From the IMG/VR virus record IMGVR_UViG_3300043436_004750: a stretch of 64,000 nucleotides of DNA. One strand, written 5' to 3'. This DNA is from a virus (lineage: Duplodnaviria > Heunggongvirae > Uroviricota > Caudoviricetes). The position numbers and the translations under genes are program-made. The notes beneath the pieces were generated by a model, which was not told the origin of the DNA, made no database searches, and worked only from the letters and a program-made list of their open reading frames with translations. Below, one piece after another: positions 1-64,000 of the stretch (positions within the stretch are counted from its first letter, which is position 1; every line of letters begins with the position of its first letter).

Positions 1-453
1 TCAAATGGATTAGTAGTAGCTGATGAAGAATTCTCAGCATTCAGAATCAGACATACAGGATATACCTTCGAAGAATTAAGAGGAGTAGTATCTCAAGCAG
101 TAGCTGATCTTCCTAACAAGGTAGATATTCTTAACAAAATGCAGTTAAGAGAATTGACTCCAGCTGAGCAAAGACAGTTAGCAATCGATGCAATGCAATT
201 GAGAACTAATAGAATTGATGCTGTATGGGATGAAGAAACTATCCAAGACGTTTTAACTCCTACAAGAGATGCTGATAAAGGAAATGACCTCTGGAAAGTA
301 TTTAATGTAATCCAAGAGAAGATTACTCAAGGAGGATACTCAGCAGCATTGAATGGTGCTAAAGTAAGAAAGGTTAGAAAGATTAAATCATTCGAGAAAG
401 ATCTAGAGGTTAATCAAAAGCTATTCAAATTAGCAACAGCATTAGTCAACTAA
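1..453 (+). CDS. hypothetical protein (5' end outside window)
   Basis: Open frame runs from base 1 in frame with track ORF 139..453; no stop upstream. Confidence 0.45.
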   Translation, partial: SNGLVVADEEFSAFRIRHTGYTFEELRGVVSQAVADLPNKVDILNKMQLRELTPAEQRQLAIDAMQLRTNRIDAVWDEETIQDVLTPTRDADKGNDLWKVFNVIQEKITQGGYSAALNGAKVRKVRKIKSFEKDLEVNQKLFKLATALVN

Positions 454-692
454 TGGATAGAGCAAAGTATATACAGATGAGAAAATCAGGCCAGTATGAT
501 CTGGCTTGGTTTTACCAATACTTCTTAAAGCATAAGGATGAGAATAGAGTAACTCCACCCTTTGAAATATTTCAACAAGCATTTAATATGTACTTCCAGA
601 TGAATGGAAGAGCAATACTAGAGCTATTGGATAAGAAAATGGACGTAACAAAAATAGAAGATCAACAAGGAAACTTGTTATACATAAACTAA
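453..692 (+). CDS. hypothetical protein
   Basis: 79-aa ORF, ATGA start/stop overlap with upstream gene (operon-like packing). Confidence 0.5.
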   Translation: MDRAKYIQMRKSGQYDLAWFYQYFLKHKDENRVTPPFEIFQQAFNMYFQMNGRAILELLDKKMDVTKIEDQQGNLLYIN

Positions 693-696
693 AAAC

Positions 697-933
697 ATGG
701 AAAGTAAAGTAAAAACACCAAAGGAATTAATGGATGATTTAAAAGGAAATTACATTCAAGTAATTAAAAAGAACGGAAAGACCCATGATAAACTATACAA
801 AGATCCTCAGAGAGCTGTAAGAGCAGTAGGAGTTGAGAATATAAAATACTTACGAGAGGTATTAAAAGAACAAGTCAATTCCAGATATACAGAAATTGAT
901 GCAATAACAGGAACAAAAGAAAACGAATTATAA
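697..933 (+). CDS. hypothetical protein
   Basis: 78-aa ORF tightly packed. Confidence 0.5.
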   Translation: MESKVKTPKELMDDLKGNYIQVIKKNGKTHDKLYKDPQRAVRAVGVENIKYLREVLKEQVNSRYTEIDAITGTKENEL

Positions 934-935
934 TT

Positions 936-1139
936 ATGGATAAATTAGGAGTAGTATTAGCAGCATTTGGAATGCTAGTTGTAGTAGCGATTTTATTAGC
1001 ATGGCCGACACAATGGCTTTGGAATAACGCTTTAGTAGGTGCGATAGATGGATTCAATCCAATCGGCTTTTGGCAAGCATTAGGAATTAATATCCTATGT
1101 GGAATTTTATTTAGAAATAATAACTCAAGTAAGTCATGA
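936..1139 (+). CDS. small membrane protein
   Basis: 67-aa ORF, hydrophobic segments (VVLAAFGMLVVVAILLAW). Confidence 0.5.
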   Translation: MDKLGVVLAAFGMLVVVAILLAWPTQWLWNNALVGAIDGFNPIGFWQALGINILCGILFRNNNSSKS

Positions 1140-1369
1140 AGATGGTTATTAAATTCTTAGTGATAGTATTCTTAGGATTAGGATTAATGCAATTGGCAGA
1201 TCTAGCATTCTATCTGATGAATAAAGAAGATAGTTATCTTTTTAATATAGGATTAATAGTATTTGGAATTATATTTGTAGCGTTTGGTTATTTAGGATTG
1301 TATATGTTAAAGGTAATCAAGCCTGAGGAGGAAGTAGAGGAAGAAGTTAAACAAGAAAAAGAAGAATAG
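1136..1369 (+). CDS. small membrane protein
   Basis: 77 aa, two predicted TM helices, acidic C-terminus; 4-nt overlap with upstream ORF. Confidence 0.5.
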   Translation: MKMVIKFLVIVFLGLGLMQLADLAFYLMNKEDSYLFNIGLIVFGIIFVAFGYLGLYMLKVIKPEEEVEEEVKQEKEE

Positions 1370-1371
1370 TT

Positions 1372-1761
1372 ATGGTAATATTAATCATATTAATAATTGT
1401 AGGTTTATTAATTTGGAGTATTTTTGAAATAGCTGTACTGTCTGGAGAAGGATCTCCAATCTCTGAAAAAGACATCTCAGATTATTTAGATAAGATTGAG
1501 AAAGAAAATCGTATAAATGGAATAAGTAAGAGGTGGAATGATAAGTTTGTTTTAAATGTCAAAAGGTTTAATCCTAGTCATTATGATAATCCTTCAATTT
1601 ACGAAACACAGTACTCATTACTGTTTCCATACCATATTACCGGTGTAGGAGTGATTCCAATATGGAGTAAATCTTATACAAGACTTAGAACTATATTTAA
1701 AGAGAATATTGAAAATTCTAGTTATAAAACAGATAAAAGGAAAAAATTAGGGCTGGATTAG
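1372..1761 (+). CDS. hypothetical protein with N-terminal TM helix
   Basis: 129-aa ORF. Confidence 0.5.
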   Translation: MVILIILIIVGLLIWSIFEIAVLSGEGSPISEKDISDYLDKIEKENRINGISKRWNDKFVLNVKRFNPSHYDNPSIYETQYSLLFPYHITGVGVIPIWSKSYTRLRTIFKENIENSSYKTDKRKKLGLD

Positions 1762-1793
1762 TTGCCTCTTAAGAATATATTTCGTATATTTAG
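1762..1793 (+). promoter_or_regulatory. early promoter family member (-33 TTG, 20-nt spacer, -7 TATATTTAG)
   Basis: TTG 1762-1764, TATATTTAG 1785-1793, upstream of gene at 1836. Confidence 0.55.
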
Positions 1794-1835
1794 GTATAAT
1801 AATAAATAATTAATTATAAATTTAAACAACAAGTT

Positions 1836-2684
1836 ATGAACAGAATTTTAATTGCAGTAGGCTTAGTAGTAGCCATTTTAGTAGGTATTAGCTCTTGTGA
1901 AAGAATTGACGCAGGTCATGTAGGAGTCAAGGTGAATCTATATGGTTCAGGTAAAGGAGTAAGTGATGTTACAGAATGTACTGGATTAGTGTTTTACAAT
2001 CCAATGTCAACAAAGATCTATGAATTTCCAATTTATATTCAACATAAAGAGTATAAAAAAACAGAAGAAGGAGATAATTCATTTATTGTAAACAGTAAGG
2101 ATGGATCAGAATTTAGCGTATCACCTATCATGAATTACTCAGTACAGAGAGAGAAAGTACCAGCTATCTTTGCAAAGTATAGAAGAAGCTTACCAGAGAT
2201 TGAAGAAGGATTCTTAAAAACAGCCGTATATGATGCCTTTAGGTTAGCTGCAAATAAGTACACAGCCGATGGATTGATTTCAAATCGAGAAGTATTTGAG
2301 GTTGAAGTAAGAAGAATATTAGTAACGCAATTACAAAAAGAAGGATTTATATTAAATCAATTCACATCAAATCTAATCTATCCAGATTCATTTAAGAAAG
2401 CTATTAATGCTAAGAACAATGCAGTACAGTCAGCTTTAATGGCTGAGAATAAAGTTAAGCAAGCTGAGGCAGAAGCTAAGATTAAAGTAGCAACAGCAAA
2501 TGGTAACGCTGAAGCATTACTAGCAAATGCAAGAGCTGAAGCTGAATCAAATAGATTAAGACAACAAACATTAACTCCGATGTTATTACAACAACAATGG
2601 ATTGAAGCATGGAGAAGAGGTGGATCACAAGTACCGCAGTATATTACAAGTGGTGGAGGAAACTTCATGATGAATATAAAATAG
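1836..2684 (+). CDS. SPFH/band-7 (prohibitin/HflK-C-like) membrane protein
   Basis: N-terminal TM helix then GHVGVKV...SPFH-like core and Ala/Glu-rich coiled-coil tail (AEAEAKIKVATANGNAEALLANARAEAE) typical of the band-7 family. Confidence 0.5.
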   Translation: MNRILIAVGLVVAILVGISSCERIDAGHVGVKVNLYGSGKGVSDVTECTGLVFYNPMSTKIYEFPIYIQHKEYKKTEEGDNSFIVNSKDGSEFSVSPIMNYSVQREKVPAIFAKYRRSLPEIEEGFLKTAVYDAFRLAANKYTADGLISNREVFEVEVRRILVTQLQKEGFILNQFTSNLIYPDSFKKAINAKNNAVQSALMAENKVKQAEAEAKIKVATANGNAEALLANARAEAESNRLRQQTLTPMLLQQQWIEAWRRGGSQVPQYITSGGGNFMMNIK

Positions 2685-2710
2685 TAAAATATTTTAAAAT
2701 AATTAAGAAA

Positions 2711-2735
2711 AGAGTTGCTAGCGCAGCTCTTTTTT
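2711..2735 (+). terminator. hairpin + T-run
   Basis: agagttgc-tagc-gcagctct followed by ttttt. Confidence 0.4.
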
Positions 2736-2746
2736 CGTATATTTAG
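2715..2746 (+). promoter_or_regulatory. early promoter family member
   Basis: TTG 2715-2717, 20-nt spacer, TATATTTAG 2738-2746. Confidence 0.5.
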
Positions 2747-2771
2747 GTATAGAAATAAACAAATAAAGGTT

Positions 2772-2870
2772 ATGACAGAAGAAGAATTACAAGCATTACT
2801 TGATGAGGAAGAGAAGTATATCAATGAATGGAGAGACAGTCTAACACAGGAGGAGATTGATTCAATTTAA
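2772..2870 (+). CDS. small acidic protein (32 aa)
   Basis: ATG about 26 nt downstream of promoter; MTEEELQALLDEEEKYINEWRDSLTQEEIDSI. Confidence 0.3.
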   Translation: MTEEELQALLDEEEKYINEWRDSLTQEEIDSI

Positions 2871-2970
2871 AAAATTAAGGGAGGGGGCGCAAGACAACTC
2901 ACCGAAGGTATCACGCGCAAATTCTCCCAACCCTCCAGGTTGTAGGAGGTAAAATCTAAATAAAAGTTAT

Positions 2971-3225
2971 ATGAAAACAGTTTACAAGTATGAGTTAAGA
3001 TCACAAGATGCTAGTATAAAGCTTCCAAAAGGGGCAGAGATACTTACAGTACAATTACAAAACGGTATACCAACCCTATGGGCACTTGTAGATCCAGAGA
3101 ATGTATTAGAGGATAGATTTATATCTACTGTTGGTACAGGATGGGAAGTATCGGATAATATGAAGTATATTTGTACATACATGGAAGGATACTTTGTATG
3201 GCATGTATTTGAAATGGTACTATAA
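2971..3225 (+). CDS. hypothetical protein
   Basis: 84-aa ORF. Confidence 0.5.
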   Translation: MKTVYKYELRSQDASIKLPKGAEILTVQLQNGIPTLWALVDPENVLEDRFISTVGTGWEVSDNMKYICTYMEGYFVWHVFEMVL

Positions 3226-3469
3226 TATGAAAATAGAAGACGTAGTATTGTACCACAAGAAGTATAGAGGTAATAAAGTAACCTTCAACTCTAGAAAAGG
3301 GGCAGGAAAGGTTATAGAAGGAATAGCCGTACAGGTGGTAAAGGAACAAGGAGGACTAATAATACTCAGAGACTATGATAACTTCCCACATTGTATATCA
3401 ATATTAACATTAGAAATCGCAGATCAAGAAGCAGGGCTTCTTTCAAGCTCTGTCTTCGACGAGATATGA
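3194..3469 (+). CDS. hypothetical protein
   Basis: 91-aa ORF overlapping previous gene end. Confidence 0.45.
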   Translation: MYGMYLKWYYNMKIEDVVLYHKKYRGNKVTFNSRKGAGKVIEGIAVQVVKEQGGLIILRDYDNFPHCISILTLEIADQEAGLLSSSVFDEI

Positions 3470-3687
3470 AAACAATCATTCATGTTAACCAGCATATAAT
3501 AAAAGCTAATAGAAAGAACGGAGATAATAAACCAGTACTTACTGTTAAGACTTATAAAGAGAATAGGTACGGTCATGAAGTTGAAATAAACGGACCAAGT
3601 AAAGTGGTGTATAGTCCAGATAAGCCATTAAGTTGCGGTGCACATGTTTGGATAGAGACCAATGGAGAGGTAATAGTAATAAGATAA
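3466..3687 (+). CDS. hypothetical protein
   Basis: Internal ATG of track ORF 3391..3687 forming ATGA overlap with upstream stop; MKTIIHVNQ... Confidence 0.45.
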   Translation: MKTIIHVNQHIIKANRKNGDNKPVLTVKTYKENRYGHEVEINGPSKVVYSPDKPLSCGAHVWIETNGEVIVIR

Positions 3688-3834
3688 GAAAGGAAGTACC
3701 ATAGAGGTATAGGAGTAAATAATATAGAAGATAATATAATAGATACTCCAGCAATCGTAAGAAAGAATAATAAGAAAGACATAGGCAATACTGTAGAGAA
3801 TATAATAAAGAATATAGTATAGAAACCCATTCAT

Positions 3835-3884
3835 AGACCCGTCTAAGAACCCGGTCTATAACCCGTCTTGATACCCAATCCATA
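3835..3884. repeat. 12-bp-period iteron array (4 copies) (A/G)ACCCG(G)TCT
   Basis: acccg/acccaa at 3837, 3849, 3861, 3873, i.e. 12-nt spacing. Confidence 0.6.
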
Positions 3885-3944
3885 CGGCGAAGCCCGAGTA
3901 GGCTTCTTAGTCTACGACCCGTTTCTCTACCCAATCGATACCCG

Positions 3945-3990
3945 TATCGTAGATTGAGAAACAGAGTATCTCACCTACTCTATCTTCGAC
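3945..3990. repeat. 46-bp direct repeat copy 1 with internal hairpin
   Basis: tatcgtagattgagaaacagagtatctca..tactct.tcttcgac; second copy at 4064..4109. Confidence 0.7.
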
Positions 3991-4063
3991 TTATACATAC
4001 GTATCACATAGGGAAGATAACTGGAGAGACATAGAGAGAACTACTGAGAAACATAGTAAAAGG

Positions 4064-4109
4064 TAAGGGACTTTATCGTAGATTGAGAAACAGAGTATCT
4101 CAATTACTC
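4064..4109. repeat. 46-bp direct repeat copy 2 (hairpin acagagta-tctcaat-tactctgt)
   Basis: Near-identical to 3945..3990. Confidence 0.7.
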
Positions 4110-4367
4110 TGTCTTCGACGGTTAAACATAAAGAGTAGAAAAAAGAAGGGAAGAGTATAAAGACATATAGTACTAGGTATGAAAAGGTACTATATAGTAT
4201 ATACGATGTGTAAAATGATAGGAAAGGGATAGTAAAATAAGAATAGGAAAAATGTGGCGGGTGTGTCTCCCTAATAGTTTTTTCCTATAATAAGGAAAAC
4301 CTATAGTAGATACCCGTTCTATAGACCCGTTTTATATACAAAGACCCGTCTAGTAACTCGATTCGAT

Positions 4368-4500
4368 ACCCAATTGAGACCCGTTCTGTAACCCGGGCTA
4401 GTTACCCGTTTTGTTACCCGACTTGGCACCCAATTGAGACCCGTTTTGTAACCCGACCTCTTACCCGTTTTGTTACCCGATTGAGACCCGTTTTAGTCCC
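4368..4500. repeat. iteron array: about 57-bp unit x2.3 containing nine GT(T/A)ACCCG sites at 11-12-bp spacing
   Basis: acccg at 4379, 4391, 4404, 4416, 4439, 4451, 4463, 4475, 4486; followed by ccccc-ttcg-ggggg hairpin. Confidence 0.65.
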
Positions 4501-4543
4501 CTGGTTACTTCCCCCTTCGGGGGTAAAAAAGTTGTTAAAAAAG

Positions 4544-4575
4544 TTGCCTATATGGCCTATGGTTCTTATCTTTAG
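4544..4575 (+). promoter_or_regulatory. early promoter family member
   Basis: TTG 4544-4546, 20-nt spacer, TATCTTTAG 4567-4575. Confidence 0.55.
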
Positions 4576-4598
4576 GTATAATCAAAAAAGATATAGAT

Positions 4599-4778
4599 AT
4601 GTTTTCAAATAGAGTTAAGGGTAATTTAACTGTCTGGGGAGTATTGCTTACTGTGTTATTCTTTCCTATTATAGTTCTTGGGCTAATCTTCGATATAAAA
4701 GATAGAGGATGGTTTTGGGGAATTGTACAAGTAATTATTACACTATGTATATTAAACCTAGTATTTAACTTCTATTAA
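4599..4778 (+). CDS. small membrane protein (59 aa)
   Basis: ATG 24 nt after promoter; two hydrophobic helices; below ORF-track cutoff. Confidence 0.4.
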   Translation: MFSNRVKGNLTVWGVLLTVLFFPIIVLGLIFDIKDRGWFWGIVQVIITLCILNLVFNFY

Positions 4779-4893
4779 CCCTCTACAGGATATGAAAACA
4801 ATTCAAGTTACTCTCCAGGAGAGATGGGCAGCTTCCAAGCACCAGGTTCACAAGTCGAAAAAATCCTACACCAGGAAAGACAAGCATAAGAAA

Positions 4894-4922
4894 AAGGGCT
4901 CCAATCAAGGCCCTTCCTTTTT
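4894..4922 (+). terminator. hairpin aagggc/gccctt + T-run
   Basis: seen in sequence. Confidence 0.45.
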
Positions 4923-5000
4923 ATCTAAAGCTTTCCTTTAAGTATAATATTTAGTTAAAGCTTTCCTTTAAGTTAAAGTAACAGTTTAAGTTAAAGCATC
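4921..5000. repeat. direct repeats aaagctttcctttaagt x2 and tttaagttaaag x3
   Basis: seen in sequence; 30/18/18-nt spacing. Confidence 0.5.
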
Positions 5001-5207
5001 ACTTTAAGTAGTTATAAAACAGTAGTAGGTATTACTAACTACCAGGCAAGGCCTACCCTCCAGTCTACTCTTCCGACTCTCTTTCAAAGCCAGGCCCCTT
5101 ATAATATTCCTTTCTAATGTACCTAAAGATACGAACTATATCTTTGTTAGGCAACTTTTTTAGTAACTTTTTTTTAATTTATAATGAGTATAAATAACGT
5201 ATAGAAG

Positions 5208-5239
5208 TTGGATCATATTAGATAAGTCCGTATATTTAG
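5208..5239 (+). promoter_or_regulatory. early promoter family member
   Basis: TTG 5208-5210, TATATTTAG 5231-5239, then GGTATCAATAATTAAAAC leader. Confidence 0.55.
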
Positions 5240-5266
5240 GTATCAATAATTAAAACGACATATATC

Positions 5267-5641
5267 ATGGTAAACAACATTAAAGGATTACAGCTTGTAA
5301 ATTTCATTGGAGAAAGAAAAGGTATCTTCCAGGCCATAGTAAAGGTACCGGCAGGTTTTATGGTAGCATCTGAGATAGGTTCTGAATTACCTAGCCTTAA
5401 TAGATGGAAGAAAGGAGCTCTTCAATCTATCCAGTTTAAAGCTCAGGGGGTAAATCACTGGGTAACAGTATTTGCTAAGAAAGGTACAAATATAATCTTA
5501 TTAGATGAGAAGATAGCTGAGACGGTAGAGGTAGGTACAATCAATCAATTGTTCTATAACACCAATCTAATGGATCAGAATCAATATCAAGCAGTAAAGG
5601 CCAAGACATGGGCTGATAAGGCATTCTTATTAAACGAATAA
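5267..5641 (+). CDS. hypothetical protein
   Basis: 124-aa ORF downstream of promoter. Confidence 0.6.
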   Translation: MVNNIKGLQLVNFIGERKGIFQAIVKVPAGFMVASEIGSELPSLNRWKKGALQSIQFKAQGVNHWVTVFAKKGTNIILLDEKIAETVEVGTINQLFYNTNLMDQNQYQAVKAKTWADKAFLLNE

Positions 5642-5668
5642 TTTTTGAAAAATAAATAGGTAAAAGGG

Positions 5669-5700
5669 TTGGTTATTCCAATCCTTTTTCTTATCTTTAG
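5669..5700 (+). promoter_or_regulatory. early promoter family member
   Basis: TTG 5669-5671, TATCTTTAG 5692-5700. Confidence 0.6.
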
Positions 5701-5727
5701 GTATCAATAATTAAAACATATAAAAAA

Positions 5728-5919
5728 ATGAAAAACAGGAAGCAGGTTATGAAACATTTAGTAGGTAAGAAAGTTAGTGCCGTAGCAGATTGTGGTACAT
5801 ATAAAGGAAAATGCGTAGAAGGTATTTTATCTTTTTATGAAATAACAGGACAGTATTTAGTAAAGACAGATACTCATACAGTATCAGTGAAGGAAGAAAC
5901 AATTGAACTATTAAACTAA
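5728..5919 (+). CDS. hypothetical protein
   Basis: 63-aa ORF after promoter. Confidence 0.55.
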   Translation: MKNRKQVMKHLVGKKVSAVADCGTYKGKCVEGILSFYEITGQYLVKTDTHTVSVKEETIELLN

Positions 5920-5945
5920 GTGTTATGAAAAAAGTTTAAAAAAAG

Positions 5946-5977
5946 TTGGTTCGTATTATTTTATTTACTATCTTTAG
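5946..5977 (+). promoter_or_regulatory. early promoter family member
   Basis: TTG 5946-5948, TATCTTTAG 5969-5977. Confidence 0.6.
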
Positions 5978-6003
5978 GTATCAATAATTAAAACATATAT
6001 ATC

Positions 6004-6219
6004 ATGACAAAAGAATTAAAAAACAAGATTATTACCTCAATGAACACTATGTTAAGAAATACTGAGGTAAGAGACTTAGTTAAACCTAAGAACAATAAGG
6101 ATTGTTCAAGAATGACTTTTGGATATAATACAAATGACTATACCTTATTCTTTTCAAATGGAGAAGTGTTTGTAAATACAGACTCAGGGTTATTTGTAGC
6201 AGAGGTAATTAATTTATAA
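6004..6219 (+). CDS. hypothetical protein
   Basis: 71-aa ORF. Confidence 0.55.
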   Translation: MTKELKNKIITSMNTMLRNTEVRDLVKPKNNKDCSRMTFGYNTNDYTLFFSNGEVFVNTDSGLFVAEVINL

Positions 6220-6225
6220 AAAAAG

Positions 6226-6257
6226 TTGCCTCTTCGGAGGCAATTCACTATCTTTAG
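6226..6257 (+). promoter_or_regulatory. early promoter family member; -33 embedded in gcctc-ttcg-gaggc hairpin
   Basis: TTG 6226-6228, TATCTTTAG 6249-6257. Confidence 0.6.
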
Positions 6258-6292
6258 GTATCAATAATTAAAACAATTTAAATCAGAATAAG

Positions 6293-6535
6293 ATGAAAGA
6301 TAAAATTTTTAAATACCTATTTCTAAAACAAGAAAACCAATATAAAGATGATTTTGGTAATTTGTGGCATAAGTATAGAATCAATCCATACAATCCGTTA
6401 AGTTATTTTGTAATAATATTTGGATTAATCCTTGCTTTGATTCTATTTGGTGCATTAGGTATGTGGAGGGAAGTTGATATAAGAAATCCATTCAAATGGA
6501 ACAGATACCAAATTAGTAATAACTTTTACTTTTAA
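6293..6535 (+). CDS. small membrane protein
   Basis: 80 aa, TM helix VIIFGLILALILFGALGMW. Confidence 0.55.
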   Translation: MKDKIFKYLFLKQENQYKDDFGNLWHKYRINPYNPLSYFVIIFGLILALILFGALGMWREVDIRNPFKWNRYQISNNFYF

Positions 6536-6559
6536 CTGAGCAATTTAAATCAGAATAAG

Positions 6560-7333
6560 ATGAAAAACATACACGTACTACCAACAGACAAACCAAGTAG
6601 GTTAAGATACAATTTATCAAATGTACTTGTTTTAACAAAAGAATCTTATAGAGATTATGGTAAACAAGTTAATCAAAACATCTACATCACTTCTGATGAA
6701 GAAATTAAAGAAGGAGATTGGGTTATCGAACATAGTTTGAATTGGGTATTTAAAATACATAAACATGGTTTACCTAATTATACTCCAAATAAAAAGAAAA
6801 TCATTCTAACAGACAATAAAGACTTAATAAAAGATGGTGTACAAGCTATTGATGATGATTTTTTAGAATGGTTTGTTAAGAATCCAAGTTGTGAGGAAGT
6901 TGAGGTTGAGAGAGAGAAATCTATTGGTTATGCTGGAGATAGACAGAGAACTTTTTATGGTGGTTACAAAATAATCATTCCAAAAGAAGAACCTAAACAA
7001 GTAGGGATTGACTGGTCAGGGTTTCCAATATCAACACAAGAAAAAGTTGGTTATGTAGAACCTAAACAAGAAACACTTGAAGAAACTAAATTAAATGAAA
7101 AAGAGTTCTATAAGTATATGGCAAAGCAAGATTCTTGGAAAAGTACTGGCTTAATTATTCAAGAGTTTATACAATTAAAACTTAAAGAACAAGATAAGAA
7201 TAAATATAGTGAAGCAGATAAAATTATGAAGTTCTTAGATACAGAAGTAAAGTTAGGGCTTTCAGATATAAAAACTATTGAAAGGATAAAATGGTATTTT
7301 GAAACATACTTTGAACAATTTAAAAACAAATAA
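6560..7333 (+). CDS. hypothetical protein
   Basis: 257-aa ORF; 25-bp leader caatttaaatcagaataagatgaaa duplicated from 6275. Confidence 0.6.
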   Translation: MKNIHVLPTDKPSRLRYNLSNVLVLTKESYRDYGKQVNQNIYITSDEEIKEGDWVIEHSLNWVFKIHKHGLPNYTPNKKKIILTDNKDLIKDGVQAIDDDFLEWFVKNPSCEEVEVEREKSIGYAGDRQRTFYGGYKIIIPKEEPKQVGIDWSGFPISTQEKVGYVEPKQETLEETKLNEKEFYKYMAKQDSWKSTGLIIQEFIQLKLKEQDKNKYSEADKIMKFLDTEVKLGLSDIKTIERIKWYFETYFEQFKNK

Positions 7334-7334
7334 G

Positions 7335-7685
7335 ATGAAAGTACTTTTTATATACTTCTTAATCTCTACAGTACCTCTATCCACTTACCTAGACGGTGTT
7401 ACTAAAGCTTCTTATTATCATGATAAATTTAATGGTAGAAAAACAGCTAGTGGAGAGGTATTTGATAATACAAAACTAACAGCAGCTCATAAGTCTTTAA
7501 AGTTTGGAACCATAGTAGAGGTTACTAATATTAAAAATAGTAAGTCAGTTGAGGTAAGGATTATTGATAGGGGGCCCTTTGTTAGGGGTAGGGAAATAGA
7601 TTTATCAAAAAAAGCATTTAATCAAATAGGTTGTATTAAATCAGGTATCTTAGAGGTTTCTTATACAGTTATTAAAAAAAGTTAA
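7335..7685 (+). CDS. secreted RlpA-like double-psi beta-barrel (DPBB) protein
   Basis: Signal peptide MKVLFIYFLISTVPLS; SYYHDKFNGRKTASGEVFD...TAAHKSLKFGTIVEVTN...VEVRIIDRGPFVRGREIDLS matches RlpA/DPBB consensus. Confidence 0.65.
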   Translation: MKVLFIYFLISTVPLSTYLDGVTKASYYHDKFNGRKTASGEVFDNTKLTAAHKSLKFGTIVEVTNIKNSKSVEVRIIDRGPFVRGREIDLSKKAFNQIGCIKSGILEVSYTVIKKS

Positions 7686-7693
7686 AGAAAAAG

Positions 7694-7725
7694 TTGCTCA
7701 ATTGAATTAATGTTCTTATCTTTAG
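7694..7725 (+). promoter_or_regulatory. early promoter family member
   Basis: TTG 7694-7696, TATCTTTAG 7717-7725. Confidence 0.6.
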
Positions 7726-7752
7726 GTATCAATAATTAAAACATATAACATC

Positions 7753-8046
7753 ATGGCTAAAAAAACTTACAAGGACACAGACGGAACGTCATTTCGTGGA
7801 ATTACAATTCAAGCTTCAGTTGATCAATTAACAAAAGCTTTTGGGGAACCTGAGAATAATAATACGGGTGAGGACAAAGTAAATTTCGTATGGGATATGG
7901 AAACTGAGGATGGAGAAGTATTTACAATTTACGATTGGAAAGAGGGTCGTCCATTGAGATCGGATGAATTTGTAACGTGGCATATCGGAGCTAAAAGTGA
8001 ATCAGATTCGAGAATTGCTCAAAGAGAATTACTAAAAGCCCTTTAA
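7753..8046 (+). CDS. hypothetical protein
   Basis: 97-aa ORF. Confidence 0.55.
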   Translation: MAKKTYKDTDGTSFRGITIQASVDQLTKAFGEPENNNTGEDKVNFVWDMETEDGEVFTIYDWKEGRPLRSDEFVTWHIGAKSESDSRIAQRELLKAL

Positions 8047-8061
8047 TCAGGGCTTATAAAT

Positions 8062-8193
8062 AGTCAGGTGGCGGAATGGTAGACGCTAAGAAGTTGGTTT
8101 ATAGTTTCTCAAACAATGCGATGTTGTTTGAAACCAAGACACTTTAGGTGTAGAAAAATTTGAAACATACAGGTTCGAATCCTGTCCTAACTA
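8062..8193 (+). tRNA. tRNA-like gene, 132 nt, type-II-like D-arm, about 50-nt structured insertion, no encoded CCA
   Basis: 5' AGTCAGG-TG-GCGGAATGGTAGACGC (Leu/Tyr-like D-arm); 3' ACAGG-TTCGAAT-CCTGT T-arm + CCTAACT acceptor (6/7 bp); middle contains nested hairpins ttggttt...aaaccaa and tcaaacaa/ttgtttga. Confidence 0.45.
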
Positions 8194-8313
8194 CAAACAA
8201 TTAAAACTAAAAACTATGGAACACGCTTATTATTGGGTATCTACATTTTTACAACTAATTATGATTATCATTTTAGGTGGAATTTATGAAAATGTAAAAA
8301 AAAAATAAAAAAC

Positions 8314-8393
8314 AGTCAGGTGGCGGAATTGGGTCAAGCTATGGTACTTTTTAACAATACTTAAGCATACAGGTTCGAATCCTGTCCTGACTA
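8314..8393 (+). tRNA. tRNA-like gene, 80 nt, no encoded CCA; isotype not resolved
   Basis: AGTCAGG...ACAGGTTCGAATCCTGT-CCTGACT-A: perfect 7-bp acceptor and canonical T-arm; possible anticodon arm gtact-ttttaac-aatac (TTA?) is uncertain. Confidence 0.45.
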
Positions 8394-8425
8394 CAAAAAT
8401 AAATTAAAAAAAGTTACTAAAATAG

Positions 8426-8457
8426 TTGCCTCATAAAATTAATGTTCTTATCTTTAG
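8426..8457 (+). promoter_or_regulatory. early promoter family member
   Basis: TTG 8426-8428, TATCTTTAG 8449-8457. Confidence 0.6.
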
Positions 8458-8484
8458 GTATCAATAATTAAAACATATAACATT

Positions 8485-9270
8485 ATGACAAGAGTTCAAA
8501 TTTTAGAGAAAAAAGTTGAAGTATTAGTTTCAGAAAAACAATCTATAGCATCTCAAAGATATGCTTGTAGAGAGAGATTTGAAAAAGCTTTAACAAGAGG
8601 ATTTAATAGATACTTCAGAGGAATTGTTTCTGAGGATATTAGAATTGAATGTACTCAAACAGGAATTTACTTCAAGAAAATGAATGAAGAAGGTTCCTAT
8701 GAGAAAGAATTATTTAGTATTTATCTTAAGGAGACTTATTTTTCTATAGAAAAAAGAGAGGAAATGTTTCGTGGTTGTGAATTATCTTACTATACAACCT
8801 CTTCTAATTCAGATTGGGAATTAGAGAGATTAACAAATTTGGGTAGAGTTGCTCAAGTATTAAAAGATTTTAAAGATGAAGTTGTAAATCAAGCAAATGA
8901 ATTAGCAAAGATTTATAATGCTGAAATGGAAATAGAAAAGTTTTATGAGAGAGAATCTTTAGTTGAAAAGCAAATCTCAGAAATTAGATCTCAAATCAAA
9001 GCTTTTGAAAAAGAGAGAATAGTATTTGATTTAAAGAATGAAGGAATTACTTTTGATGTAGGTTGTAATATTCAATTGAAGTGGAATTATGCTCCTAGAA
9101 TTGTAAGTTTAAAATTAATTGACTTTTCTAAATCAGGGAAGAAAGCTACAGCAATCTTTGAATGGGAGAGAGGGAGAGAGTCTAGAGAAGAAAATGTAAA
9201 TGTTGATTCTATTATTGATCAAGTATTAGGATTTGCTAAAAATATTACTCAGTCCGTTTTAGCTGAGTAG
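8485..9270 (+). CDS. hypothetical coiled-coil protein
   Basis: 261-aa ORF. Confidence 0.6.
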   Translation: MTRVQILEKKVEVLVSEKQSIASQRYACRERFEKALTRGFNRYFRGIVSEDIRIECTQTGIYFKKMNEEGSYEKELFSIYLKETYFSIEKREEMFRGCELSYYTTSSNSDWELERLTNLGRVAQVLKDFKDEVVNQANELAKIYNAEMEIEKFYERESLVEKQISEIRSQIKAFEKERIVFDLKNEGITFDVGCNIQLKWNYAPRIVSLKLIDFSKSGKKATAIFEWERGRESREENVNVDSIIDQVLGFAKNITQSVLAE

Positions 9271-9541
9271 TTTTAATTGTTGATACGAAGAGAGCTGCTA
9301 TGAAAATAGCGGCTTTCCTAGGTGACCGCTAGGTCGGTTTTTAATTATTGATATTGGAGCCTCTCTATTAATTTAGAGGGGTTTTCCTTTTTTCTTGCTA
9401 TTTATATATGTAATGACAATAGATTGGAGTCTTAGTCTTAACAGAGCATATAGTTGGATACAGAGGATTATTTCCTTATATTTATTTTAGATTACTATTC
9501 TCTTTAGTGTGCACTCCAATCCACTTAAGAGATAATCATAA

Positions 9542-9573
9542 AGAGCTTCTCTTAATTGAGAGGCTCTTTTTTT
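9542..9573 (+). terminator. strong intrinsic terminator (10-bp stem agagcttctc/gagaggctct, loop ttaatt, T7)
   Basis: seen in sequence; 270 nt downstream of nearest CDS end. Confidence 0.55.
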
Positions 9574-9835
9574 ATATGCCTTATTGTCTTATGACGATAA
9601 TCCTTTAAGGCGTCTAATCCTTATAAAATCCATCTGATGGGACTTCGATTGTAATCTGAAAAGGATCAATCACCTTACCTAGACGAAGCAGCTAGGATAG
9701 GAGCTAGGTGAGAAGGGTGCTTTGGCTCACAAGAGTATGTTACATCAAACATCAGGACAGTACCATGAAAAAGGAAGTAATGGGAATTAAAATCTTTATA
9801 TGTATACTTATGTTTAATAATTAAAATAAAATAAT

Positions 9836-10039
9836 ATGGCTGGAAAATATTCTAAGATAAAATGGATGAGTAATCAAACCTTTGGAGACTATAACTTAGA
9901 TAGAACTATCAAAACAGATAACTTATCTAAATCTCAGCTGGAAAGATATTTGAAGAAGAAAAGGTTAGAATCCCAGAGAAGGGAAGAAGAATTAAGAGAA
10001 CCTAGAGTAAAAAGAAATGGTAAAATAATTAAAAAATAG
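9836..10039 (+). CDS. small basic protein
   Basis: 67-aa ORF, Lys/Arg-rich. Confidence 0.45.
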   Translation: MAGKYSKIKWMSNQTFGDYNLDRTIKTDNLSKSQLERYLKKKRLESQRREEELREPRVKRNGKIIKK

Positions 10040-10071
10040 TTGCCTCCTATTATCTTTCTTCTTATCTTTAG
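10040..10071 (+). promoter_or_regulatory. early promoter family member
   Basis: TTG 10040-10042, TATCTTTAG 10063-10071. Confidence 0.6.
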
Positions 10072-10098
10072 GTATCAATAATTAAAACATATAAAACT

Positions 10099-10293
10099 AT
10101 GATGGACGTTAACTACTTTTTAGATCAAGCACAGAATTCTTATCAACATGAATTCAACGAAGATTGGGCAGATGTTATAATGGAGATGACAGATGACTTT
10201 ACAATGTTAATAACAGAAGATGGTTATGCAATGACTATCGACTGGACTACAGAAGGAGAATTTAATGGTTATAATTCTCACAATAATAGTTAA
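10099..10293 (+). CDS. hypothetical acidic protein
   Basis: 64-aa ORF. Confidence 0.55.
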   Translation: MMDVNYFLDQAQNSYQHEFNEDWADVIMEMTDDFTMLITEDGYAMTIDWTTEGEFNGYNSHNNS

Positions 10294-10301
10294 TAAAAAA
10301 G

Positions 10302-10333
10302 TTGCCTCACAAAGATAAAGTTCTTATCTTTAG
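10302..10333 (+). promoter_or_regulatory. early promoter family member driving an ORF-less unit
   Basis: TTG 10302-10304, TATCTTTAG 10325-10333; only 8- and 18-codon ORFs before terminator at 10440. Confidence 0.5.
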
Positions 10334-10439
10334 GTATTAATAATTAAAAATAAAGTGTTATGAGTGAATTAGAAAAGGGTTAGTAATATTTAGTGGAGAA
10401 AAAAGGGAGGAGAAAATAATTGTTATGAAAAAAAAAGTT

Positions 10440-10470
10440 AGCAGATTAGTTGCTAGTCTGCTTTCTTTTT
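10440..10470 (+). terminator. hairpin agcaga/tctgct + T-rich run
   Basis: seen in sequence. Confidence 0.45.
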
Positions 10471-10481
10471 CTTATCTTTAG
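10450..10481 (+). promoter_or_regulatory. early promoter family member
   Basis: TTG 10450-10452, TATCTTTAG 10473-10481. Confidence 0.6.
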
Positions 10482-10508
10482 GTATCAATAATTAAAACAA
10501 ACAATATT

Positions 10509-10694
10509 ATGACACAGGTTATTCAAAAAGGAGGTTCTATCGGAACAACTAACAAAGTAGTTAAGGAATTTGAAAATCATGAAGAAGCAAAAGCATATGC
10601 TAAGCTAAGAAGATCTTATCTATCTCCAGGAGAAAAGAATTATTACGGTATGTCTTATACTGTAAAAAAGATTAAAAAAAAGTTGCTTAATTAA
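10509..10694 (+). CDS. hypothetical protein
   Basis: 61-aa ORF. Confidence 0.5.
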   Translation: MTQVIQKGGSIGTTNKVVKEFENHEEAKAYAKLRRSYLSPGEKNYYGMSYTVKKIKKKLLN

Positions 10695-10714
10695 ATCCAA
10701 TTTCTTATCTTTAG
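10683..10714 (+). promoter_or_regulatory. early promoter family member
   Basis: TTG 10683-10685, TATCTTTAG 10706-10714. Confidence 0.6.
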
Positions 10715-10741
10715 GTATTAATAATTAAAACATATAAAATC

Positions 10742-11092
10742 ATGACAAAAGATCAAACATTAGTAGCATTAGGAAATCAATTAGATTCATTCTATTCTTT
10801 ACAACAAGTAATTGATATTGTAAAAAATATTGAAGTAGGTCCAAGTAGAAAGATTACAGTTACAGATATTCAAAGAGCAATTGACAATGTAGTTGATATT
10901 TTTGAAAGAAACACAGAAGATGTAGTTGAATACACAAATGTTGAATTCAAGATTAGCTATGATAATAGAATTGAAGTAGAGAGTGTTAGATTGAGTATGG
11001 ATTCTATCAGAGAAATACTTGAGAACAACTTTATGGATTTTGGTGAAGTTGAAGTAGAAGTTAAAGAAGAAAAAGAAGAAAATGAATTATAA
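10742..11092 (+). CDS. hypothetical acidic protein
   Basis: 116-aa ORF. Confidence 0.55.
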   Translation: MTKDQTLVALGNQLDSFYSLQQVIDIVKNIEVGPSRKITVTDIQRAIDNVVDIFERNTEDVVEYTNVEFKISYDNRIEVESVRLSMDSIREILENNFMDFGEVEVEVKEEKEENEL

Positions 11093-11101
11093 ATAAAGTT
11101 G

Positions 11102-11133
11102 CCTCTTCGGAGGCTTCTTCTTATCTTTAGGTA
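11102..11133 (+). promoter_or_regulatory. early promoter family member; -33 in gcctcttcggaggc hairpin
   Basis: TTG 11102-11104, TATCTTTAG 11125-11133. Confidence 0.6.
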
Positions 11134-11157
11134 TCAATAATTAAAACAATATAAACT

Positions 11158-11430
11158 ATGTCAAATTTATTATCAACAGCAAAAAATTTATTAAAAGATC
11201 AGGCAATTGAATTGTATGATATCTATGCAGAAGATATTCCTTTAAAGAAAGAAGACTACAGAAGTCATTATGCTAATCTAGGAGAACGATTATTTGAAAT
11301 TGATTCAATTAATTTATTCTCAGAATTAATCGCTAAGCTTGAATCTAATTCCTTTTCTGAATTAGGTTATGATTCTGATGATGAAGATTTATTAGAAGAG
11401 TTTTTAGAAAAAGTGAAGAAATCTCAGTAA
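11158..11430 (+). CDS. hypothetical acidic protein
   Basis: 90-aa ORF. Confidence 0.55.
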   Translation: MSNLLSTAKNLLKDQAIELYDIYAEDIPLKKEDYRSHYANLGERLFEIDSINLFSELIAKLESNSFSELGYDSDDEDLLEEFLEKVKKSQ

Positions 11431-11431
11431 T

Positions 11432-11665
11432 ATGTCATACGAGAGAAATATAAAAGGAACATGGAAAGGAAAGGAGAGGAAGGTGTCTAAGCCTTCTTCT
11501 CCGATGATAGGGGTAGTGTATAAGGGGGTAGGTAAATCCTGTGGTAGGGAAGAGGTAGGAGTCTTAGTAGAGATGTTTGATCAGAACGATGAAGCAATCC
11601 TTAGAACAAAAGAAAATAAATTAATCTCAGTAGATAAAAGATCATTAAAAGCAATCACAGTATGA
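11432..11665 (+). CDS. hypothetical protein
   Basis: 77-aa ORF. Confidence 0.5.
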   Translation: MSYERNIKGTWKGKERKVSKPSSPMIGVVYKGVGKSCGREEVGVLVEMFDQNDEAILRTKENKLISVDKRSLKAITV

Positions 11666-11814
11666 AAGAACAAATATTAAATGAACTTACAGCAACAATG
11701 AATCGTCTAATGACTACAGAAGAGATCTTAGACTTCTTTGAAAACATATTAGGAGAGATGTCTGAGGATAGATTACAGAATATATTGGCAGAGGTAAGAG
11801 CTAACTATAATTAA
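11662..11814 (+). CDS. small protein (50 aa)
   Basis: ATGA overlap with upstream stop; below track cutoff. Confidence 0.3.
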   Translation: MKEQILNELTATMNRLMTTEEILDFFENILGEMSEDRLQNILAEVRANYN

Positions 11815-11821
11815 AAAATAG

Positions 11822-11853
11822 TTGCCTCTTAGAATAATAGTTCTTATCTTTAG
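11822..11853 (+). promoter_or_regulatory. early promoter family member
   Basis: TTG 11822-11824, TATCTTTAG 11845-11853. Confidence 0.6.
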
Positions 11854-11880
11854 GTATCAATAATTAAAACAATATAAATC

Positions 11881-12063
11881 ATGGAAGAAGTTAGAGAGTA
11901 CTTTGCAAGCAATTATGGCCATATTGATCTTTGGTCTGTATCAGATGAGGACATCACAGAGTTCTTAGAGAGAGTTTATTTAGAGGGTTTATCTTTTGAA
12001 CAGAAGATGGATTGTTTTTGTGATTATTTAATGGCTAATCAGTTAGTTGATTATGATGAATAG
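11881..12063 (+). CDS. hypothetical protein
   Basis: 60-aa ORF. Confidence 0.5.
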   Translation: MEEVREYFASNYGHIDLWSVSDEDITEFLERVYLEGLSFEQKMDCFCDYLMANQLVDYDE

Positions 12064-12074
12064 TTAAAAAAAAG

Positions 12075-12106
12075 TTGCCTCTTCGGAGGCAATTTCTTAT
12101 CTTTAG
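12075..12106 (+). promoter_or_regulatory. early promoter family member; -33 in gcctcttcggaggc hairpin
   Basis: TTG 12075-12077, TATCTTTAG 12098-12106. Confidence 0.6.
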
Positions 12107-12133
12107 GTATCAATAATTAAAACAAGATACAAT

Positions 12134-12397
12134 ATGACAAGAGAACAATTTCTATCAGGAGTGAGCTTTAGAGTAAAAGGAGTTACTTACAAAGGAGCAA
12201 GGACTTTTTACTATGATGGATGTATAATGAAACAATCTAGATCTACTATAGATGAGAGAGTAATCTACCAAGACTATCATGCCAATGTGATTAAGGTAGG
12301 AAGGGTTGGCTTTACAGCTTTTAGCTTTGTAATGAATAAGAAAGTAGTAGTTAAATATAGGTTTGAAGACTTAGTAGAATTTAAAGAGGAGGCTTAG
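12134..12397 (+). CDS. hypothetical protein
   Basis: 87-aa ORF. Confidence 0.55.
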   Translation: MTREQFLSGVSFRVKGVTYKGARTFYYDGCIMKQSRSTIDERVIYQDYHANVIKVGRVGFTAFSFVMNKKVVVKYRFEDLVEFKEEA

Positions 12398-12410
12398 GCC
12401 TCTTTTTTTT
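12389..12410 (+). terminator. intrinsic terminator gaggc-ttag-gcctc + T9 (stop codon in loop)
   Basis: seen in sequence. Confidence 0.55.
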
Positions 12411-12423
12411 TACCTGTAGGTCA

Positions 12424-12456
12424 AGGTGATGTCAAGGTGAGGGCAAGGTTAGAGAA
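12424..12456. repeat. 11-bp tandem repeat x3 (gtcaaggtga-like)
   Basis: aggtcaaggtgatgtcaaggtgagggcaaggtta. Confidence 0.5.
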
Positions 12457-12850
12457 CACTGCTAGTTTATTTCCCTCAAACGGGTTCGCCGTCGGGTTCC
12501 TGCGCCACATAGAGAAGTATATTTCTGATGAAAATTGAGGTATGGGGGTATATATTTATATATACTATATAGCTTTAAGAAAGATGTTGTTATGGTTACT
12601 TTCCTTCCCTAGATCTCTCCAAGGCTAATTTCCCCAAGTTGTCCTCCTTCTCAAGTTTGGTCTATATAGCTGCTAAACCCTAGCACGGTTACCACCTATA
12701 CCCCTTATCCTACCTCTATTGTTGTACTACTATGTGTTTATTTCTTATATTTAATATAGAACATTTCGTTTAATTTTCCAACTACCCCAGGATTTTTTTC
12801 CGGAAAATTTTTCGTTATATGAACATTATATATTTATATAAAAGAATAAT

Positions 12851-13276
12851 ATGAAAAAACTAGATACAAACCAACTCTTTAATATATTCCAGATGGGAGA
12901 TGAAGAAGTGTACAGAGAACACCAAGTGGAGGATGTATTGGATAATTGTTTTGTACTCTTTGGTATGGTGGTTAAGGGTGTCGAGAATTACTACATAATT
13001 GATCAGTTATACCAAAAGAAGTATGGAGAACAGTATGACTGCGTAAGGGTATCTATCAAACTAAAGTACTTTATAGGACTTGTGAGATACCTTGAGAGAA
13101 TTAAGGAGATACCGGAAGATACATTACATATTATAGTAGATGAATTCGGATTACAGGCTATAGTTTATGCTTTACAGCAAATGCTCGACCTATTTATAGA
13201 GGAGGAGTATTATGAAAAATGTACTACTATTACTAAATTTCAACAACTTTTTTCACTAAATCAGTTGGTAGAGTAA
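12851..13276 (+). CDS. hypothetical protein
   Basis: 141-aa ORF. Confidence 0.55.
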   Translation: MKKLDTNQLFNIFQMGDEEVYREHQVEDVLDNCFVLFGMVVKGVENYYIIDQLYQKKYGEQYDCVRVSIKLKYFIGLVRYLERIKEIPEDTLHIIVDEFGLQAIVYALQQMLDLFIEEEYYEKCTTITKFQQLFSLNQLVE

Positions 13277-13296
13277 ATATAATTTCATATCTTTAT
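13265..13296 (+). promoter_or_regulatory. variant promoter (TTG, 20-nt spacer, TATCTTTAT)
   Basis: TTG 13265-13267, TATCTTTAT 13288-13296; followed by TTTATAAATA. Confidence 0.4.
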
Positions 13297-13320
13297 GTAT
13301 AATTTATAAATAAAAAGGTT

Positions 13321-13518
13321 ATGGAGGAATTAATTTTAAGTATTTTACTACAGTATTTACTGGTAGGTCTTATTTGTGCAGTATTTATAGACTTTTCCAT
13401 TAGGGTATTTCGATCAAGTAATCCTTTTACTTTTCTTGAAATATTAATAACAATACTAACATGGCCCATCATTGTGGGGAGTTTCTTACAGTCTTTTTTT
13501 CAAGATTTTTTCAACTAA
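13321..13518 (+). CDS. small membrane protein
   Basis: 65 aa, two TM helices. Confidence 0.5.
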   Translation: MEELILSILLQYLLVGLICAVFIDFSIRVFRSSNPFTFLEILITILTWPIIVGSFLQSFFQDFFN

Positions 13519-13533
13519 AAAACACAGACAGTT

Positions 13534-14166
13534 ATGTATAGAGATAAAATAAGCCTTCCCCAGGCCAAAGCCCTAGAATTAACAGGAGAGATTACAATTG
13601 TTGATTCTTCACCAGAATCTGTTTTGGCCTACCCCAAGGTAGGAAAGAAGTGGAAAGAGAACTACATTACACTACAATCTAAATATAGACATATATCTCC
13701 AGAAAAACTCCTTACCTTCCTATCGGCAAAATACCTTATAGAAGCACCTGAAGGATTAGTAGATGAAAATACCAATACATATTCCTGGAGATATTTCCAT
13801 GGTGTGGAGAATTCTAAGATAAAAGAGAAATCTGTAGATAATATCGAATATGTATATATCCTTGTGAATCCCGCCTACCCCTCTCTGGTTAAGGTAGGAA
13901 TGACCATTCATGATGTTAATAGGAGAGTCACGTCGATAAACGCTACAGCCACGGTTGAGGAATGGGTTCCAAAATTTGCTCTTCCTGTAAGGAAGGGTAC
14001 GGCTATGAAAGTGGAAAAAGCCGTTCATAAACATTTTAGTTCTTCTAGGGTTTCCTCCGATAGGGGAGGTTCTAGAGAGTTTTTCAAAGTTACTCCTTTT
14101 GAGGCTTTTGATAAGATTCGTGAGGTAGGTGCATTATTCCAAGTGGGAGAACCTGTTATTTATTAA
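13534..14166 (+). CDS. T5orf172 (GIY-YIG-superfamily) domain protein
   Basis: C-terminal EYVYILVNPAYPSLVKVGMT...R....I......REFFKV matches the T5orf172/MUG113 pattern. Confidence 0.55.
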   Translation: MYRDKISLPQAKALELTGEITIVDSSPESVLAYPKVGKKWKENYITLQSKYRHISPEKLLTFLSAKYLIEAPEGLVDENTNTYSWRYFHGVENSKIKEKSVDNIEYVYILVNPAYPSLVKVGMTIHDVNRRVTSINATATVEEWVPKFALPVRKGTAMKVEKAVHKHFSSSRVSSDRGGSREFFKVTPFEAFDKIREVGALFQVGEPVIY

Positions 14167-14252
14167 AGTTTATCTCGGAAGAACTGGGAGAGTTTTTAGG
14201 ATATATATGTAAATCTTGCGCGGTGATTCTATAGAGATAATTGTTATTTTAG

Positions 14253-14284
14253 TTGCCTCTTTCCTTTTTTCTTCGTATATTTAG
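14253..14284 (+). promoter_or_regulatory. early-type promoter
   Basis: TTG 14253-14255, TATATTTAG 14276-14284. Confidence 0.55.
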
Positions 14285-14305
14285 GTACAATCAAAAAATA
14301 ATGTT

Positions 14306-14959
14306 ATGAAACAGTTGAAAAATTTATTTCTTTTATTACTTTCTTTATTCGTTTTTAGTTGTTCTACTTCTGAATTAGACCAGAATGTATGTCTGAATGG
14401 AGATTGTTATGCTGAATTTTGGGTTGATACTATGGGACATCCTGGTACTTATCAAGACGGGCAAGGGGTTTGGCATATAAAACATGTAGGGTTAAACTAC
14501 TTTACAGTCAAAGGGCGGTTATCTCCTTTAGATCCTCATTACGTGGTTAATAATATTCCCTTAGTTATTACTTCTTTTGATTCTAACTTTTTCTACCTAC
14601 CAGGTAACGTAGTATGGACCTACCCTGTCTATTCGTACTTAGGACTGTGGTCAAGTAATCAGATGAATACTCCTATACCTATCGGTACTCAAACCTATAC
14701 CTTTCCTCAACTCTCACAGCAGACCACCATTATGAATTTAGCAGGATATACAATTCAACCCCATACGGACTTTTATGCCAATCAATCAGTATTACAGTCA
14801 TATTTTAGTACTAATTCCAGATATACGTATACTCCTCAACAATCTATGGTTTTCTTTCCAGATTTTATAGGACAATCAGCAACTATCTACATTAATATCA
14901 CTTTCGGAGAGAATAAAGAAACAGTATTAAAGGAGTTAAAAGTAGTATTTGAGCAGTAG
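14306..14959 (+). CDS. lipoprotein (lipobox LFVFSC)
   Basis: Signal peptide MKQLKNLFLLLLSLFVFSCSTSE; aromatic/Gln-rich mature part. Confidence 0.6.
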   Translation: MKQLKNLFLLLLSLFVFSCSTSELDQNVCLNGDCYAEFWVDTMGHPGTYQDGQGVWHIKHVGLNYFTVKGRLSPLDPHYVVNNIPLVITSFDSNFFYLPGNVVWTYPVYSYLGLWSSNQMNTPIPIGTQTYTFPQLSQQTTIMNLAGYTIQPHTDFYANQSVLQSYFSTNSRYTYTPQQSMVFFPDFIGQSATIYINITFGENKETVLKELKVVFEQ

Positions 14960-14994
14960 AGTTGCTTCTTTAAAAAAAAGTTCATAACTTAACT

Positions 14995-15065
14995 ATTAAT
15001 AAATAATTAATAAAATAATAATTAATAAAATAATAATTAATAAAATAATAATTAAAAATAAATAA
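14995..15065. repeat. about 15-bp tandem repeat (aataattaataaaat) x4
   Basis: seen in sequence. Confidence 0.6.
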
Positions 15066-15086
15066 TATTAATATAAAATAAAAAAA

Positions 15087-15260
15087 ATGAGAAACAAGGA
15101 TTTATTTCAACAGAAATTAGAGCGTTTTGAAGCAGAGGTTAAGAAAATGGGGTACCTTATCCACAAAAATGAACAGGATGTAGCTTATGATAAAGTTGAA
15201 GAGCTTTTAGAAAAAATAAGTGATATGCAAACATTATTAAATACAGAGCATCAAGACTAA
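15087..15260 (+). CDS. small coiled-coil protein (57 aa)
   Basis: ORF ending TAATG overlapped with next gene start. Confidence 0.3.
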   Translation: MRNKDLFQQKLERFEAEVKKMGYLIHKNEQDVAYDKVEELLEKISDMQTLLNTEHQD

Positions 15261-15997
15261 TGAATCTTTCGGCAGAACAGTTACAGAGTAATTGGGATAG
15301 GCATCTAAAAATATTAGATACTTTTATTACAGGAGATCGTAAAGAGAAGTTAAAATCTCTATATGAGTCTTTAGCAGAAGAAATGATACTTGCTCCTGCC
15401 TCCGGTAAACCTTCCTTCCATAATGCCTTCCCGGGAGGGTATATTGAACATGTTAACCGAGTTGTTCATTGTGCTTTTAAGACAAAAGAGTTATGGGAAA
15501 CTATGGGAGCTAATATAGATTTTACAGAGGAAGAATTAGTATTTACTGCTCTTAATCACGACTTAGGTAAAATAGGGTTCAAGGGGAAGCCTAATTACTT
15601 ACCTCAAACGGATGCCTGGAGAAAGGATAAGTTAGGAGAAGAATATATTCATAATAAGGATTTATCTTTTATGCTTATTCAAGATCGCTCCCTCTTTATT
15701 CTTCAGCAAAACGGTATAGCTATGAATGAAAAAGAGTATCTAGCTATAAAATTACATGACGGATTATATGATGATGTAAATAAACCTTACTATATATCAT
15801 TCAATCCAGATTCTAAATTTAGAACAAATCTAGTATATATCTTACACCAGGCAGACTTTTTAGCCTCTAAAGTAGAATATGATACTTGGAAATCTTTAGG
15901 AGGAACTTCTAAACCTAAGGTAGAGAAAACAGTTTCCTCAACAGGTAAAAAAATAAATGGATCCCAAGGATTAATGGGGTTAGTAAAAGATATATAG
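15260..15997 (+). CDS. HD-domain phosphohydrolase
   Basis: H..H (IEHVNRVVHC) ... ALNHDLGKIG (HD motif) ... LHDGLYDD. Confidence 0.55.
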   Translation: MNLSAEQLQSNWDRHLKILDTFITGDRKEKLKSLYESLAEEMILAPASGKPSFHNAFPGGYIEHVNRVVHCAFKTKELWETMGANIDFTEEELVFTALNHDLGKIGFKGKPNYLPQTDAWRKDKLGEEYIHNKDLSFMLIQDRSLFILQQNGIAMNEKEYLAIKLHDGLYDDVNKPYYISFNPDSKFRTNLVYILHQADFLASKVEYDTWKSLGGTSKPKVEKTVSSTGKKINGSQGLMGLVKDI

Positions 15998-15998
15998 T

Positions 15999-16298
15999 AT
16001 GATAACATTATCAGTTATTTTAGGAGTATTAGTATTAGTATTAGTATTCGGATATACGACCTGGAACCTACACCGTAAGGTGATAAGACAAGAGGATATC
16101 ATAGAATACCAAGTAGGTTATTTAAGAAAGGTTGCGTATCTTATTAGTGAATCAAAAATTTATGTTGAACAATTAGATGAGAAAGGCACTTTTAGATCTG
16201 ATGATGAAGTCGGAGTTTTCTTTAACTTTATGAAAGAAATACAAGACACTATAAATGCCTACCGTCTCCCAGAAGATTATGGCAAAACCGCAAAATAA
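15999..16298 (+). CDS. hypothetical protein with N-terminal TM helix
   Basis: 99-aa ORF. Confidence 0.5.
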   Translation: MITLSVILGVLVLVLVFGYTTWNLHRKVIRQEDIIEYQVGYLRKVAYLISESKIYVEQLDEKGTFRSDDEVGVFFNFMKEIQDTINAYRLPEDYGKTAK

Positions 16299-16977
16299 AG
16301 ACAATTATTACTTTACACAAGAAACAGAGGATGCAATAGTAAGATATAACGCATCCTCTAATCCTGTTTTACGAGATAAGATATTTCAACAAGAAATATA
16401 TTTCCCTCTTTATAAGTTAGCAGAAAATATTATTCATACTTTTAAATTCTACTACTTAGATGTAAATAGTATAGAGGATTTAAAACTAGATGTAGTAAGT
16501 ATGTTAGTAGAAGAAAAATTACATAGATTTGACTCAACTAACGGGGCTAAAGCGTTTTCATACTTTCAGACAATAGTAAAGAGGTGGCTTATTAATTACA
16601 ATAATAAGAATTATAAGAAATTAAAACAAGTAGGATCTTTTGAAGAGATGGAAGATTCTTATGAAGTAGAAGGTTTACTGGATTCTGAAAGAACAATACC
16701 TCTAGCGACAATAGTGAATTACTTTGTTGAAAGTAGTTACAAAAATATGGTAGAAATCTTCCCTAAAGAGCAGGATCAGAGAGTAGCAGATGCCATACTA
16801 ACCCTATTTAAAACACGTCATGATTTAGAGATCTTCAGAAAAAAAGCTCTATACATCTATATAAGAGAGATGACTGATTGTGAAACTCCTACACTTACAA
16901 GGGTACTATCTAGACTAAAAGAAGAGTTTTATAAAATATATAAAACCTACCAAGATGTAGGATTTACTATTCTATAA
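16279..16977 (+). CDS. sigma-70-family-like protein (putative phage sigma factor)
   Basis: RFDSTNGAKAFSYFQTIVKRWLINY resembles sigma70 region 2.2-2.3 (FDP..G.KFSTYA.WWIRQAI); start could also be 16255. Confidence 0.4.
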   Translation: MAKPQNKDNYYFTQETEDAIVRYNASSNPVLRDKIFQQEIYFPLYKLAENIIHTFKFYYLDVNSIEDLKLDVVSMLVEEKLHRFDSTNGAKAFSYFQTIVKRWLINYNNKNYKKLKQVGSFEEMEDSYEVEGLLDSERTIPLATIVNYFVESSYKNMVEIFPKEQDQRVADAILTLFKTRHDLEIFRKKALYIYIREMTDCETPTLTRVLSRLKEEFYKIYKTYQDVGFTIL

Positions 16978-17010
16978 TATATCTTTCGATATTTATATAA
17001 TAAATAGACT

Positions 17011-17361
17011 ATGGGATTAGATACAACAATTTTCGGGAAAAAGACAGTCTCTGATGTATTAAAAGAGATTTACGATAATTCTAAAAATAAAGAAAAGCAA
17101 ATAAACGCTCTTATTGGAGAATTGAAACCTCTTGTTGAGAACATAGGAGATGCAACTTTAGTTGTTCCTATGATTAAAGAGTATTTAGAGGTAGGAGTAA
17201 AGAATGATGAGCATCTTATTAAAATGGTAGCACTTGTTCAAAGACTTGAAAGTGGAGGGAAAGGGTCTGAAGCAGACTTCTTCAACCCAGAAGAGCTTGC
17301 AAAGCTAATGGAACAGAGTGAAGAGCTAGGAAAACAAATAGATAAAAAAGACGAAGAGTAA
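17011..17361 (+). CDS. hypothetical protein
   Basis: 116-aa ORF, start of structural block. Confidence 0.55.
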   Translation: MGLDTTIFGKKTVSDVLKEIYDNSKNKEKQINALIGELKPLVENIGDATLVVPMIKEYLEVGVKNDEHLIKMVALVQRLESGGKGSEADFFNPEELAKLMEQSEELGKQIDKKDEE

Positions 17362-18515
17362 TGGCTGGAAGTTATTTTCTAGGGAACACTATAAACAGTG
17401 CTGCAAGAGGTAGTACATCCACACCTTTTAATAAATCATCTACGATTTATGGAAGAGTTCTTGATATAGTATTAGATAATAGTAAAATATTAGATGATAC
17501 TCAGGGAAATAAATTACCTATAGGAGCTATTATATACCAAGACATAAACACACCAGCTGATCCTACAGGTATTAGTACTTTTGCTCTACCTTCTACAAAT
17601 AGTGTAAAACAATTTCCACTTATTAATGAGATAGTAATTATACAAACAGGTCCTTCACCAGATTTTCAAGAAAATACAAGTCAGGTACTAAACTACTACT
17701 CTTCAGTGGTAAATATTTGGGGATCTCCACATCATAATGCTCTCCCAACACAAGGAGTAGATTTTCAATTCCCTATAGGACAAGGAATCCCTGAATTAAA
17801 AGATATAAACCCTTTATTTCCATTCCCAGGGGATGTTTTAATAGAAGGAAGACAGGGGCAATCAATTAGGATAGGAGGGTATTCATCAAAAGAAAATCCT
17901 ATTACAAATAGTAGCAATAATGGACAGCCGTTTATTGTTATAAGTAACGGACAAATTAAAACCACTAATGGAATAGATTATATCGTAGAAGATATAAATA
18001 AAGATTCTAATTCCATATATTTTCTCTCAAATCATAAAGTACCATTAAAATCTGCAAACTCTAAAAGAAAATCATACGATACTGAACCTAAAACCTCAGA
18101 TCAATATAAAGGAAATCAAGTACTTATAAACGGAGGAAGGTTATATTTTAATGCAAAAGAGGAAAGTGCTTATATTTCTGCAAAAGAATCTATAGGATTA
18201 AATGCAAAGACATTAAATTTTGATGCTACAGAGTATTTCTGTGTAGATGCTAAAAAAATTCTTCTAGGGGAGAAAGCAAGAACTGCTTCTCCAAGTGTAC
18301 AGCAACCGGTAGTACTCGGTAGACAATTAGAAAACTGGTTAGGAGCATTACTAGACTCACTATCCACTGTAGCAGATGCAATGTCAACAGCTTCTGCTAT
18401 CGGAGCAGGCCCTGTTACTCAACTAAATACAACAGGTCCAGCTTTAAAAGCAACGGTACAGTCTTTAAAAGCACAGTTTAAGTTATTTCAATCCAAAAAA
18501 GTATTTACAGAATAA
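17361..18515 (+). CDS. putative baseplate/tail structural protein
   Basis: 384 aa, ATGA-coupled within structural gene block. Confidence 0.55.
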   Translation: MAGSYFLGNTINSAARGSTSTPFNKSSTIYGRVLDIVLDNSKILDDTQGNKLPIGAIIYQDINTPADPTGISTFALPSTNSVKQFPLINEIVIIQTGPSPDFQENTSQVLNYYSSVVNIWGSPHHNALPTQGVDFQFPIGQGIPELKDINPLFPFPGDVLIEGRQGQSIRIGGYSSKENPITNSSNNGQPFIVISNGQIKTTNGIDYIVEDINKDSNSIYFLSNHKVPLKSANSKRKSYDTEPKTSDQYKGNQVLINGGRLYFNAKEESAYISAKESIGLNAKTLNFDATEYFCVDAKKILLGEKARTASPSVQQPVVLGRQLENWLGALLDSLSTVADAMSTASAIGAGPVTQLNTTGPALKATVQSLKAQFKLFQSKKVFTE

Positions 18516-19306
18516 TGGCAAGACTACCGCAAATATCAGGAATTATAGCAAGACAAGTAGGTAGTATACAGGGTAAAGTATCTGCACAAGTTCAAGATAG
18601 GGTTTTAGAGATATTATCAAAATTTACAAGCCAATGCCCTACAGGTAGAGAGTTGCAAAATATAATTAAACAGAGAGCTAACCTGCTAAAAGTAATAAAC
18701 TCCTTTGAAAAAAGAATTACTCCACTGAAAGCAACAGCAGATAAGTTAAGTATTGCAATAACAGCAGCAAGAGTACTTACACGTCTATTAAAAGCCACAC
18801 CACTACCCACTACCCTAGGTACACCACCAGGCCCAGCAGGAGGAGTTATTTTTAGTTTAAGTGTAGGTAAGGTAGTCACAGTAGGAGATAGGTTAGCAAC
18901 AATAAACAAAATACTCGATTCCCTAGAGGCAGATAAGGTAGGCATACTAGGAGTTGTAGATTCAGTCTCTTCTACATTAACTTCTTTAAAAAACAGACTA
19001 AATGCAATTGATCTAGCAATTCAAGAATGTAGTAAAGAATCCCCAGACCTACCAGAAATACTAGCAACTACACAACCAAAAGAAAACACAGGTTCAGAAG
19101 GAACACCTGATGCAAATTACGAATATAAAGGATATACCCTAGCAATTATACAAGATCCAAACTCACCTCAAATAGCACCAAGAAGGTATGCTGTAGCAAG
19201 AGATAGAAGAGGAATTGTAGTGTTAAAAGGGCAACCGTCTTTTAGTTCTTCTGTGGACGTATTATTAGATGAAATTAAATTTAGGATAGATAATCAATTA
19301 GCATAA
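18515..19306 (+). CDS. putative structural protein
   Basis: 263 aa, translationally coupled. Confidence 0.55.
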   Translation: MARLPQISGIIARQVGSIQGKVSAQVQDRVLEILSKFTSQCPTGRELQNIIKQRANLLKVINSFEKRITPLKATADKLSIAITAARVLTRLLKATPLPTTLGTPPGPAGGVIFSLSVGKVVTVGDRLATINKILDSLEADKVGILGVVDSVSSTLTSLKNRLNAIDLAIQECSKESPDLPEILATTQPKENTGSEGTPDANYEYKGYTLAIIQDPNSPQIAPRRYAVARDRRGIVVLKGQPSFSSSVDVLLDEIKFRIDNQLA

Positions 19307-19323
19307 CATAACTATTTATTAAT

Positions 19324-19743
19324 ATGAAGGTAGAACTTTTTATAAAATTGATAAAGGAAGCAGTAAGAGAGGTAGTTCGAGAAGAACTTCCTACCCTTCT
19401 TTCTGAGAATTTTAGTCAAACAAAAACAACAGCACCAACAGTACAGCAGGTTACTAAGTACGAAAAGTATACACCGACTAGAACAAGACCTGTAAGAACA
19501 GGAGATCCAATTATGGATATCTTAAATGAAACAAGAGCTTCAATGACACAGGAATCGTATAGAGACCTAGTAAGTGCAACTTCTGATATAGTACAAGCAC
19601 CAGGATTAGGTATGAACATAGAAACAAACTTTCCTTCAGGACCGGCACCAGGATTAGATTTAAGCAGTTTAAGTTTCGTTAAGAATGCAGGAGCAGTTTA
19701 CAAAGCATCAGTAGAAAAAGATAAAGCAAGATTCGGAGGATAA
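19324..19743 (+). CDS. putative structural protein
   Basis: 139-aa ORF. Confidence 0.5.
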   Translation: MKVELFIKLIKEAVREVVREELPTLLSENFSQTKTTAPTVQQVTKYEKYTPTRTRPVRTGDPIMDILNETRASMTQESYRDLVSATSDIVQAPGLGMNIETNFPSGPAPGLDLSSLSFVKNAGAVYKASVEKDKARFGG

Positions 19744-20153
19744 TGGCATTTAACGTACAGCAGATAAATCCACTAGATCTACAACCAAGTGTTGGAGTAG
19801 GTGTAAGTATACCTTTTACATCAGATCAAGTATTTACAACCACTTATACAACACGGGATGCAATAAAGGTAAATCTTATAAACTATCTCTTAACAGAACA
19901 AGGAGAGAGGTTTCTTAACCCAGAAGTAGGTGCAGGATTAAGGCAATTTATTTTTGGACAAAATACAGAAGATACTTCTGAAAGTGTTAAAGAAGTTGTA
20001 CAAGCAGGGATTGACAGATGGTTCCCTAACATAACAGTAAATCAGCTAACTACACAACCATCACCAGATACAAATACGTTTACGTTATATATAAATTATA
20101 GTATAAACTTGACAAATATACAGGATGAATTGTTAATAAATTTTGAACAATAA
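19743..20153 (+). CDS. gp25-like baseplate wedge protein (GPW/gp25 family)
   Basis: 136 aa; LINYLLTEQGERFLNPEVGAGL...AGIDRWFPNITV pattern typical of gp25/GpW. Confidence 0.5.
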   Translation: MAFNVQQINPLDLQPSVGVGVSIPFTSDQVFTTTYTTRDAIKVNLINYLLTEQGERFLNPEVGAGLRQFIFGQNTEDTSESVKEVVQAGIDRWFPNITVNQLTTQPSPDTNTFTLYINYSINLTNIQDELLINFEQ

Positions 20154-21952
20154 TGGCTCAAGATAGAGATATAAAATATACAGGAAGGGATTTTACAGAT
20201 TTAAGATCTGAGTTAATTGAATATGCAAAAAACTATTTCCCTAACACTTACAATGACTTTACACCTACCTCACCAGGTATGATGTTTATAGAGATGGCTG
20301 CTTATGTAGGAGATATTTTATCTTTCTATCAAGATCTACAACTACAAGAGACATATTTACAGTATGCAAAAGATCCTGTAAACTTATTTAATCTTGCATA
20401 CATGATGGGATATCGTCCGAAAATAACTACAGCAGCTGAAGCTACTATAGAAGTATCACAAGTAGTTGGAGCTATAGCAGGTCAACCAGATTGGACAGAA
20501 GCTTTACAAATAAGTGCAGGAATACAGCTTAGCTCAACAACCTCAGGACAAACTAAATTTTATATAGATACACCAATTGATTTTACTTTTTCAAGTTCAT
20601 ACGATACTACAGATATTACTGTTGAATCTATAAACGAAACATCTCCTGATCAATTTAGGCTAACAAAGACAAGAAAAGCATATTCAGGGGAAGTTAAAAC
20701 AATTACTCAACAAATTACAACTGCAGAAAAATTTAAAACAATTGTAATTGATGATGCAAATATAATAGGAATTTTATCGATAAAAGATAGTAACAATAAT
20801 ACATGGTACGAGGTGCCGTTTTTAGGTCAAGATACAGTTTTTGTAGATGATGATAATAATTCATCGGATAGTAGATTAGTTCCATACAACCTAGTATTAC
20901 AGAGGGTTCCTAGGAGATTTACTACAAGATTTACAGCAACAGGGCAATTACAAATACAGTTTGGAGCAGGGATTACAGGTCAAAACGACGAAGTACTAAC
21001 ACCAGATCCTACTAATGTAGGGTTAGGAACATCTCAAGGAATCTCTAGAATCGATTATGCATATGATCCTAGTAACTTCCTACACACCCAGACATATGGA
21101 TTAGCTCCTTCAAATACAACTTTAACAATCACCTACTTAATAGGAGGAGGCGTGACCGCCAACGCACCAGCAAACACTATTACAGATCTAATTAGCGCAG
21201 TAGTTGATCCAACAAATTCACTAACATTTAATAACCCAGAAGCAGCATCAGGAGGAAAAGACGGAGATACAGTAGAGGAATTAAGACAAAATACTTTAAG
21301 AGCATTTAACGAACAAGGAAGGGCAGTTACTTTACAGGATTATACAGTTCGTGCTCTATCCCTACCATCTAAGTATGGATCGATAGGGAAAGTATATATC
21401 ACTCAAGACCAGATAATGAACCCTAACTCAACAACAGACAGTATTATAGATAGCAATCCACTTTCTCTATCACTATACGCTTTAGCATATGATATTAATA
21501 GAAATTTAATACAAACCTCACCTACTCTAAAAAACAACCTAAAGAAATATCTAGCTGAGTATATGATATTAACAGATACAATTAACATAAAAGATGCTTT
21601 TGTAATAAACATAGAAGTACAGTACGATATAATAACTAAACCTAACTTCCTAGGTAGAGATGTATTACTTCAATGTAACCTATTACTTCAAGACTATTTT
21701 AATATAAAGAATTGGAATATAAATCAACCGATAAATACTTCAAGGATATATACACTACTCGATCAAATACCAGGAGTACAGACAGTTCAAAAAATACAAA
21801 TAAATAACCTATCAGGAGGAAACTACTCAGAATATGTATATGATATAAATGGAGCTACTAGAAACAATGTAGTATACCCTTCATATGATCCTATGATTTT
21901 TGAAGTAAAATTCCCAACCACAGATATCAAAGGAAGAATAACAACATTATAG
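20153..21952 (+). CDS. baseplate J/gp6-like protein
   Basis: 599 aa directly after gp25-like gene (conserved W-J order). Confidence 0.4.
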   Translation: MAQDRDIKYTGRDFTDLRSELIEYAKNYFPNTYNDFTPTSPGMMFIEMAAYVGDILSFYQDLQLQETYLQYAKDPVNLFNLAYMMGYRPKITTAAEATIEVSQVVGAIAGQPDWTEALQISAGIQLSSTTSGQTKFYIDTPIDFTFSSSYDTTDITVESINETSPDQFRLTKTRKAYSGEVKTITQQITTAEKFKTIVIDDANIIGILSIKDSNNNTWYEVPFLGQDTVFVDDDNNSSDSRLVPYNLVLQRVPRRFTTRFTATGQLQIQFGAGITGQNDEVLTPDPTNVGLGTSQGISRIDYAYDPSNFLHTQTYGLAPSNTTLTITYLIGGGVTANAPANTITDLISAVVDPTNSLTFNNPEAASGGKDGDTVEELRQNTLRAFNEQGRAVTLQDYTVRALSLPSKYGSIGKVYITQDQIMNPNSTTDSIIDSNPLSLSLYALAYDINRNLIQTSPTLKNNLKKYLAEYMILTDTINIKDAFVINIEVQYDIITKPNFLGRDVLLQCNLLLQDYFNIKNWNINQPINTSRIYTLLDQIPGVQTVQKIQINNLSGGNYSEYVYDINGATRNNVVYPSYDPMIFEVKFPTTDIKGRITTL

Positions 21953-21953
21953 T

Positions 21954-23072
21954 ATGGCAGTATATAGAATATTTCCCGAGAAAGATACATTTATCTTTAG
22001 CGAAGTTTCCTCATCAAATGCAGGATTAGATGAAATAATCGAAGTAGGAGGGTACTACGATGTTACCGGAACAGGGGAAGCAAGCCGTATTCTTATACAG
22101 TTTAGTTCTACTGAAATTGCTGATATTGTTAACAATAAGATAGGGGATGATAACTATAGTGCATCATTAGGTATATACCTTGCTGATGCTTATCAAATCC
22201 CTGTAAGTACTACTATATATACCTATCCGGTATATTCCTCTATAGGAGAATGGGATAACGGTACCGGTAAATACGGAGATACACCGGTAAATACATCAGG
22301 AGTTTCTTGGTCTTATCAGAAATCAGGATTAGGAACACCTTGGCTAACATCCTTCTACCCAGTAGGAGTAACTGCATCATTCTCAGGATCAAGACCAGGA
22401 GGAGGAAACTGGTATACAGCTTCAGGAGCAACCAGTCTTGAATTCACTCAATCAAATCCTATGAATTCTACATATGATATTGATATAAATGTAACACCAG
22501 TTGTAAAGCTATGGACATCAGGAACAATTGATAATAGCGGATTTATAGTAAAACTGCCTAATAACTTAGAGTTTAATACAACTTCCTCTATAAGACTAAA
22601 ATACTATAGTGCAGACACAAATACAATATATCCTCCTTATTTAGATTTTAAATGGGATGACAGTGTTTATAGTACAGGAAGTCTTTCTATCCTCACAAAT
22701 AGTATATCAACTATTAACATTACAAACAATACTGGGAAGTATACAAACTCAGGAAAACAAAGATTTAGAATTTCAGCAAAACCAAAATACCCGGTAAGAA
22801 CATTTACAACTTCTTCAGTATATTTAACAAACTTTGCTCTACCTTCAGGATCATACTGGGGAATAAGGGATGAAAATACAGAGGAGATGCTTATAGATTT
22901 CGATACTAGTTTTACAAAGATAAGTTGCGATAGTCAAGGAGGGTATTTTGATGTATATATGGATGGCTTGCAACCTGAAAGATATTATCGTATATTAATA
23001 AAAACAATTTTAGACGGAAGCACTACAGTAGTAGATAATCAAAATATATTTAAAGTAATAAGAAATGGCTAA
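21954..23072 (+). CDS. putative baseplate/tail protein
   Basis: 372 aa. Confidence 0.5.
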   Translation: MAVYRIFPEKDTFIFSEVSSSNAGLDEIIEVGGYYDVTGTGEASRILIQFSSTEIADIVNNKIGDDNYSASLGIYLADAYQIPVSTTIYTYPVYSSIGEWDNGTGKYGDTPVNTSGVSWSYQKSGLGTPWLTSFYPVGVTASFSGSRPGGGNWYTASGATSLEFTQSNPMNSTYDIDINVTPVVKLWTSGTIDNSGFIVKLPNNLEFNTTSSIRLKYYSADTNTIYPPYLDFKWDDSVYSTGSLSILTNSISTINITNNTGKYTNSGKQRFRISAKPKYPVRTFTTSSVYLTNFALPSGSYWGIRDENTEEMLIDFDTSFTKISCDSQGGYFDVYMDGLQPERYYRILIKTILDGSTTVVDNQNIFKVIRNG

Positions 23073-23403
23073 CGATGTGCAAATACAAAAGACAGTCTTT
23101 AATTCAACTGAGTTCGGAAAAGTAATAAATAGAAATTTCACTACATTTACACAACCTGTACCAGAAGAGGATACAGATACTGTAGATGAACTTTTTAGAT
23201 TATATGAAAAATTATACTTCGTTATAGATATAGAAGGAGAAACAAACTCACACGAATACCTAATAAGAAGAAGTTCAGAATTAGTAAATTTTGAAGCAAA
23301 TACAGAAGAAATACAGCCATTATTAGATGAAATTGCGCAATTAAGAGAACAGCTTTTACAAGCTAATCAACAAATTTTAGATTTAGAAACAACTACTACA
23401 TAA
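23065..23403 (+). CDS. coiled-coil protein
   Basis: 112 aa. Confidence 0.5.
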   Translation: MANDVQIQKTVFNSTEFGKVINRNFTTFTQPVPEEDTDTVDELFRLYEKLYFVIDIEGETNSHEYLIRRSSELVNFEANTEEIQPLLDEIAQLREQLLQANQQILDLETTTT

Positions 23404-26400
23404 TGGCAAACATTACATATACAGTCAATCAAGATACACCTCAAAGTATACCAACTGTAGAAACGTTTTCACAACAGGATAATAACTTAGTAAGTTCTTT
23501 TCAGATTAACCAACTATTTGATAGTACGAAAAATACTGTCGAACTACATATATACAATCTTGCAGGAGAACTACAGCAAAGTGTTTACCGTTATACTAAT
23601 TATAAAGAGTTAGGTAACGCAGCATCAGCAGGAAGAGAAGGAGCTTCAGTATTAACTATAGATCCTATTGCAGATGTAGAATTATATGGATACGATACAG
23701 GAGAAGTTAAGTTATTCTACAACTTTATAAACAACCTATTCTCAGAAGACAAAACATCTCCACAATTTTTTATTGATTCGATATCAGCAGATAGAACAGA
23801 ATTAAAGTTAAACACTTTAGAGAGAAGTCCTGAACAATTAATTAATTATGTAAATAGAATAAAAGATAGTTTACAGAATCGATCTTATTTCGATGGATTT
23901 AGATTAAATTTTGGACTCAATCTACTTATTATAGGATTGAATATCGATATTCTTCAAGAGAATGGGAATACATTTGTAGTAGTTAAGTTATATGAATCTC
24001 TGCCGGAAGATATTGAAGAAAAAACTACCTTAACAATTGTAGAGCTAATTAGCGATAGTATAGTTTACGAAGTACAGAGCAATATAGAAATAGACCCAGA
24101 AATACCTACAACATTAAAAGCTCCTAATTTTGATCTAGATATTACAGATGAAAGCATAATACCTACAGGATATTATAATTACGATACTCTATTTAGCCTA
24201 CCTATATCCAACACTACTAACGAACTATATTCTATAGTAAACACCAAAGGAGTACAACTTAGTATAGATCATACAGATTATAGAAATTTTATTCACTTTT
24301 CTTCTGCACAAGAAAGATTATTAAATTTTAAATATAAATTAGATTTAATACAATCATATACAGTACAAATAAACTCTATTAACACAATAACAACTTCTTC
24401 TTTAGGAACTACAGGAAGTCTTGCATATTACGAAAGTTTAGTAAAAGGTATAGTAAACAATTTCGATCACTACGAAAGATTCTTATATTACGAATCAGGA
24501 AGTGATAGCTGGCCAAAAACAAACAGTACAAAACCGTATATAAACGATACAACCTCCGTAGGAGATACATGGTTTGACAACAAACAAACCGTAGCTGCTA
24601 CATATGATGCTACAAACACTAGTATATTGATAGACAGCATACCTACATACCTTAGAGATGATACTAATAATGCTAGTTATATAACTTTTATTCATATGAT
24701 TGGTCAACACTTTGACAATATGTGGATATATGCAAAAGGAGTATCAGATAAGTACGATGCAGATAATAGACTTGATTTCGGTATTTCAAAAGACTTGGTA
24801 GCAGAAGTATTAAAGAATTTTGGAGTAAAATTATATACTTCAAATAAATCAATAGAAGACTTATTTTCAACTTTTATAGGACAAGCATACCAATCAGGTA
24901 GTGAGGTAATAAATACCTACGTAACAGGATCAGTATCAGGTTCAAACACAACGATACAACCATCCTCATTTGATAATTACCAAAAAGAGATTCAAAAAAG
25001 AATTTATCACAACCTCCCACTACTATTAAAATCAAAAGGGACTGAAAGAGGTTTAAGAGCATTAATAAACTGCTTTGGTATACCTTCAGACATTCTTAAT
25101 ATAAAAATTTACGGAGGTAGAGATACAAATGAAAGACCATTCTACGGGGACTACCAACACTATACCAGTTCTTTAGATAAAATAAGACTAGACAATACAG
25201 GAAGTCTTATATCAGGCAGTACTCTATCAAGTTATACATCTATAATAAAAAGGGATAATAAATATACAGACGATTTACATCCAATTGAAGTAGGATTTTC
25301 ACCAACAGATAATGTAAATAACTATATTATCTCAAAATCACTTTCAACAGGTTTATCATCTTTTAATATAGATGATTATATAGGAGATCCAAGAAACCTA
25401 ACATCGGATAACTACGGATTATTAAATAGTTCTGGAAATCTAACAAATACATTGTCACAGTTAACAGATCAAATTATGAGTAGTTCAAATGCTTATAATG
25501 TATATGATTATGTTAGGTTGATAAAATTCTATGACAATACAATATTTAAGATGGTTAAGGATTTTATACCTGCAAGATCTATAGCAGATACGGGTATAAT
25601 TATTAAACCGCATTTATTACAAAGAAATAAAGCTAAATCACCATCCTTATCAGGATCAAGACCGGAACATTCAGGATCAATCGATACAGCATTTATAGAA
25701 AGTAGTGATGGTGATACTTTTGGAGCAGCATATACATATATAACATCATATACAGCATCAGTACAAACCCCTAGAGGGTTAAGGGACTACTTAGGTAATA
25801 ATAACGAACAACCTAAATACAATGGGGAATTTAGCGGTAGTCTAATAAATATATCAAACGGAGAACTTAACAGTAATAATCCATATAAAAACCAAATACC
25901 AGGAGGGTATAATTTTGGGAGCATACAGTATGTGAGTTCTTCAAACGAAATATGCTTATTAAGTGTAAATAGTAGTGATCCGTTAATTATTACTTCATCA
26001 ACTTTCCAACTAACAAAGGATTATTTATTTAATTTTACAAGACAAGCAACAGTATACAGCACATCAAGTACTGCTAATATAACAGGATCAGGAACACCAG
26101 GAAACCCATATTCACCAACAACACTTCCATTTGACTTATCTGGATATGGAAATTATGATCAATTCTATATATCAGCTTCAAGTGTAGATATTAATCCACA
26201 GCCTTGTTCTGCTTCAATTTTAATAAGATTTGCAACCTGTAGCTTAGGAGTATCCACAGCAGGGAGTATTGTAAGTAGTGTTAGACAGGGTACTGTAGTC
26301 CCGACAACAAATATATCAAACTGGTTTAACATACATCCACTACAGACACAGGTACAGTATACTGCATCATATAACTCAACAGAGGAGGGAATACCAAATC

Positions 26401-27473
26401 CACAAGCATATGCCTTTACACAACCAGAAGGAACAAATGTAACTATAACAGTAGTAGATACATATTCAAGTAACTGTCAAGCATCGGTAACAGTTTATGT
26501 AGGAGAGTGTACCTACTCAACAATATCAACAGGATCTTTACCACAAGGTTTGGAGTTTGAATTTAGCGAGTATAGATATCTAGACACTCAAATCCTAATA
26601 CCAGACGGAGGATCTGGAGTAGGTATATATAACCAAGGATCAATAGTACTTAACGGAACAGTATTCAATCCCTACGGAGTACCAGTAGATACTAATATAG
26701 GATTTAGACCAAAATATTTACAATTACCAAGAACTACACCAACCACCCAATACGGAACACCACCTAATACATACCAGATACAACCAGATAAAGATAGAGG
26801 TATACAGTCATATTTCTCACCATACTCTCCAATAACAGAGCAAGGGTTAATAATACCAAGTAATATAGTATTCAATGTATATACTATTATGAACGATCCA
26901 TTTGGAAATTTAGCAGACGAAGGAAAGTATGTACACACAACAACAAACCCTATAGGAACAGATAATTATATCGCCTACCTTACCTACAGACAAATAGATA
27001 CAACGTACCTAAATACAGATACAGGAAATGCTATCTTAACTGCTTTAGAAGCTGCATTAGTATTTCCAACAGACCCTGATATAGCAGGACCTACCTCACT
27101 ATATACACAGTTACGTCCAATATACTTTGTAACACCACCAATAAATGTACTAGGTGATATACCCTTTACTACCAACCAGACTATAAACACGCCTACCGAT
27201 ACACTTACAATCAGAGAGAAATATCCAGTAGCATACCACATACAGGGGGTAACAACAGGAGAAGGAGTACCTTGTACAGGAGGTATAACAATATACCCAC
27301 GTCATCAGGTATTTCCACAATTAACACCATCATCAAAACAAAGTGGTATTTCTGCCCCAGATTTTACCTTTGTAAATAAGTCAGTGTTTGTAGACATAAG
27401 TCAGGTAGTATGGGGAGAAACCCCCATAGGAGCACCACTACCAATAACAATACCAATTAGAAAAAGAGCATAA
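23403..27473 (+). CDS. giant tail/baseplate protein (1356 aa)
   Basis: Single uninterrupted ORF; Ser/Thr/Asn-rich. Confidence 0.65.
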   Translation: MANITYTVNQDTPQSIPTVETFSQQDNNLVSSFQINQLFDSTKNTVELHIYNLAGELQQSVYRYTNYKELGNAASAGREGASVLTIDPIADVELYGYDTGEVKLFYNFINNLFSEDKTSPQFFIDSISADRTELKLNTLERSPEQLINYVNRIKDSLQNRSYFDGFRLNFGLNLLIIGLNIDILQENGNTFVVVKLYESLPEDIEEKTTLTIVELISDSIVYEVQSNIEIDPEIPTTLKAPNFDLDITDESIIPTGYYNYDTLFSLPISNTTNELYSIVNTKGVQLSIDHTDYRNFIHFSSAQERLLNFKYKLDLIQSYTVQINSINTITTSSLGTTGSLAYYESLVKGIVNNFDHYERFLYYESGSDSWPKTNSTKPYINDTTSVGDTWFDNKQTVAATYDATNTSILIDSIPTYLRDDTNNASYITFIHMIGQHFDNMWIYAKGVSDKYDADNRLDFGISKDLVAEVLKNFGVKLYTSNKSIEDLFSTFIGQAYQSGSEVINTYVTGSVSGSNTTIQPSSFDNYQKEIQKRIYHNLPLLLKSKGTERGLRALINCFGIPSDILNIKIYGGRDTNERPFYGDYQHYTSSLDKIRLDNTGSLISGSTLSSYTSIIKRDNKYTDDLHPIEVGFSPTDNVNNYIISKSLSTGLSSFNIDDYIGDPRNLTSDNYGLLNSSGNLTNTLSQLTDQIMSSSNAYNVYDYVRLIKFYDNTIFKMVKDFIPARSIADTGIIIKPHLLQRNKAKSPSLSGSRPEHSGSIDTAFIESSDGDTFGAAYTYITSYTASVQTPRGLRDYLGNNNEQPKYNGEFSGSLINISNGELNSNNPYKNQIPGGYNFGSIQYVSSSNEICLLSVNSSDPLIITSSTFQLTKDYLFNFTRQATVYSTSSTANITGSGTPGNPYSPTTLPFDLSGYGNYDQFYISASSVDINPQPCSASILIRFATCSLGVSTAGSIVSSVRQGTVVPTTNISNWFNIHPLQTQVQYTASYNSTEEGIPNPQAYAFTQPEGTNVTITVVDTYSSNCQASVTVYVGECTYSTISTGSLPQGLEFEFSEYRYLDTQILIPDGGSGVGIYNQGSIVLNGTVFNPYGVPVDTNIGFRPKYLQLPRTTPTTQYGTPPNTYQIQPDKDRGIQSYFSPYSPITEQGLIIPSNIVFNVYTIMNDPFGNLADEGKYVHTTTNPIGTDNYIAYLTYRQIDTTYLNTDTGNAILTALEAALVFPTDPDIAGPTSLYTQLRPIYFVTPPINVLGDIPFTTNQTINTPTDTLTIREKYPVAYHIQGVTTGEGVPCTGGITIYPRHQVFPQLTPSSKQSGISAPDFTFVNKSVFVDISQVVWGETPIGAPLPITIPIRKRA

Positions 27474-27483
27474 AATAAGTAAC

Positions 27484-28650
27484 ATGACTCAAACAGAATT
27501 TTTTGCATATGCAAATTTAGATAATTATGCAGATAACGTAAATATATGGTATACAGGAAGTAATCCTGGAACTATATTAGGATTATCAATACCGATACTT
27601 GTAGAAGGACAGGATATATCAGCAAGGTTAGAACAAGTTCAACAAATGACTATTCCACAACCGAACGGATTGCCGATAATCTTAACTGTGATAAGTCGAT
27701 CTGAGAATGAATCTCCAAACGGAACCGGATACTATATCTTTTTAGTAGAACAAACAAGCACCCAGGATATAACAGGACCTATAGCAACAGGACTAATATA
27801 CTTCTCACCAGATATAGATGCAACAGTATTTAGTAACGATCCATATAATGTATTGGGAGGATCTATAGAGGTAAATAGAAAGTCTACGTATATAATGAAA
27901 GCAGATAAAAATACAGCAGGAAATACAGCAGTACCGATAGGATACTCAGGTCCTGTAAATATCTTTAGAATACTATCAGGCTCAGCAGATTTAGCAACAA
28001 CACAAGATAGTAATTATTCAATAACAGGTTGGGCTAATGCGAGATATAACGGATGTAAAACAGATGAAGATGATTACCAATCACCACCATTAGTTACAGG
28101 AACTGTTTTTCAAGGATCTAATTACCCTATCACAGTACAGGAACAACATATACAAACCCAGATAAGCAGCAGTAATGTAATCTACTCAGAATACTTCTTT
28201 GCAGGAACTGAAGAAACCCCAGGGTATTCAACAAATCCGTTATTATTTGAAACAAGCGGTAGTACAGTACCACCTACATCGACAGAGTTCTTCATAATAC
28301 AAACATTGCTAAATCCAAATAGCTTAACAGGGTCTATTGCTATAGGAGATTTAATAACAGTAGAAAACTCAGATGAAATCATGAGAGTAACACTACTGGG
28401 AGTACCACAAGGATTAGCACCAGGTACCTTGAGAGTAAGGGTAGATAGAAATATAAATAATATACCGCTACAGAGCCTAGCAGATGTAAGTGCCGATAAT
28501 CTAACTATAGGAAGTATTAATCAAGTTCAGATATATGAAATAGAGAATAACAAGTTAAATGGAGTAGTAAGAGGGTATATGGTAGTACAACTTACAGGTG
28601 AAATATTGAAATTAAATTCCAACGGATACGTAGTAGGAACAGTCCAGTAG
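27484..28650 (+). CDS. putative tail protein
   Basis: 388 aa. Confidence 0.55.
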   Translation: MTQTEFFAYANLDNYADNVNIWYTGSNPGTILGLSIPILVEGQDISARLEQVQQMTIPQPNGLPIILTVISRSENESPNGTGYYIFLVEQTSTQDITGPIATGLIYFSPDIDATVFSNDPYNVLGGSIEVNRKSTYIMKADKNTAGNTAVPIGYSGPVNIFRILSGSADLATTQDSNYSITGWANARYNGCKTDEDDYQSPPLVTGTVFQGSNYPITVQEQHIQTQISSSNVIYSEYFFAGTEETPGYSTNPLLFETSGSTVPPTSTEFFIIQTLLNPNSLTGSIAIGDLITVENSDEIMRVTLLGVPQGLAPGTLRVRVDRNINNIPLQSLADVSADNLTIGSINQVQIYEIENNKLNGVVRGYMVVQLTGEILKLNSNGYVVGTVQ

Positions 28651-28696
28651 TTAAATAAAAATAAAAAACATATATTTATAAATAAAACATATAAAA

Positions 28697-29356
28697 ATGG
28701 GATACTTAAGTAATCAAGTAGTAACAGTAGATGCTATCTTAACAAAAAAAGGAAGAGAATTACTAGCTAGAGGAGATGGATCTTTTAAGATCACTCAATT
28801 TGCTCTAGCAGATGACGAGATCGATTATACTTTATATAATCCAAACCATCCAGAAGGATCAGCTTATTATGGAGAAGCTATAGAAGGTATGCCATTACTA
28901 GAAGCATTTCCTGATGAAACTCAAATAATGAAATATAAATTAGTAACACTACCAAGAGGAACTGCTAAGTTGCCAATTCTAGATTTAGGATTCTCTGCAA
29001 TTAGGTTAAAACAAGGAGCATCTCTTGCTATCACCCCACAGACGTTGAACTATTTAGGATCTTCTCAAACATTTGAAGCAGGAGGATATGTAGCAACTAT
29101 TGCAGATGCTAGAGTTTTAAACACAATTAATGGAGTAGGTATTAATACAACTGAAGCTGAGAGATTAAATTCAACAACAACCCTAGGTACAAATGTATCA
29201 AAAACAGTAATAGGTACTTCTATAAACTTGACAGGAACAACAATTAATACATTATTCGGAACAAACACAGAGTTAACAACAACAATTACAGTAATAGGTA
29301 GAGATTCTGGAGCTCGATTAACAATCCCTGTAACTATTATAAAAGTAAATCAATAA
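28697..29356 (+). CDS. putative tail protein
   Basis: 219 aa. Confidence 0.55.
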   Translation: MGYLSNQVVTVDAILTKKGRELLARGDGSFKITQFALADDEIDYTLYNPNHPEGSAYYGEAIEGMPLLEAFPDETQIMKYKLVTLPRGTAKLPILDLGFSAIRLKQGASLAITPQTLNYLGSSQTFEAGGYVATIADARVLNTINGVGINTTEAERLNSTTTLGTNVSKTVIGTSINLTGTTINTLFGTNTELTTTITVIGRDSGARLTIPVTIIKVNQ

Positions 29357-29366
29357 TAAGTAAGAT

Positions 29367-30392
29367 ATGTCATTTAAAAGATTAGATACAGAAGATATAA
29401 CACTGAGTGCAGAATCGATAGTAGCACCAGCCTGGACAGGACAGGTAACTACATTAACCTCTTTCTATACATCCTCAAACCAGGTAAGTATAGGTGCAGG
29501 TAATTATTACTTTAATATCTACCAAACAGCATCAAATGCAATAGGAGCTGAAGTTCAATTTTCAATAGCTTACGGAAACAGAGTAGGTAGTGGATCAACA
29601 CAAATAAACGCGTTAGTGAGTGGATCAACTCCTTCGAAGGTTAACTACGGACAGTATAGAACGTTAATTAATGGAGATGAAAACACCGATTTTAACTTTG
29701 CAGGAACTACACCAGATTCTATTTATATTATTACTGTAGAAAGAGCAAAATATAAAGAAAGTCTACTACCAGGTAGCTTAAACTTAATATTAGTTAGTGG
29801 GAGTACAACATTGAAATTAACTGATGATAGTCTAACAAACACAACAGTAACCTACGTAGATGCAGGTAGAGTATATAATATAGTATCAGGATCAAATGGA
29901 GTAGCAAGTACAGTATTGACAACAACAGGGTATACAAGCAATTCAGGATCTTATGGTAAATTTTTCCCAGATATAGGGGTAATGGTACTAAACGGAGCAG
30001 CCCTAATAGCACCAGCAGCATCAGGAGGGTTAGCTATGACAACTTTAAATGAAACATCCGGAATTAATTCCCAAATAAATACAAGAGCATTGTACAATAT
30101 ACTGAATACAGGTGGAAGTTCTATATCACTACAATCAGAAGAAACTGTTACATCTAACTACATATTTATTCGAGCTAGAAACAGTGAATTTAATTACTCA
30201 ACAAACCCGTCAATTATAACAGGATCAGGAGAGTTAAGATATAATGTACTGGTAAATACACCACAAGCATACTTTACAACAGTAGGACTTTATAATGACA
30301 ATAATGACCTGGTAGGTGTAGCTAAATTATCAAAACCTTTATTAAAAGATTTTACTAAAGAAGCACTTATACGAATAAAATTAGACTACTAA
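29367..30392 (+). CDS. structural protein, paralog A
   Basis: C-terminal YFTTVGLYNDNNDLVGVAKLSKPL..K......I..K.D shared with next gene. Confidence 0.55.
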   Translation: MSFKRLDTEDITLSAESIVAPAWTGQVTTLTSFYTSSNQVSIGAGNYYFNIYQTASNAIGAEVQFSIAYGNRVGSGSTQINALVSGSTPSKVNYGQYRTLINGDENTDFNFAGTTPDSIYIITVERAKYKESLLPGSLNLILVSGSTTLKLTDDSLTNTTVTYVDAGRVYNIVSGSNGVASTVLTTTGYTSNSGSYGKFFPDIGVMVLNGAALIAPAASGGLAMTTLNETSGINSQINTRALYNILNTGGSSISLQSEETVTSNYIFIRARNSEFNYSTNPSIITGSGELRYNVLVNTPQAYFTTVGLYNDNNDLVGVAKLSKPLLKDFTKEALIRIKLDY

Positions 30393-30426
30393 TAAAATTA
30401 CCAGAATATAGTGCTATATAGCGATA

Positions 30427-31389
30427 ATGAGTATTTACAAAAAACTAAATAAACAAGATGCGTACATAACAACCTATACTGCTCACAAATCATGGGAGGT
30501 ATCAGGTAGCCAGTTTGCTGATTACGGAATTCAAATAATTCCATCAATTAATGGAACATATTTAAACAGTTTACAACAACTATATTACCCATCAAAAATA
30601 TCAGGAAGTGTACCTATTAACCAATATGACTACTACTACCAAAGCACATTATACAATTCTCAATCAAGGCACCTAACTACTGGTTCCTTTCTACTTTCAC
30701 TACCGAGAAACATAGTCGGTACCCATATCAACCCAGGAATTGGTATAAACTTCTACATAAACGATGTACAGCAGATTAGATATGTAAGTCAATCATACTG
30801 GGGGGAGGGGTATGTAAACGATCCGGCAGTATTTAATAGTGTAGATATTTTAGGGTTATTAGATGATGGAGAAGGTAGTTTATATAGAAGTGGAAGTAAT
30901 CCAAGGGAATATGTAGGAGATATTATATATCCACATGGTATGGTAGTACTAACAAATAGAGATTATTCAATATTATTACAACAGTTATGGGCAGGTATTG
31001 ATCCAACTTTAGAAAAAGGAGTAGAGTACAAAGATCCTCAACTTAGAAATAATTTAGTGTTAAATTGGCAATCAAGTCAACCAATCTTTACACATAACTA
31101 CCACTGTAAAGTACGAGACTTTGAACTAAACTATACAAATAACCCAACAACTACCAGTAGCTCACTAGGAACTATCTACGACAATAATTCAGAAATATAC
31201 ACAACCTCAGGAAGTATAAGTAAAGGGTCTTTCAATGATAATATAACAGGTAGTGAGTTTACACCGTATTTTACAACAGTTGGACTATATAATGATGTAA
31301 ATGAGTTAATTGCAGTAGCAAAAACAAGTCGACCAATACCGAAATCAACCAATACAGATATGACAATAATAGTAAAAATAGATATATAA
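30427..31389 (+). CDS. structural protein, paralog B
   Basis: C-terminal YFTTVGLYNDVNELIAVAKTSRPI...IVKIDI. Confidence 0.55.
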   Translation: MSIYKKLNKQDAYITTYTAHKSWEVSGSQFADYGIQIIPSINGTYLNSLQQLYYPSKISGSVPINQYDYYYQSTLYNSQSRHLTTGSFLLSLPRNIVGTHINPGIGINFYINDVQQIRYVSQSYWGEGYVNDPAVFNSVDILGLLDDGEGSLYRSGSNPREYVGDIIYPHGMVVLTNRDYSILLQQLWAGIDPTLEKGVEYKDPQLRNNLVLNWQSSQPIFTHNYHCKVRDFELNYTNNPTTTSSSLGTIYDNNSEIYTTSGSISKGSFNDNITGSEFTPYFTTVGLYNDVNELIAVAKTSRPIPKSTNTDMTIIVKIDI

Positions 31390-32747
31390 TGGCAATAATA
31401 CTAAGAGCAGATACAGGATCAGCTTTATCTCACAATCAGGTAGATACAAACTTTACATCACTACACTACTCAGCATCACTAACAGGTAATACACTTATAT
31501 TTTATACAACAGGATCAATTGCATTAGGAATACCTGTAATGAGTTCATCAATCAACCTACCAGGAGGTACTGCTTGGACAGCATCAGGAGCAGGAATTAG
31601 TAGGAATAGTGTAGTAATAATAACTGGGTCTTTTATGCAAGGATCAACAGGTTTGACAGCTACAGGTGAAAACTCTCACGCACAAGGAAGTAACACAATA
31701 TCATCAGGATGGCATTCACATGCTGAAGGTATTCAAACACAGGCCAAAGGATCAGGTTCACATGCCGAAGGAGTAAGAACAATAGCATCAGGATCTTACT
31801 CACATGCAGAAGGAGAAAACACATTAGCTAAAGGACAATTCTCCCATACAGAAGGAACATATACTCAAGCAATAGGAGCAGGTTCACATGCTGAAGGAGA
31901 CAATACACTAGCATCAGGTTCATACTCACATGCAGAAGGAGGTAGTACTCAAGCAATAGGATTATACTCACATGCTGAAGGAGTTAATACAATAGCATCA
32001 GGATCCTACTCACATGCTGAAGGAAATAGTACTCAAGCAATAGGAATTTTTTCACATGCTGAAGGAGACAATACAATAGCATCAGGATCATACTCACATG
32101 CTGAAGGAGTTAATACTCAAGCAATAGGAGATTACTCACATGCTGAAGGAAATCAAACACAAGCAATAGGATATGCATCTCATGCTGAAGGCAATGAAAC
32201 AGTAGCATCAGGTTCATACTCACATGCAGAAGGAGAAAATACTCAAGCGATAGGAAGAGGATCTCATGCTGAAGGAGCAGGTACTCAAGCAATAGGAAGA
32301 GGATCTCATGCTGAAGGTAGTGGAACAACAGCTTTCGGTACAGGCTCACATGCTGAAGGGTATTATACAATAGCATCAGGATCACACTCGCATGCAGAAG
32401 GAAAAGGAACAATAGCTATAGGGGAACATTCACATACTGAAGGCTGGGAAACAGTAGCATTAGGCACACATCAACATGTAATAGGTCAGTTCAACATTTC
32501 ATCATCAGCTCATTCAGCTTTTATAATAGGAAATGGAACATCAGATGGATCAAGAAGTAATCTAGTATTTGCATCTGGTTCTCAATTTCAAGTAACAGGA
32601 TCTTTAATGGTGAAAGATATTTTACAGTTAGAAGTAAGAACAACAACACCAGGCTCTCCAGTAAATGGAATGATTATAGTATCAGGATCGGGAGTAGATC
32701 AACATATATACTGCTACTTAAACAGTACCTGGAAACAATTAGACTAA
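31389..32747 (+). CDS. tail fibre protein with tandem SHAEG repeats
   Basis: About 13 tandem copies of about 20-aa unit GSYSHAEGxNTxAxG. Confidence 0.6.
   Translation: MAIILRADTGSALSHNQVDTNFTSLHYSASLTGNTLIFYTTGSIALGIPVMSSSINLPGGTAWTASGAGISRNSVVIITGSFMQGSTGLTATGENSHAQGSNTISSGWHSHAEGIQTQAKGSGSHAEGVRTIASGSYSHAEGENTLAKGQFSHTEGTYTQAIGAGSHAEGDNTLASGSYSHAEGGSTQAIGLYSHAEGVNTIASGSYSHAEGNSTQAIGIFSHAEGDNTIASGSYSHAEGVNTQAIGDYSHAEGNQTQAIGYASHAEGNETVASGSYSHAEGENTQAIGRGSHAEGAGTQAIGRGSHAEGSGTTAFGTGSHAEGYYTIASGSHSHAEGKGTIAIGEHSHTEGWETVALGTHQHVIGQFNISSSAHSAFIIGNGTSDGSRSNLVFASGSQFQVTGSLMVKDILQLEVRTTTPGSPVNGMIIVSGSGVDQHIYCYLNSTWKQLD
31670..32470 (+). repeat. about 60-bp tandem coding repeats (SHAEG units)
   Basis: Repeated tcacatgctgaaggagnnaatac... 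units. Confidence 0.6.
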
Positions 32748-32760
32748 AACAAAATAAAAA

Positions 32761-33198
32761 ATGTGGTTATATCAAAATAAAGAAATAAAAGAACTAGAAG
32801 ATATGCCCGGAGATAACTTCGGATTTATCTATGAAGTAACACATCTACCAACCGGTAGAAAGTACTTAGGAAAGAAGCAACTTATTTCTGTTACAAAAAA
32901 AGCTTTAGGTAAAAAAGAATTAGCTTTAATAACAGATAAAAGAGTTAGTAAATCTAAAATAGTTAGAAAAGAATCTGATTGGAAAACATACTACGGTTCT
33001 CACTCAGAAATAAAAGGCTTAATAAAAGAAGGAAAACAGTCGGAATTCTCAAGAGAAATTCTTATCTTTACTCCAAATAAGAAGTTACATACATACTATG
33101 AGAACAAATTCCTATTTATGAAAGGAGTAATAGAGCCAGATTCTAACTATATAAATGATAATATAGAAGGAAGATATTTTAGAAAAGATTTCTTATGA
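32761..33198 (+). CDS. GIY-YIG-like (degenerate) endonuclease
   Basis: GFIYEVTHLPTGRKYLGKK resembles GIY-x10-YIG. Confidence 0.35.
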   Translation: MWLYQNKEIKELEDMPGDNFGFIYEVTHLPTGRKYLGKKQLISVTKKALGKKELALITDKRVSKSKIVRKESDWKTYYGSHSEIKGLIKEGKQSEFSREILIFTPNKKLHTYYENKFLFMKGVIEPDSNYINDNIEGRYFRKDFL

Positions 33199-33866
33199 TA
33201 AAATTACAAGAAATAGTAGGATTACCAACCCTACAATACCACTTAGACAACAAGCTGACACTATCTGAATGTGTCTACCGTTATTCCTCTGATTCGTTTA
33301 TACAGTTGTTTGCTGAAGCAAGAAAGGCTCTAAGAGACGGTAAAATCGTATTAAGTGAACAAGATATACTCCTATTAGAAAATACAGATATTGGAGAGTA
33401 TGGAATGTATGAAGGACAAAAAGTTCCTTTAGACCTTCCAATGATCGATGAAGGGGATTACGATTCTCTAGAGGATGAAATCGCTAACAATGAATTCGGA
33501 ATGGACTATGATCAATTAGGTCCAAATGAAAAGGAATGGGTAGATGTTGAAGTAGCAAAACTAAATGAAGCAGAATACAGAGGTAAAGATGTTCCTTTAA
33601 ACAAACCAAAAAGAGGAGGATCTAAAAAATTCTACGTTTATACTAAGAATAAAAAAGGAAATGTAGTAAAAGTATCTTTTGGAGCAGTAGACGGAGGAGG
33701 AGCTTTAGCAGTCAAACTAGATGACCCTAAAAGGAGAAAAGCGTTTGCAGATAGACATAACTGTGATAAAAAAACAGATAAGACAACACCGGGATACTGG
33801 TCTTGCAGACTAACAAGGTATGCAAAACAGTTAGGAATGAAGAAAAACTACTCCGGCTATTGGTAG
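33195..33866 (+). CDS. hypothetical protein
   Basis: 223-aa ORF between two endonuclease genes. Confidence 0.5.
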   Translation: MIKLQEIVGLPTLQYHLDNKLTLSECVYRYSSDSFIQLFAEARKALRDGKIVLSEQDILLLENTDIGEYGMYEGQKVPLDLPMIDEGDYDSLEDEIANNEFGMDYDQLGPNEKEWVDVEVAKLNEAEYRGKDVPLNKPKRGGSKKFYVYTKNKKGNVVKVSFGAVDGGGALAVKLDDPKRRKAFADRHNCDKKTDKTTPGYWSCRLTRYAKQLGMKKNYSGYW

Positions 33867-33869
33867 GTA

Positions 33870-34616
33870 TTGGAAAATAGTTACTATTTATTAAAAAAGA
33901 GTAGTATGCAAATTTACAAGATTACAAATAGGGTAAATGGAAAAGTTTATATAGGGAAGGATGAAGCAAGTAGGCCTCCGTACTATGGATCAGGAAAGCT
34001 TATAAGAAGGGCAATACAGCTGTACGGGAAAGATAGTTTTGAAAAAGAAATAATAGAAGATGTAGAAGGAAGAGAACTGCTTTGTGAAAGAGAAATCTAC
34101 TGGATATCTTTTTATAACAGTACAGATAGCAGGATAGGATACAATATTACCAAAGGAGGAGATGGAGGAGACACTTTATCAAACCATCCAGACTTAGATA
34201 CTATTAAGGAAAAAATCTCAAATGCTACAGTAGGAAGAGTCTTCACAGAAGAACACCTTATTAACCTAAAAAAGAATCATCCAAAACTAACAATGGAGGA
34301 GAAGAATATGGATAAAGCTACTTGGTTGGTTTCAATTAGAGAATCACATGCAAAGAGAAAGGGAAAGACATTAGAGGAGATTGTAGGAGAAGATAGAGCA
34401 AAAAAGATAAAAGAACATCTAAGAGAGAAGAGACAGGAGAGGGCAGAATACTTTGAAACACCAGTTGCACAATACTCTAGAGAAGGGGAACTCCTTCAAA
34501 CTTATAAAAGCCAGGCAGAAGCATCTAAAGCAACAGGTATAAGGCAGGGTGATATTTCAAATTGCATAAAAGGAAGACAAAAAGTAGTTAAAGGATTTAT
34601 TTGGAAAAGGATATGA
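33870..34616 (+). CDS. GIY-YIG homing endonuclease
   Basis: IYKITNRVNGKVYIGKDEASRPPYYGSGKLIRRAIQLYGKDSFEKEII..E...YW...YN (I-TevI/Seg-like); C-terminal basic DNA-binding tail; start may be 33906. Confidence 0.7.
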   Translation: MENSYYLLKKSSMQIYKITNRVNGKVYIGKDEASRPPYYGSGKLIRRAIQLYGKDSFEKEIIEDVEGRELLCEREIYWISFYNSTDSRIGYNITKGGDGGDTLSNHPDLDTIKEKISNATVGRVFTEEHLINLKKNHPKLTMEEKNMDKATWLVSIRESHAKRKGKTLEEIVGEDRAKKIKEHLREKRQERAEYFETPVAQYSREGELLQTYKSQAEASKATGIRQGDISNCIKGRQKVVKGFIWKRI

Positions 34617-34870
34617 AACCCTATCAAGAAATACTAACCCCAGGATACATTTATAGAAAATTTACCCAAGACATCTCAGAGGAAGAATTAGTATGGCATA
34701 GGGATAAAAATGATAGAGAGGTAGAAATTCTAGAACCAACAGATTGGATGTTTCAATTTGATAATGAACTACCTCAGACATTAAAAGGTAAATTACTTAT
34801 ACCAAAAGAGACATACCACAGATTGATAAAAGGAACAGGGTATTTAAACATAAGAATAAAAGAATATTAA
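34601..34870 (+). CDS. hypothetical protein
   Basis: 89-aa ORF. Confidence 0.45.
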   Translation: MEKDMKPYQEILTPGYIYRKFTQDISEEELVWHRDKNDREVEILEPTDWMFQFDNELPQTLKGKLLIPKETYHRLIKGTGYLNIRIKEY

Positions 34871-34954
34871 TAGCACAAGACATAGTAGTACTAAGTACTT
34901 TTATAATTCCAGTAAACACCTTACTATTTATAATTAAACCTAAGAAAAAACTTA

Positions 34955-35443
34955 ATGAAAAAATCAGAACTAGCAAAAGTAATAAGAGAGGAACTTCAAG
35001 GATATTCAAAATATCTAGGTAAAACTAAAGGAGGAACTCCTGATGAGTTTATGCAAATTTTAACTAGAATTGCTAAGGGAGCAGAAAAAGGAGATGCTGA
35101 AAGAGGTAATGCGATTTTAGATAAAGCTAATCCTGAAAACGTAGCTAGAATTACTAGAGGAGAAAAACCTATGTACGAAGAAAAAGGAACATTAACAGCT
35201 TCAGAGATTAAAGAATTTGTTAAACAAACTCTTAACCTTCAAGATTATGACGTTAGTGTCAGACTCAACCCAGCCTATAACGAAATTACATTAACAATAA
35301 AGCAAGATCCTTCTGAAGAAGATTTTAACACTGTACTTAACTATTTAGAAGATAACGGATACACAATCGACCGTAAACAAACAACAAGAGAAGGGGATGA
35401 TGATGGTGATAGATATTACTACCCTAGAATTAGGTTTCAATAG
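34955..35443 (+). CDS. hypothetical protein
   Basis: 162-aa ORF. Confidence 0.55.
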   Translation: MKKSELAKVIREELQGYSKYLGKTKGGTPDEFMQILTRIAKGAEKGDAERGNAILDKANPENVARITRGEKPMYEEKGTLTASEIKEFVKQTLNLQDYDVSVRLNPAYNEITLTIKQDPSEEDFNTVLNYLEDNGYTIDRKQTTREGDDDGDRYYYPRIRFQ

Positions 35444-35883
35444 TGATCAGTCTTTATAACATACTAAAAGAAGTAATTTCACCAACCCAAGAATACCAAG
35501 AACTTGTAAATGACATCATCGACCAAGGAGGAGAGTTCTTAGGATCAGGAGACTATGGTTCAGTTTACTTAGTAGGAGACAAAGTAAAAAAAGTAACTAC
35601 TGATTCAGAAGAATTAGAAGATGCACAGCAAATAAAGGGAGAAAAGACTAAATACTTTGTACATATATACGATGTAGAGGTTAGAAATCCAAAACTAGGA
35701 ATTATCACAATGGATAATCTAGAACCTTTTACAGGATCTGAGAAAGATGTTCCAATTGATGATATAATGAAAGAAGCAGACATACTAGGGATATACCCAG
35801 ACTTAGAAGGACCAGGAGGATCTATCAAGATGGACAATGTAATGCAAGACAGAAACGGAAGCATAAAAATAATAGATGTATAG
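35443..35883 (+). CDS. hypothetical protein with kinase-like Gly-rich loop
   Basis: LGSGDYGSVYLVGDKVKKV resembles GxGxxGxV...VxxK ATP-binding loop; only 146 aa. Confidence 0.45.
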   Translation: MISLYNILKEVISPTQEYQELVNDIIDQGGEFLGSGDYGSVYLVGDKVKKVTTDSEELEDAQQIKGEKTKYFVHIYDVEVRNPKLGIITMDNLEPFTGSEKDVPIDDIMKEADILGIYPDLEGPGGSIKMDNVMQDRNGSIKIIDV

Positions 35884-35906
35884 AGTTGCTTAATTGCAAC
35901 TCTTTT
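35882..35906 (+). terminator. hairpin agagttgc-ttaatt-gcaactct + T-run
   Basis: seen in sequence. Confidence 0.45.
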
Positions 35907-35917
35907 CGTATCTTATA
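35886..35917 (+). promoter_or_regulatory. variant promoter (TTG, 20-nt spacer, TATCTTATA)
   Basis: TTG 35886-35888, TATCTTATA 35909-35917. Confidence 0.35.
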
Positions 35918-35940
35918 ATGTCAATCAGTTATGTATAACT

Positions 35941-36861
35941 ATGAGTAGTAATATACTATTAGGATTTATAGAGAATGTTTTAGGCAAATCCCATAAGAGA
36001 GCAAGGGAGAACTACGCTTTTACTTGCCCTAAATGCAATCACCATAAGCCAAAGCTAGAGGTAAACATGCATACCAATGAAAAAGGAGAGAATCCTTTCG
36101 AATGCTGGGTATGTGGCTTTAAAGGAAGGACAATTAAGTCATTGCTTAAACAATTACAAGTACCTGCCGAACAAGCATATGAAATACTTAAATACGTAAG
36201 AAAAGGTGACGAAATAGGGTATACACCTACAACTTCTGTAGAACTTCCTAAAGAGTTTCAAGCTCTTTATACAGCATCAACTACATCCATTATTGCAAAT
36301 AAAGTAAGAAGATACCTATATAAAAGGGGTTTTACCGATAGAGACTTCCTAAAATACAATATAGGTTACTGTACTTCAGGAGAATACGCCGGAAGAGTTA
36401 TTATTCCTTCTTATAACGAGAATAATCAACTAAATACATTTGTAGGTAGAACCTTCGAAGATGCATACCATAAATACAGAGGTCCAGAGAGTTCTAAAGA
36501 TATTATAGTCTTTGAGAACCTTATCAATTGGGCCCAACCCATAGTACTTGTGGAGGGTGTATTTGATGCAATAGCAGTAAAAAGAAACGCAGTACCAATA
36601 CTTGGTAAGTCTTTATCAAAATCTTTGATAAAAAAGATAATATCAAGTCAGGTAGAAGATATATACGTAGCCCTAGACAGGGATGCATTTAAAAAAGCAC
36701 TCTCATATACAGAACAGTTTCTGAATATGGGAAAGAAAGTATATCTAGTAGATATGCAAGATAAGGATCCAAGCGAGATGGGCTTTGCAAGCTTTACTCG
36801 ATATGTACAACAAGCAGAGGAAATGGACTTCGGGAAGTTACTCCGCTACAAACTATCATAA
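35941..36861 (+). CDS. DNA primase (CHC2 zinc finger + Toprim)
   Basis: CPKCNHHKPKL...FECWVCGFKG zinc-binding; VLVEGVFDAIAV and ALDRD Toprim acidic motifs. Confidence 0.65.
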   Translation: MSSNILLGFIENVLGKSHKRARENYAFTCPKCNHHKPKLEVNMHTNEKGENPFECWVCGFKGRTIKSLLKQLQVPAEQAYEILKYVRKGDEIGYTPTTSVELPKEFQALYTASTTSIIANKVRRYLYKRGFTDRDFLKYNIGYCTSGEYAGRVIIPSYNENNQLNTFVGRTFEDAYHKYRGPESSKDIIVFENLINWAQPIVLVEGVFDAIAVKRNAVPILGKSLSKSLIKKIISSQVEDIYVALDRDAFKKALSYTEQFLNMGKKVYLVDMQDKDPSEMGFASFTRYVQQAEEMDFGKLLRYKLS

Positions 36862-36862
36862 T

Positions 36863-37645
36863 ATGATACAAAAAGGAGCAAACGTTCTTTCAGAACACGC
36901 AAAAAAGAGACTGGACTTTAAACCGGAACTGAAACAAATTAACTTCTTAGATAGAAGGGTTTACCAAAGATCAGAAGGAGTATACTACCCCTCAGTTACA
37001 TCAATTTTACAGTACATGCCAAAGAATAAGTTCTTTGAAAACTGGCTGAAAGATGTAGGACACAATTCAGACATTATAATGAGAAGAGCCGGAGATGAAG
37101 GTACTCAAGTCCATAATGCAATTGAAGAGCTGTTAGAAGGGAAGGAAGTAACTTGGATGGATGATTATGGTAATGCCCGATATAACGAACTTGTATGGGG
37201 AATGATTATAAAGTTCAAAGAGTTTTGGGCAAAAGTAAAACCTGAATTAATCTTTATGGAAGAATTCACCTATTCAGACACTCACAAGTATGCAGGAACT
37301 AGTGATTTAGTAGTAAAGATAGGTGGAGAACATTGGCTTATAGATTTCAAGACATCTAACAGTCTTCACAAATCGTACGACTTACAACTTGCAGCTTATG
37401 CAAAATCTATTGAAGAAACAAAAGGTATAAAGATTGATAGAACAGCTATTCTTTGGTTAAAAGCAGGTACTCGAGGAGAGGATAAAAGCGGTAAGAAAAT
37501 CCAAGGTAAAGGGTGGGAGTTAAAAGTAGTAGATAATATAGAAGAGAACTTTGAGTTATTCAAATTGATCTATAGATTGTATGAAATTGAAAATCCGATT
37601 ACAGAACCTAAATTCATAAGCTACCCAACAACTATCAAACTTTAG
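36863..37645 (+). CDS. PD-(D/E)XK RecB-family nuclease (Cas4/lambda-exo-like fold)
   Basis: GTSDLVV...WLIDFKT...YDLQLAAYA (D..D/ExK and QxxxY motifs); internal ATG after primase stop. Confidence 0.55.
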   Translation: MIQKGANVLSEHAKKRLDFKPELKQINFLDRRVYQRSEGVYYPSVTSILQYMPKNKFFENWLKDVGHNSDIIMRRAGDEGTQVHNAIEELLEGKEVTWMDDYGNARYNELVWGMIIKFKEFWAKVKPELIFMEEFTYSDTHKYAGTSDLVVKIGGEHWLIDFKTSNSLHKSYDLQLAAYAKSIEETKGIKIDRTAILWLKAGTRGEDKSGKKIQGKGWELKVVDNIEENFELFKLIYRLYEIENPITEPKFISYPTTIKL

Positions 37646-37667
37646 TACTATTTATTTAATATAATCG

Positions 37668-37699
37668 TTGGATATTCGAAGTAATATTCTTATATTTAG
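37668..37699 (+). promoter_or_regulatory. early-type promoter
   Basis: TTG 37668-37670, TATATTTAG 37691-37699. Confidence 0.5.
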
Positions 37700-37715
37700 G
37701 TAAATAAGAAGGATA

Positions 37716-38627
37716 ATGGGAGGAAACGTATTCGATAGTACTGCACCAATAAAAAAAGAACATATTAAACCAACTCTATTAGAGTTTTTTAAACAGTTCA
37801 AACAAATATTTCCAAAAGCAGAACCATTCTTTAGAGAGATGAAAACTCTAGGATCTGTAGGGAAAAAAGACTATTCAGGGGATATTGACCTAGCACTTGC
37901 CGGGTCATCCTTTAATAATATAAATGATTGGGGATTGGATGAGAAACACGTTCAAGACTTATTTACAGGATTTAAAAAAAGAGCTAGAACCTCTACAGAT
38001 GATCAGTTGATGAAAAGAGCAGTAATAGTTTCTGTAGCTCAAAAGATATTAGATGCTGATACAGAGATTATAGCAGATGTAAAAGGATCAGGAGCAGGAG
38101 CTTTATTCTTACTATTTCCTCAGTATGATGAAAATAACAAAGCAGTAGGTCAAAACGTTCAAATAGATGTAAATATAGGAGATGTTGATTGGTTAGAATT
38201 TGCATATTACTCAAATACATACTCAGGAAATGTAAAAGGACTCCACAGAACACAACTCATGCTAGCCATGTTCTCAAATAAAGGATATACCTTCTCACAT
38301 AACTACGGAGTAAAAGACAGGGATACTCAAGAAATTGTAGCAAATAATCCACAACAAGCCATAGAACTACTAAATAAAGAATACGGATTAAATCTAGATA
38401 AAGAGACATTAGGGGATTATTTTAAATTAAAAAAAACTCTAGAAGCAGGACTATCTCCTGAGGAATTAAACAGGATTTACGACATTTACTTAAAAATTCT
38501 AGATTCTACAAGAGCAGATATTCCAGAAGATCTTCAGTCATATTGGATTGAGAATCAAGAAAGACTGGGGTTGAAGGGAAAATTCCTTCCAGATAATTCA
38601 AATTTAATTAAATACCAAAATTTATAA
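37716..38627 (+). CDS. Pol-beta-superfamily nucleotidyltransferase (CD-NTase/MNT-like)
   Basis: LGSVGKKDYSGDIDLAL (GS-x9-DhDh) plus downstream IDVNIGDVD acidic residue; about 300 aa. Confidence 0.5.
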   Translation: MGGNVFDSTAPIKKEHIKPTLLEFFKQFKQIFPKAEPFFREMKTLGSVGKKDYSGDIDLALAGSSFNNINDWGLDEKHVQDLFTGFKKRARTSTDDQLMKRAVIVSVAQKILDADTEIIADVKGSGAGALFLLFPQYDENNKAVGQNVQIDVNIGDVDWLEFAYYSNTYSGNVKGLHRTQLMLAMFSNKGYTFSHNYGVKDRDTQEIVANNPQQAIELLNKEYGLNLDKETLGDYFKLKKTLEAGLSPEELNRIYDIYLKILDSTRADIPEDLQSYWIENQERLGLKGKFLPDNSNLIKYQNL

Positions 38628-38628
38628 T

Positions 38629-41334
38629 ATGTCGGGTGTAGCAGGGGGAGGTAGAATACAAAAACAGGATGTACAAGCTACATTCAATAAGTATGTAGAA
38701 GAAGTTCTAAGTAAAATACCTGGCTTTAAGAAAGCATCTCTATCGGGATCTGTTAAAGCAGGATCTAAGGCAGATTTTGGAGACTTAGACATTATTACAT
38801 GGTTTGAAGGAGATGATAAAAAAGAAGTAAAGCAGAGACTTATTGATACAATAACAAAGCTGCCAAATGATACAATTGTTCCTTTCAAATCAGAAAAATA
38901 TACCGGTAGAAGATACTACAACTCAGGAGAATTAATCTCAGTACTATATCCAATAGAAGGAAAACCAGATGAATTTATACAAGTAGATAATATAATTGCT
39001 CTTACAGAGGAAGAATCTGTGTTTAAAGGGTCATTCCTAGATCTACCTGCAGAAAAGCAGGGACTGATAATAGGGCTTGCAAAAGTAATACTCCTTGAAG
39101 AGAACCCAGAAGAGGTATTTAGGAGAATGGGTATTTTAAATCTACCTCCACTTCAAAAAGGAGAAGAATATGAATTTAACTTATCATCTGTAAAGCTATC
39201 TTTAAGAAAAGTAAAACTTGAAAACTTTAAAGAAGTAGCAAGAGAGGAAATATGGTCAACAACCAATTGGGGTACTATAAAAATACTTTTTAGAGGATTT
39301 AATATTGACGGATCTTTTGAAGACTTGTTAGACGATATCTCAAAAAGACTTACTAATCCTAGATCCAAGAATAGAGTAGCAGGAATATTCAAATCAATGG
39401 TATCTGTTAAATCAGGAGAAGTAGGAACACCTAAAGGAAAAGGTAAAGAAGACGCTTTAGAGAAAGTAGCTCAAACACTTTCAGAAGCCCTAGACGATCA
39501 AAGTATAACTGTAGCATTATATGCTGGAGGTTTTAAACCACCTCATAAAGCACATTATGAAAATGCTAAACTATTATCTCAAAATGCAGATAAATTAATT
39601 ATATTTATCGGATCAAAAGTAAGAGAAGGAGTAAAGATTACAGCTGAACAATCAAAAGCTATTTGGGAAGTGTATGCAAAATACTTAGCAACACCAGTTG
39701 AGATTGTAATAAGCCCGGTTACTCCTATTAAGGACATTTATGACTGGGTTGATCAAAACCAATCAGAAGTAGATAAGATTATAACAGGTACAATGGCTGA
39801 TGAGAAAGGAAAATTCTCATACTTTATTAAAAATAAAGACAAATATCCAAAAGTAGAATTAAGAGACCTACCAGTAATCGTTGCAAAAGAGGATGACAAA
39901 TTCTCAGCAACTGAAATAAGAAAATCAAAAGACTATATGGTATCAGGAAAATGGATTCCATCAATTATTTCAAAACAAGATAAGCAAGATATTATAGACA
40001 TTGTAACACCTCAAGAAGAACCTTCAATAGAAGATAAAATGGCAGATACAATTGATGAAGTATTTGCAAGCTTCTTTCCAGAGACTATTAAAAAGAAACA
40101 AATAAAAGAAGGAGCATCAGGAACACCGATAGCTGCATCATCAGCAATATCTTCAGAAGATAGAGCAGATCTTGTTAATCTGTATCAAGATCTAAGAAAA
40201 AGCATTGATACTCATAGATTCAATATCGATTTCCAACAGGATAGGATATACATAACAAGGGTGATGGATTCTCAAATAGGATGGGATTATACACCATACC
40301 AGGAAACAATTCCGGAGAATACTAAAGAAAAATTTAACTATACTCCATATATTGCTTCAATACTGGAGTATATGATAGATCAAGGGAAAAATATATTACC
40401 TCTTCCGGAAATAAAAATAAAAGAAGATGAACAAGAGGCTTCAAATTTCTTTGGAAAAACAGCATACTATAATCCAAATGAAAAAGAAGTAGTATTATAC
40501 ACTCTAGGAAGACATCCTAAAGATGTTTGCAGATCTTTTACCCATGAAATGATCCATCACATTCAGAATCTAGAAGGAAGACTAGGAGGAATCGGAACGA
40601 GTAATACTAATGAAGATGATTATCTTAGAGAAATAGAAAAAGAAGCTTACCTGGAAGGGAATATGTGCTTTAGAAATTGGGAAGATGGTTTAAAAAATAA
40701 AGAGGTTATGGCAGAAGGGAGATATGATAAAATAAGTAACCAAGCATCGTCTGACTTATTTAGAGGTTGGAAAGAAGCCTTTGATGCAGGAGAAAAAAGT
40801 ATAGGATTTGAGGAATCTTATTCAAATGGAGATGTAGAGTTTGACGTAGAAGGAACTCTAGTACTTGCACCCGGTACAGGTAAAATGGAAGTTTTAGACA
40901 GTACAGGAGCAGGGTTTGATGAAGATGGAGATTTTATTATAGCAAATATAGCCATTGATCCAGAATTATTACCAGAGTTTTGGGAAGAAATCTCAATGAC
41001 TTTAAAAGACCTTTTTAGACATGAAATTGAACACCTTACTCATAACAGAGGAGGTTTATCTTCGAACCCTGCAAAAACAATGCAAGGAGATTTAGCAAGA
41101 AGAGATAGAATGAGAGCAGGAGAATTATCTTTTGCAAATTATTTTAAGTTAAAAAAAGAAGTAGATGCAAATCTTCAAGGAATGTTATTTAGAGCTAAGA
41201 AGGAAAAAAGACCATTTGCAGATGTTGTGAATGATTATTTAGATGCTCAAGATATTACACCAAAAGAAAAGCAAGAAATATTAAAAATATGGCGTAAAAG
41301 AATGCCGGAATTAGGAATAAGACAATCACTATAA
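38629..41334 (+). CDS. multidomain protein: N-terminal Pol-beta NTase + NadD/NMNAT-like adenylyltransferase + two HExxH motifs
   Basis: LSGSVKAGSKADFGDLDII (NTase); ALYAGGFKPPHKAHY (HxGH-type) and SATEIR (SxTxIR) about 120 aa later; THEMIHH and RHEIEHLTH. Confidence 0.55.
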   Translation: MSGVAGGGRIQKQDVQATFNKYVEEVLSKIPGFKKASLSGSVKAGSKADFGDLDIITWFEGDDKKEVKQRLIDTITKLPNDTIVPFKSEKYTGRRYYNSGELISVLYPIEGKPDEFIQVDNIIALTEEESVFKGSFLDLPAEKQGLIIGLAKVILLEENPEEVFRRMGILNLPPLQKGEEYEFNLSSVKLSLRKVKLENFKEVAREEIWSTTNWGTIKILFRGFNIDGSFEDLLDDISKRLTNPRSKNRVAGIFKSMVSVKSGEVGTPKGKGKEDALEKVAQTLSEALDDQSITVALYAGGFKPPHKAHYENAKLLSQNADKLIIFIGSKVREGVKITAEQSKAIWEVYAKYLATPVEIVISPVTPIKDIYDWVDQNQSEVDKIITGTMADEKGKFSYFIKNKDKYPKVELRDLPVIVAKEDDKFSATEIRKSKDYMVSGKWIPSIISKQDKQDIIDIVTPQEEPSIEDKMADTIDEVFASFFPETIKKKQIKEGASGTPIAASSAISSEDRADLVNLYQDLRKSIDTHRFNIDFQQDRIYITRVMDSQIGWDYTPYQETIPENTKEKFNYTPYIASILEYMIDQGKNILPLPEIKIKEDEQEASNFFGKTAYYNPNEKEVVLYTLGRHPKDVCRSFTHEMIHHIQNLEGRLGGIGTSNTNEDDYLREIEKEAYLEGNMCFRNWEDGLKNKEVMAEGRYDKISNQASSDLFRGWKEAFDAGEKSIGFEESYSNGDVEFDVEGTLVLAPGTGKMEVLDSTGAGFDEDGDFIIANIAIDPELLPEFWEEISMTLKDLFRHEIEHLTHNRGGLSSNPAKTMQGDLARRDRMRAGELSFANYFKLKKEVDANLQGMLFRAKKEKRPFADVVNDYLDAQDITPKEKQEILKIWRKRMPELGIRQSL

Positions 41335-41346
41335 AATAAAAAGGTT

Positions 41347-41922
41347 ATGGGAAAATTAATAGACTTATTACTGACAGAAGAAGACTTTAATCCTCCCTAT
41401 CAGATATATTGTGATATGGATGGAGTATTAACAGATTTCGAAAAGAGATTTGTTGAGATGTTAAAATTAGAAGGTCCAAAGTACTATTCAAAAGAGGTTA
41501 TAAACCAAGTAACAAGACCTAAACACTTCGAAAAACTCGAAGGAGAAACAGAGTTTTGGAACTTCATTGATAATCATTTAGGATTAGAGTTCTGGTCAGG
41601 AATGAATTGGATGCCAAATGGGAAACAACTATGGTCCTTTATTCAACCATACAATCCAACCATACTTACATCTCCATCAAGACAAAACACATCAAGACTT
41701 GGAAAAAGAATGTGGATAAGGGAACATCTAATACCTGCCCCTCCTGTAGAATTTAGATTTGGAGCAAGTAAGTCGGATTTTGCAAATGAAAAAGCTATCT
41801 TAATTGATGATAGACCTTCCAACCTATCAGCATTTGCTGCAAAAGGAGGAATAGCTTTAGAGGTAAAAAATGGAGAAATACAATCGGTTATTAATAAATT
41901 AAAAGAATTAGGTTTTAAATAA
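41347..41922 (+). CDS. NT5C-type 5'(3')-deoxyribonucleotidase (HAD superfamily)
   Basis: IYCDMDGVLTDF (DxDGVL motif I) ... ILIDDR. Confidence 0.6.
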   Translation: MGKLIDLLLTEEDFNPPYQIYCDMDGVLTDFEKRFVEMLKLEGPKYYSKEVINQVTRPKHFEKLEGETEFWNFIDNHLGLEFWSGMNWMPNGKQLWSFIQPYNPTILTSPSRQNTSRLGKRMWIREHLIPAPPVEFRFGASKSDFANEKAILIDDRPSNLSAFAAKGGIALEVKNGEIQSVINKLKELGFK

Positions 41923-41923
41923 A

Positions 41924-42505
41924 ATGAAAGAGTCACTATTAAAAAAAGAGTTTAGGTCTGCCGATGTAAATAGAGCAAGAAACTTAATTACAAAAAACTT
42001 TTCAGGAAAGACAGTAGACGGTACAGGATATGAAAAAGCTTATACTGCTTATAAAGAAGGAGATATTTGGGAGGAGAGTGGAAGGACTTGGACTATTAAA
42101 AATGGAATAAGACAGAATGTTACAAAACTAGATGCTGCTAAAAAGGCATTACAAATACCTTTAAAATGTCCAAAATGTGGAGGTCCTATGAAACATAATC
42201 TTGCCCAGAAAATGTATAAAATACATGGGTTTTGTTTTGATCCTTGTACAGTTGAATATGAAGCTGAATTAAGGAGAGCAGGTCTGTATGAAAGTTATGA
42301 AAAAGCTATGATACAAGGAAGCTTAAAGGCTTTTATGAAAGACGTAGAAGGATTTATCTTAGATAGTATAAACTCCTCAGATACTTTTGTAACCGAACAA
42401 GGAGACATAGAGGATTGGAATAATAATACCTCTCAGAGAAATAAACAATTAACAGAAGGTTTAAAAGACTTCTTACAACACGCTAAAAAACATTTAGAAG
42501 ATTGA
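41924..42505 (+). CDS. zinc-ribbon protein
   Basis: CPKCGG...C..C; 193 aa. Confidence 0.5.
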   Translation: MKESLLKKEFRSADVNRARNLITKNFSGKTVDGTGYEKAYTAYKEGDIWEESGRTWTIKNGIRQNVTKLDAAKKALQIPLKCPKCGGPMKHNLAQKMYKIHGFCFDPCTVEYEAELRRAGLYESYEKAMIQGSLKAFMKDVEGFILDSINSSDTFVTEQGDIEDWNNNTSQRNKQLTEGLKDFLQHAKKHLED

Positions 42506-42533
42506 TGATATTTATTGTAAAAGATAAATTCTC

Positions 42534-42677
42534 ATGGCAAAAGTTAAAGCATCTTCTACGGTTACAAAAGTAGATAAACCAAAAGTATCAAGACCGGGTG
42601 TTCACGCTAAATCTAAAACATCTTCTTTAAAAAGTTCTAAGAACTACAAAAAACTGTACTGTGGACAAGGTAAATAA
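42534..42677 (+). CDS. small lysine-rich protein (47 aa)
   Basis: MAKVKASSTVTKVDKPKVSRPGVHAKSKTSSLKSSKNYKK...; below track cutoff. Confidence 0.25.
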   Translation: MAKVKASSTVTKVDKPKVSRPGVHAKSKTSSLKSSKNYKKLYCGQGK

Positions 42678-43530
42678 GTCCTATATAGAAAAGATAATAA
42701 AAGAAATACTGTCTGAAGAAAAAGCAGATAGATGTCTCCGTATTGCTAGACAGAAGTATGATAAGCCATCAGCATATAGATCAGGAGCTATTGTGAGATG
42801 TAGAAAAGGAGATATCTGGAAAGATCTAAAAGAAGAAACTTTAAATACCGATATAGCTAAGCAAAAAATTGACCAGTTACCCCAAGGTAGGTTATTCGAT
42901 GATGCTAAAAATATAGAAAGTATTTTTAAAAAAAGTCAACATAATTGGAGTAACGTAATAGAGTTGTTTGAAAAAAACAAGGATAAAAGCACACTACAGT
43001 ATGTGAATATTAAGGACATTTATATTACTCAACCTAATATTCAAGCTAATAAAGTAAAAAACATGCTTGATAAATTAGGTAAAGCAGGTAACATAAATGT
43101 TGTTGAATTTAAAAATGGTGAAAAGGTAATATATGATGGACACCATAGGCTTGTTGCAAATTGGGCTTTAGAAAACTCAAAAATCAAAGCTAACGTAGTA
43201 CAACTCGGTCAATACGAAGATAACATGAAAGAAGCTGACGATCCTCAAGCAGGTAAAGCTGCTCCCTATGGGTCTGGATATGCTAAAGTAAAACAAGCAA
43301 TACAGGAACTATTACAAGAAGATGAAAGTCTTCATAAATGGTTTTCAAGAAAAGGAGCAAAAGGAAAAGCAAAAGGATGGGTTGATTGTAACGCTCCTGA
43401 TGGAAAAGGAGGATATAAATCCTGCGGAAGACAAGAAGGAGAAAAAAGATCTAAATACCCAGCATGCAGACCAACACCCTCTCAATGTAAAACAAAAGGA
43501 AAAGAAAAAACCTGGGGTAAAACAAAATAA
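42661..43530 (+). CDS. ParB-like nuclease domain protein with Lys/Gly-rich tail
   Basis: YITQPNI...VIYDGHHRLVA (ParB/Srx DGHHR motif); GTG start in track, true start uncertain. Confidence 0.5.
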   Translation: MDKVNKSYIEKIIKEILSEEKADRCLRIARQKYDKPSAYRSGAIVRCRKGDIWKDLKEETLNTDIAKQKIDQLPQGRLFDDAKNIESIFKKSQHNWSNVIELFEKNKDKSTLQYVNIKDIYITQPNIQANKVKNMLDKLGKAGNINVVEFKNGEKVIYDGHHRLVANWALENSKIKANVVQLGQYEDNMKEADDPQAGKAAPYGSGYAKVKQAIQELLQEDESLHKWFSRKGAKGKAKGWVDCNAPDGKGGYKSCGRQEGEKRSKYPACRPTPSQCKTKGKEKTWGKTK

Positions 43531-43532
43531 AT

Positions 43533-43847
43533 ATGAGACTACTAGAACTATTGAGAGAAGCCAAAGAAGTTTTTGAAGACTTTGCAAAAACAAGAGGAGA
43601 AGGAGCAGCTAAAATTGCAAGTAACGCTCAAGAAAAAGGAGGATTAGCTCTTTTGACTTGGCATCACTTTAAAGTAAAAGCTCCATACTACAAGAAAGCC
43701 GTTGAAGGAAAGCTTGATATGGAGAAAGCTGAAAAAGAGTTCGAAGAAACTTATAAAAAAATCTCTTTAGATATGTCTCAAATAGAATTCCAAAGAGAGG
43801 TAGGAAGACTAGAAGTATTAGGAGAGCTTCTTATAAGAAATAAATAA
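43533..43847 (+). CDS. hypothetical protein
   Basis: 104 aa. Confidence 0.5.
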   Translation: MRLLELLREAKEVFEDFAKTRGEGAAKIASNAQEKGGLALLTWHHFKVKAPYYKKAVEGKLDMEKAEKEFEETYKKISLDMSQIEFQREVGRLEVLGELLIRNK

Positions 43848-44491
43848 TGGCAGAACTAAATACATCAATACCGCACTTCTATGCCAAGATGAGAATTGAA
43901 CACCTCTACCAACATGACGGAAGAAAAGGTATGCAAGATGTAATTGTATTTGGTGTACAGTCTGTAGGAGGAAGAGCACTTACCTTTCATATAATGACTG
44001 ATGAAGGAGCTGTTAGATCAAGAGTTCCAATTCATATGCTTGCTTGGAAGGATGATGCCCCTAAAATGGCTTTAGATCATCTACAGTTATGGGATTGTTT
44101 TGGATATGAAGTATCATGTACAGTATACGATTACTTACTCCAATCAAGAGTGAAAGCAATATTTAAAGACGGAAGTAAGGAGTGGGGGAACTATGCTATG
44201 ACCTTTGATTGGTATAACAATCCATATTCTAACGAACCAACCCAATATAAAGCAGCTCATCTAATCAAATTAGATAATGGAAACTTTACACTCCAACCTA
44301 ACAATAGATTAATGTGGAGAGATATGTCCTTTGTAACTCAACCATTCCCTGATAAACCAGACTGGATGATTGATAATAAAGAATGGTTCTGTGAATCAGT
44401 TTCAGATAAATGGACAATGGAGAAGGGTAACGAGAATATTTACTACTATACTTTAGAGAATGAAAAAAAAGGAACTAAGAAAGATAATTAA
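43847..44491 (+). CDS. hypothetical protein
   Basis: 214 aa. Confidence 0.55.
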   Translation: MAELNTSIPHFYAKMRIEHLYQHDGRKGMQDVIVFGVQSVGGRALTFHIMTDEGAVRSRVPIHMLAWKDDAPKMALDHLQLWDCFGYEVSCTVYDYLLQSRVKAIFKDGSKEWGNYAMTFDWYNNPYSNEPTQYKAAHLIKLDNGNFTLQPNNRLMWRDMSFVTQPFPDKPDWMIDNKEWFCESVSDKWTMEKGNENIYYYTLENEKKGTKKDN

Positions 44492-44888
44492 AGAAGCTTT
44501 AGATGCATCTACTACAGCTCCTAATGAATTACCAGGAGGACTTGCCCAACACGCCACTATTGGAGATTTAGCTGAAATGCATAAACTACCTATCAGCCAA
44601 ATCATAAAGCAAATAATTAAAGGAGTAAAAACAGAATCTGAACATACAACAGATTTAGGTATTGCTATGGAAATAGCCTTTGACCATGTTTACGAAAATC
44701 CAACCTATTACGATGATTTATCAAAAATAGAAGAAGGAGAACATGATCCTGTAGAACCCGGTATATTAAAAAAAAGACTAGGAAAGCTTTCATGTTCAAA
44801 AGTACGACAAGAAAGAGGTAAACTAAAAGACAAAGGAACACACTATGCAAAAGCATTACAGAGATACTTAAATTACCACTGTCAGTAA
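44460..44888 (+). CDS. hypothetical protein
   Basis: 142 aa. Confidence 0.45.
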   Translation: MKKKELRKIIKEALDASTTAPNELPGGLAQHATIGDLAEMHKLPISQIIKQIIKGVKTESEHTTDLGIAMEIAFDHVYENPTYYDDLSKIEEGEHDPVEPGILKKRLGKLSCSKVRQERGKLKDKGTHYAKALQRYLNYHCQ

Positions 44889-44948
44889 AAAATCTTACTA
44901 TTTATTTGTATATATGAATGTAATTACTTATCTTTAGATAATCAAAAT

Positions 44949-46112
44949 ATGAAAAAATTAATGAAATTAGTAGAAGAAAAAGGATCTGTAGAATTAAAAA
45001 AAGGAACATCAGATTCTGAGATCAAAAAATATACATCAAAAGGAATTAATGTACAATTAATAGACCCCAGTACAGAGAAACTAGCAGAAGAAACACGTAA
45101 ATACACTACCCAAGAATCTCAAGCTGTAGGAAAAGAAGTAGCTAAATCATTAATTAAGGTATTGAGAGCTCAAGGAGATGAGTTAAAAAATATCAAACTA
45201 ACTGGAATTGGAGTTAATAAATTTAACATTCATGTTGAATACAGTCAAGAGAAGGGTCAAGATACTTTCAGATTCACACTAAATCCAGAAACAACATCAA
45301 TTCACTTAGATTTAGGAAATGAAGATATGCAATTATCAGACTTTATTATTACTCAAGGAAATGAAGTATCTATCCCGACACCAGAACTAGAAGATAAATT
45401 ATCAGATGCAATGGTGAAATATGTATCTGGACCATCTGATGAAGAGTATGATGATATGGCAGCAATGCAAACACCAACAGATCCTTCACAACTTGCAAGA
45501 GAATTAAACGAAAATATGAATCCAGAACTTACAAAATATGTAAATAGGTTTGTAGGAGGACTGGCAAGTAAGTATGACTATTCAACTCAAGATGCAGTCT
45601 ATGCAATAATGAGTGTACTGAGATCACAAGGATTCAAAGGAGTAAATGAAGATTTAACTGAAAAAAAACTTGAAGATTTAACAGGAGATGGTAAAATAAC
45701 TAGAGCAGATGTTTTAAAAGGTAGAGGAGTTGAACTTAAAAATGAAGACCTAGATGTAGGTCATCAAGACGATGAACCGGCCATGTTAAAAAAAGATGTA
45801 TATAGAATTGCTAAAATGGCTTCAATGCTTTACAAGCAATTACACCAATACGATCAAATACCAGGAGAAGTAGATTTTCCTCATTGGTGGCAAGCAAAAA
45901 TAATTAAAGCATATGATTATTTACAAAGTGCTTATGGGTATTTAGACGGAGAAGAAAAAACAAATCAAATAGACAATACGGTTGTTACTACAATGGCTTT
46001 AAATGAAAAGAAAGGTACATGCTGTCATAAATGTGGACATACTCATGTAAAAGGAACAGCACACCCTACCCCTTATAATACAGGAAAAAGCAACTGCAAA
46101 TACAGAGACTAA
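44949..46112 (+). CDS. hypothetical protein with C-terminal Cys/His cluster
   Basis: 387 aa; CCHKCGHTH. Confidence 0.55.
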
Positions 46113-46648
46113 TGAAAAAATCAGACTTAAAGAACCTAATAATAGAAGCATACGTAGAAGTATTAAGAGAAGCAGAAGTACCTGCTTTGAAGACATCTAC
46201 TCAAGAAATATTAGGAAAATTTCCAACAGTAAAGAAAGCACTAGTATCCCTATTCACACATGAGTTTAATGAATTCGTAGAAGATGTAAAATGGACAGTT
46301 CCTAAACCATCCACTTTTATGATTGTTCTTAAAAATGGACAATCCTTTGATTTAAAATGGACAGGAAAGGGATTTGAAGCTACTGTAGAGGGTAAAAGGT
46401 ACTTCCTAAACAATGTATCAGATTACCAACAAGCACTTGATAGTCTTAATAGAATACTTAAAGATGGGCCTATCACTCAAGGAGAGGAACCAGGAGGAGA
46501 AGACTTTGCAACAGAACCACTAACTGGAAGCGGAGGTAGTGGAAACTTCCCAGGAGGTGAAGCAGGAGGAGCTGAAGAAGCACCGGCTGAACCAGGAGCT
46601 GACGAATTTGGAGGAGAAGCAGAAGAAGAAACACCAGAAGCATTATAA
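46112..46648 (+). CDS. hypothetical protein, acidic Gly-rich tail
   Basis: 178 aa. Confidence 0.5.
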
Positions 46649-46658
46649 AATAAGTTAT

Positions 46659-47657
46659 ATGAACGTAGTAGATAAAGTACTAACAGAATGGGCGTATCGC
46701 TGTAAGAAAGGATACCCAGATATGAATAATCCTGACGATATGAAAATATTGAAAGAGATTTATTCTGAGTATGGAATTGTTACAGAAGAAAAGAAAGAAA
46801 AAGTTACAGATAAAGGGAATAAGAGTAATGCAACAGATGTAGAAGTAACCTACTTAAGAGAAGTGTTTAATTCAATAAAAGAAGATTATGCAAAATACTT
46901 AAAAGTATTTATGTTATTTGATCCAAACTCATTAGGAACAATCTCGGAAGTATTATTAACTAAGTTATTAGCTGAACAAGGAATTGAAACTCAACATACA
47001 GGAGGAGCACAAGGATTAACAGACCTCATCGTCAACGGATATAATATAAGCCTAAAAACAACCTCAGGAGATACTAAAATAGGATTAGGATCAGAGAAAG
47101 AGGTAATGGACAGTAGAGCAGTAGAACTTGCCAACCACTTTAAAGCCCATCCAGAACTAAGTACAGTAACTGTAGGAGAATTAAGTACTTTAGAGAATGC
47201 AAAAAAATACTACCCAGACATAATTGCAAGAATAGATGCTGTTGCTAAAAAACTAGCAGGACCAGGTAATAATGAATTCTTTGTTTGGGTAGAAAAAACA
47301 GTAGATAAAAAGACAGGGTTATTACAGAGAATTACAATACATACACTAAAGTACGATTATAGTGAAATTATGAACACCTTTAAACAAGGTAGAATAATTC
47401 CTACAAAAGGAGCTGGAAGTAAATCAGGGTGGAACTTGGTAGACAATGAAGGTAATCCACTAATAGTAGCTGATATAAAATCTAAGTACCTTAATATATC
47501 CCCAAGCTTCATTAGAAGAAGTACAGGGGAAGATATAGTATCGGTAGAATTTCCAACAATAGAACAAAATAAAGTAGGAATGAGTAAGCTGGTATCAAAA
47601 GGTATGTTCGATGCATTAGATAACATATATACACAGATATACGGAAGCGGTAACTAA
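46659..47657 (+). CDS. hypothetical protein
   Basis: Internal ATG (MNVVDKV) of track ORF 46539..47657 avoids overlap. Confidence 0.5.
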   Translation: MNVVDKVLTEWAYRCKKGYPDMNNPDDMKILKEIYSEYGIVTEEKKEKVTDKGNKSNATDVEVTYLREVFNSIKEDYAKYLKVFMLFDPNSLGTISEVLLTKLLAEQGIETQHTGGAQGLTDLIVNGYNISLKTTSGDTKIGLGSEKEVMDSRAVELANHFKAHPELSTVTVGELSTLENAKKYYPDIIARIDAVAKKLAGPGNNEFFVWVEKTVDKKTGLLQRITIHTLKYDYSEIMNTFKQGRIIPTKGAGSKSGWNLVDNEGNPLIVADIKSKYLNISPSFIRRSTGEDIVSVEFPTIEQNKVGMSKLVSKGMFDALDNIYTQIYGSGN

Positions 47658-47693
47658 AACTTAAACTATTTATAAACAAAAACATAAAACACA

Positions 47694-48452
47694 ATGGCAG
47701 ATAATTTTAATTTAAGACAATTCTTAACAGAGAATAAACTTACAAAAAACGCAAAGCTTTTAAAAGAAGAAGTTTCTTTAAACGGAAAACCAGTAAACAT
47801 GCAATCAATCGAGATTGACGGAATAGAAAGAGATGACTTTCCAGACTTTGTAGATGCATATATTACTTATGCCGAGTATGAGGACGGTACTCCATTATCA
47901 GATGAAGAGTTAATGAGCTTGGAAGATGAGAATTATGGACTAACAGGAGAATTAATACACGACAGGCAGCTTTACCTAGAAGCAAAAAAACAAGCATCTA
48001 GCGGGGATATGGCTTATACCGAAAAAGCTGAAGAAGGAGTAAATGAAAACACACTAACTACTAAAGAAAGACGTTTAGTTGAAATGGTTCAGAATGCTTT
48101 AGGAATAGTTCCTCAAGCTGTAGCAGAAGAAGCTCCAATGGCAGAAGACGAAATGGTTCAAGAAAATCCACTTCCAAAATACAAAAATATTGATGAGTTA
48201 ATGTCAAACATCGAGTACGGTACAAACGAAGCAGCTCATAAATATAAAATGGAAAGAATGAAAGAAGTAGCTGAGGCTTTAGAAGCTAAAGTATCATCTT
48301 TAGAAGAAGGAGAAAATGCTGAGCATATTGACCAAAAAGCTGTTAAACAAATGCGTAAAGATATTTTAGCATTAAGAAAAGGAGAAGAGAAACTAAGAAA
48401 AGAATTCGAAAAGAAATTCGCAGCAAAAAAAGAAAAGAAAGAAGATAAGTAA
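47694..48452 (+). CDS. acidic protein, paralog 1 (shared N-terminus)
   Basis: MADNFNLRQFLTENKLTKNAKLLKEE. Confidence 0.55.
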   Translation: MADNFNLRQFLTENKLTKNAKLLKEEVSLNGKPVNMQSIEIDGIERDDFPDFVDAYITYAEYEDGTPLSDEELMSLEDENYGLTGELIHDRQLYLEAKKQASSGDMAYTEKAEEGVNENTLTTKERRLVEMVQNALGIVPQAVAEEAPMAEDEMVQENPLPKYKNIDELMSNIEYGTNEAAHKYKMERMKEVAEALEAKVSSLEEGENAEHIDQKAVKQMRKDILALRKGEEKLRKEFEKKFAAKKEKKEDK

Positions 48453-48865
48453 TGGAAAACTTTAATTTAAAAAAATTCTTAGTAGAAAATAAATTAACTA
48501 CTAATTCTAGATTGTTGAAAGAAGACGAGGAAGAATACGGAGAAGAGCAGGAAACTATATATGAAGATAATGAAAATAGAATACTACTAGTATATGAACC
48601 GGTAGAAGACGGAGCAACCTATGATATAGAGTCAGGAGAAGAGGGAGAGGATATGCCATGGTATTTAGTAAATGATTTTCACGGAGAAGATTGGGATGTA
48701 TTTAGTGGATATTTAGAAAGACCAACAGATAGGCAGATAGCAAAAGATGTTATCGATCACCTAGGAGAAGTAGATAAAAAAGGATTTTACTTAAAAGACT
48801 TCGGGCATATAGAAAAAGGAATTAAACTAAAACCAGATTTATCAACTTTTTCTTCAAACGAATAA
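48452..48865 (+). CDS. acidic protein, paralog 2 (possible small terminase?)
   Basis: MENFNLKKFLVENKLTTNSRLLKEDEEE; directly upstream of TerL. Confidence 0.5.
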   Translation: MENFNLKKFLVENKLTTNSRLLKEDEEEYGEEQETIYEDNENRILLVYEPVEDGATYDIESGEEGEDMPWYLVNDFHGEDWDVFSGYLERPTDRQIAKDVIDHLGEVDKKGFYLKDFGHIEKGIKLKPDLSTFSSNE

Positions 48866-48885
48866 TAATAGTAAAGAAAGTACAA

Positions 48886-48912
48886 GCCCACCTCCAAAAG
48901 GCGGGTTTTTTT
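48886..48912 (+). terminator. hairpin gcccacc/ggcgggt + T7
   Basis: seen in sequence. Confidence 0.45.
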
Positions 48913-48946
48913 ATGCCTACATATTTATTATATATAAGTATATAAT

Positions 48947-50521
48947 ATGCCACAACAAGATATAAAACAAATAGTTACACAGGAGTATATAAAATGTGCT
49001 AAAGACCCAGCTTACTTCATGAAGAAGTACTGCTATATACAGCATCCAACCAGAGGTAGAATCTTATTTAACCTCTACCCATTTCAGGAAGGAGTATTAC
49101 ATTTATTTAGAGATGAGAAGTTTATAATAACTCTTAAATCAAGACAATTAGGAATCTCCACACTAGCCTCAGCATATGCTCTATGGCTAATGGTCTTTCA
49201 CAAAGATAAAAACGTATTAGCACTTGCAATCACACAAGCAACAGCTAGAAACCTTGTAACTAAGACGATTTTCATGTACGAGAATCTACCAAAGTGGCTA
49301 CAATTACCTTTTACAGAAAAGAATAAACTATCTCTTAGACTTAAGAACGGTTCTAAAATAACAGCTAAATCCTCAAACTCTGATGCAGCTCGTTCAGAAG
49401 CAGTATCATTACTGCTAATAGATGAGGCTGCTTTTATTGATAATATTGAAGAAACATTTACTGCAGCACAACAAACCCTAGCCACCGGAGGACAGTGCAT
49501 GGCATTGTCTACTCCAAATGGTGTAGGAAACTGGTTCCATAAAACATGGGAAAAAGCTGAAGCAGGAGAGAATGGATTTGTACCTGTTAAATTAAGATGG
49601 GATGTACATCCGGAAAGAAAGCAAGACTGGAGAGATGAACAAACAAGACAGTTAGGAGAAAAGCAAGCAGCTCAAGAGTGTGATTGTGATTTCCTATCAT
49701 CTGGAGATTCAGTAATCGAGGTTGAGAACATGTCTTTCTACGAAGAAACATATGTAAAAGAACCAACGGAAAAGAGAGGTGTAGATGGAAATCTATGGAT
49801 ATGGGAATCACCTGACTATCAAAAATCTTATATGGTTGTTGCCGACGTTGCTAGAGGGGACTCTACCGACTACTCTGGCTTTCATGTCTTTGATATTGAA
49901 AGCTGTACACAAGTAGCTGAGTATAGAGGAAAGATATCACCTAAAGAATATGGAAACGTATTGGTAGGAATAGCAACAGAGTACTGTGATGCATTACTAG
50001 TAATAGAGAATGCTAATATAGGGTGGTCAACCATTGAACAAGTACTATCAAGAGAGTACAAAAACCTCTACTATTCATCAAGATCAGACACTGAAACAGT
50101 TGAATCTTATATGGCTAAATACGAAAGAGATAAACTTGTACCAGGATTTACCATGTCTCTTAAGACAAGACCGCTTGTCATCGCTAAAATGACTGAATAC
50201 ATACGGGAAAGATCAGTTATAGTACAGTCTAAGCGATTATTATCTGAAATGAGAGTATTCATATGGAAGAATGGTAAGGCGCAGGCACAGACGGGGTATA
50301 ATGACGATTTAGTGATGGCTTTTGCAACAGCTTTATATGTTAGAGATACTGCCATTAGAATGAGACAACAAGGAATGGATCTTTCAAGGGCTACAATGAA
50401 CTCTTTTGTAAGCCTTAATCAAAGAAGTCAAGGTGTTTATAATGTTGCTCCTATGCAGAATAATCCATATCTTATGAAGACAGCTAACGGTGATGAGGAT
50501 CTTTCATGGCTATTAGGATAA
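48947..50521 (+). CDS. terL: terminase large subunit (T4 gp17-like)
   Basis: KSRQLGIST (T4 gp17 Walker A SRQLGKT-like), LLLIDEAAF Walker B, C-terminal nuclease-size domain. Confidence 0.8.
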   Translation: MPQQDIKQIVTQEYIKCAKDPAYFMKKYCYIQHPTRGRILFNLYPFQEGVLHLFRDEKFIITLKSRQLGISTLASAYALWLMVFHKDKNVLALAITQATARNLVTKTIFMYENLPKWLQLPFTEKNKLSLRLKNGSKITAKSSNSDAARSEAVSLLLIDEAAFIDNIEETFTAAQQTLATGGQCMALSTPNGVGNWFHKTWEKAEAGENGFVPVKLRWDVHPERKQDWRDEQTRQLGEKQAAQECDCDFLSSGDSVIEVENMSFYEETYVKEPTEKRGVDGNLWIWESPDYQKSYMVVADVARGDSTDYSGFHVFDIESCTQVAEYRGKISPKEYGNVLVGIATEYCDALLVIENANIGWSTIEQVLSREYKNLYYSSRSDTETVESYMAKYERDKLVPGFTMSLKTRPLVIAKMTEYIRERSVIVQSKRLLSEMRVFIWKNGKAQAQTGYNDDLVMAFATALYVRDTAIRMRQQGMDLSRATMNSFVSLNQRSQGVYNVAPMQNNPYLMKTANGDEDLSWLLG

Positions 50522-50551
50522 GTTACTATTTATAAATAAAACATTTTTAAA

Positions 50552-52414
50552 ATGGCAGAAAGAAATCTTTTCTCTTCACTACAGCGATTATTTGCAACAG
50601 ATATATTAGTAAGAAACGTAGGAGGAGATGAATTAAAGATTGCTGACGTTAATCAAATTCAGACAACAGGTAAATATCAAACCAATTCATTGCTGGATAG
50701 ATTCTCACGTCTTTACATCTATAATAACAAAAACATATTCAATCCAAATCTTAACTACCAAACGTTAAGAATACAATTATACTCTGATTACGAAGCAATG
50801 GATACAGATCCACTTATTGCCTCCACCCTAGACATCCTAGCAGACGAAGCTACCCTTAAGAATGATATGGGGGAAGTTCTGTCTATTAAATCTTCAGATG
50901 AAAATATACAAAGAGTACTATACAACCTATACTACGATGTATTAAATATCGAATTTAATCTCTGGTCTTGGATTAGAAATATGTGTAAATACGGAGACTT
51001 CTTCCTAAAACTAGAAATCTCAGAAAAATTTGGAGTTTACAACGTAATCCCTTACACGGTTTATAACATGGTAAGGTATGAAGGACAAGATCCTAAAGAA
51101 CCAACCAAAGTAGTCTTTACTATCGATCCAGACGGATTAGCTTCTTCAGCAGACCCAAACTATATACCTAAAGCTAACAAGTCAGTTATTACTCTAGATA
51201 ATTACGAAGTAGCTCACTTCAGATTAATATCAGATACAAACTACCTTCCATACGGAAGATCTTATATAGAACCAGCCCGTAAGATATACAAACAGTTGAC
51301 TTTAATGGAGGATGCGATGTTGATTCATAGAATTATGAGAGCTCCTGAAAAAAGAACGTTCTATATTAATGTAGGTACTATCCCACCAAACGAAGTTGAG
51401 CAGTTCATGCAAAAAACTATCAACAGTATTAAAAAGACTCCATATGTAGATCCTCAGACAGGTGAATATAACCTGAGATTTAATATGATGAATATGATGG
51501 AGGATTTCTATCTTCCAGTTCGTGGAGGAGATACTTCTACAAAAATTGATACAACAAAAGGACTTGAATACGATGGTACAAACGATATCGAATACCTAAG
51601 AGATAAAATGTTTGCAGCATTAAAAGTACCAAAAGCATATTTCGGATACGAAAAAGACCTAACAGGCAAAGCAACACTTGCAGCAGAAGATATACGTTTT
51701 GCTAGAACAGTAGAAAGACTTCAGAGAATTGTAGAAAGTGAGTTAACAAAAATTGGATTAGTGCATTTATATGCTCAAGGATTTACAGGAGAATCCTTAA
51801 CCAATTTTGAAATTAGATTAACAACTCCATCTATTGTTTATGAACAAGAAAAAGTGGCTCTACTAAAAGAAAAGGTAGACCTTGCCCGTCAAATGCAAGA
51901 AACAAAATTATTCTCTACAGACTATATCTACGATAATATCTTTAACCTATCAGAAGATACATACAACGAAATGAGAGATCTTGTAAGAGAGGATGCAAAA
52001 AGAGACTTCAGATTATCTCAGATCGAAAACGAAGGAAATGATCCAATTATATCTGGAGAGTCTTACGGAACACCTCACGACCTAGCTTCCATGTACGGAA
52101 GAGAGAGAGGAGAACTACCAGCCGGGTATGATGAGGCAGAACCTAAACCAGAAGGTAGACCAAGAGAGAAGTTCTCAATACTAGGTACTCAGGCGGATCC
52201 CTTAGGAGGAAGAGATAGGTTAGGAGTGCATGGAATGAAAGGAGGTTATCCAAGTGATAACGAGAATGTAAAAGAAGGCATTAGAAACACACAATCAGTA
52301 TTCTTAAGAAACAAAGATATCTTTAAATCAGAAAAAAAATTAATCTTCGAAAAGAAACATGAAGAATCTTCAGATTTATTAAACGAAGATAATATTAAAG
52401 ATTTAGATAACTAA
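50552..52414 (+). CDS. portal protein (putative)
   Basis: 620 aa immediately after TerL. Confidence 0.5.
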   Translation: MAERNLFSSLQRLFATDILVRNVGGDELKIADVNQIQTTGKYQTNSLLDRFSRLYIYNNKNIFNPNLNYQTLRIQLYSDYEAMDTDPLIASTLDILADEATLKNDMGEVLSIKSSDENIQRVLYNLYYDVLNIEFNLWSWIRNMCKYGDFFLKLEISEKFGVYNVIPYTVYNMVRYEGQDPKEPTKVVFTIDPDGLASSADPNYIPKANKSVITLDNYEVAHFRLISDTNYLPYGRSYIEPARKIYKQLTLMEDAMLIHRIMRAPEKRTFYINVGTIPPNEVEQFMQKTINSIKKTPYVDPQTGEYNLRFNMMNMMEDFYLPVRGGDTSTKIDTTKGLEYDGTNDIEYLRDKMFAALKVPKAYFGYEKDLTGKATLAAEDIRFARTVERLQRIVESELTKIGLVHLYAQGFTGESLTNFEIRLTTPSIVYEQEKVALLKEKVDLARQMQETKLFSTDYIYDNIFNLSEDTYNEMRDLVREDAKRDFRLSQIENEGNDPIISGESYGTPHDLASMYGRERGELPAGYDEAEPKPEGRPREKFSILGTQADPLGGRDRLGVHGMKGGYPSDNENVKEGIRNTQSVFLRNKDIFKSEKKLIFEKKHEESSDLLNEDNIKDLDN

Positions 52415-52443
52415 TAGATATTTATAACAAAGACACTATTATT

Positions 52444-53298
52444 GTGAAGATAAAACATTCAAAATACAAAAATACGGGCCTTATATTTGAATTGCTAATA
52501 AAACAAGTAGCAGCAGATACTTTATCTAGAAAAGAATCACCAGCTATTAAAGTAATTAAAAAATTCTATACAGGAAATACTACTCTAGTAAAGGAATTCA
52601 AATTATATGATTTTATTTTAAAAAATAAAGGAATAGGTTCAAAAAAAGCTGAGACTATACTATCAACAATTGTTGAAATATCTAGGAAATTAGACCTAGA
52701 ATCCTTAAAGAAACAGAAGTATGAGTTAATTAAAGAATTGAAACAGCATTATAATTTAGAGGAATTCTTTTCTATGAAAGTGGACACTTATAAGCCATTA
52801 GCTGCTCTTTACTGTTTAATAGAAGCTCAAAATACTCCAAACTTATTAGATCCAAACGTATTTGTCAATAACAAGACTACACTTTTAGAACATTTAACAC
52901 AGACAAAACACTCAGAAGATCAGGTAAAAGACGCTTTAATTGAAGAGTATTCTAAATTTGATAAAGATCTACGTCTTTTAACATATAAAATCTTATTAGA
53001 AAAATTCAACGACCAATACAAAGATCTACTTCCAGAACAAAAAAATATATTAAAAGAGTTTATAGTATCAGCTAACTCCTCTATAAGACTTCGAAATATA
53101 GTAAACGAGGAAATAGAAAAACTAGGTAAAGATATCTCTACATTAAAAGCAAAAATTACCGATAGCGTTGTAAGAATTAAACTAGAAGAGATACAGAAAG
53201 TAATAATTCCAGTAAAAAATACACAAAAAGTTGATGATAATCACTTAGTTTCTTTAATGCAGTATTATGAATTAGTAAATGAGTTAAAAACTTTATGA
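52444..53298 (+). CDS. hypothetical head-module protein
   Basis: 284 aa, GTG start in track. Confidence 0.45.
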   Translation: MKIKHSKYKNTGLIFELLIKQVAADTLSRKESPAIKVIKKFYTGNTTLVKEFKLYDFILKNKGIGSKKAETILSTIVEISRKLDLESLKKQKYELIKELKQHYNLEEFFSMKVDTYKPLAALYCLIEAQNTPNLLDPNVFVNNKTTLLEHLTQTKHSEDQVKDALIEEYSKFDKDLRLLTYKILLEKFNDQYKDLLPEQKNILKEFIVSANSSIRLRNIVNEEIEKLGKDISTLKAKITDSVVRIKLEEIQKVIIPVKNTQKVDDNHLVSLMQYYELVNELKTL

Positions 53299-53516
53299 AA
53301 AAATCACAAATAGCTGCAATAATCAAAGAAGTTCTAGGTGAGATGAACGTAACAGGAGCTGTAGGGGGATATTCAACTCCAAATGCCTTTTCAAAAAAAG
53401 GACAAGGAAAAAATGTAGCTACTAAGACAGCAGAAAAATTAGGTTATAAAACAGTAGAAAGACCAAAAAGACCTTCACATACAAAAATGTTTGATTACTT
53501 AGACGAAAATAAATAA
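53295..53516 (+). CDS. hypothetical protein
   Basis: 73 aa. Confidence 0.45.
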   Translation: MKKSQIAAIIKEVLGEMNVTGAVGGYSTPNAFSKKGQGKNVATKTAEKLGYKTVERPKRPSHTKMFDYLDENK

Positions 53517-53517
53517 T

Positions 53518-55167
53518 ATGAGAACTTTACAAGAAAAATATAACGCAATACAAGAAGGGAACTTCTCTAAAGATCAATTCCTAGTAGAAGCTAGAATGCA
53601 ACAACCACAACTAATAACTCGTTTCAACGGATACGACGATGCAGTTCAGATCCTTAAGAATAGAGGAATGATTCAAGAAGCAGCTAATTTTAAATTTAGT
53701 GACCTTAAACAAGGTAGTATAATTCAAAATAAGTTTAGTGGAAAAAAATATACAGTTACTGCTGTTAGAGATAAGAGTGCAGATATACAAAAAGGAGATG
53801 ATGGAAGAGAAACAGAAATAGCTTCTTTAAATAACTATGAACTTGTAAAAGAAGCTAGACTTACTAATAAAAGCTTAACAGATTACAGGTATAAACCAAC
53901 TAACGAAATGGATAAGTATCCATACGAACAAATACTAAGAGGTTTAAGAGTTGAATTAGAAGTAATGGGAGTTCAAGGAACACCAACAGCAGAAGAGTAT
54001 GCAAAAGCATTAGCAAAAGTATCTAAAAATTTAGCAAAAGATTCAATCTTCTATACAAACCAATTAGCAGGAGTTAATCCAAAAGTTGATCTTCACGATA
54101 AGATGGTAGATGTTACAGCAAAAAATACTGTAGATACGTTTAATGGAATGAAGAAAGTAAAAGACTTAAAAGAAGGAAAAACACCAGATATCCAAGAACT
54201 TGTACTAGCTCTATTGAAGAAGCATCCTAACATGACCTGGACACAGGCTGTGAAGAAAGTCAAAGAAGATTTAAAAGAAGCTCATATAGTTCGTCCTGAT
54301 GGATCAATAAAAACATCAACAGATAAAACTAATAATAAACCAGGCTATACAGTAAAGCCAGGTGGTAGTATTAAAAAAGAAGATCATACTAAGAATCCTA
54401 ACGATAAATACGTAGTAAAGTTTTCAAAAGCAAACAACACCTATCAGGTATGGGAAGGAGATCACTTAGTAACAGATTTTGCTACTGAAGAAAAAGCAAA
54501 AGCTTATGCCGATAGAGAGAATAAAAAACAAGACTTAACTGAAAAAGTACTAAAAGAAGGAATTAAAAATCTTATTAAGAAAGTACTTAAAGAAGAAGAT
54601 TTAGAAAGAGCAGAAAGAGGGGTAGGAAATCCGTATGGAACAGAAGAGGAGTATGAACTATTCAACTCACCAGAGGAAGGAAAATCTGATGCAGAATATA
54701 AAAACGAATTAAAACAATACCTACAAGATAATCAAATCTACGGATATACAGATTACATACACGACCTAATGACAGGTCCGGATCCGGATGAAGCGTATAA
54801 GGATTTAGCAGAATTCTTAGAAGATGAAGGAATTTATGGATATAATAGAGGAATCGAAAGAATCTACGCAGACTATCCATACGATCAACATTGGATGAAT
54901 CAAGAAGATGAAGATAAAAGTTTAGAAGAAATAGGAATGTTTCATGATCCTGTTGGATATAGAGAATCTGAACCTAAGCCTCAAATGTATACAAAGAAAT
55001 TTGTAAGAGCTACCGATAAAAGGGGAATATATGTATATGATATTTTTAAAAACGGTAAACTAGTTAAAACCATTGAAGGAGGAGAAGGAGATGCTAATGC
55101 TTGGATGAATAATGCTAGTAGAGAGGAAGACCTATTCGAATCAATATCATTAAAAGATTTACTATAA
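53518..55167 (+). CDS. hypothetical head-module protein
   Basis: 549 aa. Confidence 0.55.
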   Translation: MRTLQEKYNAIQEGNFSKDQFLVEARMQQPQLITRFNGYDDAVQILKNRGMIQEAANFKFSDLKQGSIIQNKFSGKKYTVTAVRDKSADIQKGDDGRETEIASLNNYELVKEARLTNKSLTDYRYKPTNEMDKYPYEQILRGLRVELEVMGVQGTPTAEEYAKALAKVSKNLAKDSIFYTNQLAGVNPKVDLHDKMVDVTAKNTVDTFNGMKKVKDLKEGKTPDIQELVLALLKKHPNMTWTQAVKKVKEDLKEAHIVRPDGSIKTSTDKTNNKPGYTVKPGGSIKKEDHTKNPNDKYVVKFSKANNTYQVWEGDHLVTDFATEEKAKAYADRENKKQDLTEKVLKEGIKNLIKKVLKEEDLERAERGVGNPYGTEEEYELFNSPEEGKSDAEYKNELKQYLQDNQIYGYTDYIHDLMTGPDPDEAYKDLAEFLEDEGIYGYNRGIERIYADYPYDQHWMNQEDEDKSLEEIGMFHDPVGYRESEPKPQMYTKKFVRATDKRGIYVYDIFKNGKLVKTIEGGEGDANAWMNNASREEDLFESISLKDLL

Positions 55168-55745
55168 TGAATAACCTATTAATAAATGTAACTCCGTTTA
55201 AGACAGTACTTACAGAATCAAAGGCTAAACCCGGAGTATTCGAAGTAACAGGAGTTATGCAGAGAGCAGGAGCTAAGAATCAAAACGGAAGAATCTATAA
55301 AAGAGAAATTCTTGAACAAGAAGTAAAAAACTATATAGAGAATTTTGTAAAGGTAGGAAATGCCTACGGAGAATTAGACCACCCAGAATCAGCTGTAGTA
55401 TCATTAAAAAACGCTTCCCATGTTGTTAAAGAACTATGGTGGGATGGCCAAGAACTGATGGGAAGAGTGGAATTACTAAATACACCTTCAGGAAATATCG
55501 TAAAAGAGATTATTAGAGGAGGCCATACAATTGGAATATCATCTCGAGGAACAGGATCAGTAACACAGACAAATGAAGGAACTTTAATGGTACAGCCGGA
55601 CTTTCAATTAGTATGCTGGGACTTCGTATCAAATCCGAGTACAGATGGAGCTTTCATGACGCCTATTACCCTTAATGAGGGAGTTCAAAGTGTTAATAGA
55701 TATGCAAAATTGGATAGCATAATAAATAACATACTAAGAGCATAA
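55167..55745 (+). CDS. putative prohead protease/core protein (gp21 position)
   Basis: 192 aa; position before acidic scaffold and capsid genes. Confidence 0.35.
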   Translation: MNNLLINVTPFKTVLTESKAKPGVFEVTGVMQRAGAKNQNGRIYKREILEQEVKNYIENFVKVGNAYGELDHPESAVVSLKNASHVVKELWWDGQELMGRVELLNTPSGNIVKEIIRGGHTIGISSRGTGSVTQTNEGTLMVQPDFQLVCWDFVSNPSTDGAFMTPITLNEGVQSVNRYAKLDSIINNILRA

Positions 55746-56005
55746 TGAAAAACGATTTCGACATACATAACTGGCAAGCGAAGTTTCTAAAAGAAGAAAG
55801 CTCAAATACAAAAACTGCAGTAGAGTGGTTAGAAGAGAGATTAGCCATATCGTTTGGAGAGGAGATAAAGTCTCTAAGAGGATTTTTCGTTATCGCAAAA
55901 GAGCAAGAAAAGCAACAGATTGAAGATGCCTACGAAAAAGGCATTTCAGATAGAGAAAGCAGAAGATACTCAGAAGAATATAACAGTAACAACTATACAA
56001 AATAA
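55745..56005 (+). CDS. hypothetical protein
   Basis: 86 aa. Confidence 0.45.
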   Translation: MKNDFDIHNWQAKFLKEESSNTKTAVEWLEERLAISFGEEIKSLRGFFVIAKEQEKQQIEDAYEKGISDRESRRYSEEYNSNNYTK

Positions 56006-56008
56006 CAC

Positions 56009-56035
56009 ACCCACCCTAAAAAGGTGGGTTTTTTA
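56009..56035 (+). terminator. hairpin acccacc/ggtgggt + T6
   Basis: seen in sequence. Confidence 0.55.
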
Positions 56036-56159
56036 TGTTTTGTAAAACATAGTATATTTATTTAAGAATATATCACGACCCTATGTGATATCTACTAGAA
56101 AGTAAAACACTATTACGTCTCACACTCTACAATAGACGTACGACAAACAAACAAAAATT

Positions 56160-57239
56160 ATGTCAAACAAAGATTTATTTAAGCAAGCAATTGCCGAAGC
56201 TAAAACTATTCGTGAAGCTGCAATTACCAACGCTAAAGAAGCTTTAGAAGAATCATTAACACCTCATTTAAAAGAAATGTTAGCTCAAAAACTTCAAGAA
56301 ATGGAAGAAGATGACAACATGGAAGAAATCGTAAATGAAGAAGATATGATTAACGATCCACAAGGTGAAACTGCACACGGAAACGTAGCAGAAGCTGAAG
56401 AGGAAGAAGCTGAAGAAGCAGAAGGTGAAGAAGCAGAAGGTGAAGAAGCAGAAGGTGAAGAAGCTGAAGAAGAAGAGTTAGATCTTGAAAACATGTCTGT
56501 TGAGGAATTCAAAGACTTAGTTAGAGATATCGTAGCTCAAGAAATCGGTCAAGAAGGTTCAGAAGAAGAAATGCCAGGTGAAGAAGCTCCAGAAGGTGCT
56601 GAAGATATGGTAGGAATGGATTCTGAAGAAGAGATCGACATTAATGAACTTTTAGCTGAATTAGCAGAAATGGAAGAAAAGGAAGTACCGGTTGAAGAAG
56701 GTGCAGAAGGTTTTGATAAGTGGTTAGATGGTGTTTCTGCTCAAATGGAAAAATTTGGAAAAAACAATCCAGCTATTCAAGCAATCGAAAGAGCAATAGC
56801 AGCAGCACAAGACAAAGCTAAAAAAGCAGGAATAACAGGTCACGGTATGACAAAAGGACATAGAATATCTGAAAAGTCTGATGAATTAAAAGAAGCATTA
56901 GCAACTGTAGCAGAGTTAAGAACTCAATTACAAGAAGTTAATCTTCTAAACGCTAAATTACTTTATGTAAATAAGGTATTTAAAGCAAACAACTTAACTG
57001 AATCTCAAAAAGTAAATGTTGTAGCAGCATTTGATAAAGCAGAAACAGTAAAAGAAGTAAAATTAGTTTTCGAAACAGTTTCTAAAAACGTAGTTACTAA
57101 ACCAGTAACTATTAAAGAACACAAATCATTTGCATCTAAAGCAGCAGGAACTGCAGCAACAGCAGGTAAAAAAGAAATTATTTCTGAAGTATCTGAACAA
57201 GTAGCTAGATGGCAAAAATTAGCAGGAATTATAAAATAA
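56160..57239 (+). CDS. scaffolding protein (acidic, EEAEGE repeats)
   Basis: Very acidic coiled-coil; 18-bp x3 DNA repeat 56396-56470; precedes capsid gene. Confidence 0.5.
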   Translation: MSNKDLFKQAIAEAKTIREAAITNAKEALEESLTPHLKEMLAQKLQEMEEDDNMEEIVNEEDMINDPQGETAHGNVAEAEEEEAEEAEGEEAEGEEAEGEEAEEEELDLENMSVEEFKDLVRDIVAQEIGQEGSEEEMPGEEAPEGAEDMVGMDSEEEIDINELLAELAEMEEKEVPVEEGAEGFDKWLDGVSAQMEKFGKNNPAIQAIERAIAAAQDKAKKAGITGHGMTKGHRISEKSDELKEALATVAELRTQLQEVNLLNAKLLYVNKVFKANNLTESQKVNVVAAFDKAETVKEVKLVFETVSKNVVTKPVTIKEHKSFASKAAGTAATAGKKEIISEVSEQVARWQKLAGIIK

Positions 57240-57266
57240 TAACAAAAAAACAATTCAATTAAACAA

Positions 57267-58856
57267 ATGGAATTAAATCAATTATTAGAAAGCTCTAACA
57301 ATTACAAGTCTTTACAAGCAGATGCTGCTCGTTTGTCAAGTAAATGGAAAGCTACAGGTTTATTAGAGGGGATCTCTAATGAAATCGAAAGAAACAACAT
57401 GTCTATGATTCTTGAGAATCAAGCAAAACAATTAGTATCAGAACAATCAACCACAGGTACAGGAGCTTCTTTCTCAGCTGGACAAGGTGAGCAATGGGCA
57501 GGTGTTGCTTTACCATTAGTACGTAAAGTATTCGCTCAAATCGCTGCTAAAGATTTCGTTTCTGTACAGCCAATGAATTTACCTTCAGGTCTTGTATTCT
57601 ATTTAGATTTTAAATATGGTACAAACACTGTAGGATTTGCATCAGGAGATAACATGTACGGTAATGTATCTACTGCAGGAGACAAAATCGGAGTAGACGA
57701 AGAAGTATCAGGAGGTTTATACGGTGCTGGTAGATTTGGTTACTCAATCAACTCTGCATCTTTTGCAACAGGATCAATTACAGCAGCAGCTGCAACATCT
57801 GCTTCTATTGCATACCAAGATGGGATAATACCTTCTCAGTACAGAACTTATACAGTAGGGTTTGGAATTACAGGATATACAGATTTCGATGCAGAAGCAG
57901 TAAGATCTTTCCGTTTATATTCAGCGTCTATCGACATTACATCTAACCCAGAATTAACAACTGTATCAGGAAATAACGTAACTTTCGTAGTTTCACAATC
58001 ACTTGTAACAACAGCTAACTTAACAGATGCGGTAGTTAAATATAACAAACAACCAAAAGATAACTCAAGAGGTGATTTCGAAGATACTACAGGTACTTTA
58101 AAAATCCCAGAAATCAACGTAACATTAGCTTCTGAAGCAATTGTTGCTAAAACAAGAAAATTAAAAGCACAATGGACTCCAGAGTTCGCACAAGACCTTA
58201 ACGCTTACCATTCAATTGATGCTGAAGCAGAATTAACATCTTTATTATCTGAGTACATCTCTATGGAGATCGATTTAGAATTATTAGATATGTTGATCCA
58301 AGATGCAGCTACAACTGAAAGATGGTCAGCTAGAAACAACAAAGTTTGGACTGGAACAGCTTGGTCATCAGGAACTGCTGCTTCAACAGATTTCTACAAT
58401 ACTCAAGGTCAGTGGTTTGGAACTTTAGGTACTAAAGTACAAAAAGTATCTAACAAAATTCACCAAAAAACCCTTAGAGGTGGAGCTAACTTCTTAGTAT
58501 GTTCTCCTTCTGTAGCTACAATCCTAGAATCAATCCCAGGATATGCAGCTGATACCAATGGTGATAAAATGGACTTCGCAATGGGTGTTCAGAAAGTAGG
58601 AAACTTAAATTCTAGATTTAGAGTTTACAAAAATCCTTACATGACTGAAAATATAATCCTTATGGGTTACAGAGGATCTCAGTTCTTAGAAACTGGTGCA
58701 GTTTATGCTCCTTATGTACCATTAGTCATGACACCACTTATCTACGATCCAACTACCTTCACTCCAAGAAAAGGTATCATGACTCGTTACGCTAAGAAAA
58801 TGATAAGACCGGAATTTTATGGAAAAATCTTCGTAAGCGATTTAGCTACAGTTTAA
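57267..58856 (+). CDS. major capsid protein (putative)
   Basis: 529 aa after scaffold; followed by strong terminator. Confidence 0.55.
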   Translation: MELNQLLESSNNYKSLQADAARLSSKWKATGLLEGISNEIERNNMSMILENQAKQLVSEQSTTGTGASFSAGQGEQWAGVALPLVRKVFAQIAAKDFVSVQPMNLPSGLVFYLDFKYGTNTVGFASGDNMYGNVSTAGDKIGVDEEVSGGLYGAGRFGYSINSASFATGSITAAAATSASIAYQDGIIPSQYRTYTVGFGITGYTDFDAEAVRSFRLYSASIDITSNPELTTVSGNNVTFVVSQSLVTTANLTDAVVKYNKQPKDNSRGDFEDTTGTLKIPEINVTLASEAIVAKTRKLKAQWTPEFAQDLNAYHSIDAEAELTSLLSEYISMEIDLELLDMLIQDAATTERWSARNNKVWTGTAWSSGTAASTDFYNTQGQWFGTLGTKVQKVSNKIHQKTLRGGANFLVCSPSVATILESIPGYAADTNGDKMDFAMGVQKVGNLNSRFRVYKNPYMTENIILMGYRGSQFLETGAVYAPYVPLVMTPLIYDPTTFTPRKGIMTRYAKKMIRPEFYGKIFVSDLATV

Positions 58857-58880
58857 TCCATATAGAATTTAAAATAAGAA

Positions 58881-58905
58881 AGAGGACTTCGGTCCTCTTT
58901 TTTTA
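58881..58905 (+). terminator. intrinsic terminator agaggac-ttcg-gtcctct + T7
   Basis: seen in sequence. Confidence 0.6.
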
Positions 58906-58952
58906 TCTCTAAATATTTCGTATATTTATAATAAACAAATAAACGTTCTAGT

Positions 58953-60680
58953 ATGGCATCCAACCGGCACACCGATGAGGTTTTTACTCCAAAGAGAAAA
59001 CCGAAAAACCCAATTAAGTTCCAACTCCAACTTAATGAAGAACAAAAACTTGCAAAAGCACTTATCGTAGAAAATCCAGTAGTCGTTCTTAAGGGAATGG
59101 CTGGTTCAGGAAAGGCACAGCCACTAACCTCTAGGGTATATACTCCAAAAGGAGTAACTACTATGGGAGAGTTAAAAGTAGGAGACATTATCCTAGGGAG
59201 ATCAGGTACTACCACGGTACTGGGTATTTATCCACAAGGAGTAGAAAATGTGTACCAAATAACCCTTTCTGATGAAAGTACCGTACAATGTAGCTTAGAG
59301 CACCTATGGACAGTACAGCAGAAAAGATATTCAAGCAAACAGCTAAATTGGAAGGTACTTACGACAGGGGAACTTTTAAAAGACTTAGAAAAAGGAATAG
59401 AGTACAGGCTTCCAAACTTAGAAACACCTTTAGCTTTTGAAGAGAAACCTGTGGCGCTGGACCCTTACATAGTGGGAGTTTTATTGAGTGAAGGACACAT
59501 TAGGGAGGATGTAGTTACTCTTAGTACAAACGAACCAGAAGTACTACAAGAGATAAACAGTATACTAGAAGAAACTTCGACTGAATTAATACATGTAGTC
59601 AATTATGATTACAGATTCCGAAGAAGGAAGAGGAACAACACACCTAACACAGTAGTGGAAGCATGTAAAGAACTAAAACTCTCAGGAAAAACTTCTTATG
59701 ATAAATTTATACCAGAAGAGTACAGGTATAACTCTGAAAAAAATAGAATTAGATTACTTCAAGGATTAGTAGACGGAGACGGGTATGTAACAAAAGGAGG
59801 TAGTTTATTATATAACACAAGCAGTAAACAACTAGCCGAAGATGTAAAGGAAATGTTTCAGTCCCTTGGAGGAAGAGTTACTGTCCTGAAGTATTTTCCA
59901 AAGTATAATTACAGAGGAGTTAAAAAAACCTCTCTCCATCTACATTACCAGCTATCCATTACAATTGAACACCCTGAACGATTTACAACAATACCCTTTA
60001 AGAAAGAGAGATTGCAGAAGAGAGAACGTAAAGTTAAGTACACGAGTAGGGTTATTAAGAGTATTAAAAAAGTCGGACAAGCACAAACACAGTGTATACA
60101 GGTAAGTGCTTCAGACAGCTTATACGTAACCGACAATTGCATACTTACTCACAATACACTAGTAGCAGTACAAGCAGCCCTAGATATGCTTTTCTGTAAA
60201 GAGGTAGAGAAGATTATTATAACAAGGCCAACAGTAGCTAAAGAAGAATTAGGATTTTTACCAGGCGATCTTAAGGAAAAAATGGATCCTTGGTTAGCAC
60301 CGATATATCACAACTTATACATGTTATATGGTAAGGATAAAGTAGACAGAGAAATAGAAGATGGAAATATTGAAATTGTACCATTTGCATTTATGAGAGG
60401 TAGAACATTTGTTAACTCTTTTGTAATTGTAGATGAGGCACAAAACGTAACCCATGATCAAATGGAAACAGTACTAGGAAGACTAGGTAAAGGGTCTAAA
60501 ATGGTAGTATGTGGGGATTTAGCTCAAATTGATTTAAAAATAAAAAAAGAAACTGGTTTTTCATTTCTAACTAGAATTGAAGAACAGGTACCTGGCTTTA
60601 AAATCTTTGCTTTAAAAGCAAACCACAGACATGAAATAGTATCACCAATACTGAAGGTATATCAAGACTTTAGGGACTAG
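58953..60680 (+). CDS. phoH: PhoH-like ATPase interrupted by an intein
   Basis: GMAGSGK | intein | TLVAVQAAL..., VVCGDLAQIDL, VDEAQN PhoH motifs. Confidence 0.7.
   Translation: MASNRHTDEVFTPKRKPKNPIKFQLQLNEEQKLAKALIVENPVVVLKGMAGSGKAQPLTSRVYTPKGVTTMGELKVGDIILGRSGTTTVLGIYPQGVENVYQITLSDESTVQCSLEHLWTVQQKRYSSKQLNWKVLTTGELLKDLEKGIEYRLPNLETPLAFEEKPVALDPYIVGVLLSEGHIREDVVTLSTNEPEVLQEINSILEETSTELIHVVNYDYRFRRRKRNNTPNTVVEACKELKLSGKTSYDKFIPEEYRYNSEKNRIRLLQGLVDGDGYVTKGGSLLYNTSSKQLAEDVKEMFQSLGGRVTVLKYFPKYNYRGVKKTSLHLHYQLSITIEHPERFTTIPFKKERLQKRERKVKYTSRVIKSIKKVGQAQTQCIQVSASDSLYVTDNCILTHNTLVAVQAALDMLFCKEVEKIIITRPTVAKEELGFLPGDLKEKMDPWLAPIYHNLYMLYGKDKVDREIEDGNIEIVPFAFMRGRTFVNSFVIVDEAQNVTHDQMETVLGRLGKGSKMVVCGDLAQIDLKIKKETGFSFLTRIEEQVPGFKIFALKANHRHEIVSPILKVYQDFRD
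59115..60155 (+). mobile_element. intein (347 aa) with LAGLIDADG homing-endonuclease domain, Ala1 ... HN/T junctions
   Basis: Inserted after GSGK of the P-loop; YIVGVLLSEGHI and LLQGLVDGDGYV LAGLIDADG motifs; ends ILTHN followed by Thr+1. Confidence 0.65.
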
Positions 60681-60712
60681 TAAAAACAACTATTTATAAG
60701 TAAAATATATTT

Positions 60713-61105
60713 ATGCCTGCAGGATTATATAACTTTACACTAGAACAAGGTACTACAGTAAATTTTGAGATACAGTATACTGATGCAAACAATATACCTA
60801 TTAACCTATCAGGATATGCCGGTAGAATGCAAATTAAATCCGGTTTTGCAAACGATAAACCTATAACATACTCATCACTATCATCTAGCCGCTACCCTGA
60901 CGGAACAGGGTTAAACTTCAGTGGTAGTTCCGGCAATACACCAGTAGAAAGCGGATCTATAGGTATATATATCTCAGCAGCATCATCTTCTGCATTTACT
61001 TTTGCAAAAGCAAAATATGACCTAGAGATAGTATCAGGAAGCACTGTAACAAGGTTATTAGAAGGAACAATTACTTTAAGTAAAGAAGTAACAACAATAC
61101 CTTAA
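60713..61105 (+). CDS. putative structural protein
   Basis: 130 aa. Confidence 0.5.
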   Translation: MPAGLYNFTLEQGTTVNFEIQYTDANNIPINLSGYAGRMQIKSGFANDKPITYSSLSSSRYPDGTGLNFSGSSGNTPVESGSIGIYISAASSSAFTFAKAKYDLEIVSGSTVTRLLEGTITLSKEVTTIP

Positions 61106-61108
61106 CAC

Positions 61109-62302
61109 ATGGCTGTAAATATATCTACAGATACAAATACCGTAAAGGTAACCTCTACATCAACAAATAATGTTAAGATAGTGGATAACGGAAACAATAC
61201 TTCGGTGACTGTTTCACAACCTACTACAGGAGTTATCAAAGTTGTAACTGCAGGACCACAAGGACCGCCAGGCATTAGTGTAAATACAGGATCTTTCACA
61301 AATACAGATTCATTTAATGCTTTTACTTCTTCTTATAATACAGGAAGTTTTACAGGAAGTTTTACAGGAGATGGATCAGGACTCTATGACATACCAGCAT
61401 CAGGAATTATAGGGTTAAACCTATCACAGATTTCTTCAGGCTCAGTTTCAGCTACTATCTCACCAGGAAACGGATTACAGAGTAATGTAGGAATAATAGC
61501 ACCTTCATTTACAGGTTCTTTATTTGGTACAGCATCATTTGTTGATGTGAGTGCTTTATTAGGTTTTACACCCGAAAACGTAGCGAATAAAAACACGTCT
61601 ACTGCTTTAGGCACAAGTGATAGTTTGTACCCTACACAAAATGCAGTTAAAACGTATGTAGATACAGGACTTTCAGCAAAGCAGAATAGTTTAGGCTTCA
61701 CACCCGAAAACGTAGCTAATAAAAGTACTACAACATCTTTAGGTACAAGTGATAGTTTATACCCTACTCAAAATGCAGTTAAAACGTATGTTGATGGAAA
61801 AAAATCAAATTTAATTTTATATGGTAGTTATGGTACTATAAATTCCGTTGCTGGTACTTGGTATACTTGGAATGCTTCGCAAGCAATGTTATCTGGTGCT
61901 ACTTCTGCTTATGGTACATCAACAGAACCAACAATATTAGCAAATCCACCATTTAATCACGGAATATATGATTCAAACCAAATTTACTTAAGAGGTGCAA
62001 AAAGATTAGTAAGAGCTTGGTTTTCATACAGACAAACAACAGGTACACAAAGTCAAATGCAATTTTATATAGTATCAAATGGATTGATTGGAAATGACTC
62101 TTGGTACAATACTACAAATAGAGTAGTTTTAGCAAATCATTTAAGTGTTACTCAAAATAATATTTTTGTAGAAATACCAATAAATACCAATGATTTAAGT
62201 GCTACTGATGGTAATAGTATTTATTTTTTTTATAGAAAAGTAACAGGAACAGGAACTACAATTAATGGTGTAAAATTATATTTAGAATTTGAAATGATTT
62301 AA
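61109..62302 (+). CDS. putative fibre/structural protein with internal 40-aa duplication
   Basis: LGFTPENVANK.T.T.LGTSDSLYPTQNAVKTYVD twice (DNA 61561-61800). Confidence 0.55.
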   Translation: MAVNISTDTNTVKVTSTSTNNVKIVDNGNNTSVTVSQPTTGVIKVVTAGPQGPPGISVNTGSFTNTDSFNAFTSSYNTGSFTGSFTGDGSGLYDIPASGIIGLNLSQISSGSVSATISPGNGLQSNVGIIAPSFTGSLFGTASFVDVSALLGFTPENVANKNTSTALGTSDSLYPTQNAVKTYVDTGLSAKQNSLGFTPENVANKSTTTSLGTSDSLYPTQNAVKTYVDGKKSNLILYGSYGTINSVAGTWYTWNASQAMLSGATSAYGTSTEPTILANPPFNHGIYDSNQIYLRGAKRLVRAWFSYRQTTGTQSQMQFYIVSNGLIGNDSWYNTTNRVVLANHLSVTQNNIFVEIPINTNDLSATDGNSIYFFYRKVTGTGTTINGVKLYLEFEMI

Positions 62303-62304
62303 TT

Positions 62305-62745
62305 ATGAAAATATATGTAAAAAACGAATTAGTATTAGGTTTTGAACCTATGACTATAGATATTGATGATTTTACAGAATTTAACAATGTAATATTGCCA
62401 ACAGAAGAAGAAAAAAAATATATTAAATTAATGTTTAATGGCGTTAATTATTACGAAGGAGCAACCGCTGAAGAAATTGAAGCTATTGAAGATGCAAAGA
62501 TACCGACACAAATAAGTATAATGGATTTTCGTATACAATTGATAAAAAAAGGTATAGAAATTCAGGATATTATAAATACAATTAATGCTACCAATATTTT
62601 AAACGAAACAGAAAAGAAAATTATCTTAATCAAATTAGAGTTTGCTTCTGTGATAGATAGAACAGACGCAGAATTTATACAAATTGCAGAGTTAATGAAT
62701 ATTACACCAAACCAAATAAAAACAATATTTAAAAATGTGGCTTAA
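62305..62745 (+). CDS. hypothetical protein
   Basis: 146 aa. Confidence 0.5.
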   Translation: MKIYVKNELVLGFEPMTIDIDDFTEFNNVILPTEEEKKYIKLMFNGVNYYEGATAEEIEAIEDAKIPTQISIMDFRIQLIKKGIEIQDIINTINATNILNETEKKIILIKLEFASVIDRTDAEFIQIAELMNITPNQIKTIFKNVA

Positions 62746-62786
62746 ATACTTATAGAATCTACCGCTATTTATATTAAAATAAAATT

Positions 62787-63944
62787 ATGTCCAACATCAC
62801 GATATGGAACGGTAGTTCTACCTTTACATCAGGACAAACACCGTTTGGATTTTATGATAATGATACTGAATTCGTAACCGAAGCAGACAAAGTTGCAAAA
62901 TTCTGTGCAATTAGGTTAGGATATCCTTTACTGGATGTAGAGCTTCAATCTGGATCTTTTTATGCTTGTTTTGAAGAAGCTGTAACTACTTACGGAAATG
63001 AGGTATATCAAGCACAAGCTGTTCAAAATTACTTAGCACTAGAAGGAGGAGACACTTCAACTACACTTAATGATGCAGTAATAACACCTTCCTTACAGAA
63101 TATAATTACAATTGCAGCAGGATACGGTACCGAAGCAGGAGTAGGAGGGACTGTAACACGATATAGTGGATCTATAGATGTATCCCCAAACCAGCAAGTA
63201 TACGATCTAAATGAATGGACTACTAATGAAGGTATACAGGGTAGAATAGAAATTACAAAAGTATTCTACGAAGCACCACCGGCAATCCTTAGATATTTCG
63301 ATCCATATGCAGGAACAGGCACAGGTATTCAATCACTTATGGATGCATTTGATTTTGGATCATACTCTCCGGGGGTAAATTTCTTATTAATGCCTGCTTC
63401 TTATGATATACTAAAGGTACAAGCAATTGAATTTAACGATCAGATCAGAAGATCAGGATACTCTTTTGAAGTAGTTAACAACCATCTAAAACTATTCCCA
63501 GTACCTAAAAATGCAGGAAAGATATGGTTTGAATATTATAGAGTAAACGAAAAACAGTCTTTAGATAATTCAACCAATACACCAGGAGGGTTAGGAGGAT
63601 CTATTTCAAATATATCAAATGTTCCTTATGAAAATCCAACTTTCTCTAATATAAACTCTATAGGAAAGCAATGGATTTATAGATATACCTTAGCTCTAGC
63701 CAAAGAACTTTTAGCGTATATTAGAGGTAAGTATACAACAGTTCCAATTCCAGGATCTGAAGCTACTCTAAATCAAGCAGATTTACTTGCTGATGCTAGA
63801 ACAGAGAAAGCTGCTTTAATAGAAAATTTAAGAGCAATATTAGAAGGTACTTCAAAACTAGCTCAATTGGAAAGAAAAGCCGGAGAAGGTAATTTCTTAC
63901 AAGATACATTAAAACAGGTTCCAATGGTAATATTTGTAGGGTAA
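62787..63944 (+). CDS. putative structural protein
   Basis: 385 aa. Confidence 0.55.
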   Translation: MSNITIWNGSSTFTSGQTPFGFYDNDTEFVTEADKVAKFCAIRLGYPLLDVELQSGSFYACFEEAVTTYGNEVYQAQAVQNYLALEGGDTSTTLNDAVITPSLQNIITIAAGYGTEAGVGGTVTRYSGSIDVSPNQQVYDLNEWTTNEGIQGRIEITKVFYEAPPAILRYFDPYAGTGTGIQSLMDAFDFGSYSPGVNFLLMPASYDILKVQAIEFNDQIRRSGYSFEVVNNHLKLFPVPKNAGKIWFEYYRVNEKQSLDNSTNTPGGLGGSISNISNVPYENPTFSNINSIGKQWIYRYTLALAKELLAYIRGKYTTVPIPGSEATLNQADLLADARTEKAALIENLRAILEGTSKLAQLERKAGEGNFLQDTLKQVPMVIFVG

Positions 63945-64000
63945 TGAAGTTAAAAGATATACTAAAAGAAGAAAAAGAATTTTCACTATACCAGGCACTG
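63944..64000 (+). CDS. hypothetical protein (3' end outside window)
   Basis: ATG overlapping upstream TAA; open to window end. Confidence 0.3.
   Translation, partial: MKLKDILKEEKEFSLYQAL

Follow-up and report, generated by a model that had tools for sequence, protein, structure and literature searches.

In a large Flavobacterium phage, some 700 bases without genes contain two arrays of short, phased, same-strand repeats around a conserved centre. Our results strongly support their interpretation as a non-coding, cis-acting set of predicted protein-binding repeats, on which one dedicated DNA-binding protein almost certainly docks. As to what this set does, we tentatively read it as an iteron-type replication origin, which is plausible and at present stops short of being probable. 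A first-pass annotation of the same DNA had offered replication origin, packaging site and genome terminus side by side: the cis-acting, protein-binding repeats behind that proposal are supported, the terminus is disfavoured, and the origin comes ahead of the packaging site.

Flavobacterium phage vB_FspM_immuto (Immutovirus, 160,410 bp; hereafter immuto) shares about 90% identity with the region and is the only match among phage isolates; the block has no sequence similarity to plasmids in PLSDB. To our knowledge, nothing is known about cis-acting replication or packaging signals of Immutovirus-like Flavobacterium phages. In the window, i.e., the whole stretch of 64,000 nucleotides that was analysed, all 42 open reading frames (ORFs) of at least 150 aa lie on the + strand. 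The same applies to nearly all of the 239 annotated genes of immuto, the few on the opposite strand being very short ORFs. The block sits at the restart of this one-directional gene map, with a hypervariable gene region on one side and the first early promoter on the other. Immuto carries it once, at 66.3–67.0 kb, besides one isolated match to the phased motif that is probably due to chance. The phage belongs to the same broad group as T4: the portal and capsid genes of immuto are annotated as T4 gp20 and gp23 types, and the large terminase gene of the window (48947–50521), 44 kb downstream of the block, is T4 gp17-like, with 26–33% identity to gp17 of T4 and cyanomyoviruses. The phage looks strictly lytic, as no integrase or plasmid-maintenance genes are found in the immuto annotation.

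Architecture of the repeat block

The block and its surroundings comprise the following features, given in coordinates of the window:

3688–3824, no strand: spacer from the upstream gene (3466–3687) to array 1, AT- and purine-rich (GC 0.27, purine 0.715)
3825–3944, + strand: array 1, eight ACCCR sites at 12-bp spacing
3889–3906, + strand: GAAGCC-N6-GGCTTC hairpin with a 6-bp stem, interrupting array 1 (-4.8 kcal/mol)
3945–3990, + strand: copy 1 of a 45/46-bp hairpin-bearing insertion, in this phage and immuto only
3991–4073, no strand: left part of the conserved centre, TTATACATACGTAT...GGACTTT, from the alignment of 13–14 lineages
4074–4119, + strand: copy 2 of the 45/46-bp insertion, in this phage only, splitting the conserved centre
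4120–4311, no strand: right part of the conserved centre, purine-rich on the + strand
4312–4495, + strand: array 2, 14 ACCCR sites between 4312 and 4490
4511–4523, + strand: CCCCC-TTC-GGGGG hairpin (CCCCCTTCGGGGG), followed by an A-run, present in ACCCG lineages
4524–4580, + strand: first early promoter cassette, TAAAAAAGTTG twice, then TTG-N22-TATCTTTA and GGTAT
4792–4941, + strand: gene for a very basic 49-aa protein (MKTIQVTLQERWAAS...), a candidate partner of the block
5267–5641: gene for a 124-aa protein that accompanies the block in all collected loci

Between 3825 and 4495 there are 22 ACCCR sites, all on the + strand, spaced by 11–13 bp and grouped into the two arrays. We counted 18 matches to ACCCR-N6-8-ACCCR in the 64-kb window, whereas dinucleotide-preserving shuffles gave an expectation of 0.23 ± 0.49, and all but one of these matches (17 of 18) fall inside the block. 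The repeats reported in the first-pass annotation are thus real, while their details required correction. Array 1, described there as four 12-bp units at 3835–3884, consists of eight sites at 3825, 3837, 3849, 3861 and 3873, and then at 3917, 3929 and 3940. For array 2, nine sites had been counted at 4368–4500; we found 11 of its 14 sites in 4368–4490. A higher-order unit does exist in array 2, although not as 2.3 copies of about 57 bp: Tandem Repeats Finder returned a period of 60 bp in 1.9 copies (4368–4480), next to a period of 12 bp in 8.0 copies (4401–4494). Within this array, ACCCGTTYT units tend to alternate with ACCCRnnnT units, resulting in a super-unit of about 24 bp and the higher-order repeat of about 60 bp. 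With a GC content of 0.47–0.52, compared to 0.33 genome-wide, both arrays form GC-rich islands. The phased motif is nearly absent from the remaining genome, as judged from the window and the 160-kb immuto genome, and the element is single-copy. Being essentially confined to the block, the motif points to a function at a single locus rather than to a dispersed operator.

The right part of the centre that separates the arrays contains paired TACTAGGTA / TACTATATA boxes, a GC-rich island (TGTGGCGGGTGTGTCTCC) and the palindrome TTTTCC-TATAATAA-GGAAAA, which is nested in a 10-nt inverted repeat (ATAGGAAAAA / TTTTTCCTAT) with arms 26 nt apart. This palindrome had been noted before, with a spacer that turned out to be 8 nt long. 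Two hairpin-bearing 46-bp direct repeats had likewise been described, at 3945 and 4064. The first is found there, the second lies at 4074–4119, and the two copies are 93% identical. An 8-bp stem had been assigned to both; a perfect one is present in copy 2 only. Folded as DNA, copy 1 gave -5.2 kcal/mol (z = -1.3) and copy 2 -6.4 kcal/mol (z = -1.9). Also the G5/C5 tetraloop hairpin at the right end exists and is weak: CCCCCTTCGGGGG folds either with 5 bp and a 3-nt loop or with 4 bp and a UUCG loop (-4.7 kcal/mol, z = -0.8); it has no T-run and was not called as a terminator.

None of these hairpins belongs to a common plan. The 45/46-bp element occurs twice here and once in immuto, is absent elsewhere and occupies two different insertion points. 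The GAAGCC hairpin is unique to this phage, where immuto has further repeat units, and both the palindrome and the C5/G5 hairpin are missing from lineages with AACCG core motifs (see below). The 46-bp hairpin repeats, the palindrome and the C5/G5 hairpin, which the first-pass annotation had stressed, are thus confined to some lineages; on this distribution, all four types are lineage-specific decorations and not part of the core. The spacer at 3688–3824 is conserved in no relative and consequently lies outside the element. A remnant gene within it was rejected, as no similarity was found between the spacer and those genes that precede the block in relatives.

Conservation in related phages and the downstream genes

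Loci were collected from IMG/VR with patterns of the arrays and the centre and, in addition, via the neighbouring gene at 5267–5641, and 14 lineages were comparable. Conservation in relatives had been named as a check in the first-pass annotation, and the block passes it: all 14 lineages have the same layout, with an array 1 of 4–8 sites, a gap of 280–372 bp, an array 2 of 5–14 sites and the first early promoter, all on the coding strand. Searches of genome contigs and metagenome contigs with degenerate 12-bp-period patterns mostly hit unrelated coding or other repeats, with L221 and L224 as the only new members among the matches listed, and most hits of a 16-mer from the centre were due to chance and fell on contigs without relation to the phage. 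To the left of array 1 the sequences of the lineages are unrelated to each other, while the element and the promoter at its right are conserved. The left boundary is a mosaic junction.

The centre was compared with the neighbouring gene at the nucleotide level. In three of five comparisons among ACCCG lineages it is more conserved than the gene (93 vs. 86.5%, 89 vs. 84% and 78 vs. 72% identity), and in the other two both are about equal. Among AACCG lineages, conservation of the centre falls somewhat below that of the gene (63–74% vs. 71–75%). About as conserved as a neighbouring gene, the centre is under purifying selection.

The repeats themselves change in a concerted manner. Where the neighbouring protein is only 66–70% identical, the core AACCG replaces ACCCG, while the layout, the strand and the strict 12-bp period are kept. 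The site consensus is GnnACCCGTTT (133 sites) and in AACCG lineages GnnAACCG(A/T)TT (69 sites). The tendency of ...CCGTTT and ...CCGAT units to alternate suggests that about 24 bp act as one functional unit. A concerted change of the core across dozens of sites under constant geometry is the pattern expected from co-evolution with one dedicated DNA-binding protein.

Downstream of the block, the early promoter claimed to follow directly is indeed present: TTG-N22-TATCTTTA at 4544–4574, with -33/-7 boxes of the Bacteroidota type, is the first of 11 perfect TTATCTTTAGGTAT copies (4566 to 12110), whose cassettes are near-identical and about 70 bp long. It starts 49 bp past the end of array 2 and hence outside the arrays rather than between them. 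Behind it, the 49-aa protein was found by tblastn in 15 array-bearing loci. It had no match in L043, a locus that starts inside an array, nor was it detected by tblastn in L044 and L045, both of which are without arrays. In our own reading, its N-terminus (KTIQVTLQERWAAS) resembles the strand-helix start of ribbon-helix-helix proteins. This N-terminus is identical between ACCCG and AACCG lineages; the protein consequently does not track the change of the core motif. The 124-aa protein is universal by construction, as it served as query to collect loci, and its AlphaFold model is too poor for use (mean pLDDT 34.7). Neither protein has a sequence match in Pfam, PHROGs or the PDB. Two further candidates for a universal partner, a 71-aa first early gene and a 62-aa upstream gene, were rejected, since both are absent from this phage and from immuto.

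A possible replication origin and competing interpretations

Single-copy, concertedly evolving direct repeats around a conserved DNA core favour an origin. Iteron origins such as R6K gamma, P1 oriR/incA, lambda ori and P4 ori/crr likewise consist of replicon-specific repeats in the same orientation that evolve in concert, and the block has 22 same-strand sites with a lineage-specific core. Two separated repeat clusters are also known from P1 incC/incA and P4 ori/crr, and the block occurs once per genome. However, typical iterons are 17–22 bp long and spaced by about two helical turns, whereas the units of the block comprise 12 bp and abut each other, no recognisable Rep gene adjoins them, and neither a distinct AT-rich unwinding element nor DnaA boxes accompany them. 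T4 oriE is closer in period, with 12-nt direct repeats whose role in origin activity was never established. Those repeats lie inside the coding sequence of gene 5, where Tandem Repeats Finder gave coding periods of 24 and 48 nt, while the arrays of the block are intergenic, much larger, split in two and located where the early region begins. The two have only the 12-nt period in common, with homology neither in position nor in sequence. The element is apparently new, unrelated in sequence to known members of its familiar kind.

The classical accessories of an origin were searched for directly. The block contains no DnaA boxes, and a DnaA-dependent origin was consequently rejected. No distinct AT-rich unwinding element was detected: the centre is about as stable a duplex as the genome on average, at about -72 kcal/mol per 60 bp (values of about -66 to -73) with -72.5 as the genome mean, and its GC content of 0.31–0.34 is not unusual against 0.333 genome-wide. 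Pfam, PHROG and PDB sequence searches with the adjacent and other proteins recognised no initiator of the Rep, DnaA, helicase-loader or winged helix-turn-helix type, and none of 47 proteins scanned against Pfam and PHROGs fell into a DNA-binding, Rep or Par family. The missing initiator, unwinding element and DnaA boxes are points against an origin. So is the arrangement of split arrays beside a promoter, which fits partition centromeres and pac sites equally well.

Skew analysis, another check proposed in the first-pass annotation, turned out uninformative because the genes lie on one strand, so that effects of replication and transcription are inseparable. Over the whole window and the immuto genome, both GC and AT skew stay close to zero or above it, and GC skew shows no sustained change of sign. 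Thus, skew and gene orientation are compatible with one-directional replication from the block and confounded by transcription.

As a second interpretation, the block might be a pac site, where the small terminase would bind both arrays and cut in or near the centre, followed by headful packaging to the right. We consider this unlikely, albeit worth weighing. In P1 pac and in SPP1 pacL/pacC/pacR, short direct-repeat clusters flank a central region, and the block shares this layout, occurs nowhere else in the genome and marks the 'start' of a gene map that runs in one direction. Yet pac sites are usually found within or beside terS, whereas the block is 44 kb away from the terminase gene. Moreover, T4 gp17-group terminases package without a strict pac site, and the T4-type terminase of this phage, a family-level assignment in this respect, argues against a sequence-specific start of packaging. 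Breaks of metagenome contigs are frequent within the block and shortly behind it, as a packaging cut might predict, but they are scattered and fall at the arrays and the approximately 70-bp promoter cassettes. A precedent is the large lytic phage ICP1, whose pac site is an ORF-less region of 1.3 kb close to the late rolling-circle origin (PMC7145576). A large ORF-less region in a big lytic myovirus is thus common to both phages; however, the ICP1 region contained no repeat arrays on comparison.

Somewhat less probable still is a centromere-like or operator complex of the parC/tubC type. In this case, a small protein encoded downstream would coat the arrays, thereby positioning or organising phage DNA or else silencing and insulating the first early promoter. 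In type II systems such as parC of plasmid R1, direct repeats form two blocks around the promoter, and in type III systems the direct repeats of tubC precede the operon in two or three blocks; in either type, the protein that binds these repeats is also the repressor of the promoter (PMC5016525, PMC6009700). This small coating protein forms a helical or ring-shaped filament (PMC5016525, PMC6009700). The block resembles parC (R1) and tubC (pBtoxis, prophage c-st) in that short direct repeats, here with a 12-bp period, form two blocks beside a promoter. Its arrays abut the first early promoter, the highly conserved basic 49-aa protein is encoded downstream in 15 array-bearing loci, and one locus (L040) has array 2, hairpin and promoter duplicated as one unit. 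However, the gap between the arrays is a conserved 300-bp stretch and not a short promoter, which would not be expected for a simple operator, and the promoter lies outside the arrays. The host of the element is an apparently lytic 160-kb phage, and the constant N-terminus of the 49-aa protein in ACCCG and AACCG lineages does not fit a partner of the changing sites. A ParB-like protein, which the first-pass annotation had mentioned, was not found: neither ParB nor ParM, TubZ, ParA, ParR or TubR is among 40 scanned proteins (30 ORFs of the window and 10 immuto proteins), so that motor NTPase and adaptor are both missing from this set.

A more speculative variant, to which we give a slim chance, would be a segrosome-like filament site in a strictly lytic T4-type phage, in place of a conventional origin or pac site. 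There, the tiny, unclassified basic protein would coat the arrays and thereby organise or position the chromosome or form a polar barrier. If this were true, the polar barrier would force replication to be co-directional with the one-directional transcription, and the switch from ACCCG to AACCG would provide a ready-made specificity pair for dissecting recognition.

A fixed physical end of the genome, or a terminal-repeat boundary, is a very improbable reading of the block, and the terminus part of the first-pass proposal is accordingly disfavoured. The block does lie at the restart of the gene map beside early promoters, like the left ends of T7- and T5-type genomes, and five of eight IMG/VR contigs from the first array-pattern scan end no more than 1.4 kb downstream of it. 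However, at least ten independent contigs cross the block with kilobases on each side. In addition, a relative of 167,382 bp with a 128-bp end overlap represents an assembled circle and carries the block 13 kb inside the contig. There is no common base at which contigs break: in the population of this phage they start at 3506, 3709, 4014, 4389, 4426, 4832, 4867 and 5038, while in relatives they end +107 to +1357 nt from the reference sequence at 4243 in the centre of the block. Breaks at arrays and promoter cassettes are as expected of assemblies that fail at repeats, and a T4-type terminase points to headful packaging without fixed ends.

A non-coding RNA or repeat-peptide gene can practically be dismissed: while the centre is conserved like a gene, its minus-strand fold reached z = -2.6 (the other single-sequence fold z = -0.7) and an upstream ORF in L041 reads through array 1 as NRLQ repeats, the RNAalifold consensus of 13 lineages is close to zero energy (about -0.6 to -0.7 kcal/mol on either strand), Rfam has no match inside the block (its three hits, with E of at least 0.34, are downstream), the early promoter at the right edge is the single one of the Bacteroidota type (TTG...TAnnTTTG-like) within or close to the block, and no reading frame survives spacings of 11, 12 and 13 bp. 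No convincing gene spans 3688–4598. Mechanically called minus-strand ORFs do overlap 3545–3934, but stop-free stretches over the arrays differ in strand and frame between lineages, so that the previous statement that no ORF explains the block is correct in substance. With neither conserved RNA structure nor ORF, the conserved centre acts as DNA.

A working model and its meaning for Immutovirus-like phages

How might the block work if it were an origin? We propose that a nucleoprotein complex assembles on it, most likely that of an iteron-type replication origin. A dedicated sequence-specific protein, probably encoded by the phage itself, would bind the sites cooperatively, and the alternation of units suggests a dimer footprint of about 24 bp. 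As the period is 12 bp and not 10.5 bp, a filament of this protein would wind around the DNA. The two filaments might then bracket or loop the conserved core, within which strand opening or priming would take place. Replication would run rightwards and, since it would start from the point where the gene map restarts, would be co-directional with all transcription.

Immutovirus-like Flavobacterium phages are widespread in public metagenomes according to our searches, with 564 homologues of one neighbouring gene alone in public assemblies, and the block makes sense of the tendency of their metagenomic assemblies to break at this position. It stands out as the only obvious control element of a 160-kb genome whose transcription runs in one direction. 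For work on these phages it supplies a 12-bp site, a probable 24-bp binding unit and two natural specificity classes, ACCCG and AACCG.

Small features to the right of the block

Downstream of the block, the non-coding repeat element with its two arrays of ACCCR sites, three small features were found:

4792-4941, plus strand: gene for a strongly basic protein of 49 aa, starting MKTIQVTLQERWAASKH
4926-5009, plus strand: a palindrome of about 18 bp, TTAAAG-N5-7-CTTTAA, in four tandem units
8314-8394, plus strand: tRNA gene with anticodon TTA (ARAGORN call; Rfam tRNA model)

The 49-aa protein is present at 15 array-bearing loci with 57-93% identity between lineages, and its conservation often exceeds that of the neighbouring 124-aa protein. 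L043, an array-bearing locus of a related phage, gave no match for it, nor did the two related loci that lack arrays. Its reading frame overlaps the terminator hairpin (4894-4915), directly 3' of which the palindromic units begin. These are followed by a conserved non-coding stretch (…CTACTCTTCCGACTCTCTTTCAAAGCCAGGCCCC…) that reaches about position 5170, and both are also carried by Flavobacterium phage immuto and by IMG/VR relatives. Together, the units and the stretch have the appearance of a second array of operator type or of a locus encoding a small RNA.

The Rfam model gives the tRNA gene 32.4 bits, where the gathering score is 29, and judged from its anticodon it would be a suppressor tRNA reading the UAA stop codon. 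It is surrounded by early genes, away from where the immuto annotation places a tRNA cluster.

Further genes in the window

Elsewhere in the window, three genes deserve mention:

33870-34616, plus strand: ORF with NUMOD1 and I-HmuI-like NUMOD DNA-binding domains
47694-48452, plus strand: first gene of an adjacent pair lying shortly before the large terminase
48452-48865, plus strand: second gene of this pair

The ORF, which is flanked by structural and replication genes, additionally gave a GIY-YIG (SegE-like) match below the cut-off, and it looks like a homing endonuclease. The two adjacent genes have the N-terminal motif NFNL+QFLxENKLTxN in common and gave no family match. They could represent a duplicated small-terminase or scaffold-like pair.

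Repeated and potentially mobile elements

Eleven perfect copies of TTATCTTTAGGTAT lie on the plus strand between 4566 and 12110, each within a near-identical cassette of about 70 bp in which AAAAGTTGC, some 20 nt, TTCTTATCTTTAGGTATcaataattaaaaca and an ATG follow each other. Several carry a GC stem-loop (e.g. GCCTCTTCGGAGGC) in the spacer. The cassettes fit Bacteroidota -33/-7 promoters and resemble the promoter-stem-loop cassettes of T4-type phages, which are thought to shuffle small genes. They are also the probable cause of the breaks seen in metagenome assemblies.

Within the conserved block, a further repeat is inserted at two different points, one of which is common to immuto:

3945-3990 and 4074-4119: two copies of a 45/46-bp hairpin-bearing element

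A third occurrence of its final 13 nt, CTCTGTCTTCGAC, is at 3448-3460, shortly in front of the gene at 3466. The behaviour of the element resembles that of a tiny sequence that is mobile or prone to recombination.

A 62-aa gene upstream of the block, conserved in some lineages, terminates exactly at array 1, while at the related locus L041 (3538-3813) its frame continues across the array as NRLQ-type repeats, because a stop codon is lacking. In the immuto record MW353175, two short 'hypothetical protein' genes, annotated at 66350-66445 (minus strand) within array 1 and at 66811-66933 (plus strand) within array 2, are probably false gene calls on repeats. Finally, positions 1-640 of L040 (IMG/VR contig 3300036944_001659) contain two copies of a module made up of array 2, the GC hairpin and the early promoter, with a small membrane-protein gene between them. 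This doubling suggests that array and promoter are able to move or duplicate as a single unit.

Follow-up and report, generated by a model that had tools for sequence, protein, structure and literature searches.

Phage tRNA arrays are commonly interpreted as a codon supply or as anti-defence spare parts. RNAs that mimic the acceptor, T-arm and elbow of tRNA, among them tmRNA, the tRNA-like structures of plant viruses and the MHV68 TMER vtRNAs, enter tRNA maturation or bind tRNA-binding proteins, and some non-decoding tRNA mimics are aminoacylated. In engineered tRNA scaffolds, the anticodon arm is swapped for an RNA of interest for the sake of processing and stability. In bacteria, the YrlA Y RNAs are likewise non-decoding tRNA mimics (PMC4201824). 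In phage T4, the tRNA gene region yields two small stable RNAs of unknown function, RNAC (species 1 RNA, rnaC) and RNAD (PMC3014915, PMC9697503).

Here, we describe two loci, TL1 and TL2, in a 64-kb stretch of viral DNA; the window, below, means this whole stretch. Sequence comparison places both in a large family of predicted non-decoding, tRNA-Leu-derived phage RNAs. Most likely, they are non-decoding tRNA mimics that would be matured by the tRNA pathway.

Two tRNA-like loci with shared ends

TL1 and TL2 lie in an array of small early genes (Table 1). The preliminary description had reported tRNA-like genes of 132 and 80 nt with identical 5' and 3' ends and no encoded CCA, and direct reading bore this out: both loci start with AGTCAGGTGGCGGAAT, TL1 ends with ACAGGTTCGAATCCTGTCCTAACTA and TL2 with ACAGGTTCGAATCCTGTCCTGACTA, and the letters that follow are CAAACA and CAAAAA, respectively. 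The immediate flanks are AT before and CAA after TL1 and AC before and CAA after TL2. The shared-end 16-mer occurs exactly twice in the 64 kb, even at 3 mismatches (0.2 occurrences expected), and the 21-mer 3' end also occurs twice in the window (0.00 expected).

The T-arm is canonical at both loci, as had been stated; the 7-bp acceptor stem attributed to both holds for TL2, with seven perfect pairs, but not for TL1, which has 6 bp and a C4.A69 mismatch where the 3' strand reads CCTAACT instead of the expected CCTGACT. The D-arm of TL1 contains the pairs G10-C25, C11-G24, G12-C23, and G13.A22, with A14, A15, G18, and G19 present; the D-stem of TL2 is degenerate, with two Watson-Crick pairs. 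No anticodon arm was found at the expected position in TL1; its place is taken by the nested hairpins noted previously, with the loop UGCGAUG, which are present in the sequence and were recovered by the minimum-free-energy (MFE) fold. The insert continues with a small hairpin and an A-rich single-stranded tail whose last letters are CAT, and folded alone, it has an MFE z of -1.24. The TL2 insert has no stable fold (MFE 0), and the best anticodon arm that can be drawn for TL2 contains a C.A mismatch in its stem and reads UUA, a stop anticodon.

Table 1. Features of the TL1/TL2 region (positions in the window)
Feature	Position	Strand	Details
Repeated early promoter/leader copy	7721..7742	+	TTTAGGTATCAATAATTAAAAC; upstream of 97-aa ORF
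Hairpin AAGCCCT-ttaatc-AGGGCTT	8036..8055	+	Sequence read; spans TAA stop (8044-8046) of upstream 97-aa ORF
TL1, anticodon-less tRNA-like RNA gene	8062..8193	+	132 nt; family model R1, full length
TL1 acceptor, 5' strand AGTCAGG	8062..8068	+	Pairs with 8186-8192; A73 at 8193
TL1 D-arm, tRNA-Leu type	8071..8086	+	GCGG-AATGGTAG-ACGC
TL1 variable insert	8087..8168	+	82 nt; MFE fold
TL1 nested hairpin	8094-8137		Outer, ttggttt 8094-8100 with aaaccaa 8131-8137; inner, tcaaacaa 8109-8116 with ttgtttga 8124-8131
TL1 small hairpin	8139-8151		ACAC-TTTAG-GTGT
TL1 insert, A-rich 3' part	8152-8168
TL1 T-arm	8169..8185	+	ACAGG-TTCGAAT-CCTGT
30-codon ORF	8216..8308	+	MEHAYYWVSTFLQLIMIIILGGIYENVKKK; between TL1 and TL2
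TL2, anticodon-less or degenerate tRNA-like RNA gene	8314..8393	+	80 nt; R1, Rfam tRNA, ARAGORN
TL2 acceptor	8314-8320 with 8386-8392	+	7 perfect bp; A73 at 8393
TL2 weak D-arm	8323-8338	+
TL2 insert	8339-8368	+	30 nt
TL2 T-arm	8369-8385	+
Next promoter/leader copy	8453..8474	+	Before 261-aa ORF; right side of tRNA-like slot

Standard tools recognized one of the two loci. ARAGORN called TL2, as tRNA-Stop with anticodon tta, and made no call for TL1; with the Rfam tRNA model (RF00005), TL2 scored 32.4 bits against a gathering threshold of 29, and TL1 gave nothing even at E<=10. TL2 passed this threshold because its 17-position anticodon arm was skipped as a local end, and by RF00005 neither locus is a canonical four-arm tRNA. 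ARAGORN found no other tRNA genes in the 64-kb window, in which respect most members of the family described below differ.

A large phage family with a conserved chassis and unrelated inserts

The family, defined in this analysis, comprises the AGUCAGG-type anticodon-less tRNA-like elements of phages. Its exact 3' 25-mer is present in at least 120 IMG/VR viral metagenome contigs, with up to 5 exact copies and about 10 near-copies per contig, and 207 family copies were found in 1.17 Mb of sampled sequence. The 168 unique full copies are 67-191 nt long, with a median of 106 nt, and share the 5' sequence AGTCAGGTGGCGGAAT(T)GGTAGACGC; the shortest members of the analysed set have about 70 nt, one 54-nt copy was also seen, and members of 54-72 nt contain no anticodon arm whatever. 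Carriers extend from contigs of myophage size through to relatives of 42-kb Flavobacterium siphophages. Of 371 tRNA-shaped hits at loci selected because they contain an element, about 180 were non-decoding.

All members are built on the same chassis, consisting of the acceptor AGUCAGG/CCUGACU, the discriminator A73, U8, U48, a canonical T-arm, and a Leu-type D-arm with A14, A15, G18, and G19, which together are an acceptor/T minihelix plus a D/T elbow. Conservation in >200 copies from unrelated phage types covers about 50 positions of the chassis, the tertiary nucleotides among them. A covariance model, R1, was trained on 48 IMG/VR copies, none of them from the window; it matched TL1 with 68.8 bits (E 1.5e-13) and TL2 with 70.6 bits (E 6e-14), over model positions 1-89 in both cases; no other match was found in the window, and independent members scored 43-77 bits. 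Pairing was assessed in 64 hits from loci ascertained independently via the D-arm 19-mer (GTGGCGGAATGGTAGACGC): 99.2% of the cells were paired, compared with 27-44% once the partner had been displaced by 1-3 columns as a control, and compensatory double changes were present in 12 of 15 pairs, a value reached by 0 of 500 shuffles.

The inserts, by contrast with this invariant chassis, are unrelated to each other. They span about 20 to 140 nt (an approximate range, being total length minus 50-nt chassis ends), and BLAST divided those of the 168 copies into 145 unrelated clusters, so most are singletons. Across the family, inserts were more structured than shuffles (mean MFE z = -0.58; t-test p about 1e-10); one subfamily, A2, is conserved between contigs with compensatory changes (a further alignment, A1, was disregarded because L105 stood in it in the wrong orientation), two loci (L117 and L218) have a common insert and different acceptor stems, three loci (L045, L059, and L089) have hairpin insertions in the D-loop, and within one 5-kb stretch (L011), as many as about 10 copies differ in their inserts. 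No k-mer motif was shared among the inserts beyond subfamily effects and GNRA (GAAA-type) hairpins, and no known Rfam family was found in them. Exact-string scans of IMG/VR for homologues of the TL1 and TL2 inserts gave only chance matches in unrelated coding DNA, and 2.2 Mb of related phage DNA contained no homologue of the TL1 insert. The longest antisense matches in the window, 12 and 11 nt, equalled those of shuffled controls, and the 2.2 Mb of related phage DNA gave no antisense matches except other copies. With a mean z of this small size and with no shared motif, Rfam family or antisense target, constraint on the inserts is weak. The compensatory changes in A2 and the retention of the L117/L218 insert nevertheless indicate that at least some inserts matter, and since genomes should shrink a dispensable centre, the median length counts against dispensability.

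Among 185,579 species genomes, the 25-mer had 14 hits, all in MAG contigs and none in an isolate bacterial genome, which indicates that the family is phage specific; a host origin was rejected on this basis. Among cultured phages, no GenBank entry carried both chassis halves, and matches in Vibrio phages were rejected as the T-arm of tRNA-Met. The family is absent from Rfam 15, and full-text searches of a literature with few subscription journals found no published description.

Surroundings of the loci and the slot in relatives

The promoter/leader element has 13 copies at positions 5235-12123, all on the plus strand (0 expected), and no promoter-like element other than the copy in front of the 97-aa ORF lies upstream of the two loci. 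The hairpin at the end of this ORF was not called as an intrinsic terminator by a simple scan; it is the left border of a block that is missing from phage immuto (L001), where the same hairpin, at about 4352-4372, is directly followed by the promoter region. In close relatives, the slot is empty or holds a gene or different tRNA-like pairs. It is flanked by the promoter/leader element in immuto, L130, L145, and L147, and it contains no tRNA-like element in immuto, L145, and L129; in the related loci L130 and L147, no ORF lies between the paired tRNA-like elements.

PHROG and Pfam gave no clue to the function of the flanking proteins. When 1,677 ORFs from 120 loci were clustered in a search for a partner protein, no family was present in >15 loci, the commonest neighbours being DUF932, terminase, T5orf172, and a metallophosphatase. 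Two observations weigh against the explanation favoured below, namely, that no canonical tRNA genes lie near TL1 and TL2 and that no partner protein is consistently encoded nearby.

Predicted processing, leucylation, and function

Most family elements are located within tRNA clusters of phages and share the strand of the cluster, a typical setting on which membership does not depend. They are flanked by T at -1 in 84% of cases and by C74 in 97%, with CAA or CTA following; 180 canonical tRNAs from these loci show the same flank pattern. That TL1 and TL2 are family members, do not decode, and are substrates of the tRNA pathway is very likely. For leucyl-tRNA synthetase (LeuRS), the determinants are A73, a regular acceptor helix, and three tertiary pairs, U8-A14, G18-U55, and G19-C56, and aminoacylation can do without the anticodon arm (PMC2377443). 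The sequence determinants among these are present in TL1 and TL2, together with the C4.A69 mismatch of the former and the weak D-stem of the latter. Because the bacterial LeuRS identity set is kept and the anticodon arm is dispensable, the family RNAs may be leucylated. By analogy with C69U and D-loop mutants (PMC2377443), both defects should weaken LeuRS recognition, and since the elements at the same slot in L130 have U73, leucylation cannot hold throughout the wider group.

We infer all steps of the following mechanism. Early transcription starting at the promoter near 7.7 kb would run through the 97-aa ORF into TL1 and TL2, which would form the tail of that transcript, and RNase P would cut at 8061/8062 and 8313/8314. 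The 3' trailer, which starts with C-A-A as in genuine phage tRNAs, would be removed, and the host CCA-adding enzyme would finish the end. The product would be a stable L-shaped RNA that is unable to read a codon and that, with its LeuRS identity set, could be leucylated. Its tRNA-like half would mimic, compete for or decoy a factor that recognizes the acceptor stem, the T-arm, and the 3' end; candidates include a defence nuclease that targets tRNA tails, a toxin that modifies tRNA ends, and an enzyme that uses aminoacyl-tRNA. The centre would be a tolerated insertion site, whose diversification may stop the copies from recombining. Cas12a3 from a Bacteroidetes bacterium, which cleaves truncated tRNA, binds the CCA tail together with the acceptor stem and the T-arm (PMC12851939), and L/F transferase reads the sequence of the acceptor stem (PMC4105747). 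Both are plausible types of partner that would read the top half only. The effector role as mimic, competitor or decoy is a guess that we hold to be somewhat doubtful. Taken as a whole, the best explanation is that TL1 and TL2 are non-decoding tRNA-Leu-derived mimics with a decoy-type role, for and against which we consider the case evenly balanced; this overall estimate is a compromise between those for the identity and for the effector role.

Alternative explanations

If both loci decoded, TL2 would have to suppress ochre codons (anticodon UUA), and TL1 would have to be a tRNA interrupted by an intron, with its insert removed by splicing. The ARAGORN call and the Rfam score of TL2 fit this reading, opening one pair of the small hairpin of TL1 would, by eye, give a 7-nt loop that could display UUA, and five same-frame ORF pairs are split by one stop codon. 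The TTA anticodon of TL2 had, however, been distrusted from the outset, and justifiably so: ARAGORN assigns family members a scatter of anticodons, among them act, agg, aat, acc, ata, and aga, which bacteria do not use, and TAA is the main stop, ending 56 of the 85 open frames of >=100 codons in the window and also the ORFs flanking TL1 and TL2. This usage is consistent with the standard code and argues against recoding, and stop-codon recoding or a suppressor was rejected on it. Against decoding also stand the C.A mismatch and two-pair D-stem of TL2 and its score with the family model, 70.6 bits, versus 32.4 with the tRNA model. An intron, one of the identities first offered for the extra sequence of TL1, was judged by a rebuilt anticodon arm and by a group I core of about 200 nt or more or a bulge-helix-bulge motif. 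Rfam gave no intron family, the inserts of 30 and 82 nt are far too small for group I, and bacteria are not known to have a bulge-helix-bulge splicing pathway; the intron reading fails because the inserts are too short and the short members have no anticodon arm to restore. That either locus decodes is, in our judgement, almost certainly wrong. Of the three identities offered for TL1, an intron, an inserted element, and a non-tRNA RNA that mimics tRNA ends, the last gained support, and for both loci, from the >200 copies with an invariant chassis and unrelated inserts. The same evidence bears on the idea that the elements are functionless, decaying tRNA-Leu pseudogenes or recombination relics whose identical ends reflect a recent duplication. 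The acceptor mismatch of TL1, the degenerate D-stem of TL2, the indel of the block between close relatives, and the near-random appearance of the inserts would suit such relics, but the decay is limited to one region, about 50 chassis positions are conserved across the copies, compensatory changes keep the stems paired, and the flanking processing context is retained, which makes relics very improbable.

Two further explanations concern punctuation and scaffolding. Under one, the elements are RNase P/RNase Z cut signals that punctuate polycistronic early transcripts, and the excised RNA is functionless; in the window, cleavage would free the mRNA of the 97-aa ORF with a 3' hairpin and that of the 30-codon ORF. 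TL1 does begin 6 nt past the hairpin with no promoter between, TL1 and TL2 enclose the 30-codon ORF exactly, and the flanks are like those of real tRNAs. We nonetheless find punctuation improbable: most members sit among tRNA genes that already give such cleavage sites, the L130 and L147 pairs enclose no ORF, immuto, L145, and L129 manage without an element at the slot, and RNase P needs no Leu-type D-arm, A73 or fixed acceptor, yet all of these are conserved. Under the other, the elements are natural tRNA scaffolds, in which the chassis is only a maturation and stability module, comparable to engineered tRNA scaffolds or to the tRNA-like head of MHV68 TMERs, and the insert is the effector (an aptamer, a protein sponge or a base-pairing sRNA), with a different job for each copy. 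The retention of 20-140 nt inserts in compact genomes, their above-shuffle structure, the helices held by compensatory changes in subfamilies common to several contigs, the insert that L117 and L218 share on different acceptor stems, the many differing copies of L011, and the D-loop hairpins all speak for scaffolds. Against them, most inserts are singletons, the structural signal is weak and the TL2 insert lacks a stable fold, no common motif or known RNA family was found, complementarity to the window or to the related phage DNA is at chance, and the chassis is strongly conserved in sequence, although covariation would be open to a pure scaffold. We consider natural scaffolds unlikely, though less so than punctuation.

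Implications for phage annotation

Being conserved, multicopy, and phage specific, the elements probably do something. Family members likely contaminate tRNA annotation, entered as Undet, Sup or Pyl or with an odd anticodon, and such entries could lead astray claims that phages carry suppressor tRNAs or recode stop codons. A broader proposal, which we offer tentatively and hold to be rather unlikely, is that freshwater Bacteroidota phages have a modular platform, a near-invariant tRNA-Leu chassis with hypervariable inserts multiplied in tRNA arrays, whose copies serve as decoys or scaffolds. Its chassis would probably be CCA tailed and perhaps leucylated. As decoys, the copies could shield real tRNAs from defences that recognize the acceptor end; as a natural tRNA-scaffold system, they could deliver many different RNA effectors. 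Either role, decoy or scaffold, would add a new class to the RNA-based means of manipulating a host, and the chassis would offer a natural, ready-made design for stable RNA expression in Bacteroidota.

Comparison with known systems

Type II tRNA-Leu (RF00005) is almost certainly the evolutionary source of the family. The D-arm is identical, its 19-mer being common to genuine phage tRNA-Leu genes, and A73, the A15-U48 pair, the T-arm, the flanks, and the location in tRNA clusters are likewise shared. Among elements with the same 19-mer and other acceptor stems, 33 of 49 were called tRNA-Leu, and most of the 49 have 80-85 nt; those of the AGTCAGG type (n = 37) have 73-159 nt, with 26 uncalled and 11 given scattered anticodons. 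Unlike tRNA-Leu, the family lacks the 5-bp/7-nt anticodon arm, varies from 67 to 191 nt, and receives random anticodon calls; its Rfam tRNA scores are 30-45 bits, and these are reached only by skipping the anticodon arm, while the real tRNAs of these loci score 46-70 bits.

The other tRNA mimics differ in construction. tmRNA requires G3.U70 (alanine identity), SmpB, and a tag ORF, and is further marked by a stemless D-loop and by pseudoknots; at TL1 and TL2, position 3-70 is U-A, ARAGORN found no tmRNA, and the Rfam tmRNA model matched only a 17-nt fragment (6.8 bits). YrlA has the opposite topology, with both termini of the RNA located in the Ro-binding helix and the acceptor stem closed by a loop; the plant-virus structures are genome 3' ends; and TMERs carry their cargo downstream of the tRNA-like head, whereas in the family the insert lies inside. 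Engineered tRNA scaffolds have the identical architecture, with acceptor, D-arm, and T-arm kept, but are laboratory constructs, whereas the family elements are natural, multicopy, and phage borne.

T4 RNAC and RNAD resemble TL1 and TL2 as a pair of similar size with a tRNA-like end module and a structured centre. In RNAC (139 nt), the T-arm is canonical (CCGGG-TTCGAAT-CCCGG) and the termini pair in part, and long hairpins in the centre replace the D and anticodon arms. RNAC differs in having no Leu-type D-arm and two U.U mismatches in the terminal stem, and R1 gave rnaC 22.7 bits (E 0.0075), which is weaker than the 31.5 bits of T4 tRNA-Ser and points to no meaningful sequence homology. RNAD encodes most of its CCA, the annotated RNA ending in CC with A as the next genomic base, and both T4 RNAs are single conserved genes, in contrast to a multicopy family with hypervariable inserts. 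The family provides a comparative handle on RNAC and RNAD and, if the platform proposal is true, a testable model for the 50-year-old RNAC puzzle.

Two tRNA-like loci with shared ends

The two tRNA-like loci of the window, TL1 and TL2, began with the same sequence, AGTCAGGTGGCGGAAT, and ended with ACAGGTTCGAATCCTGTCCT(A/G)ACTA, directly followed by CAA rather than CCA. A 16-mer and a 21-mer shared by the loci each occurred twice in the window with up to three mismatches, against 0.2 and 0.00 occurrences expected by chance. The identical ends without encoded CCA noted in the preliminary description were borne out. The nested hairpins that it had read in TL1 were recovered in the MFE fold, and the observation as such is real; the 7-bp acceptor that it had ascribed to both loci failed in TL1, which has a C4.A69 mismatch inside the stem. 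The D-stem of TL2 had just two Watson-Crick pairs. The ARAGORN and tRNA covariance-model scans that it had proposed scored only one of the loci: ARAGORN called TL2 as tRNA-Stop(tta), and the Rfam tRNA model gave TL2 32.4 bits (gathering score, 29) while skipping the anticodon arm. TL1 received no ARAGORN call and no Rfam tRNA match, even at E<=10.

Positions of features in the window
Feature	Position	Strand	Remarks
TL1, tRNA-like element	8062-8193 (132 nt)	+	Sequence reading
TL1 nested hairpins	8094-8100 with 8131-8137; 8109-8116 with 8124-8131	+	MFE fold
TL2, tRNA-like element	8314-8393 (80 nt)	+	Sequence reading
ORF30, hydrophobic peptide MEHAYYWVSTFLQLIMIIILGGIYENVKKK	8216-8308 (30 codons)	+	Exactly bracketed by TL1 and TL2
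22-nt repeat TTTAGGTATCAATAATTAAAAC	13 sites, 5235-12123	+	Mostly exact; 10-12 nt upstream of ATG of successive small genes
Repeat copy	7721-7742	+	5' of 97-aa ORF, which is upstream of TL1
Repeat copy	8453-8474	+	5' of 261-aa ORF, which is downstream of TL2
Same-frame ORF pairs split by TAA	38608-41922, 44457-46112, 60704-62302	+	Open-frame reading
Same-frame ORF pairs split by TAG	33183-34616, 35434-36861	+	Open-frame reading

A conserved chassis

A covariance model of the chassis (the conserved tRNA-Leu-type acceptor, D-arm, and T-arm part), R1, was built from 48 copies in IMG/VR; the window was left out, and annotation was confined to the acceptor, D, and T helices. R1 matched TL2 (70.6 bits; E, 6e-14) and TL1 (68.8 bits; E, 1.5e-13) at full length and nothing else in the window. 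In 168 unique copies, the chassis consisted of the 5' part AGUCAGG-UG-GCGG-AAU(U)GGUAGA-CGC and the 3' part (C)AU-ACAGG-UUCGAAU-CCUGU-CCUGACU-A; pairing was at least 98% at all seven positions of the acceptor and all five of the T-stem, and the tRNA-Leu-like D-stem comprised 3 bp plus G13.A22, with C-G to U-A switches. Because this sample had been ascertained via the 3' end, the D-arm 19-mer GTGGCGGAATGGTAGACGC was used as an independent anchor for a second survey, which yielded 64 R1 matches in 97 new loci. The 64-match alignment was fitted to R1, a bias toward structure, and had 99.2% of its cells paired; the margin was still large over control structures with the partner slid 1 to 3 columns, which were only 27 to 44% paired. 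Changes on both sides were found in 12 of 15 pairs (59 cells), a level reached by none of 500 shuffles. Acceptor variants with kept pairing (such as AGUCCAG/CUGGACU, AGCCAAG/CUUGGCU, and GUCAAGG/CCUUGAC) indicated that the stem evolves by compensation. By this comparative evidence, the chassis is evidently a real, selected structure.

Size and distribution of the family

At least 120 IMG/VR contigs contained the exact 3' 25-mer, and one contig stretch (L011) had five exact copies. With up to four mismatches allowed, 207 copies of the 3' end were found in 1.17 Mb, 178 of them with a matching 5' end; the 168 unique full copies measured 67 to 191 nt (median, 106 nt). Among 185,579 species genomes, the 25-mer occurred in 14 contigs, all from MAGs and several labelled Sediminibacterium, Chitinophagia, or Bacteroidota, and in no isolate genome; the chassis was not found in GenBank phages. 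A terminase found in 12 carrier loci shared 51% identity with its counterpart in 42-kb Flavobacterium psychrophilum siphophages; the family thus crosses phage types. Host clues are few, namely the MAG labels and this single terminase cluster, and indicate Bacteroidota.

No protein family was consistently encoded near the elements in the carrier loci. Homing-endonuclease-like ORFs, recognized by a T5orf172/MUG113 domain and, by eye, a GIY-YIG-like N terminus, recurred near tRNA or tRNA-like arrays (L004 398-1198, L084 3697-4266, and other carrier loci), recalling segB inside the T4 tRNA cluster.

Other RNAs were also encountered. In Tenacibaculum phage pT24 (L124), features annotated tRNA-Undet (2790-2868 and 3157-3235; also 2278-2351 and 2953-3025), with neighbors annotated tRNA-Sup and tRNA-Pro, had a normal acceptor stem, D-arm, and T-arm and a closed hairpin, UUCGCGGGUA-UAU-UACCCUCGAA, in place of the anticodon loop; they represent another lineage of tRNA-like genes that lack an anticodon, here in a Bacteroidota phage that has been cultured. 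A second tRNA-like family of 156 to 176 nt (L013 587-742, L043 12256-12431, and L076 836-992) had acceptors UGUCAGG, UGACAGG, or UGUAGAG, discriminator G, and a partly conserved center (...GGGTTGACCAC(A/C)A...). A match to the Rfam freshwater-1 RNA (RF02979; 70.1 bits; gathering score, 72) lay at L017 4124-4186 (+), inside a phage tRNA cluster that also held several tRNA-like elements. Phage tRNA arrays seem to host several orphan ncRNA types.

Genomic setting of TL1 and TL2

The window is a Flavobacterium-type myophage with about 33% GC, coding mostly on the + strand, and 83% nucleotide identity to Flavobacterium phage immuto. TL1 and TL2 lie within an array of small early genes, each with a 22-nt promoter/leader repeat on its 5' side (13 copies at 5.2 to 12.1 kb). 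The repeat, with TAGTTG about 20 nt further upstream, was also present in immuto and in L130, L145, and L147; it looks like a Bacteroidota-type (-33/-7) phage early promoter plus a shared leader. A scan of the interval between the two repeat copies flanking the loci found no promoter-like sequence, so TL1 and TL2 would lie at the 3' end of the transcript that carries the 97-aa ORF.

The contents of this slot differed among relatives. In immuto, the promoter region came immediately after the hairpin closing the 97-aa ORF, and all of the TL1-ORF30-TL2 block was missing; L145, the closest metagenomic relative (87% amino-acid identity in the 261-aa protein), had an unrelated small gene; and L129/L146 had no tRNA-like element. 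L130/L148 carried two different tRNA-like elements, with acceptors UGUUGUG/CACAACA and GGAGAG/CUCUCC, and L147 carried another pair with mutually identical ends (UACUGUG/CACAGUA). The slot is thus a hot spot of tRNA-like gene gain and loss. ORF30 had no counterpart between the pairs of L130 and L147.

The region's only BLAST match to cultured phages arose from Vibrio phage ValKK3 (L002 2452-2560), in which tRNA-Met is followed by CAAAATAAATTGAAAAAAGTTG, nearly matching the A-rich trailer/UP-like sequence 3' of TL2, CAAAAATAAATTAAAAAAAGTT; the likeness is probably convergence of AT-rich promoter-upstream sequence. Elsewhere in the window, five same-frame pairs of long open frames were each split by a single stop codon; given the tightly packed genes, these may be due to chance.

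Decoding and possible maturation and leucylation

In the D-arm-anchored sample, 49 elements had other acceptor stems and were mostly 80 to 85 nt, 33 of them being called tRNA-Leu (caa, taa, tag, or gag), and 37 were of the AGUCAGG type (73 to 159 nt), 26 of them without any tRNA call. The remaining 11 were called Glu(ctc), Pro(ggg), Ile(aat), Tyr, Cys(aca), Val(aac), Thr(agt), Leu (two), and 4-base anticodons (two); calls were likewise scattered in the 3'-end-anchored sample, including act, agg, aga, acc, ata, cta, and tta. Elements that share one acceptor stem and A73 cannot represent a dozen amino-acid identities, and A34 anticodons of the kinds called here are not known to be used by bacteria. 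The Rfam tRNA model gave family elements 30 to 45 bits versus 46 to 70 bits for adjoining real tRNAs. On this evidence, the elements are best regarded as nondecoding. Of 85 long open frames in the window, 56 ended in TAA, the main terminator, so that a functional ochre suppressor would be harmful; with no sign of recoding in the window either, TL2 was rejected as a suppressor, and the preliminary distrust of its TTA anticodon was justified. One AGUCAGG-type copy (L033 5644-5731) scored 49.8 bits on the Rfam tRNA model, and its anticodon arm was nearly canonical and read CAA (Leu); the functional tRNA-Leu ancestral to the chassis may have closely resembled this copy.

In the carrier contigs, the elements were interspersed with canonical tRNA genes of the same strand, and their flanks matched those of 180 canonical tRNAs of the same loci, with T at -1 in 84%, preceded by A/T-rich sequence. 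C was found at position 74 in 97%, followed by AA or TA, CCA not being encoded; the 3' junction of both TL1 and TL2 was ...ACUA/CAA. The elements kept U8, A14, G18, G19, the T-loop UUCGAAU, and the 12-bp acceptor/T minihelix, which are features recognized by RNase P, 3' processing, and CCA-adding enzymes. They look like putative substrates of the tRNA maturation pathway.

Bacterial LeuRS reads A73 and the tertiary core U8-A14, G18-U55, and G19-C56, with A15-U48 in Escherichia coli; aminoacylation does not require the anticodon arm, and an irregular 4-69 pair is very damaging (PMC2377443). The chassis retained the full set of determinants, with A73 in 97%, A14 in 93%, A15 in 92%, and U48 in 84% of the 168 copies, and leucylation of chassis RNAs is possible; against it stand the irregular 4-69 pair of TL1, the weak D-stem of TL2, and U73 in the L130 element.

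Possible function and comparison with known systems

We are confident from these comparisons that TL1 and TL2 belong to a family of RNA genes that is specific to phages, derives from tRNA-Leu, and lacks an anticodon, and whose members cannot decode and are shaped for tRNA-like maturation. Our best guess is that the RNAs would act through their conserved half, as mimics, competitors, or decoys for a factor that recognizes the 3' end together with the acceptor stem and T-arm. Factors with this kind of recognition are known: Cas12a3 of a Bacteroidetes bacterium grips the CCA tail along with the acceptor stem and T-arm, and it can still cut a truncated tRNA (PMC12851939), and aminoacyl-tRNA transferases read acceptor-stem sequence (PMC4105747). 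Divergent centers would also prevent recombination between multiple copies.

The main rival explanation takes the chassis as a natural tRNA scaffold and the inserts, which replace the anticodon arm, as effectors. The inserts were unrelated between copies (145 BLAST clusters among 168 unique copies, most being singletons), and their mean MFE z score was small, yet significantly different from zero (-0.58; TL1, -1.24; TL2, without a fold). No shared motif and no Rfam family was found among them, and neither in the window nor in 2.2 Mb of related phage DNA did complementary matches exceed chance, all of which is evidence for weak constraint. Evidence for some constraint is that the inserts stay long despite compact genomes, that insert subfamilies common to several contigs keep their closing helix via compensatory changes (A2), and that L117 and L218 share an insert on different acceptor stems. 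An extra hairpin was also seen inside the D-loop, between GGCGGAA and GGTAGACGC, in L045 (107-nt copy), L059 (169 nt), and L089 (182 nt); the chassis thus tolerates insertions at two sites. Readings of the elements as punctuation only (most members lie among tRNA genes, which already offer such cleavage sites), as pseudogenes (the stems are kept by compensatory changes), or as true tRNAs (the anticodon calls are scattered) are less likely.

The interest lies in the family rather than in the TL1/TL2 pair: it is abundant, conserved, and multicopy, and its members are likely misannotated as odd or suppressor tRNAs. Rfam 15 has no entry for it, and full-text searches of an incomplete literature collection found no description. 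tmRNA, viral tRNA-like structures, YrlA, and TMERs are unlike it in topology or in their own defining features. The closest precedent is T4 RNAC/RNAD, small stable RNAs of the T4 tRNA region that still lack an assigned role (PMC3014915, PMC9697503). RNAC scored just 22.7 bits with R1, so that homology is not demonstrated and the resemblance is architectural: the T-arm of RNAC is canonical, its termini pair, and long hairpins occupy its center.

Follow-up and report, generated by a model that had tools for sequence, protein, structure and literature searches.

Class 3 inteins are defined by the Trp/Cys/Thr (WCT) triplet together with a non-nucleophilic residue 1 (PMC2807308, PMC5050341), and a cysteine of block F, rather than residue 1 or residue +1, attacks their N-terminal junction (PMC2807308). 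In class 2 inteins, which lack the WCT triplet, Cys+1 attacks this junction directly (Tori et al. 2010, PMC2807308). One study lists 1701 class 3 inteins, 82.5% of them with LAGLIDADG motifs (PMC7891396). A phage origin of the class was claimed by Tori & Perler 2011, as cited by Kelley 2016 (PMC5050341), and the GK/T P-loop has been described as the 'classic' intein insertion site (PMC5050341; a slash marks the junction here and below). PhoH is among the proteins in which inteins have been reported, with 21 bacterial cases in Actinobacteria and Deinococcus-Thermus (Novikova et al. 2016, PMC4760082), class 3 inteins in M. fortuitum and M. xenopi (Kelley et al. 2018, PMC6195587), and a further case in Campylobacter phage IBB_35 (Carvalho et al. 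2012, PMC3322345).

We analyzed a 64,000-nucleotide stretch (the window) of a Caudoviricetes virus (IMG/VR record IMGVR_UViG_3300043436_004750), an Immutovirus-like Flavobacterium myophage. Its phoH gene encodes a PhoH-like ATPase with an insert at GSGK/T that is very probably a class 3 intein containing a LAGLIDADG homing endonuclease (Table 1). The Walker A loop of PhoH is split by a 347-aa in-frame insert, which starts with codon 55 (GCA, Ala) at 59115 and ends with codons 400-401 (CAC AAT, His-Asn) at 60155, followed by ACA (Thr) at 60156. The precursor reads ...KGMAGSGK / AQPLTSRVYT...VTDNCILTHN / TLVAVQAAL.... When aligned with the intein-less PhoH of Flavobacterium phage vB_FspM_immuto (NC_055915; 228 aa, 95% amino acid identity), it presented a single 347-residue gap, exactly between GSGK and TLVA, and these boundaries cannot be shifted since the flanking residues differ from the terminal residues of the insert. 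With the insert removed, the Pfam PhoH match became contiguous and gained in score, from 200.3 to 219.7 bits, the spliced sequence covering positions 6-205 of 205 of the PF02562 profile with both GSGKT and VIVDEAQN. The first-pass annotation had proposed an exact 347-aa insertion between the invariant Lys and Thr of the PhoH P-loop, which the alignment with immuto PhoH upheld, and a LAGLIDADG-type intein, for which the Pfam models LAGLIDADG_3 and Hom_end, the presence of both motifs and the matches to solved inteins gave confirmation; PhoH inteins, of which it was not aware of any report, have been described in the three studies cited above. It had also suggested looking for intein-less alleles in related phages, and these were found in immuto as well as in the best 80 IMG/VR relatives. 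Public collections already contain the exact precursor sequence, under no other name than 'phosphate starvation-inducible protein PhoH'. A group I intron or a free-standing endonuclease gene was ruled out, the frame being continuous with no stop within the 575-aa ORF. Two antisense ORFs (58853-59215 and 59945-60142) were unsupported and treated as chance ORFs, and tblastn found no second intein of the same family in the window.

Table 1. Features of the intein-bearing phoH gene (positions in the window).
Feature	Position	Strand	Evidence and remarks
PhoH precursor ORF (N-extein, intein, C-extein)	58953..60680	+	575 aa plus stop; Pfam PhoH PF02562, 200.3 bits
N-extein, aa 1-54, terminus Walker A GMAGSGK	58953..59114	+	2/54 residues differ from the immuto PhoH N-terminus
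Predicted intein, 347 aa, Ala1 ... Thr345-His346-Asn347	59115..60155	+	Exact gap versus intein-less allele; solved-intein matches; predicted fold
Putative HINT (splicing) domain, N-terminal part, blocks A and B, intein 1-106 (end approximate)	59115..59432	+	phmmer; beta-strand region in AF2 model
Block B His63-Leu64-Trp65 (CAC CTA TGG); Trp65 = W of WCT (B:12), His63 = B:10	59301..59309	+	Alignment to 6rix and 6riz; relatives
LAGLIDADG homing endonuclease domain, intein about 107-301	59433..60017	+	Pfam; pLDDT about 90; Foldseek PI-SceI, PI-PfuI, I-Tsp061I; dN/dS 0.137
LAGLIDADG motif 1 YIVGVLLSEG, catalytic-position Glu126	59466..59495	+	Acidic E/D in 33/34 full-length relatives (Asn in P0034)
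LAGLIDADG motif 2 LLQGLVDGDG, catalytic-position Asp222	59754..59783	+	D-x-D-G kept in full-length relatives; absent or degenerate in P0035-P0037
Putative HINT domain, C-terminal part, blocks F and G	60018..60155	+	Solved-intein alignment; relatives; AF2 model
Cys327 (TGT), block F:4, C of WCT, predicted initiating nucleophile	60093..60095	+	Aligned to MchDnaB1 catalytic Cys; role from PMC2807308
Thr345-His346-Asn347 (ACT CAC AAT): T of WCT (G:5), penultimate His, terminal Asn (predicted to cyclize)	60147..60155	+	Translation; alignment; relatives
C-extein, aa 402-575, remaining PhoH ATPase with Walker B VIVDEAQN	60156..60677	+	Pfam; immuto alignment; Foldseek match to PhoH2 3b85, 38% identity
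Thr+1 (ACA), first C-extein residue, predicted N-extein acceptor, Walker A Thr of GSGKT after ligation	60156..60158	+	ORF translation; immuto alignment

The assignment to class 3 is based on three features that occur together: an Ala, instead of Cys, Ser or Thr, at position 1 (59115), a complete WCT triplet (W65 in block B:12, C327 in block F:4, T345 in block G:5), and a Thr at +1. The Cys or Ser that class 1 inteins have at position 1 is absent, and a class 1 intein with shifted boundaries was ruled out, as the intein-less allele fixes both junctions and leaves neither residue at that position. The N-terminal 66 residues of the intein matched gp41-1 at E values of 3e-10 to 9e-13 and class 3 DnaB inteins weakly, at about 1e-3, when compared with solved inteins using phmmer; the alignments paired residues 4-69 with gp41-1 and residues 6-76 with the class 3 intein MchDnaB1. 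W65, C327, and T345 (of T-H-N) were in register with MchDnaB1 (6rix) and with the engineered gp41-1_WCT (6riz), Trp65 being paired with the Trp of each. As expected of an intein, the insert terminates with His-Asn and is followed by Thr+1 (THN/T, 60147-60158). These signatures are not a chance resemblance.

None of the Hint or intein splicing-domain models of Pfam and NCBIfam matched at E <= 0.1, the hits being confined to endonuclease models and weak 'intein-containing protein' models. The putative HINT domain, with blocks A, B, F, and G, was recognized only through the phmmer matches to solved inteins and the fold predicted for it (Foldseek). The AF2 model of the precursor had a mean pLDDT of 76.8, reaching about 90 in the endonuclease domain, and was uncertain at the junctions (pLDDT < 50 at residues 49-53 and 396-401). 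The predicted intein fold matched PI-SceI, TliVMA, and PI-PfuI at E values of 5e-15 to 2e-11, and further Foldseek matches of the precursor model were gp41-1, class 3 DnaB mini-inteins, and PhoH2. The main relevance of the locus is to annotation: this protein and its relatives carry just the names 'PhoH' or 'hint domain protein' in public sources, and their splicing domain escapes the usual Pfam and NCBIfam intein models. As a consequence, phoH-based surveys of phage diversity and gene callers will mis-size such alleles.

The same intein family was found in 37 database relatives. H-x-W, the block F Cys, and T-H-N were invariant in all of them, the +1 residue was Thr or Ser in 37/37, and residue 1 was Ala in most, with Glu or Gln in a few. 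Most of these relatives sit in GxxGxGK/T or GxxGxGK/S P-loops of PhoH, AAA_24, and DnaB proteins. We also scanned bacterial genomes and parsed 80 loci, for which PhoH boundaries were anchored by tblastn and junctions in non-PhoH hosts are reliable only for an intein length of about 340-365 aa. Most PhoH inteins of this family were located there at FMRGR/T and one at LPG/T, while the P-loop site of PhoH was occupied in two MAGs only. Besides numerous other P-loop ATPases, the family uses at least three Thr-preceding PhoH sites. The best 80 IMG/VR relatives of the PhoH protein (75-95% identity) were all intein-less, a 1-versus-80 count that is not a true frequency, the intein scan of IMG/VR having used a single sequence that finds close relatives only. 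Overall, the distribution of the intein is sporadic.

The endonuclease domain was identified by Pfam LAGLIDADG_3 (44.6 bits against a cut-off of 22.5) and Hom_end (34.1 bits against 21.1), and it has the two motifs, the acidic residues E126 and D222, and the alpha-beta-beta-alpha-beta-beta-alpha fold of a LAGLIDADG endonuclease. We compared the allele with a second intein-bearing phage allele (P0002), a single pair on which all the following selection values are based. The exteins had a dN/dS of 0.05. In the intein, the splicing domain (0.134) and the endonuclease domain (0.137) gave nearly equal values, about 0.14, which shows purifying selection on each. dS was 0.39 in the intein and 1.78 in the exteins, and nucleotide identity (89% in the intein, 76-80% in the exteins) presented a sharp step at both junctions. 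At third codon positions, identity was 81% in the intein versus 57% in the exteins (Fisher p = 4e-10). This discontinuity at synonymous sites, with an intein much more similar than the exteins around it, indicates recent horizontal transfer of the intein by homing, and the compared pair represents a case of recent intein transfer between phage lineages. The candidate target site in immuto, ATATTAAAAGGAATGGCAGGTTCAGGAAAG/ACACTTGTAGCAGTACAAGCAGCTTTAGAT, contains 2 synonymous differences within 15 nt either side of the junction.

These data also bear on whether the intein still splices but has an endonuclease that is no longer active, its inheritance now being vertical only. Such a stage of the homing cycle is common among LAGLIDADG inteins, and in three mini-intein relatives (P0035-P0037) the endonuclease domain is gone or degraded. 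We nevertheless consider this unlikely for the present intein, because both catalytic acidic residues are there, the endonuclease domain is as constrained as the splicing domain, the difference in dS between intein and host gene points to lateral transfer after the two phage hosts diverged, and the closest host alleles are without the intein.

For an active class 3 intein with a functional endonuclease, we infer the splicing chemistry and the endonuclease activity as follows. The gene would produce a precursor of about 65 kDa with a split P-loop, presumably inactive. Cys327 (block F:4), activated by His63 and Trp65 of block B and by Thr345 of block G, would attack the Lys54-Ala1 bond, yielding a branched thioester from which the N-extein would pass to the side chain of Thr+1. 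Cyclization of Asn347 would then release the intein, and an O-to-N shift would restore the native GSGKT P-loop in a 228-aa PhoH. During co-infection, intein-less phoH alleles would be cleaved at GGTTCAGGAAAG/ACACT by the freed intein or by its endonuclease domain, and repair of the cut allele would copy the intein in.

A decayed remnant would instead be a permanent insertion that no longer splices, leaving PhoH inactive or with an extra domain that it tolerates. Splicing at this locus is deduced from its sequence, inactive intein pseudogenes such as Arthrobacter Arth_1007 do exist (PMC3196547), and the WCT triplet by itself does not prove activity, because grafting it onto the related class 1 gp41-1 intein gave no productive splicing (PMC7664689). 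However, all catalytic residues are intact (A1, H63, W65, C327, T345, H346, N347, T+1) and are kept across the whole family, and the splicing domain is constrained (dN/dS 0.134). Moreover, purifying selection on the exteins is strong (dN/dS 0.05) despite a split Walker A motif, which is understandable only if the insert is removed. We therefore regard a decayed remnant as very improbable. It is scarcely credible that the insert is a class 2 (KlbA-type) intein, in which the +1 residue would attack the N-terminal junction directly without a block F intermediate: although it starts with Ala and has no N-terminal nucleophile, that class is defined by a missing WCT, and in Mja KlbA, the example that has been studied, the attack is made by Cys+1 (PMC2807308). 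Here, W65, C327, and T345 are all present and invariant family-wide, a Thr at +1 is poorly suited to attack an amide, and the solved inteins closest to this one are gp41-1 and those of class 3 in DnaB rather than KlbA. The first-pass annotation was right that Ala as the first intein residue (codon 55) implies a non-canonical first step, but its KlbA type gives way to class 3 on account of Thr+1 and the full WCT triplet.

A class 3 intein in this position may do more than excise itself. Conditional splicing of a redox/zinc type has been shown for DnaBi1, a class 3 P-loop intein of M. smegmatis. By analogy, Cys327 could pair with Cys59 of block B or Cys342 of block G as a switch that responds to redox state or zinc and holds PhoH inactive until the state of the infected cell allows splicing. 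The AQPL...HLW...QCI...THN/T family is also closer in sequence to class 1 gp41-1 than to the solved class 3 inteins, so it could supply the natural compensatory changes that were missing in the failed conversion of gp41-1 to class 3 (PMC7664689). That both proposals hold is a long shot. The kinship with gp41-1 bears on the origin of class 3, by divergence or by convergence, and the locus adds a well-populated phage class 3 intein family related to gp41-1.

Among known systems, a cultured Vibrio phage, 1.161.O._10N.261.48.C5 (MG592529, AUR91592), has a member of this intein family, likewise at GSGK/T and with a LAGLIDADG domain, in a PIN-PhoH (PhoH2-type) protein. It reads GAAGSGK/AQPLYSKVLT ... 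DHLW ... KCILID ... VVTHN/TLMA and shares about 34% identity over the aligned precursor, its host PhoH (815 aa) having an N-terminal PIN domain. The AUR91592 record is labeled 'hedgehog/hint domain protein', without intein class or boundaries. The PhoH inteins reported previously occupy the same host protein family, and the mycobacterial ones are class 3 too. In contrast, the record of IBB_35 shows a PhoH mini-intein of class 1, which lies at Walker B (VIVDE/CLHED...LSKN/CQN) and not in the P-loop.

The best-scoring solved relative was gp41-1 (6qaz), a naturally split intein of a cyanophage-like gp41 helicase, with 37% identity over the N-terminal 65 residues and an ILTHN C-terminus common to both. 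It differs in being split, in having neither an endonuclease nor a location in a GK/T P-loop, and in belonging to class 1, with Cys1 and with Phe and Asp in place of the triplet's W and C. With the class 2 KlbA inteins, our intein has Ala1 in common, which means no N-S acyl shift, but Mja KlbA uses Cys+1 and the known examples of that WCT-less class are archaeal (PMC2807308). Its resemblance to class 3 inteins (prototype mycobacteriophage Bethlehem DnaB; solved Msm DnaBi1 6bs8 and Mch DnaB1 6rix) comprises a non-nucleophilic residue 1, WCT at B:12/F:4/G:5, Thr+1, the penultimate His and the terminal Asn, as well as residence in a phage, insertion behind the P-loop Lys of a helicase-like ATPase, and a LAGLIDADG endonuclease lodged within the intein. 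Its differences from that class are a PhoH host protein in place of DnaB, TerL or Snf2, a low sequence similarity to the solved members (E about 1e-3), and Ala as residue 1 where the MP-Be DnaB intein has Pro. In terms of mechanism, this PhoH intein is a routine further example of the well-described class 3, with no new splicing mechanism.

The Walker A motif of the window PhoH breaks off after GMAGSGK (Lys54), and TLVAVQAAL picks up 347 residues further on, with ACA (Thr) at 60156 as the first codon 3' of the insert. The first-pass annotation had placed and described this insert exactly (59115-60155, GMAGSGK and TLVAVQAAL flanks). The insertion is precise, as the 228-aa PhoH of Flavobacterium phage vB_FspM_immuto (NC_055915, hereafter immuto) aligned to the 95% identical flanks with one 347-residue gap, between GSGK and TLVA. 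With the insert removed in silico, the PhoH match became contiguous and spanned profile positions 6-205 of 205 (219.7 bits; precursor, 200.3 bits). Intein-less alleles were also found in related phages, the best 80 IMG/VR relatives of the spliced protein (75-95% identity) being all uninterrupted (684-690 nt). Window and immuto share ~86% nucleotide identity across about half of 40-64 kb, which identifies the window, at the sequence level, as a relative of immuto (genus Immutovirus). The exact window PhoH protein is already public, as one of five in its cluster; its name there is just 'phosphate starvation-inducible protein PhoH'.

Coordinates of the features discussed (in the window unless a locus is given)
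Feature	Position	Strand	Remarks
T4-type major capsid gene	57267-58856		Pfam Gp23; directly upstream of the phoH ORF
GC-rich hairpin, AAAGAGGAC-TTCG-GTCCTCTTT	58879-58900		Between capsid gene and phoH; T and A runs on flanks
PhoH precursor ORF, 575 codons	58953-60680	+	Pfam PF02562, PhoH-like P-loop ATPase
Intein	59115-60155	+	Codon 55 (GCA, Ala) to codon 401 (AAT, Asn), from ORF translation
His63-Leu64-Trp65	59301-59309	+	W of WCT, in register with MchDnaB1
Cys327	60093-60095	+	C of WCT, in register with MchDnaB1
Thr345-His346-Asn347	60147-60155	+	T-H-N, in register with MchDnaB1
Downstream ORF, 397 aa	61109-62302
815-aa PIN-PhoH protein with P-loop intein	L002 712-3156		Vibrio phage 1.161.O, MG592529
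Published 'PhoH family precursor' with mini-intein	L094 971-2887		Campylobacter phage vB_CcoM-IBB_35, HM246720

The proposal of a LAGLIDADG intein was borne out, since the middle of the insert matched Pfam LAGLIDADG_3 (44.6 bits, cut-off 22.5) and Hom_end (34.1 bits, cut-off 21.1) and its N-terminal part matched solved inteins. Over the N-terminal 66 residues, E-values were 3e-10 for the cyanophage-like gp41-1 intein (6qaz), 9e-13 for its engineered WCT variant (6riz) and about 1e-3 for the class 3 DnaB inteins from M. chimaera (6rix, 6riy) and M. smegmatis (6bs8); the splicing-domain models of Pfam and NCBIfam gave no match. An AlphaFold2 model of the precursor (19 homologues) had a mean pLDDT of 76.8, reaching about 90 in the endonuclease domain. 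With Foldseek, this model matched the bifunctional inteins PI-SceI, TliVMA and PI-PfuI (E 5e-15 to 2e-11) as well as PhoH2 (3b85), gp41-1 and class 3 DnaB mini-inteins. Both LAGLIDADG motifs (YIVGVLLSEG and LLQGLVDGDG) keep an acidic residue at the catalytic position (E126 and D222), the first being kept in 33 of 34 full-length relatives; three other relatives are mini-inteins with a lost or degraded endonuclease domain. Sequence matches and model together identify the insert as an intein with a predicted homing endonuclease.

Three features define class 3 inteins (Tori et al. 2010, PMC2807308; PMC5050341). Their first residue is none of Cys, Ser and Thr; Trp (block B:12), Cys (block F:4) and Thr (block G:5) co-vary as the WCT triplet; and +1 is Thr or Ser, most often within the P-loop of a helicase-like ATPase. 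The window's intein combines Ala1, His63-Leu64-Trp65, Cys327, Thr345-His346-Asn347 and Thr+1, and HMMER aligned its W, C and T-H-N with the corresponding residues of class 3 MchDnaB1. Among 37 related database proteins (E <= 1e-5), H-x-W, the block F Cys and T-H-N were invariant, residue 1 was Ala or, in a few, Glu or Gln, and +1 was Thr or Ser. Class 2 (KlbA) inteins share the Ala start but lack WCT, and in Mja KlbA Cys+1 attacks the N-junction directly (PMC2807308). A P-loop intein with predicted non-canonical chemistry had been rightly recognized, but not its KlbA type: WCT and Thr+1 place it in class 3 rather than class 2, as judged from its residues. Given this class 3 signature, the predicted first step is attack of Cys327 on the Lys54-Ala1 bond. 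By family membership, the N-extein would then pass to Thr+1, Asn347 would cyclise and an acyl shift would finish ligation. Grafting WCT onto gp41-1 gave no efficient class 3 intein (PMC7664689), and therefore the triplet by itself is no proof of activity.

We then compared the window with P0002, the closest distinct intein-bearing allele, located on another gp23-phoH-gp13 phage contig (L003). Nucleotide identity was 89% in the intein and 76-80% in the exteins (the PhoH parts on either side), with a sharp step at both junctions; third-position identity was 81% and 57%, respectively (Fisher p = 4e-10). The intein's common ancestor in these two phages is therefore more recent than that of its host gene, which is the footprint expected of homing. 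At a dS of 0.39 throughout, dN/dS was 0.134 for the splicing domain, 0.137 for the endonuclease domain and 0.136 for the whole intein; exteins had a dN/dS of 0.05 (dS 1.78). Such strong purifying selection on exteins with a split P-loop speaks for post-translational removal of the insert. The window exteins are nearest to intein-less alleles (95% aa identity to immuto), and two synonymous changes, within 15 nt on either side, separate the immuto candidate target from the window flanks.

The window major capsid protein is 76% identical to that of immuto, in which the capsid-phoH interval (L001 1993-3916) holds two extra genes, encoding an 89-aa 'tail fiber protein' and a 546-aa hypothetical protein. 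Neither matched window positions 52000-57300. Intein-bearing contigs L003 (1546-2928) and L005 have a 460-aa gene in this interval. The hairpin is probably a bidirectional intrinsic terminator, and the 30 nt upstream of the phoH start (TTTCGTATATTTAT..AAACAAATA), conserved with immuto, may be a promoter. The downstream ORF had no Pfam match. A 35-aa unit, LGFTPENVANK(N/S)T(S/T)T(A/S)LGTSDSLYPTQNAVKTYVD, occurs in it twice with little change, the copies lying 44 aa apart (61559-61801). The ORF's syntenic gene in immuto is annotated 'putative head completion protein', and the L003 counterpart matches Phage_T4_gp13.

In the protein database, about two dozen PhoH proteins have relatives of the intein at the same GK/T site (slash, insertion point); AAA_24 and DnaB proteins are among the other hosts. 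Three relatives lie outside P-loops, in a CHAP-domain protein (P0024, ...TIEGN/AQPL), a T4 gp19-like tail tube protein (P0030, ...REGGMN/AQPA) and a PDDEXK protein (P0032, ...VTDNK/AQPL); the family is therefore not confined to ATPase P-loops. Relatives at 30-38% identity were found in 511 phage records, the host proteins being mostly helicases and terminases. In one cultured phage, Vibrio phage 1.161.O, a class 3 intein of this family occupies the same P-loop site; the record names the protein only 'hedgehog/hint domain protein', which hides the identity of the host gene. Bacterial and archaeal genomes contained >500 loci with the family. Bacterial PhoH proteins are interrupted by inteins of this class 3 family at three different sites, each directly before Thr or Ser: FMRGR/T (ten loci, L119, L137, L142, L145, L146, L151, L152, L154, L172, L174), dominant among PhoH-host loci in Acidobacteria, Actinomycetota, Planctomycetota and Deinococcales; LPG/T (L103); and the P-loop (two MAGs, L095 and L096). 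The L154 intein starts with Ser (SQPL) and keeps the remaining class 3 signature.

Two speculative leads could slightly raise the interest of this intein. By analogy with Msm DnaBi1, its splicing might be conditional on redox state or zinc; and the family is close to class 1 gp41-1, with 37% identity over the N-terminal 65 residues. At least 1701 class 3 inteins are known in nr, 82.5% with LAGLIDADG motifs (PMC7891396), and the P-loop Lys/Thr junction is called their 'classic' insertion site (PMC5050341). The first-pass annotation was unaware of reported PhoH inteins; yet PhoH ranks by frequency in the top 15 of bacterial intein hosts (PMC4760082), class 3 PhoH inteins were shown for M. fortuitum and M. 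xenopi (PMC6195587) and, for phages, Campylobacter phage IBB_35 was reported to have a PhoH intein (PMC3322345). The latter differs in class, being a class 1 mini-intein (Cys1, Cys+1), and in site, as it lies at Walker B (VIVDE/CLHEDQ...GVLSKN/CQNISQ). We found no paper describing a phage P-loop PhoH intein as such, and the window's intein is new only as a host-site combination within a known kind.
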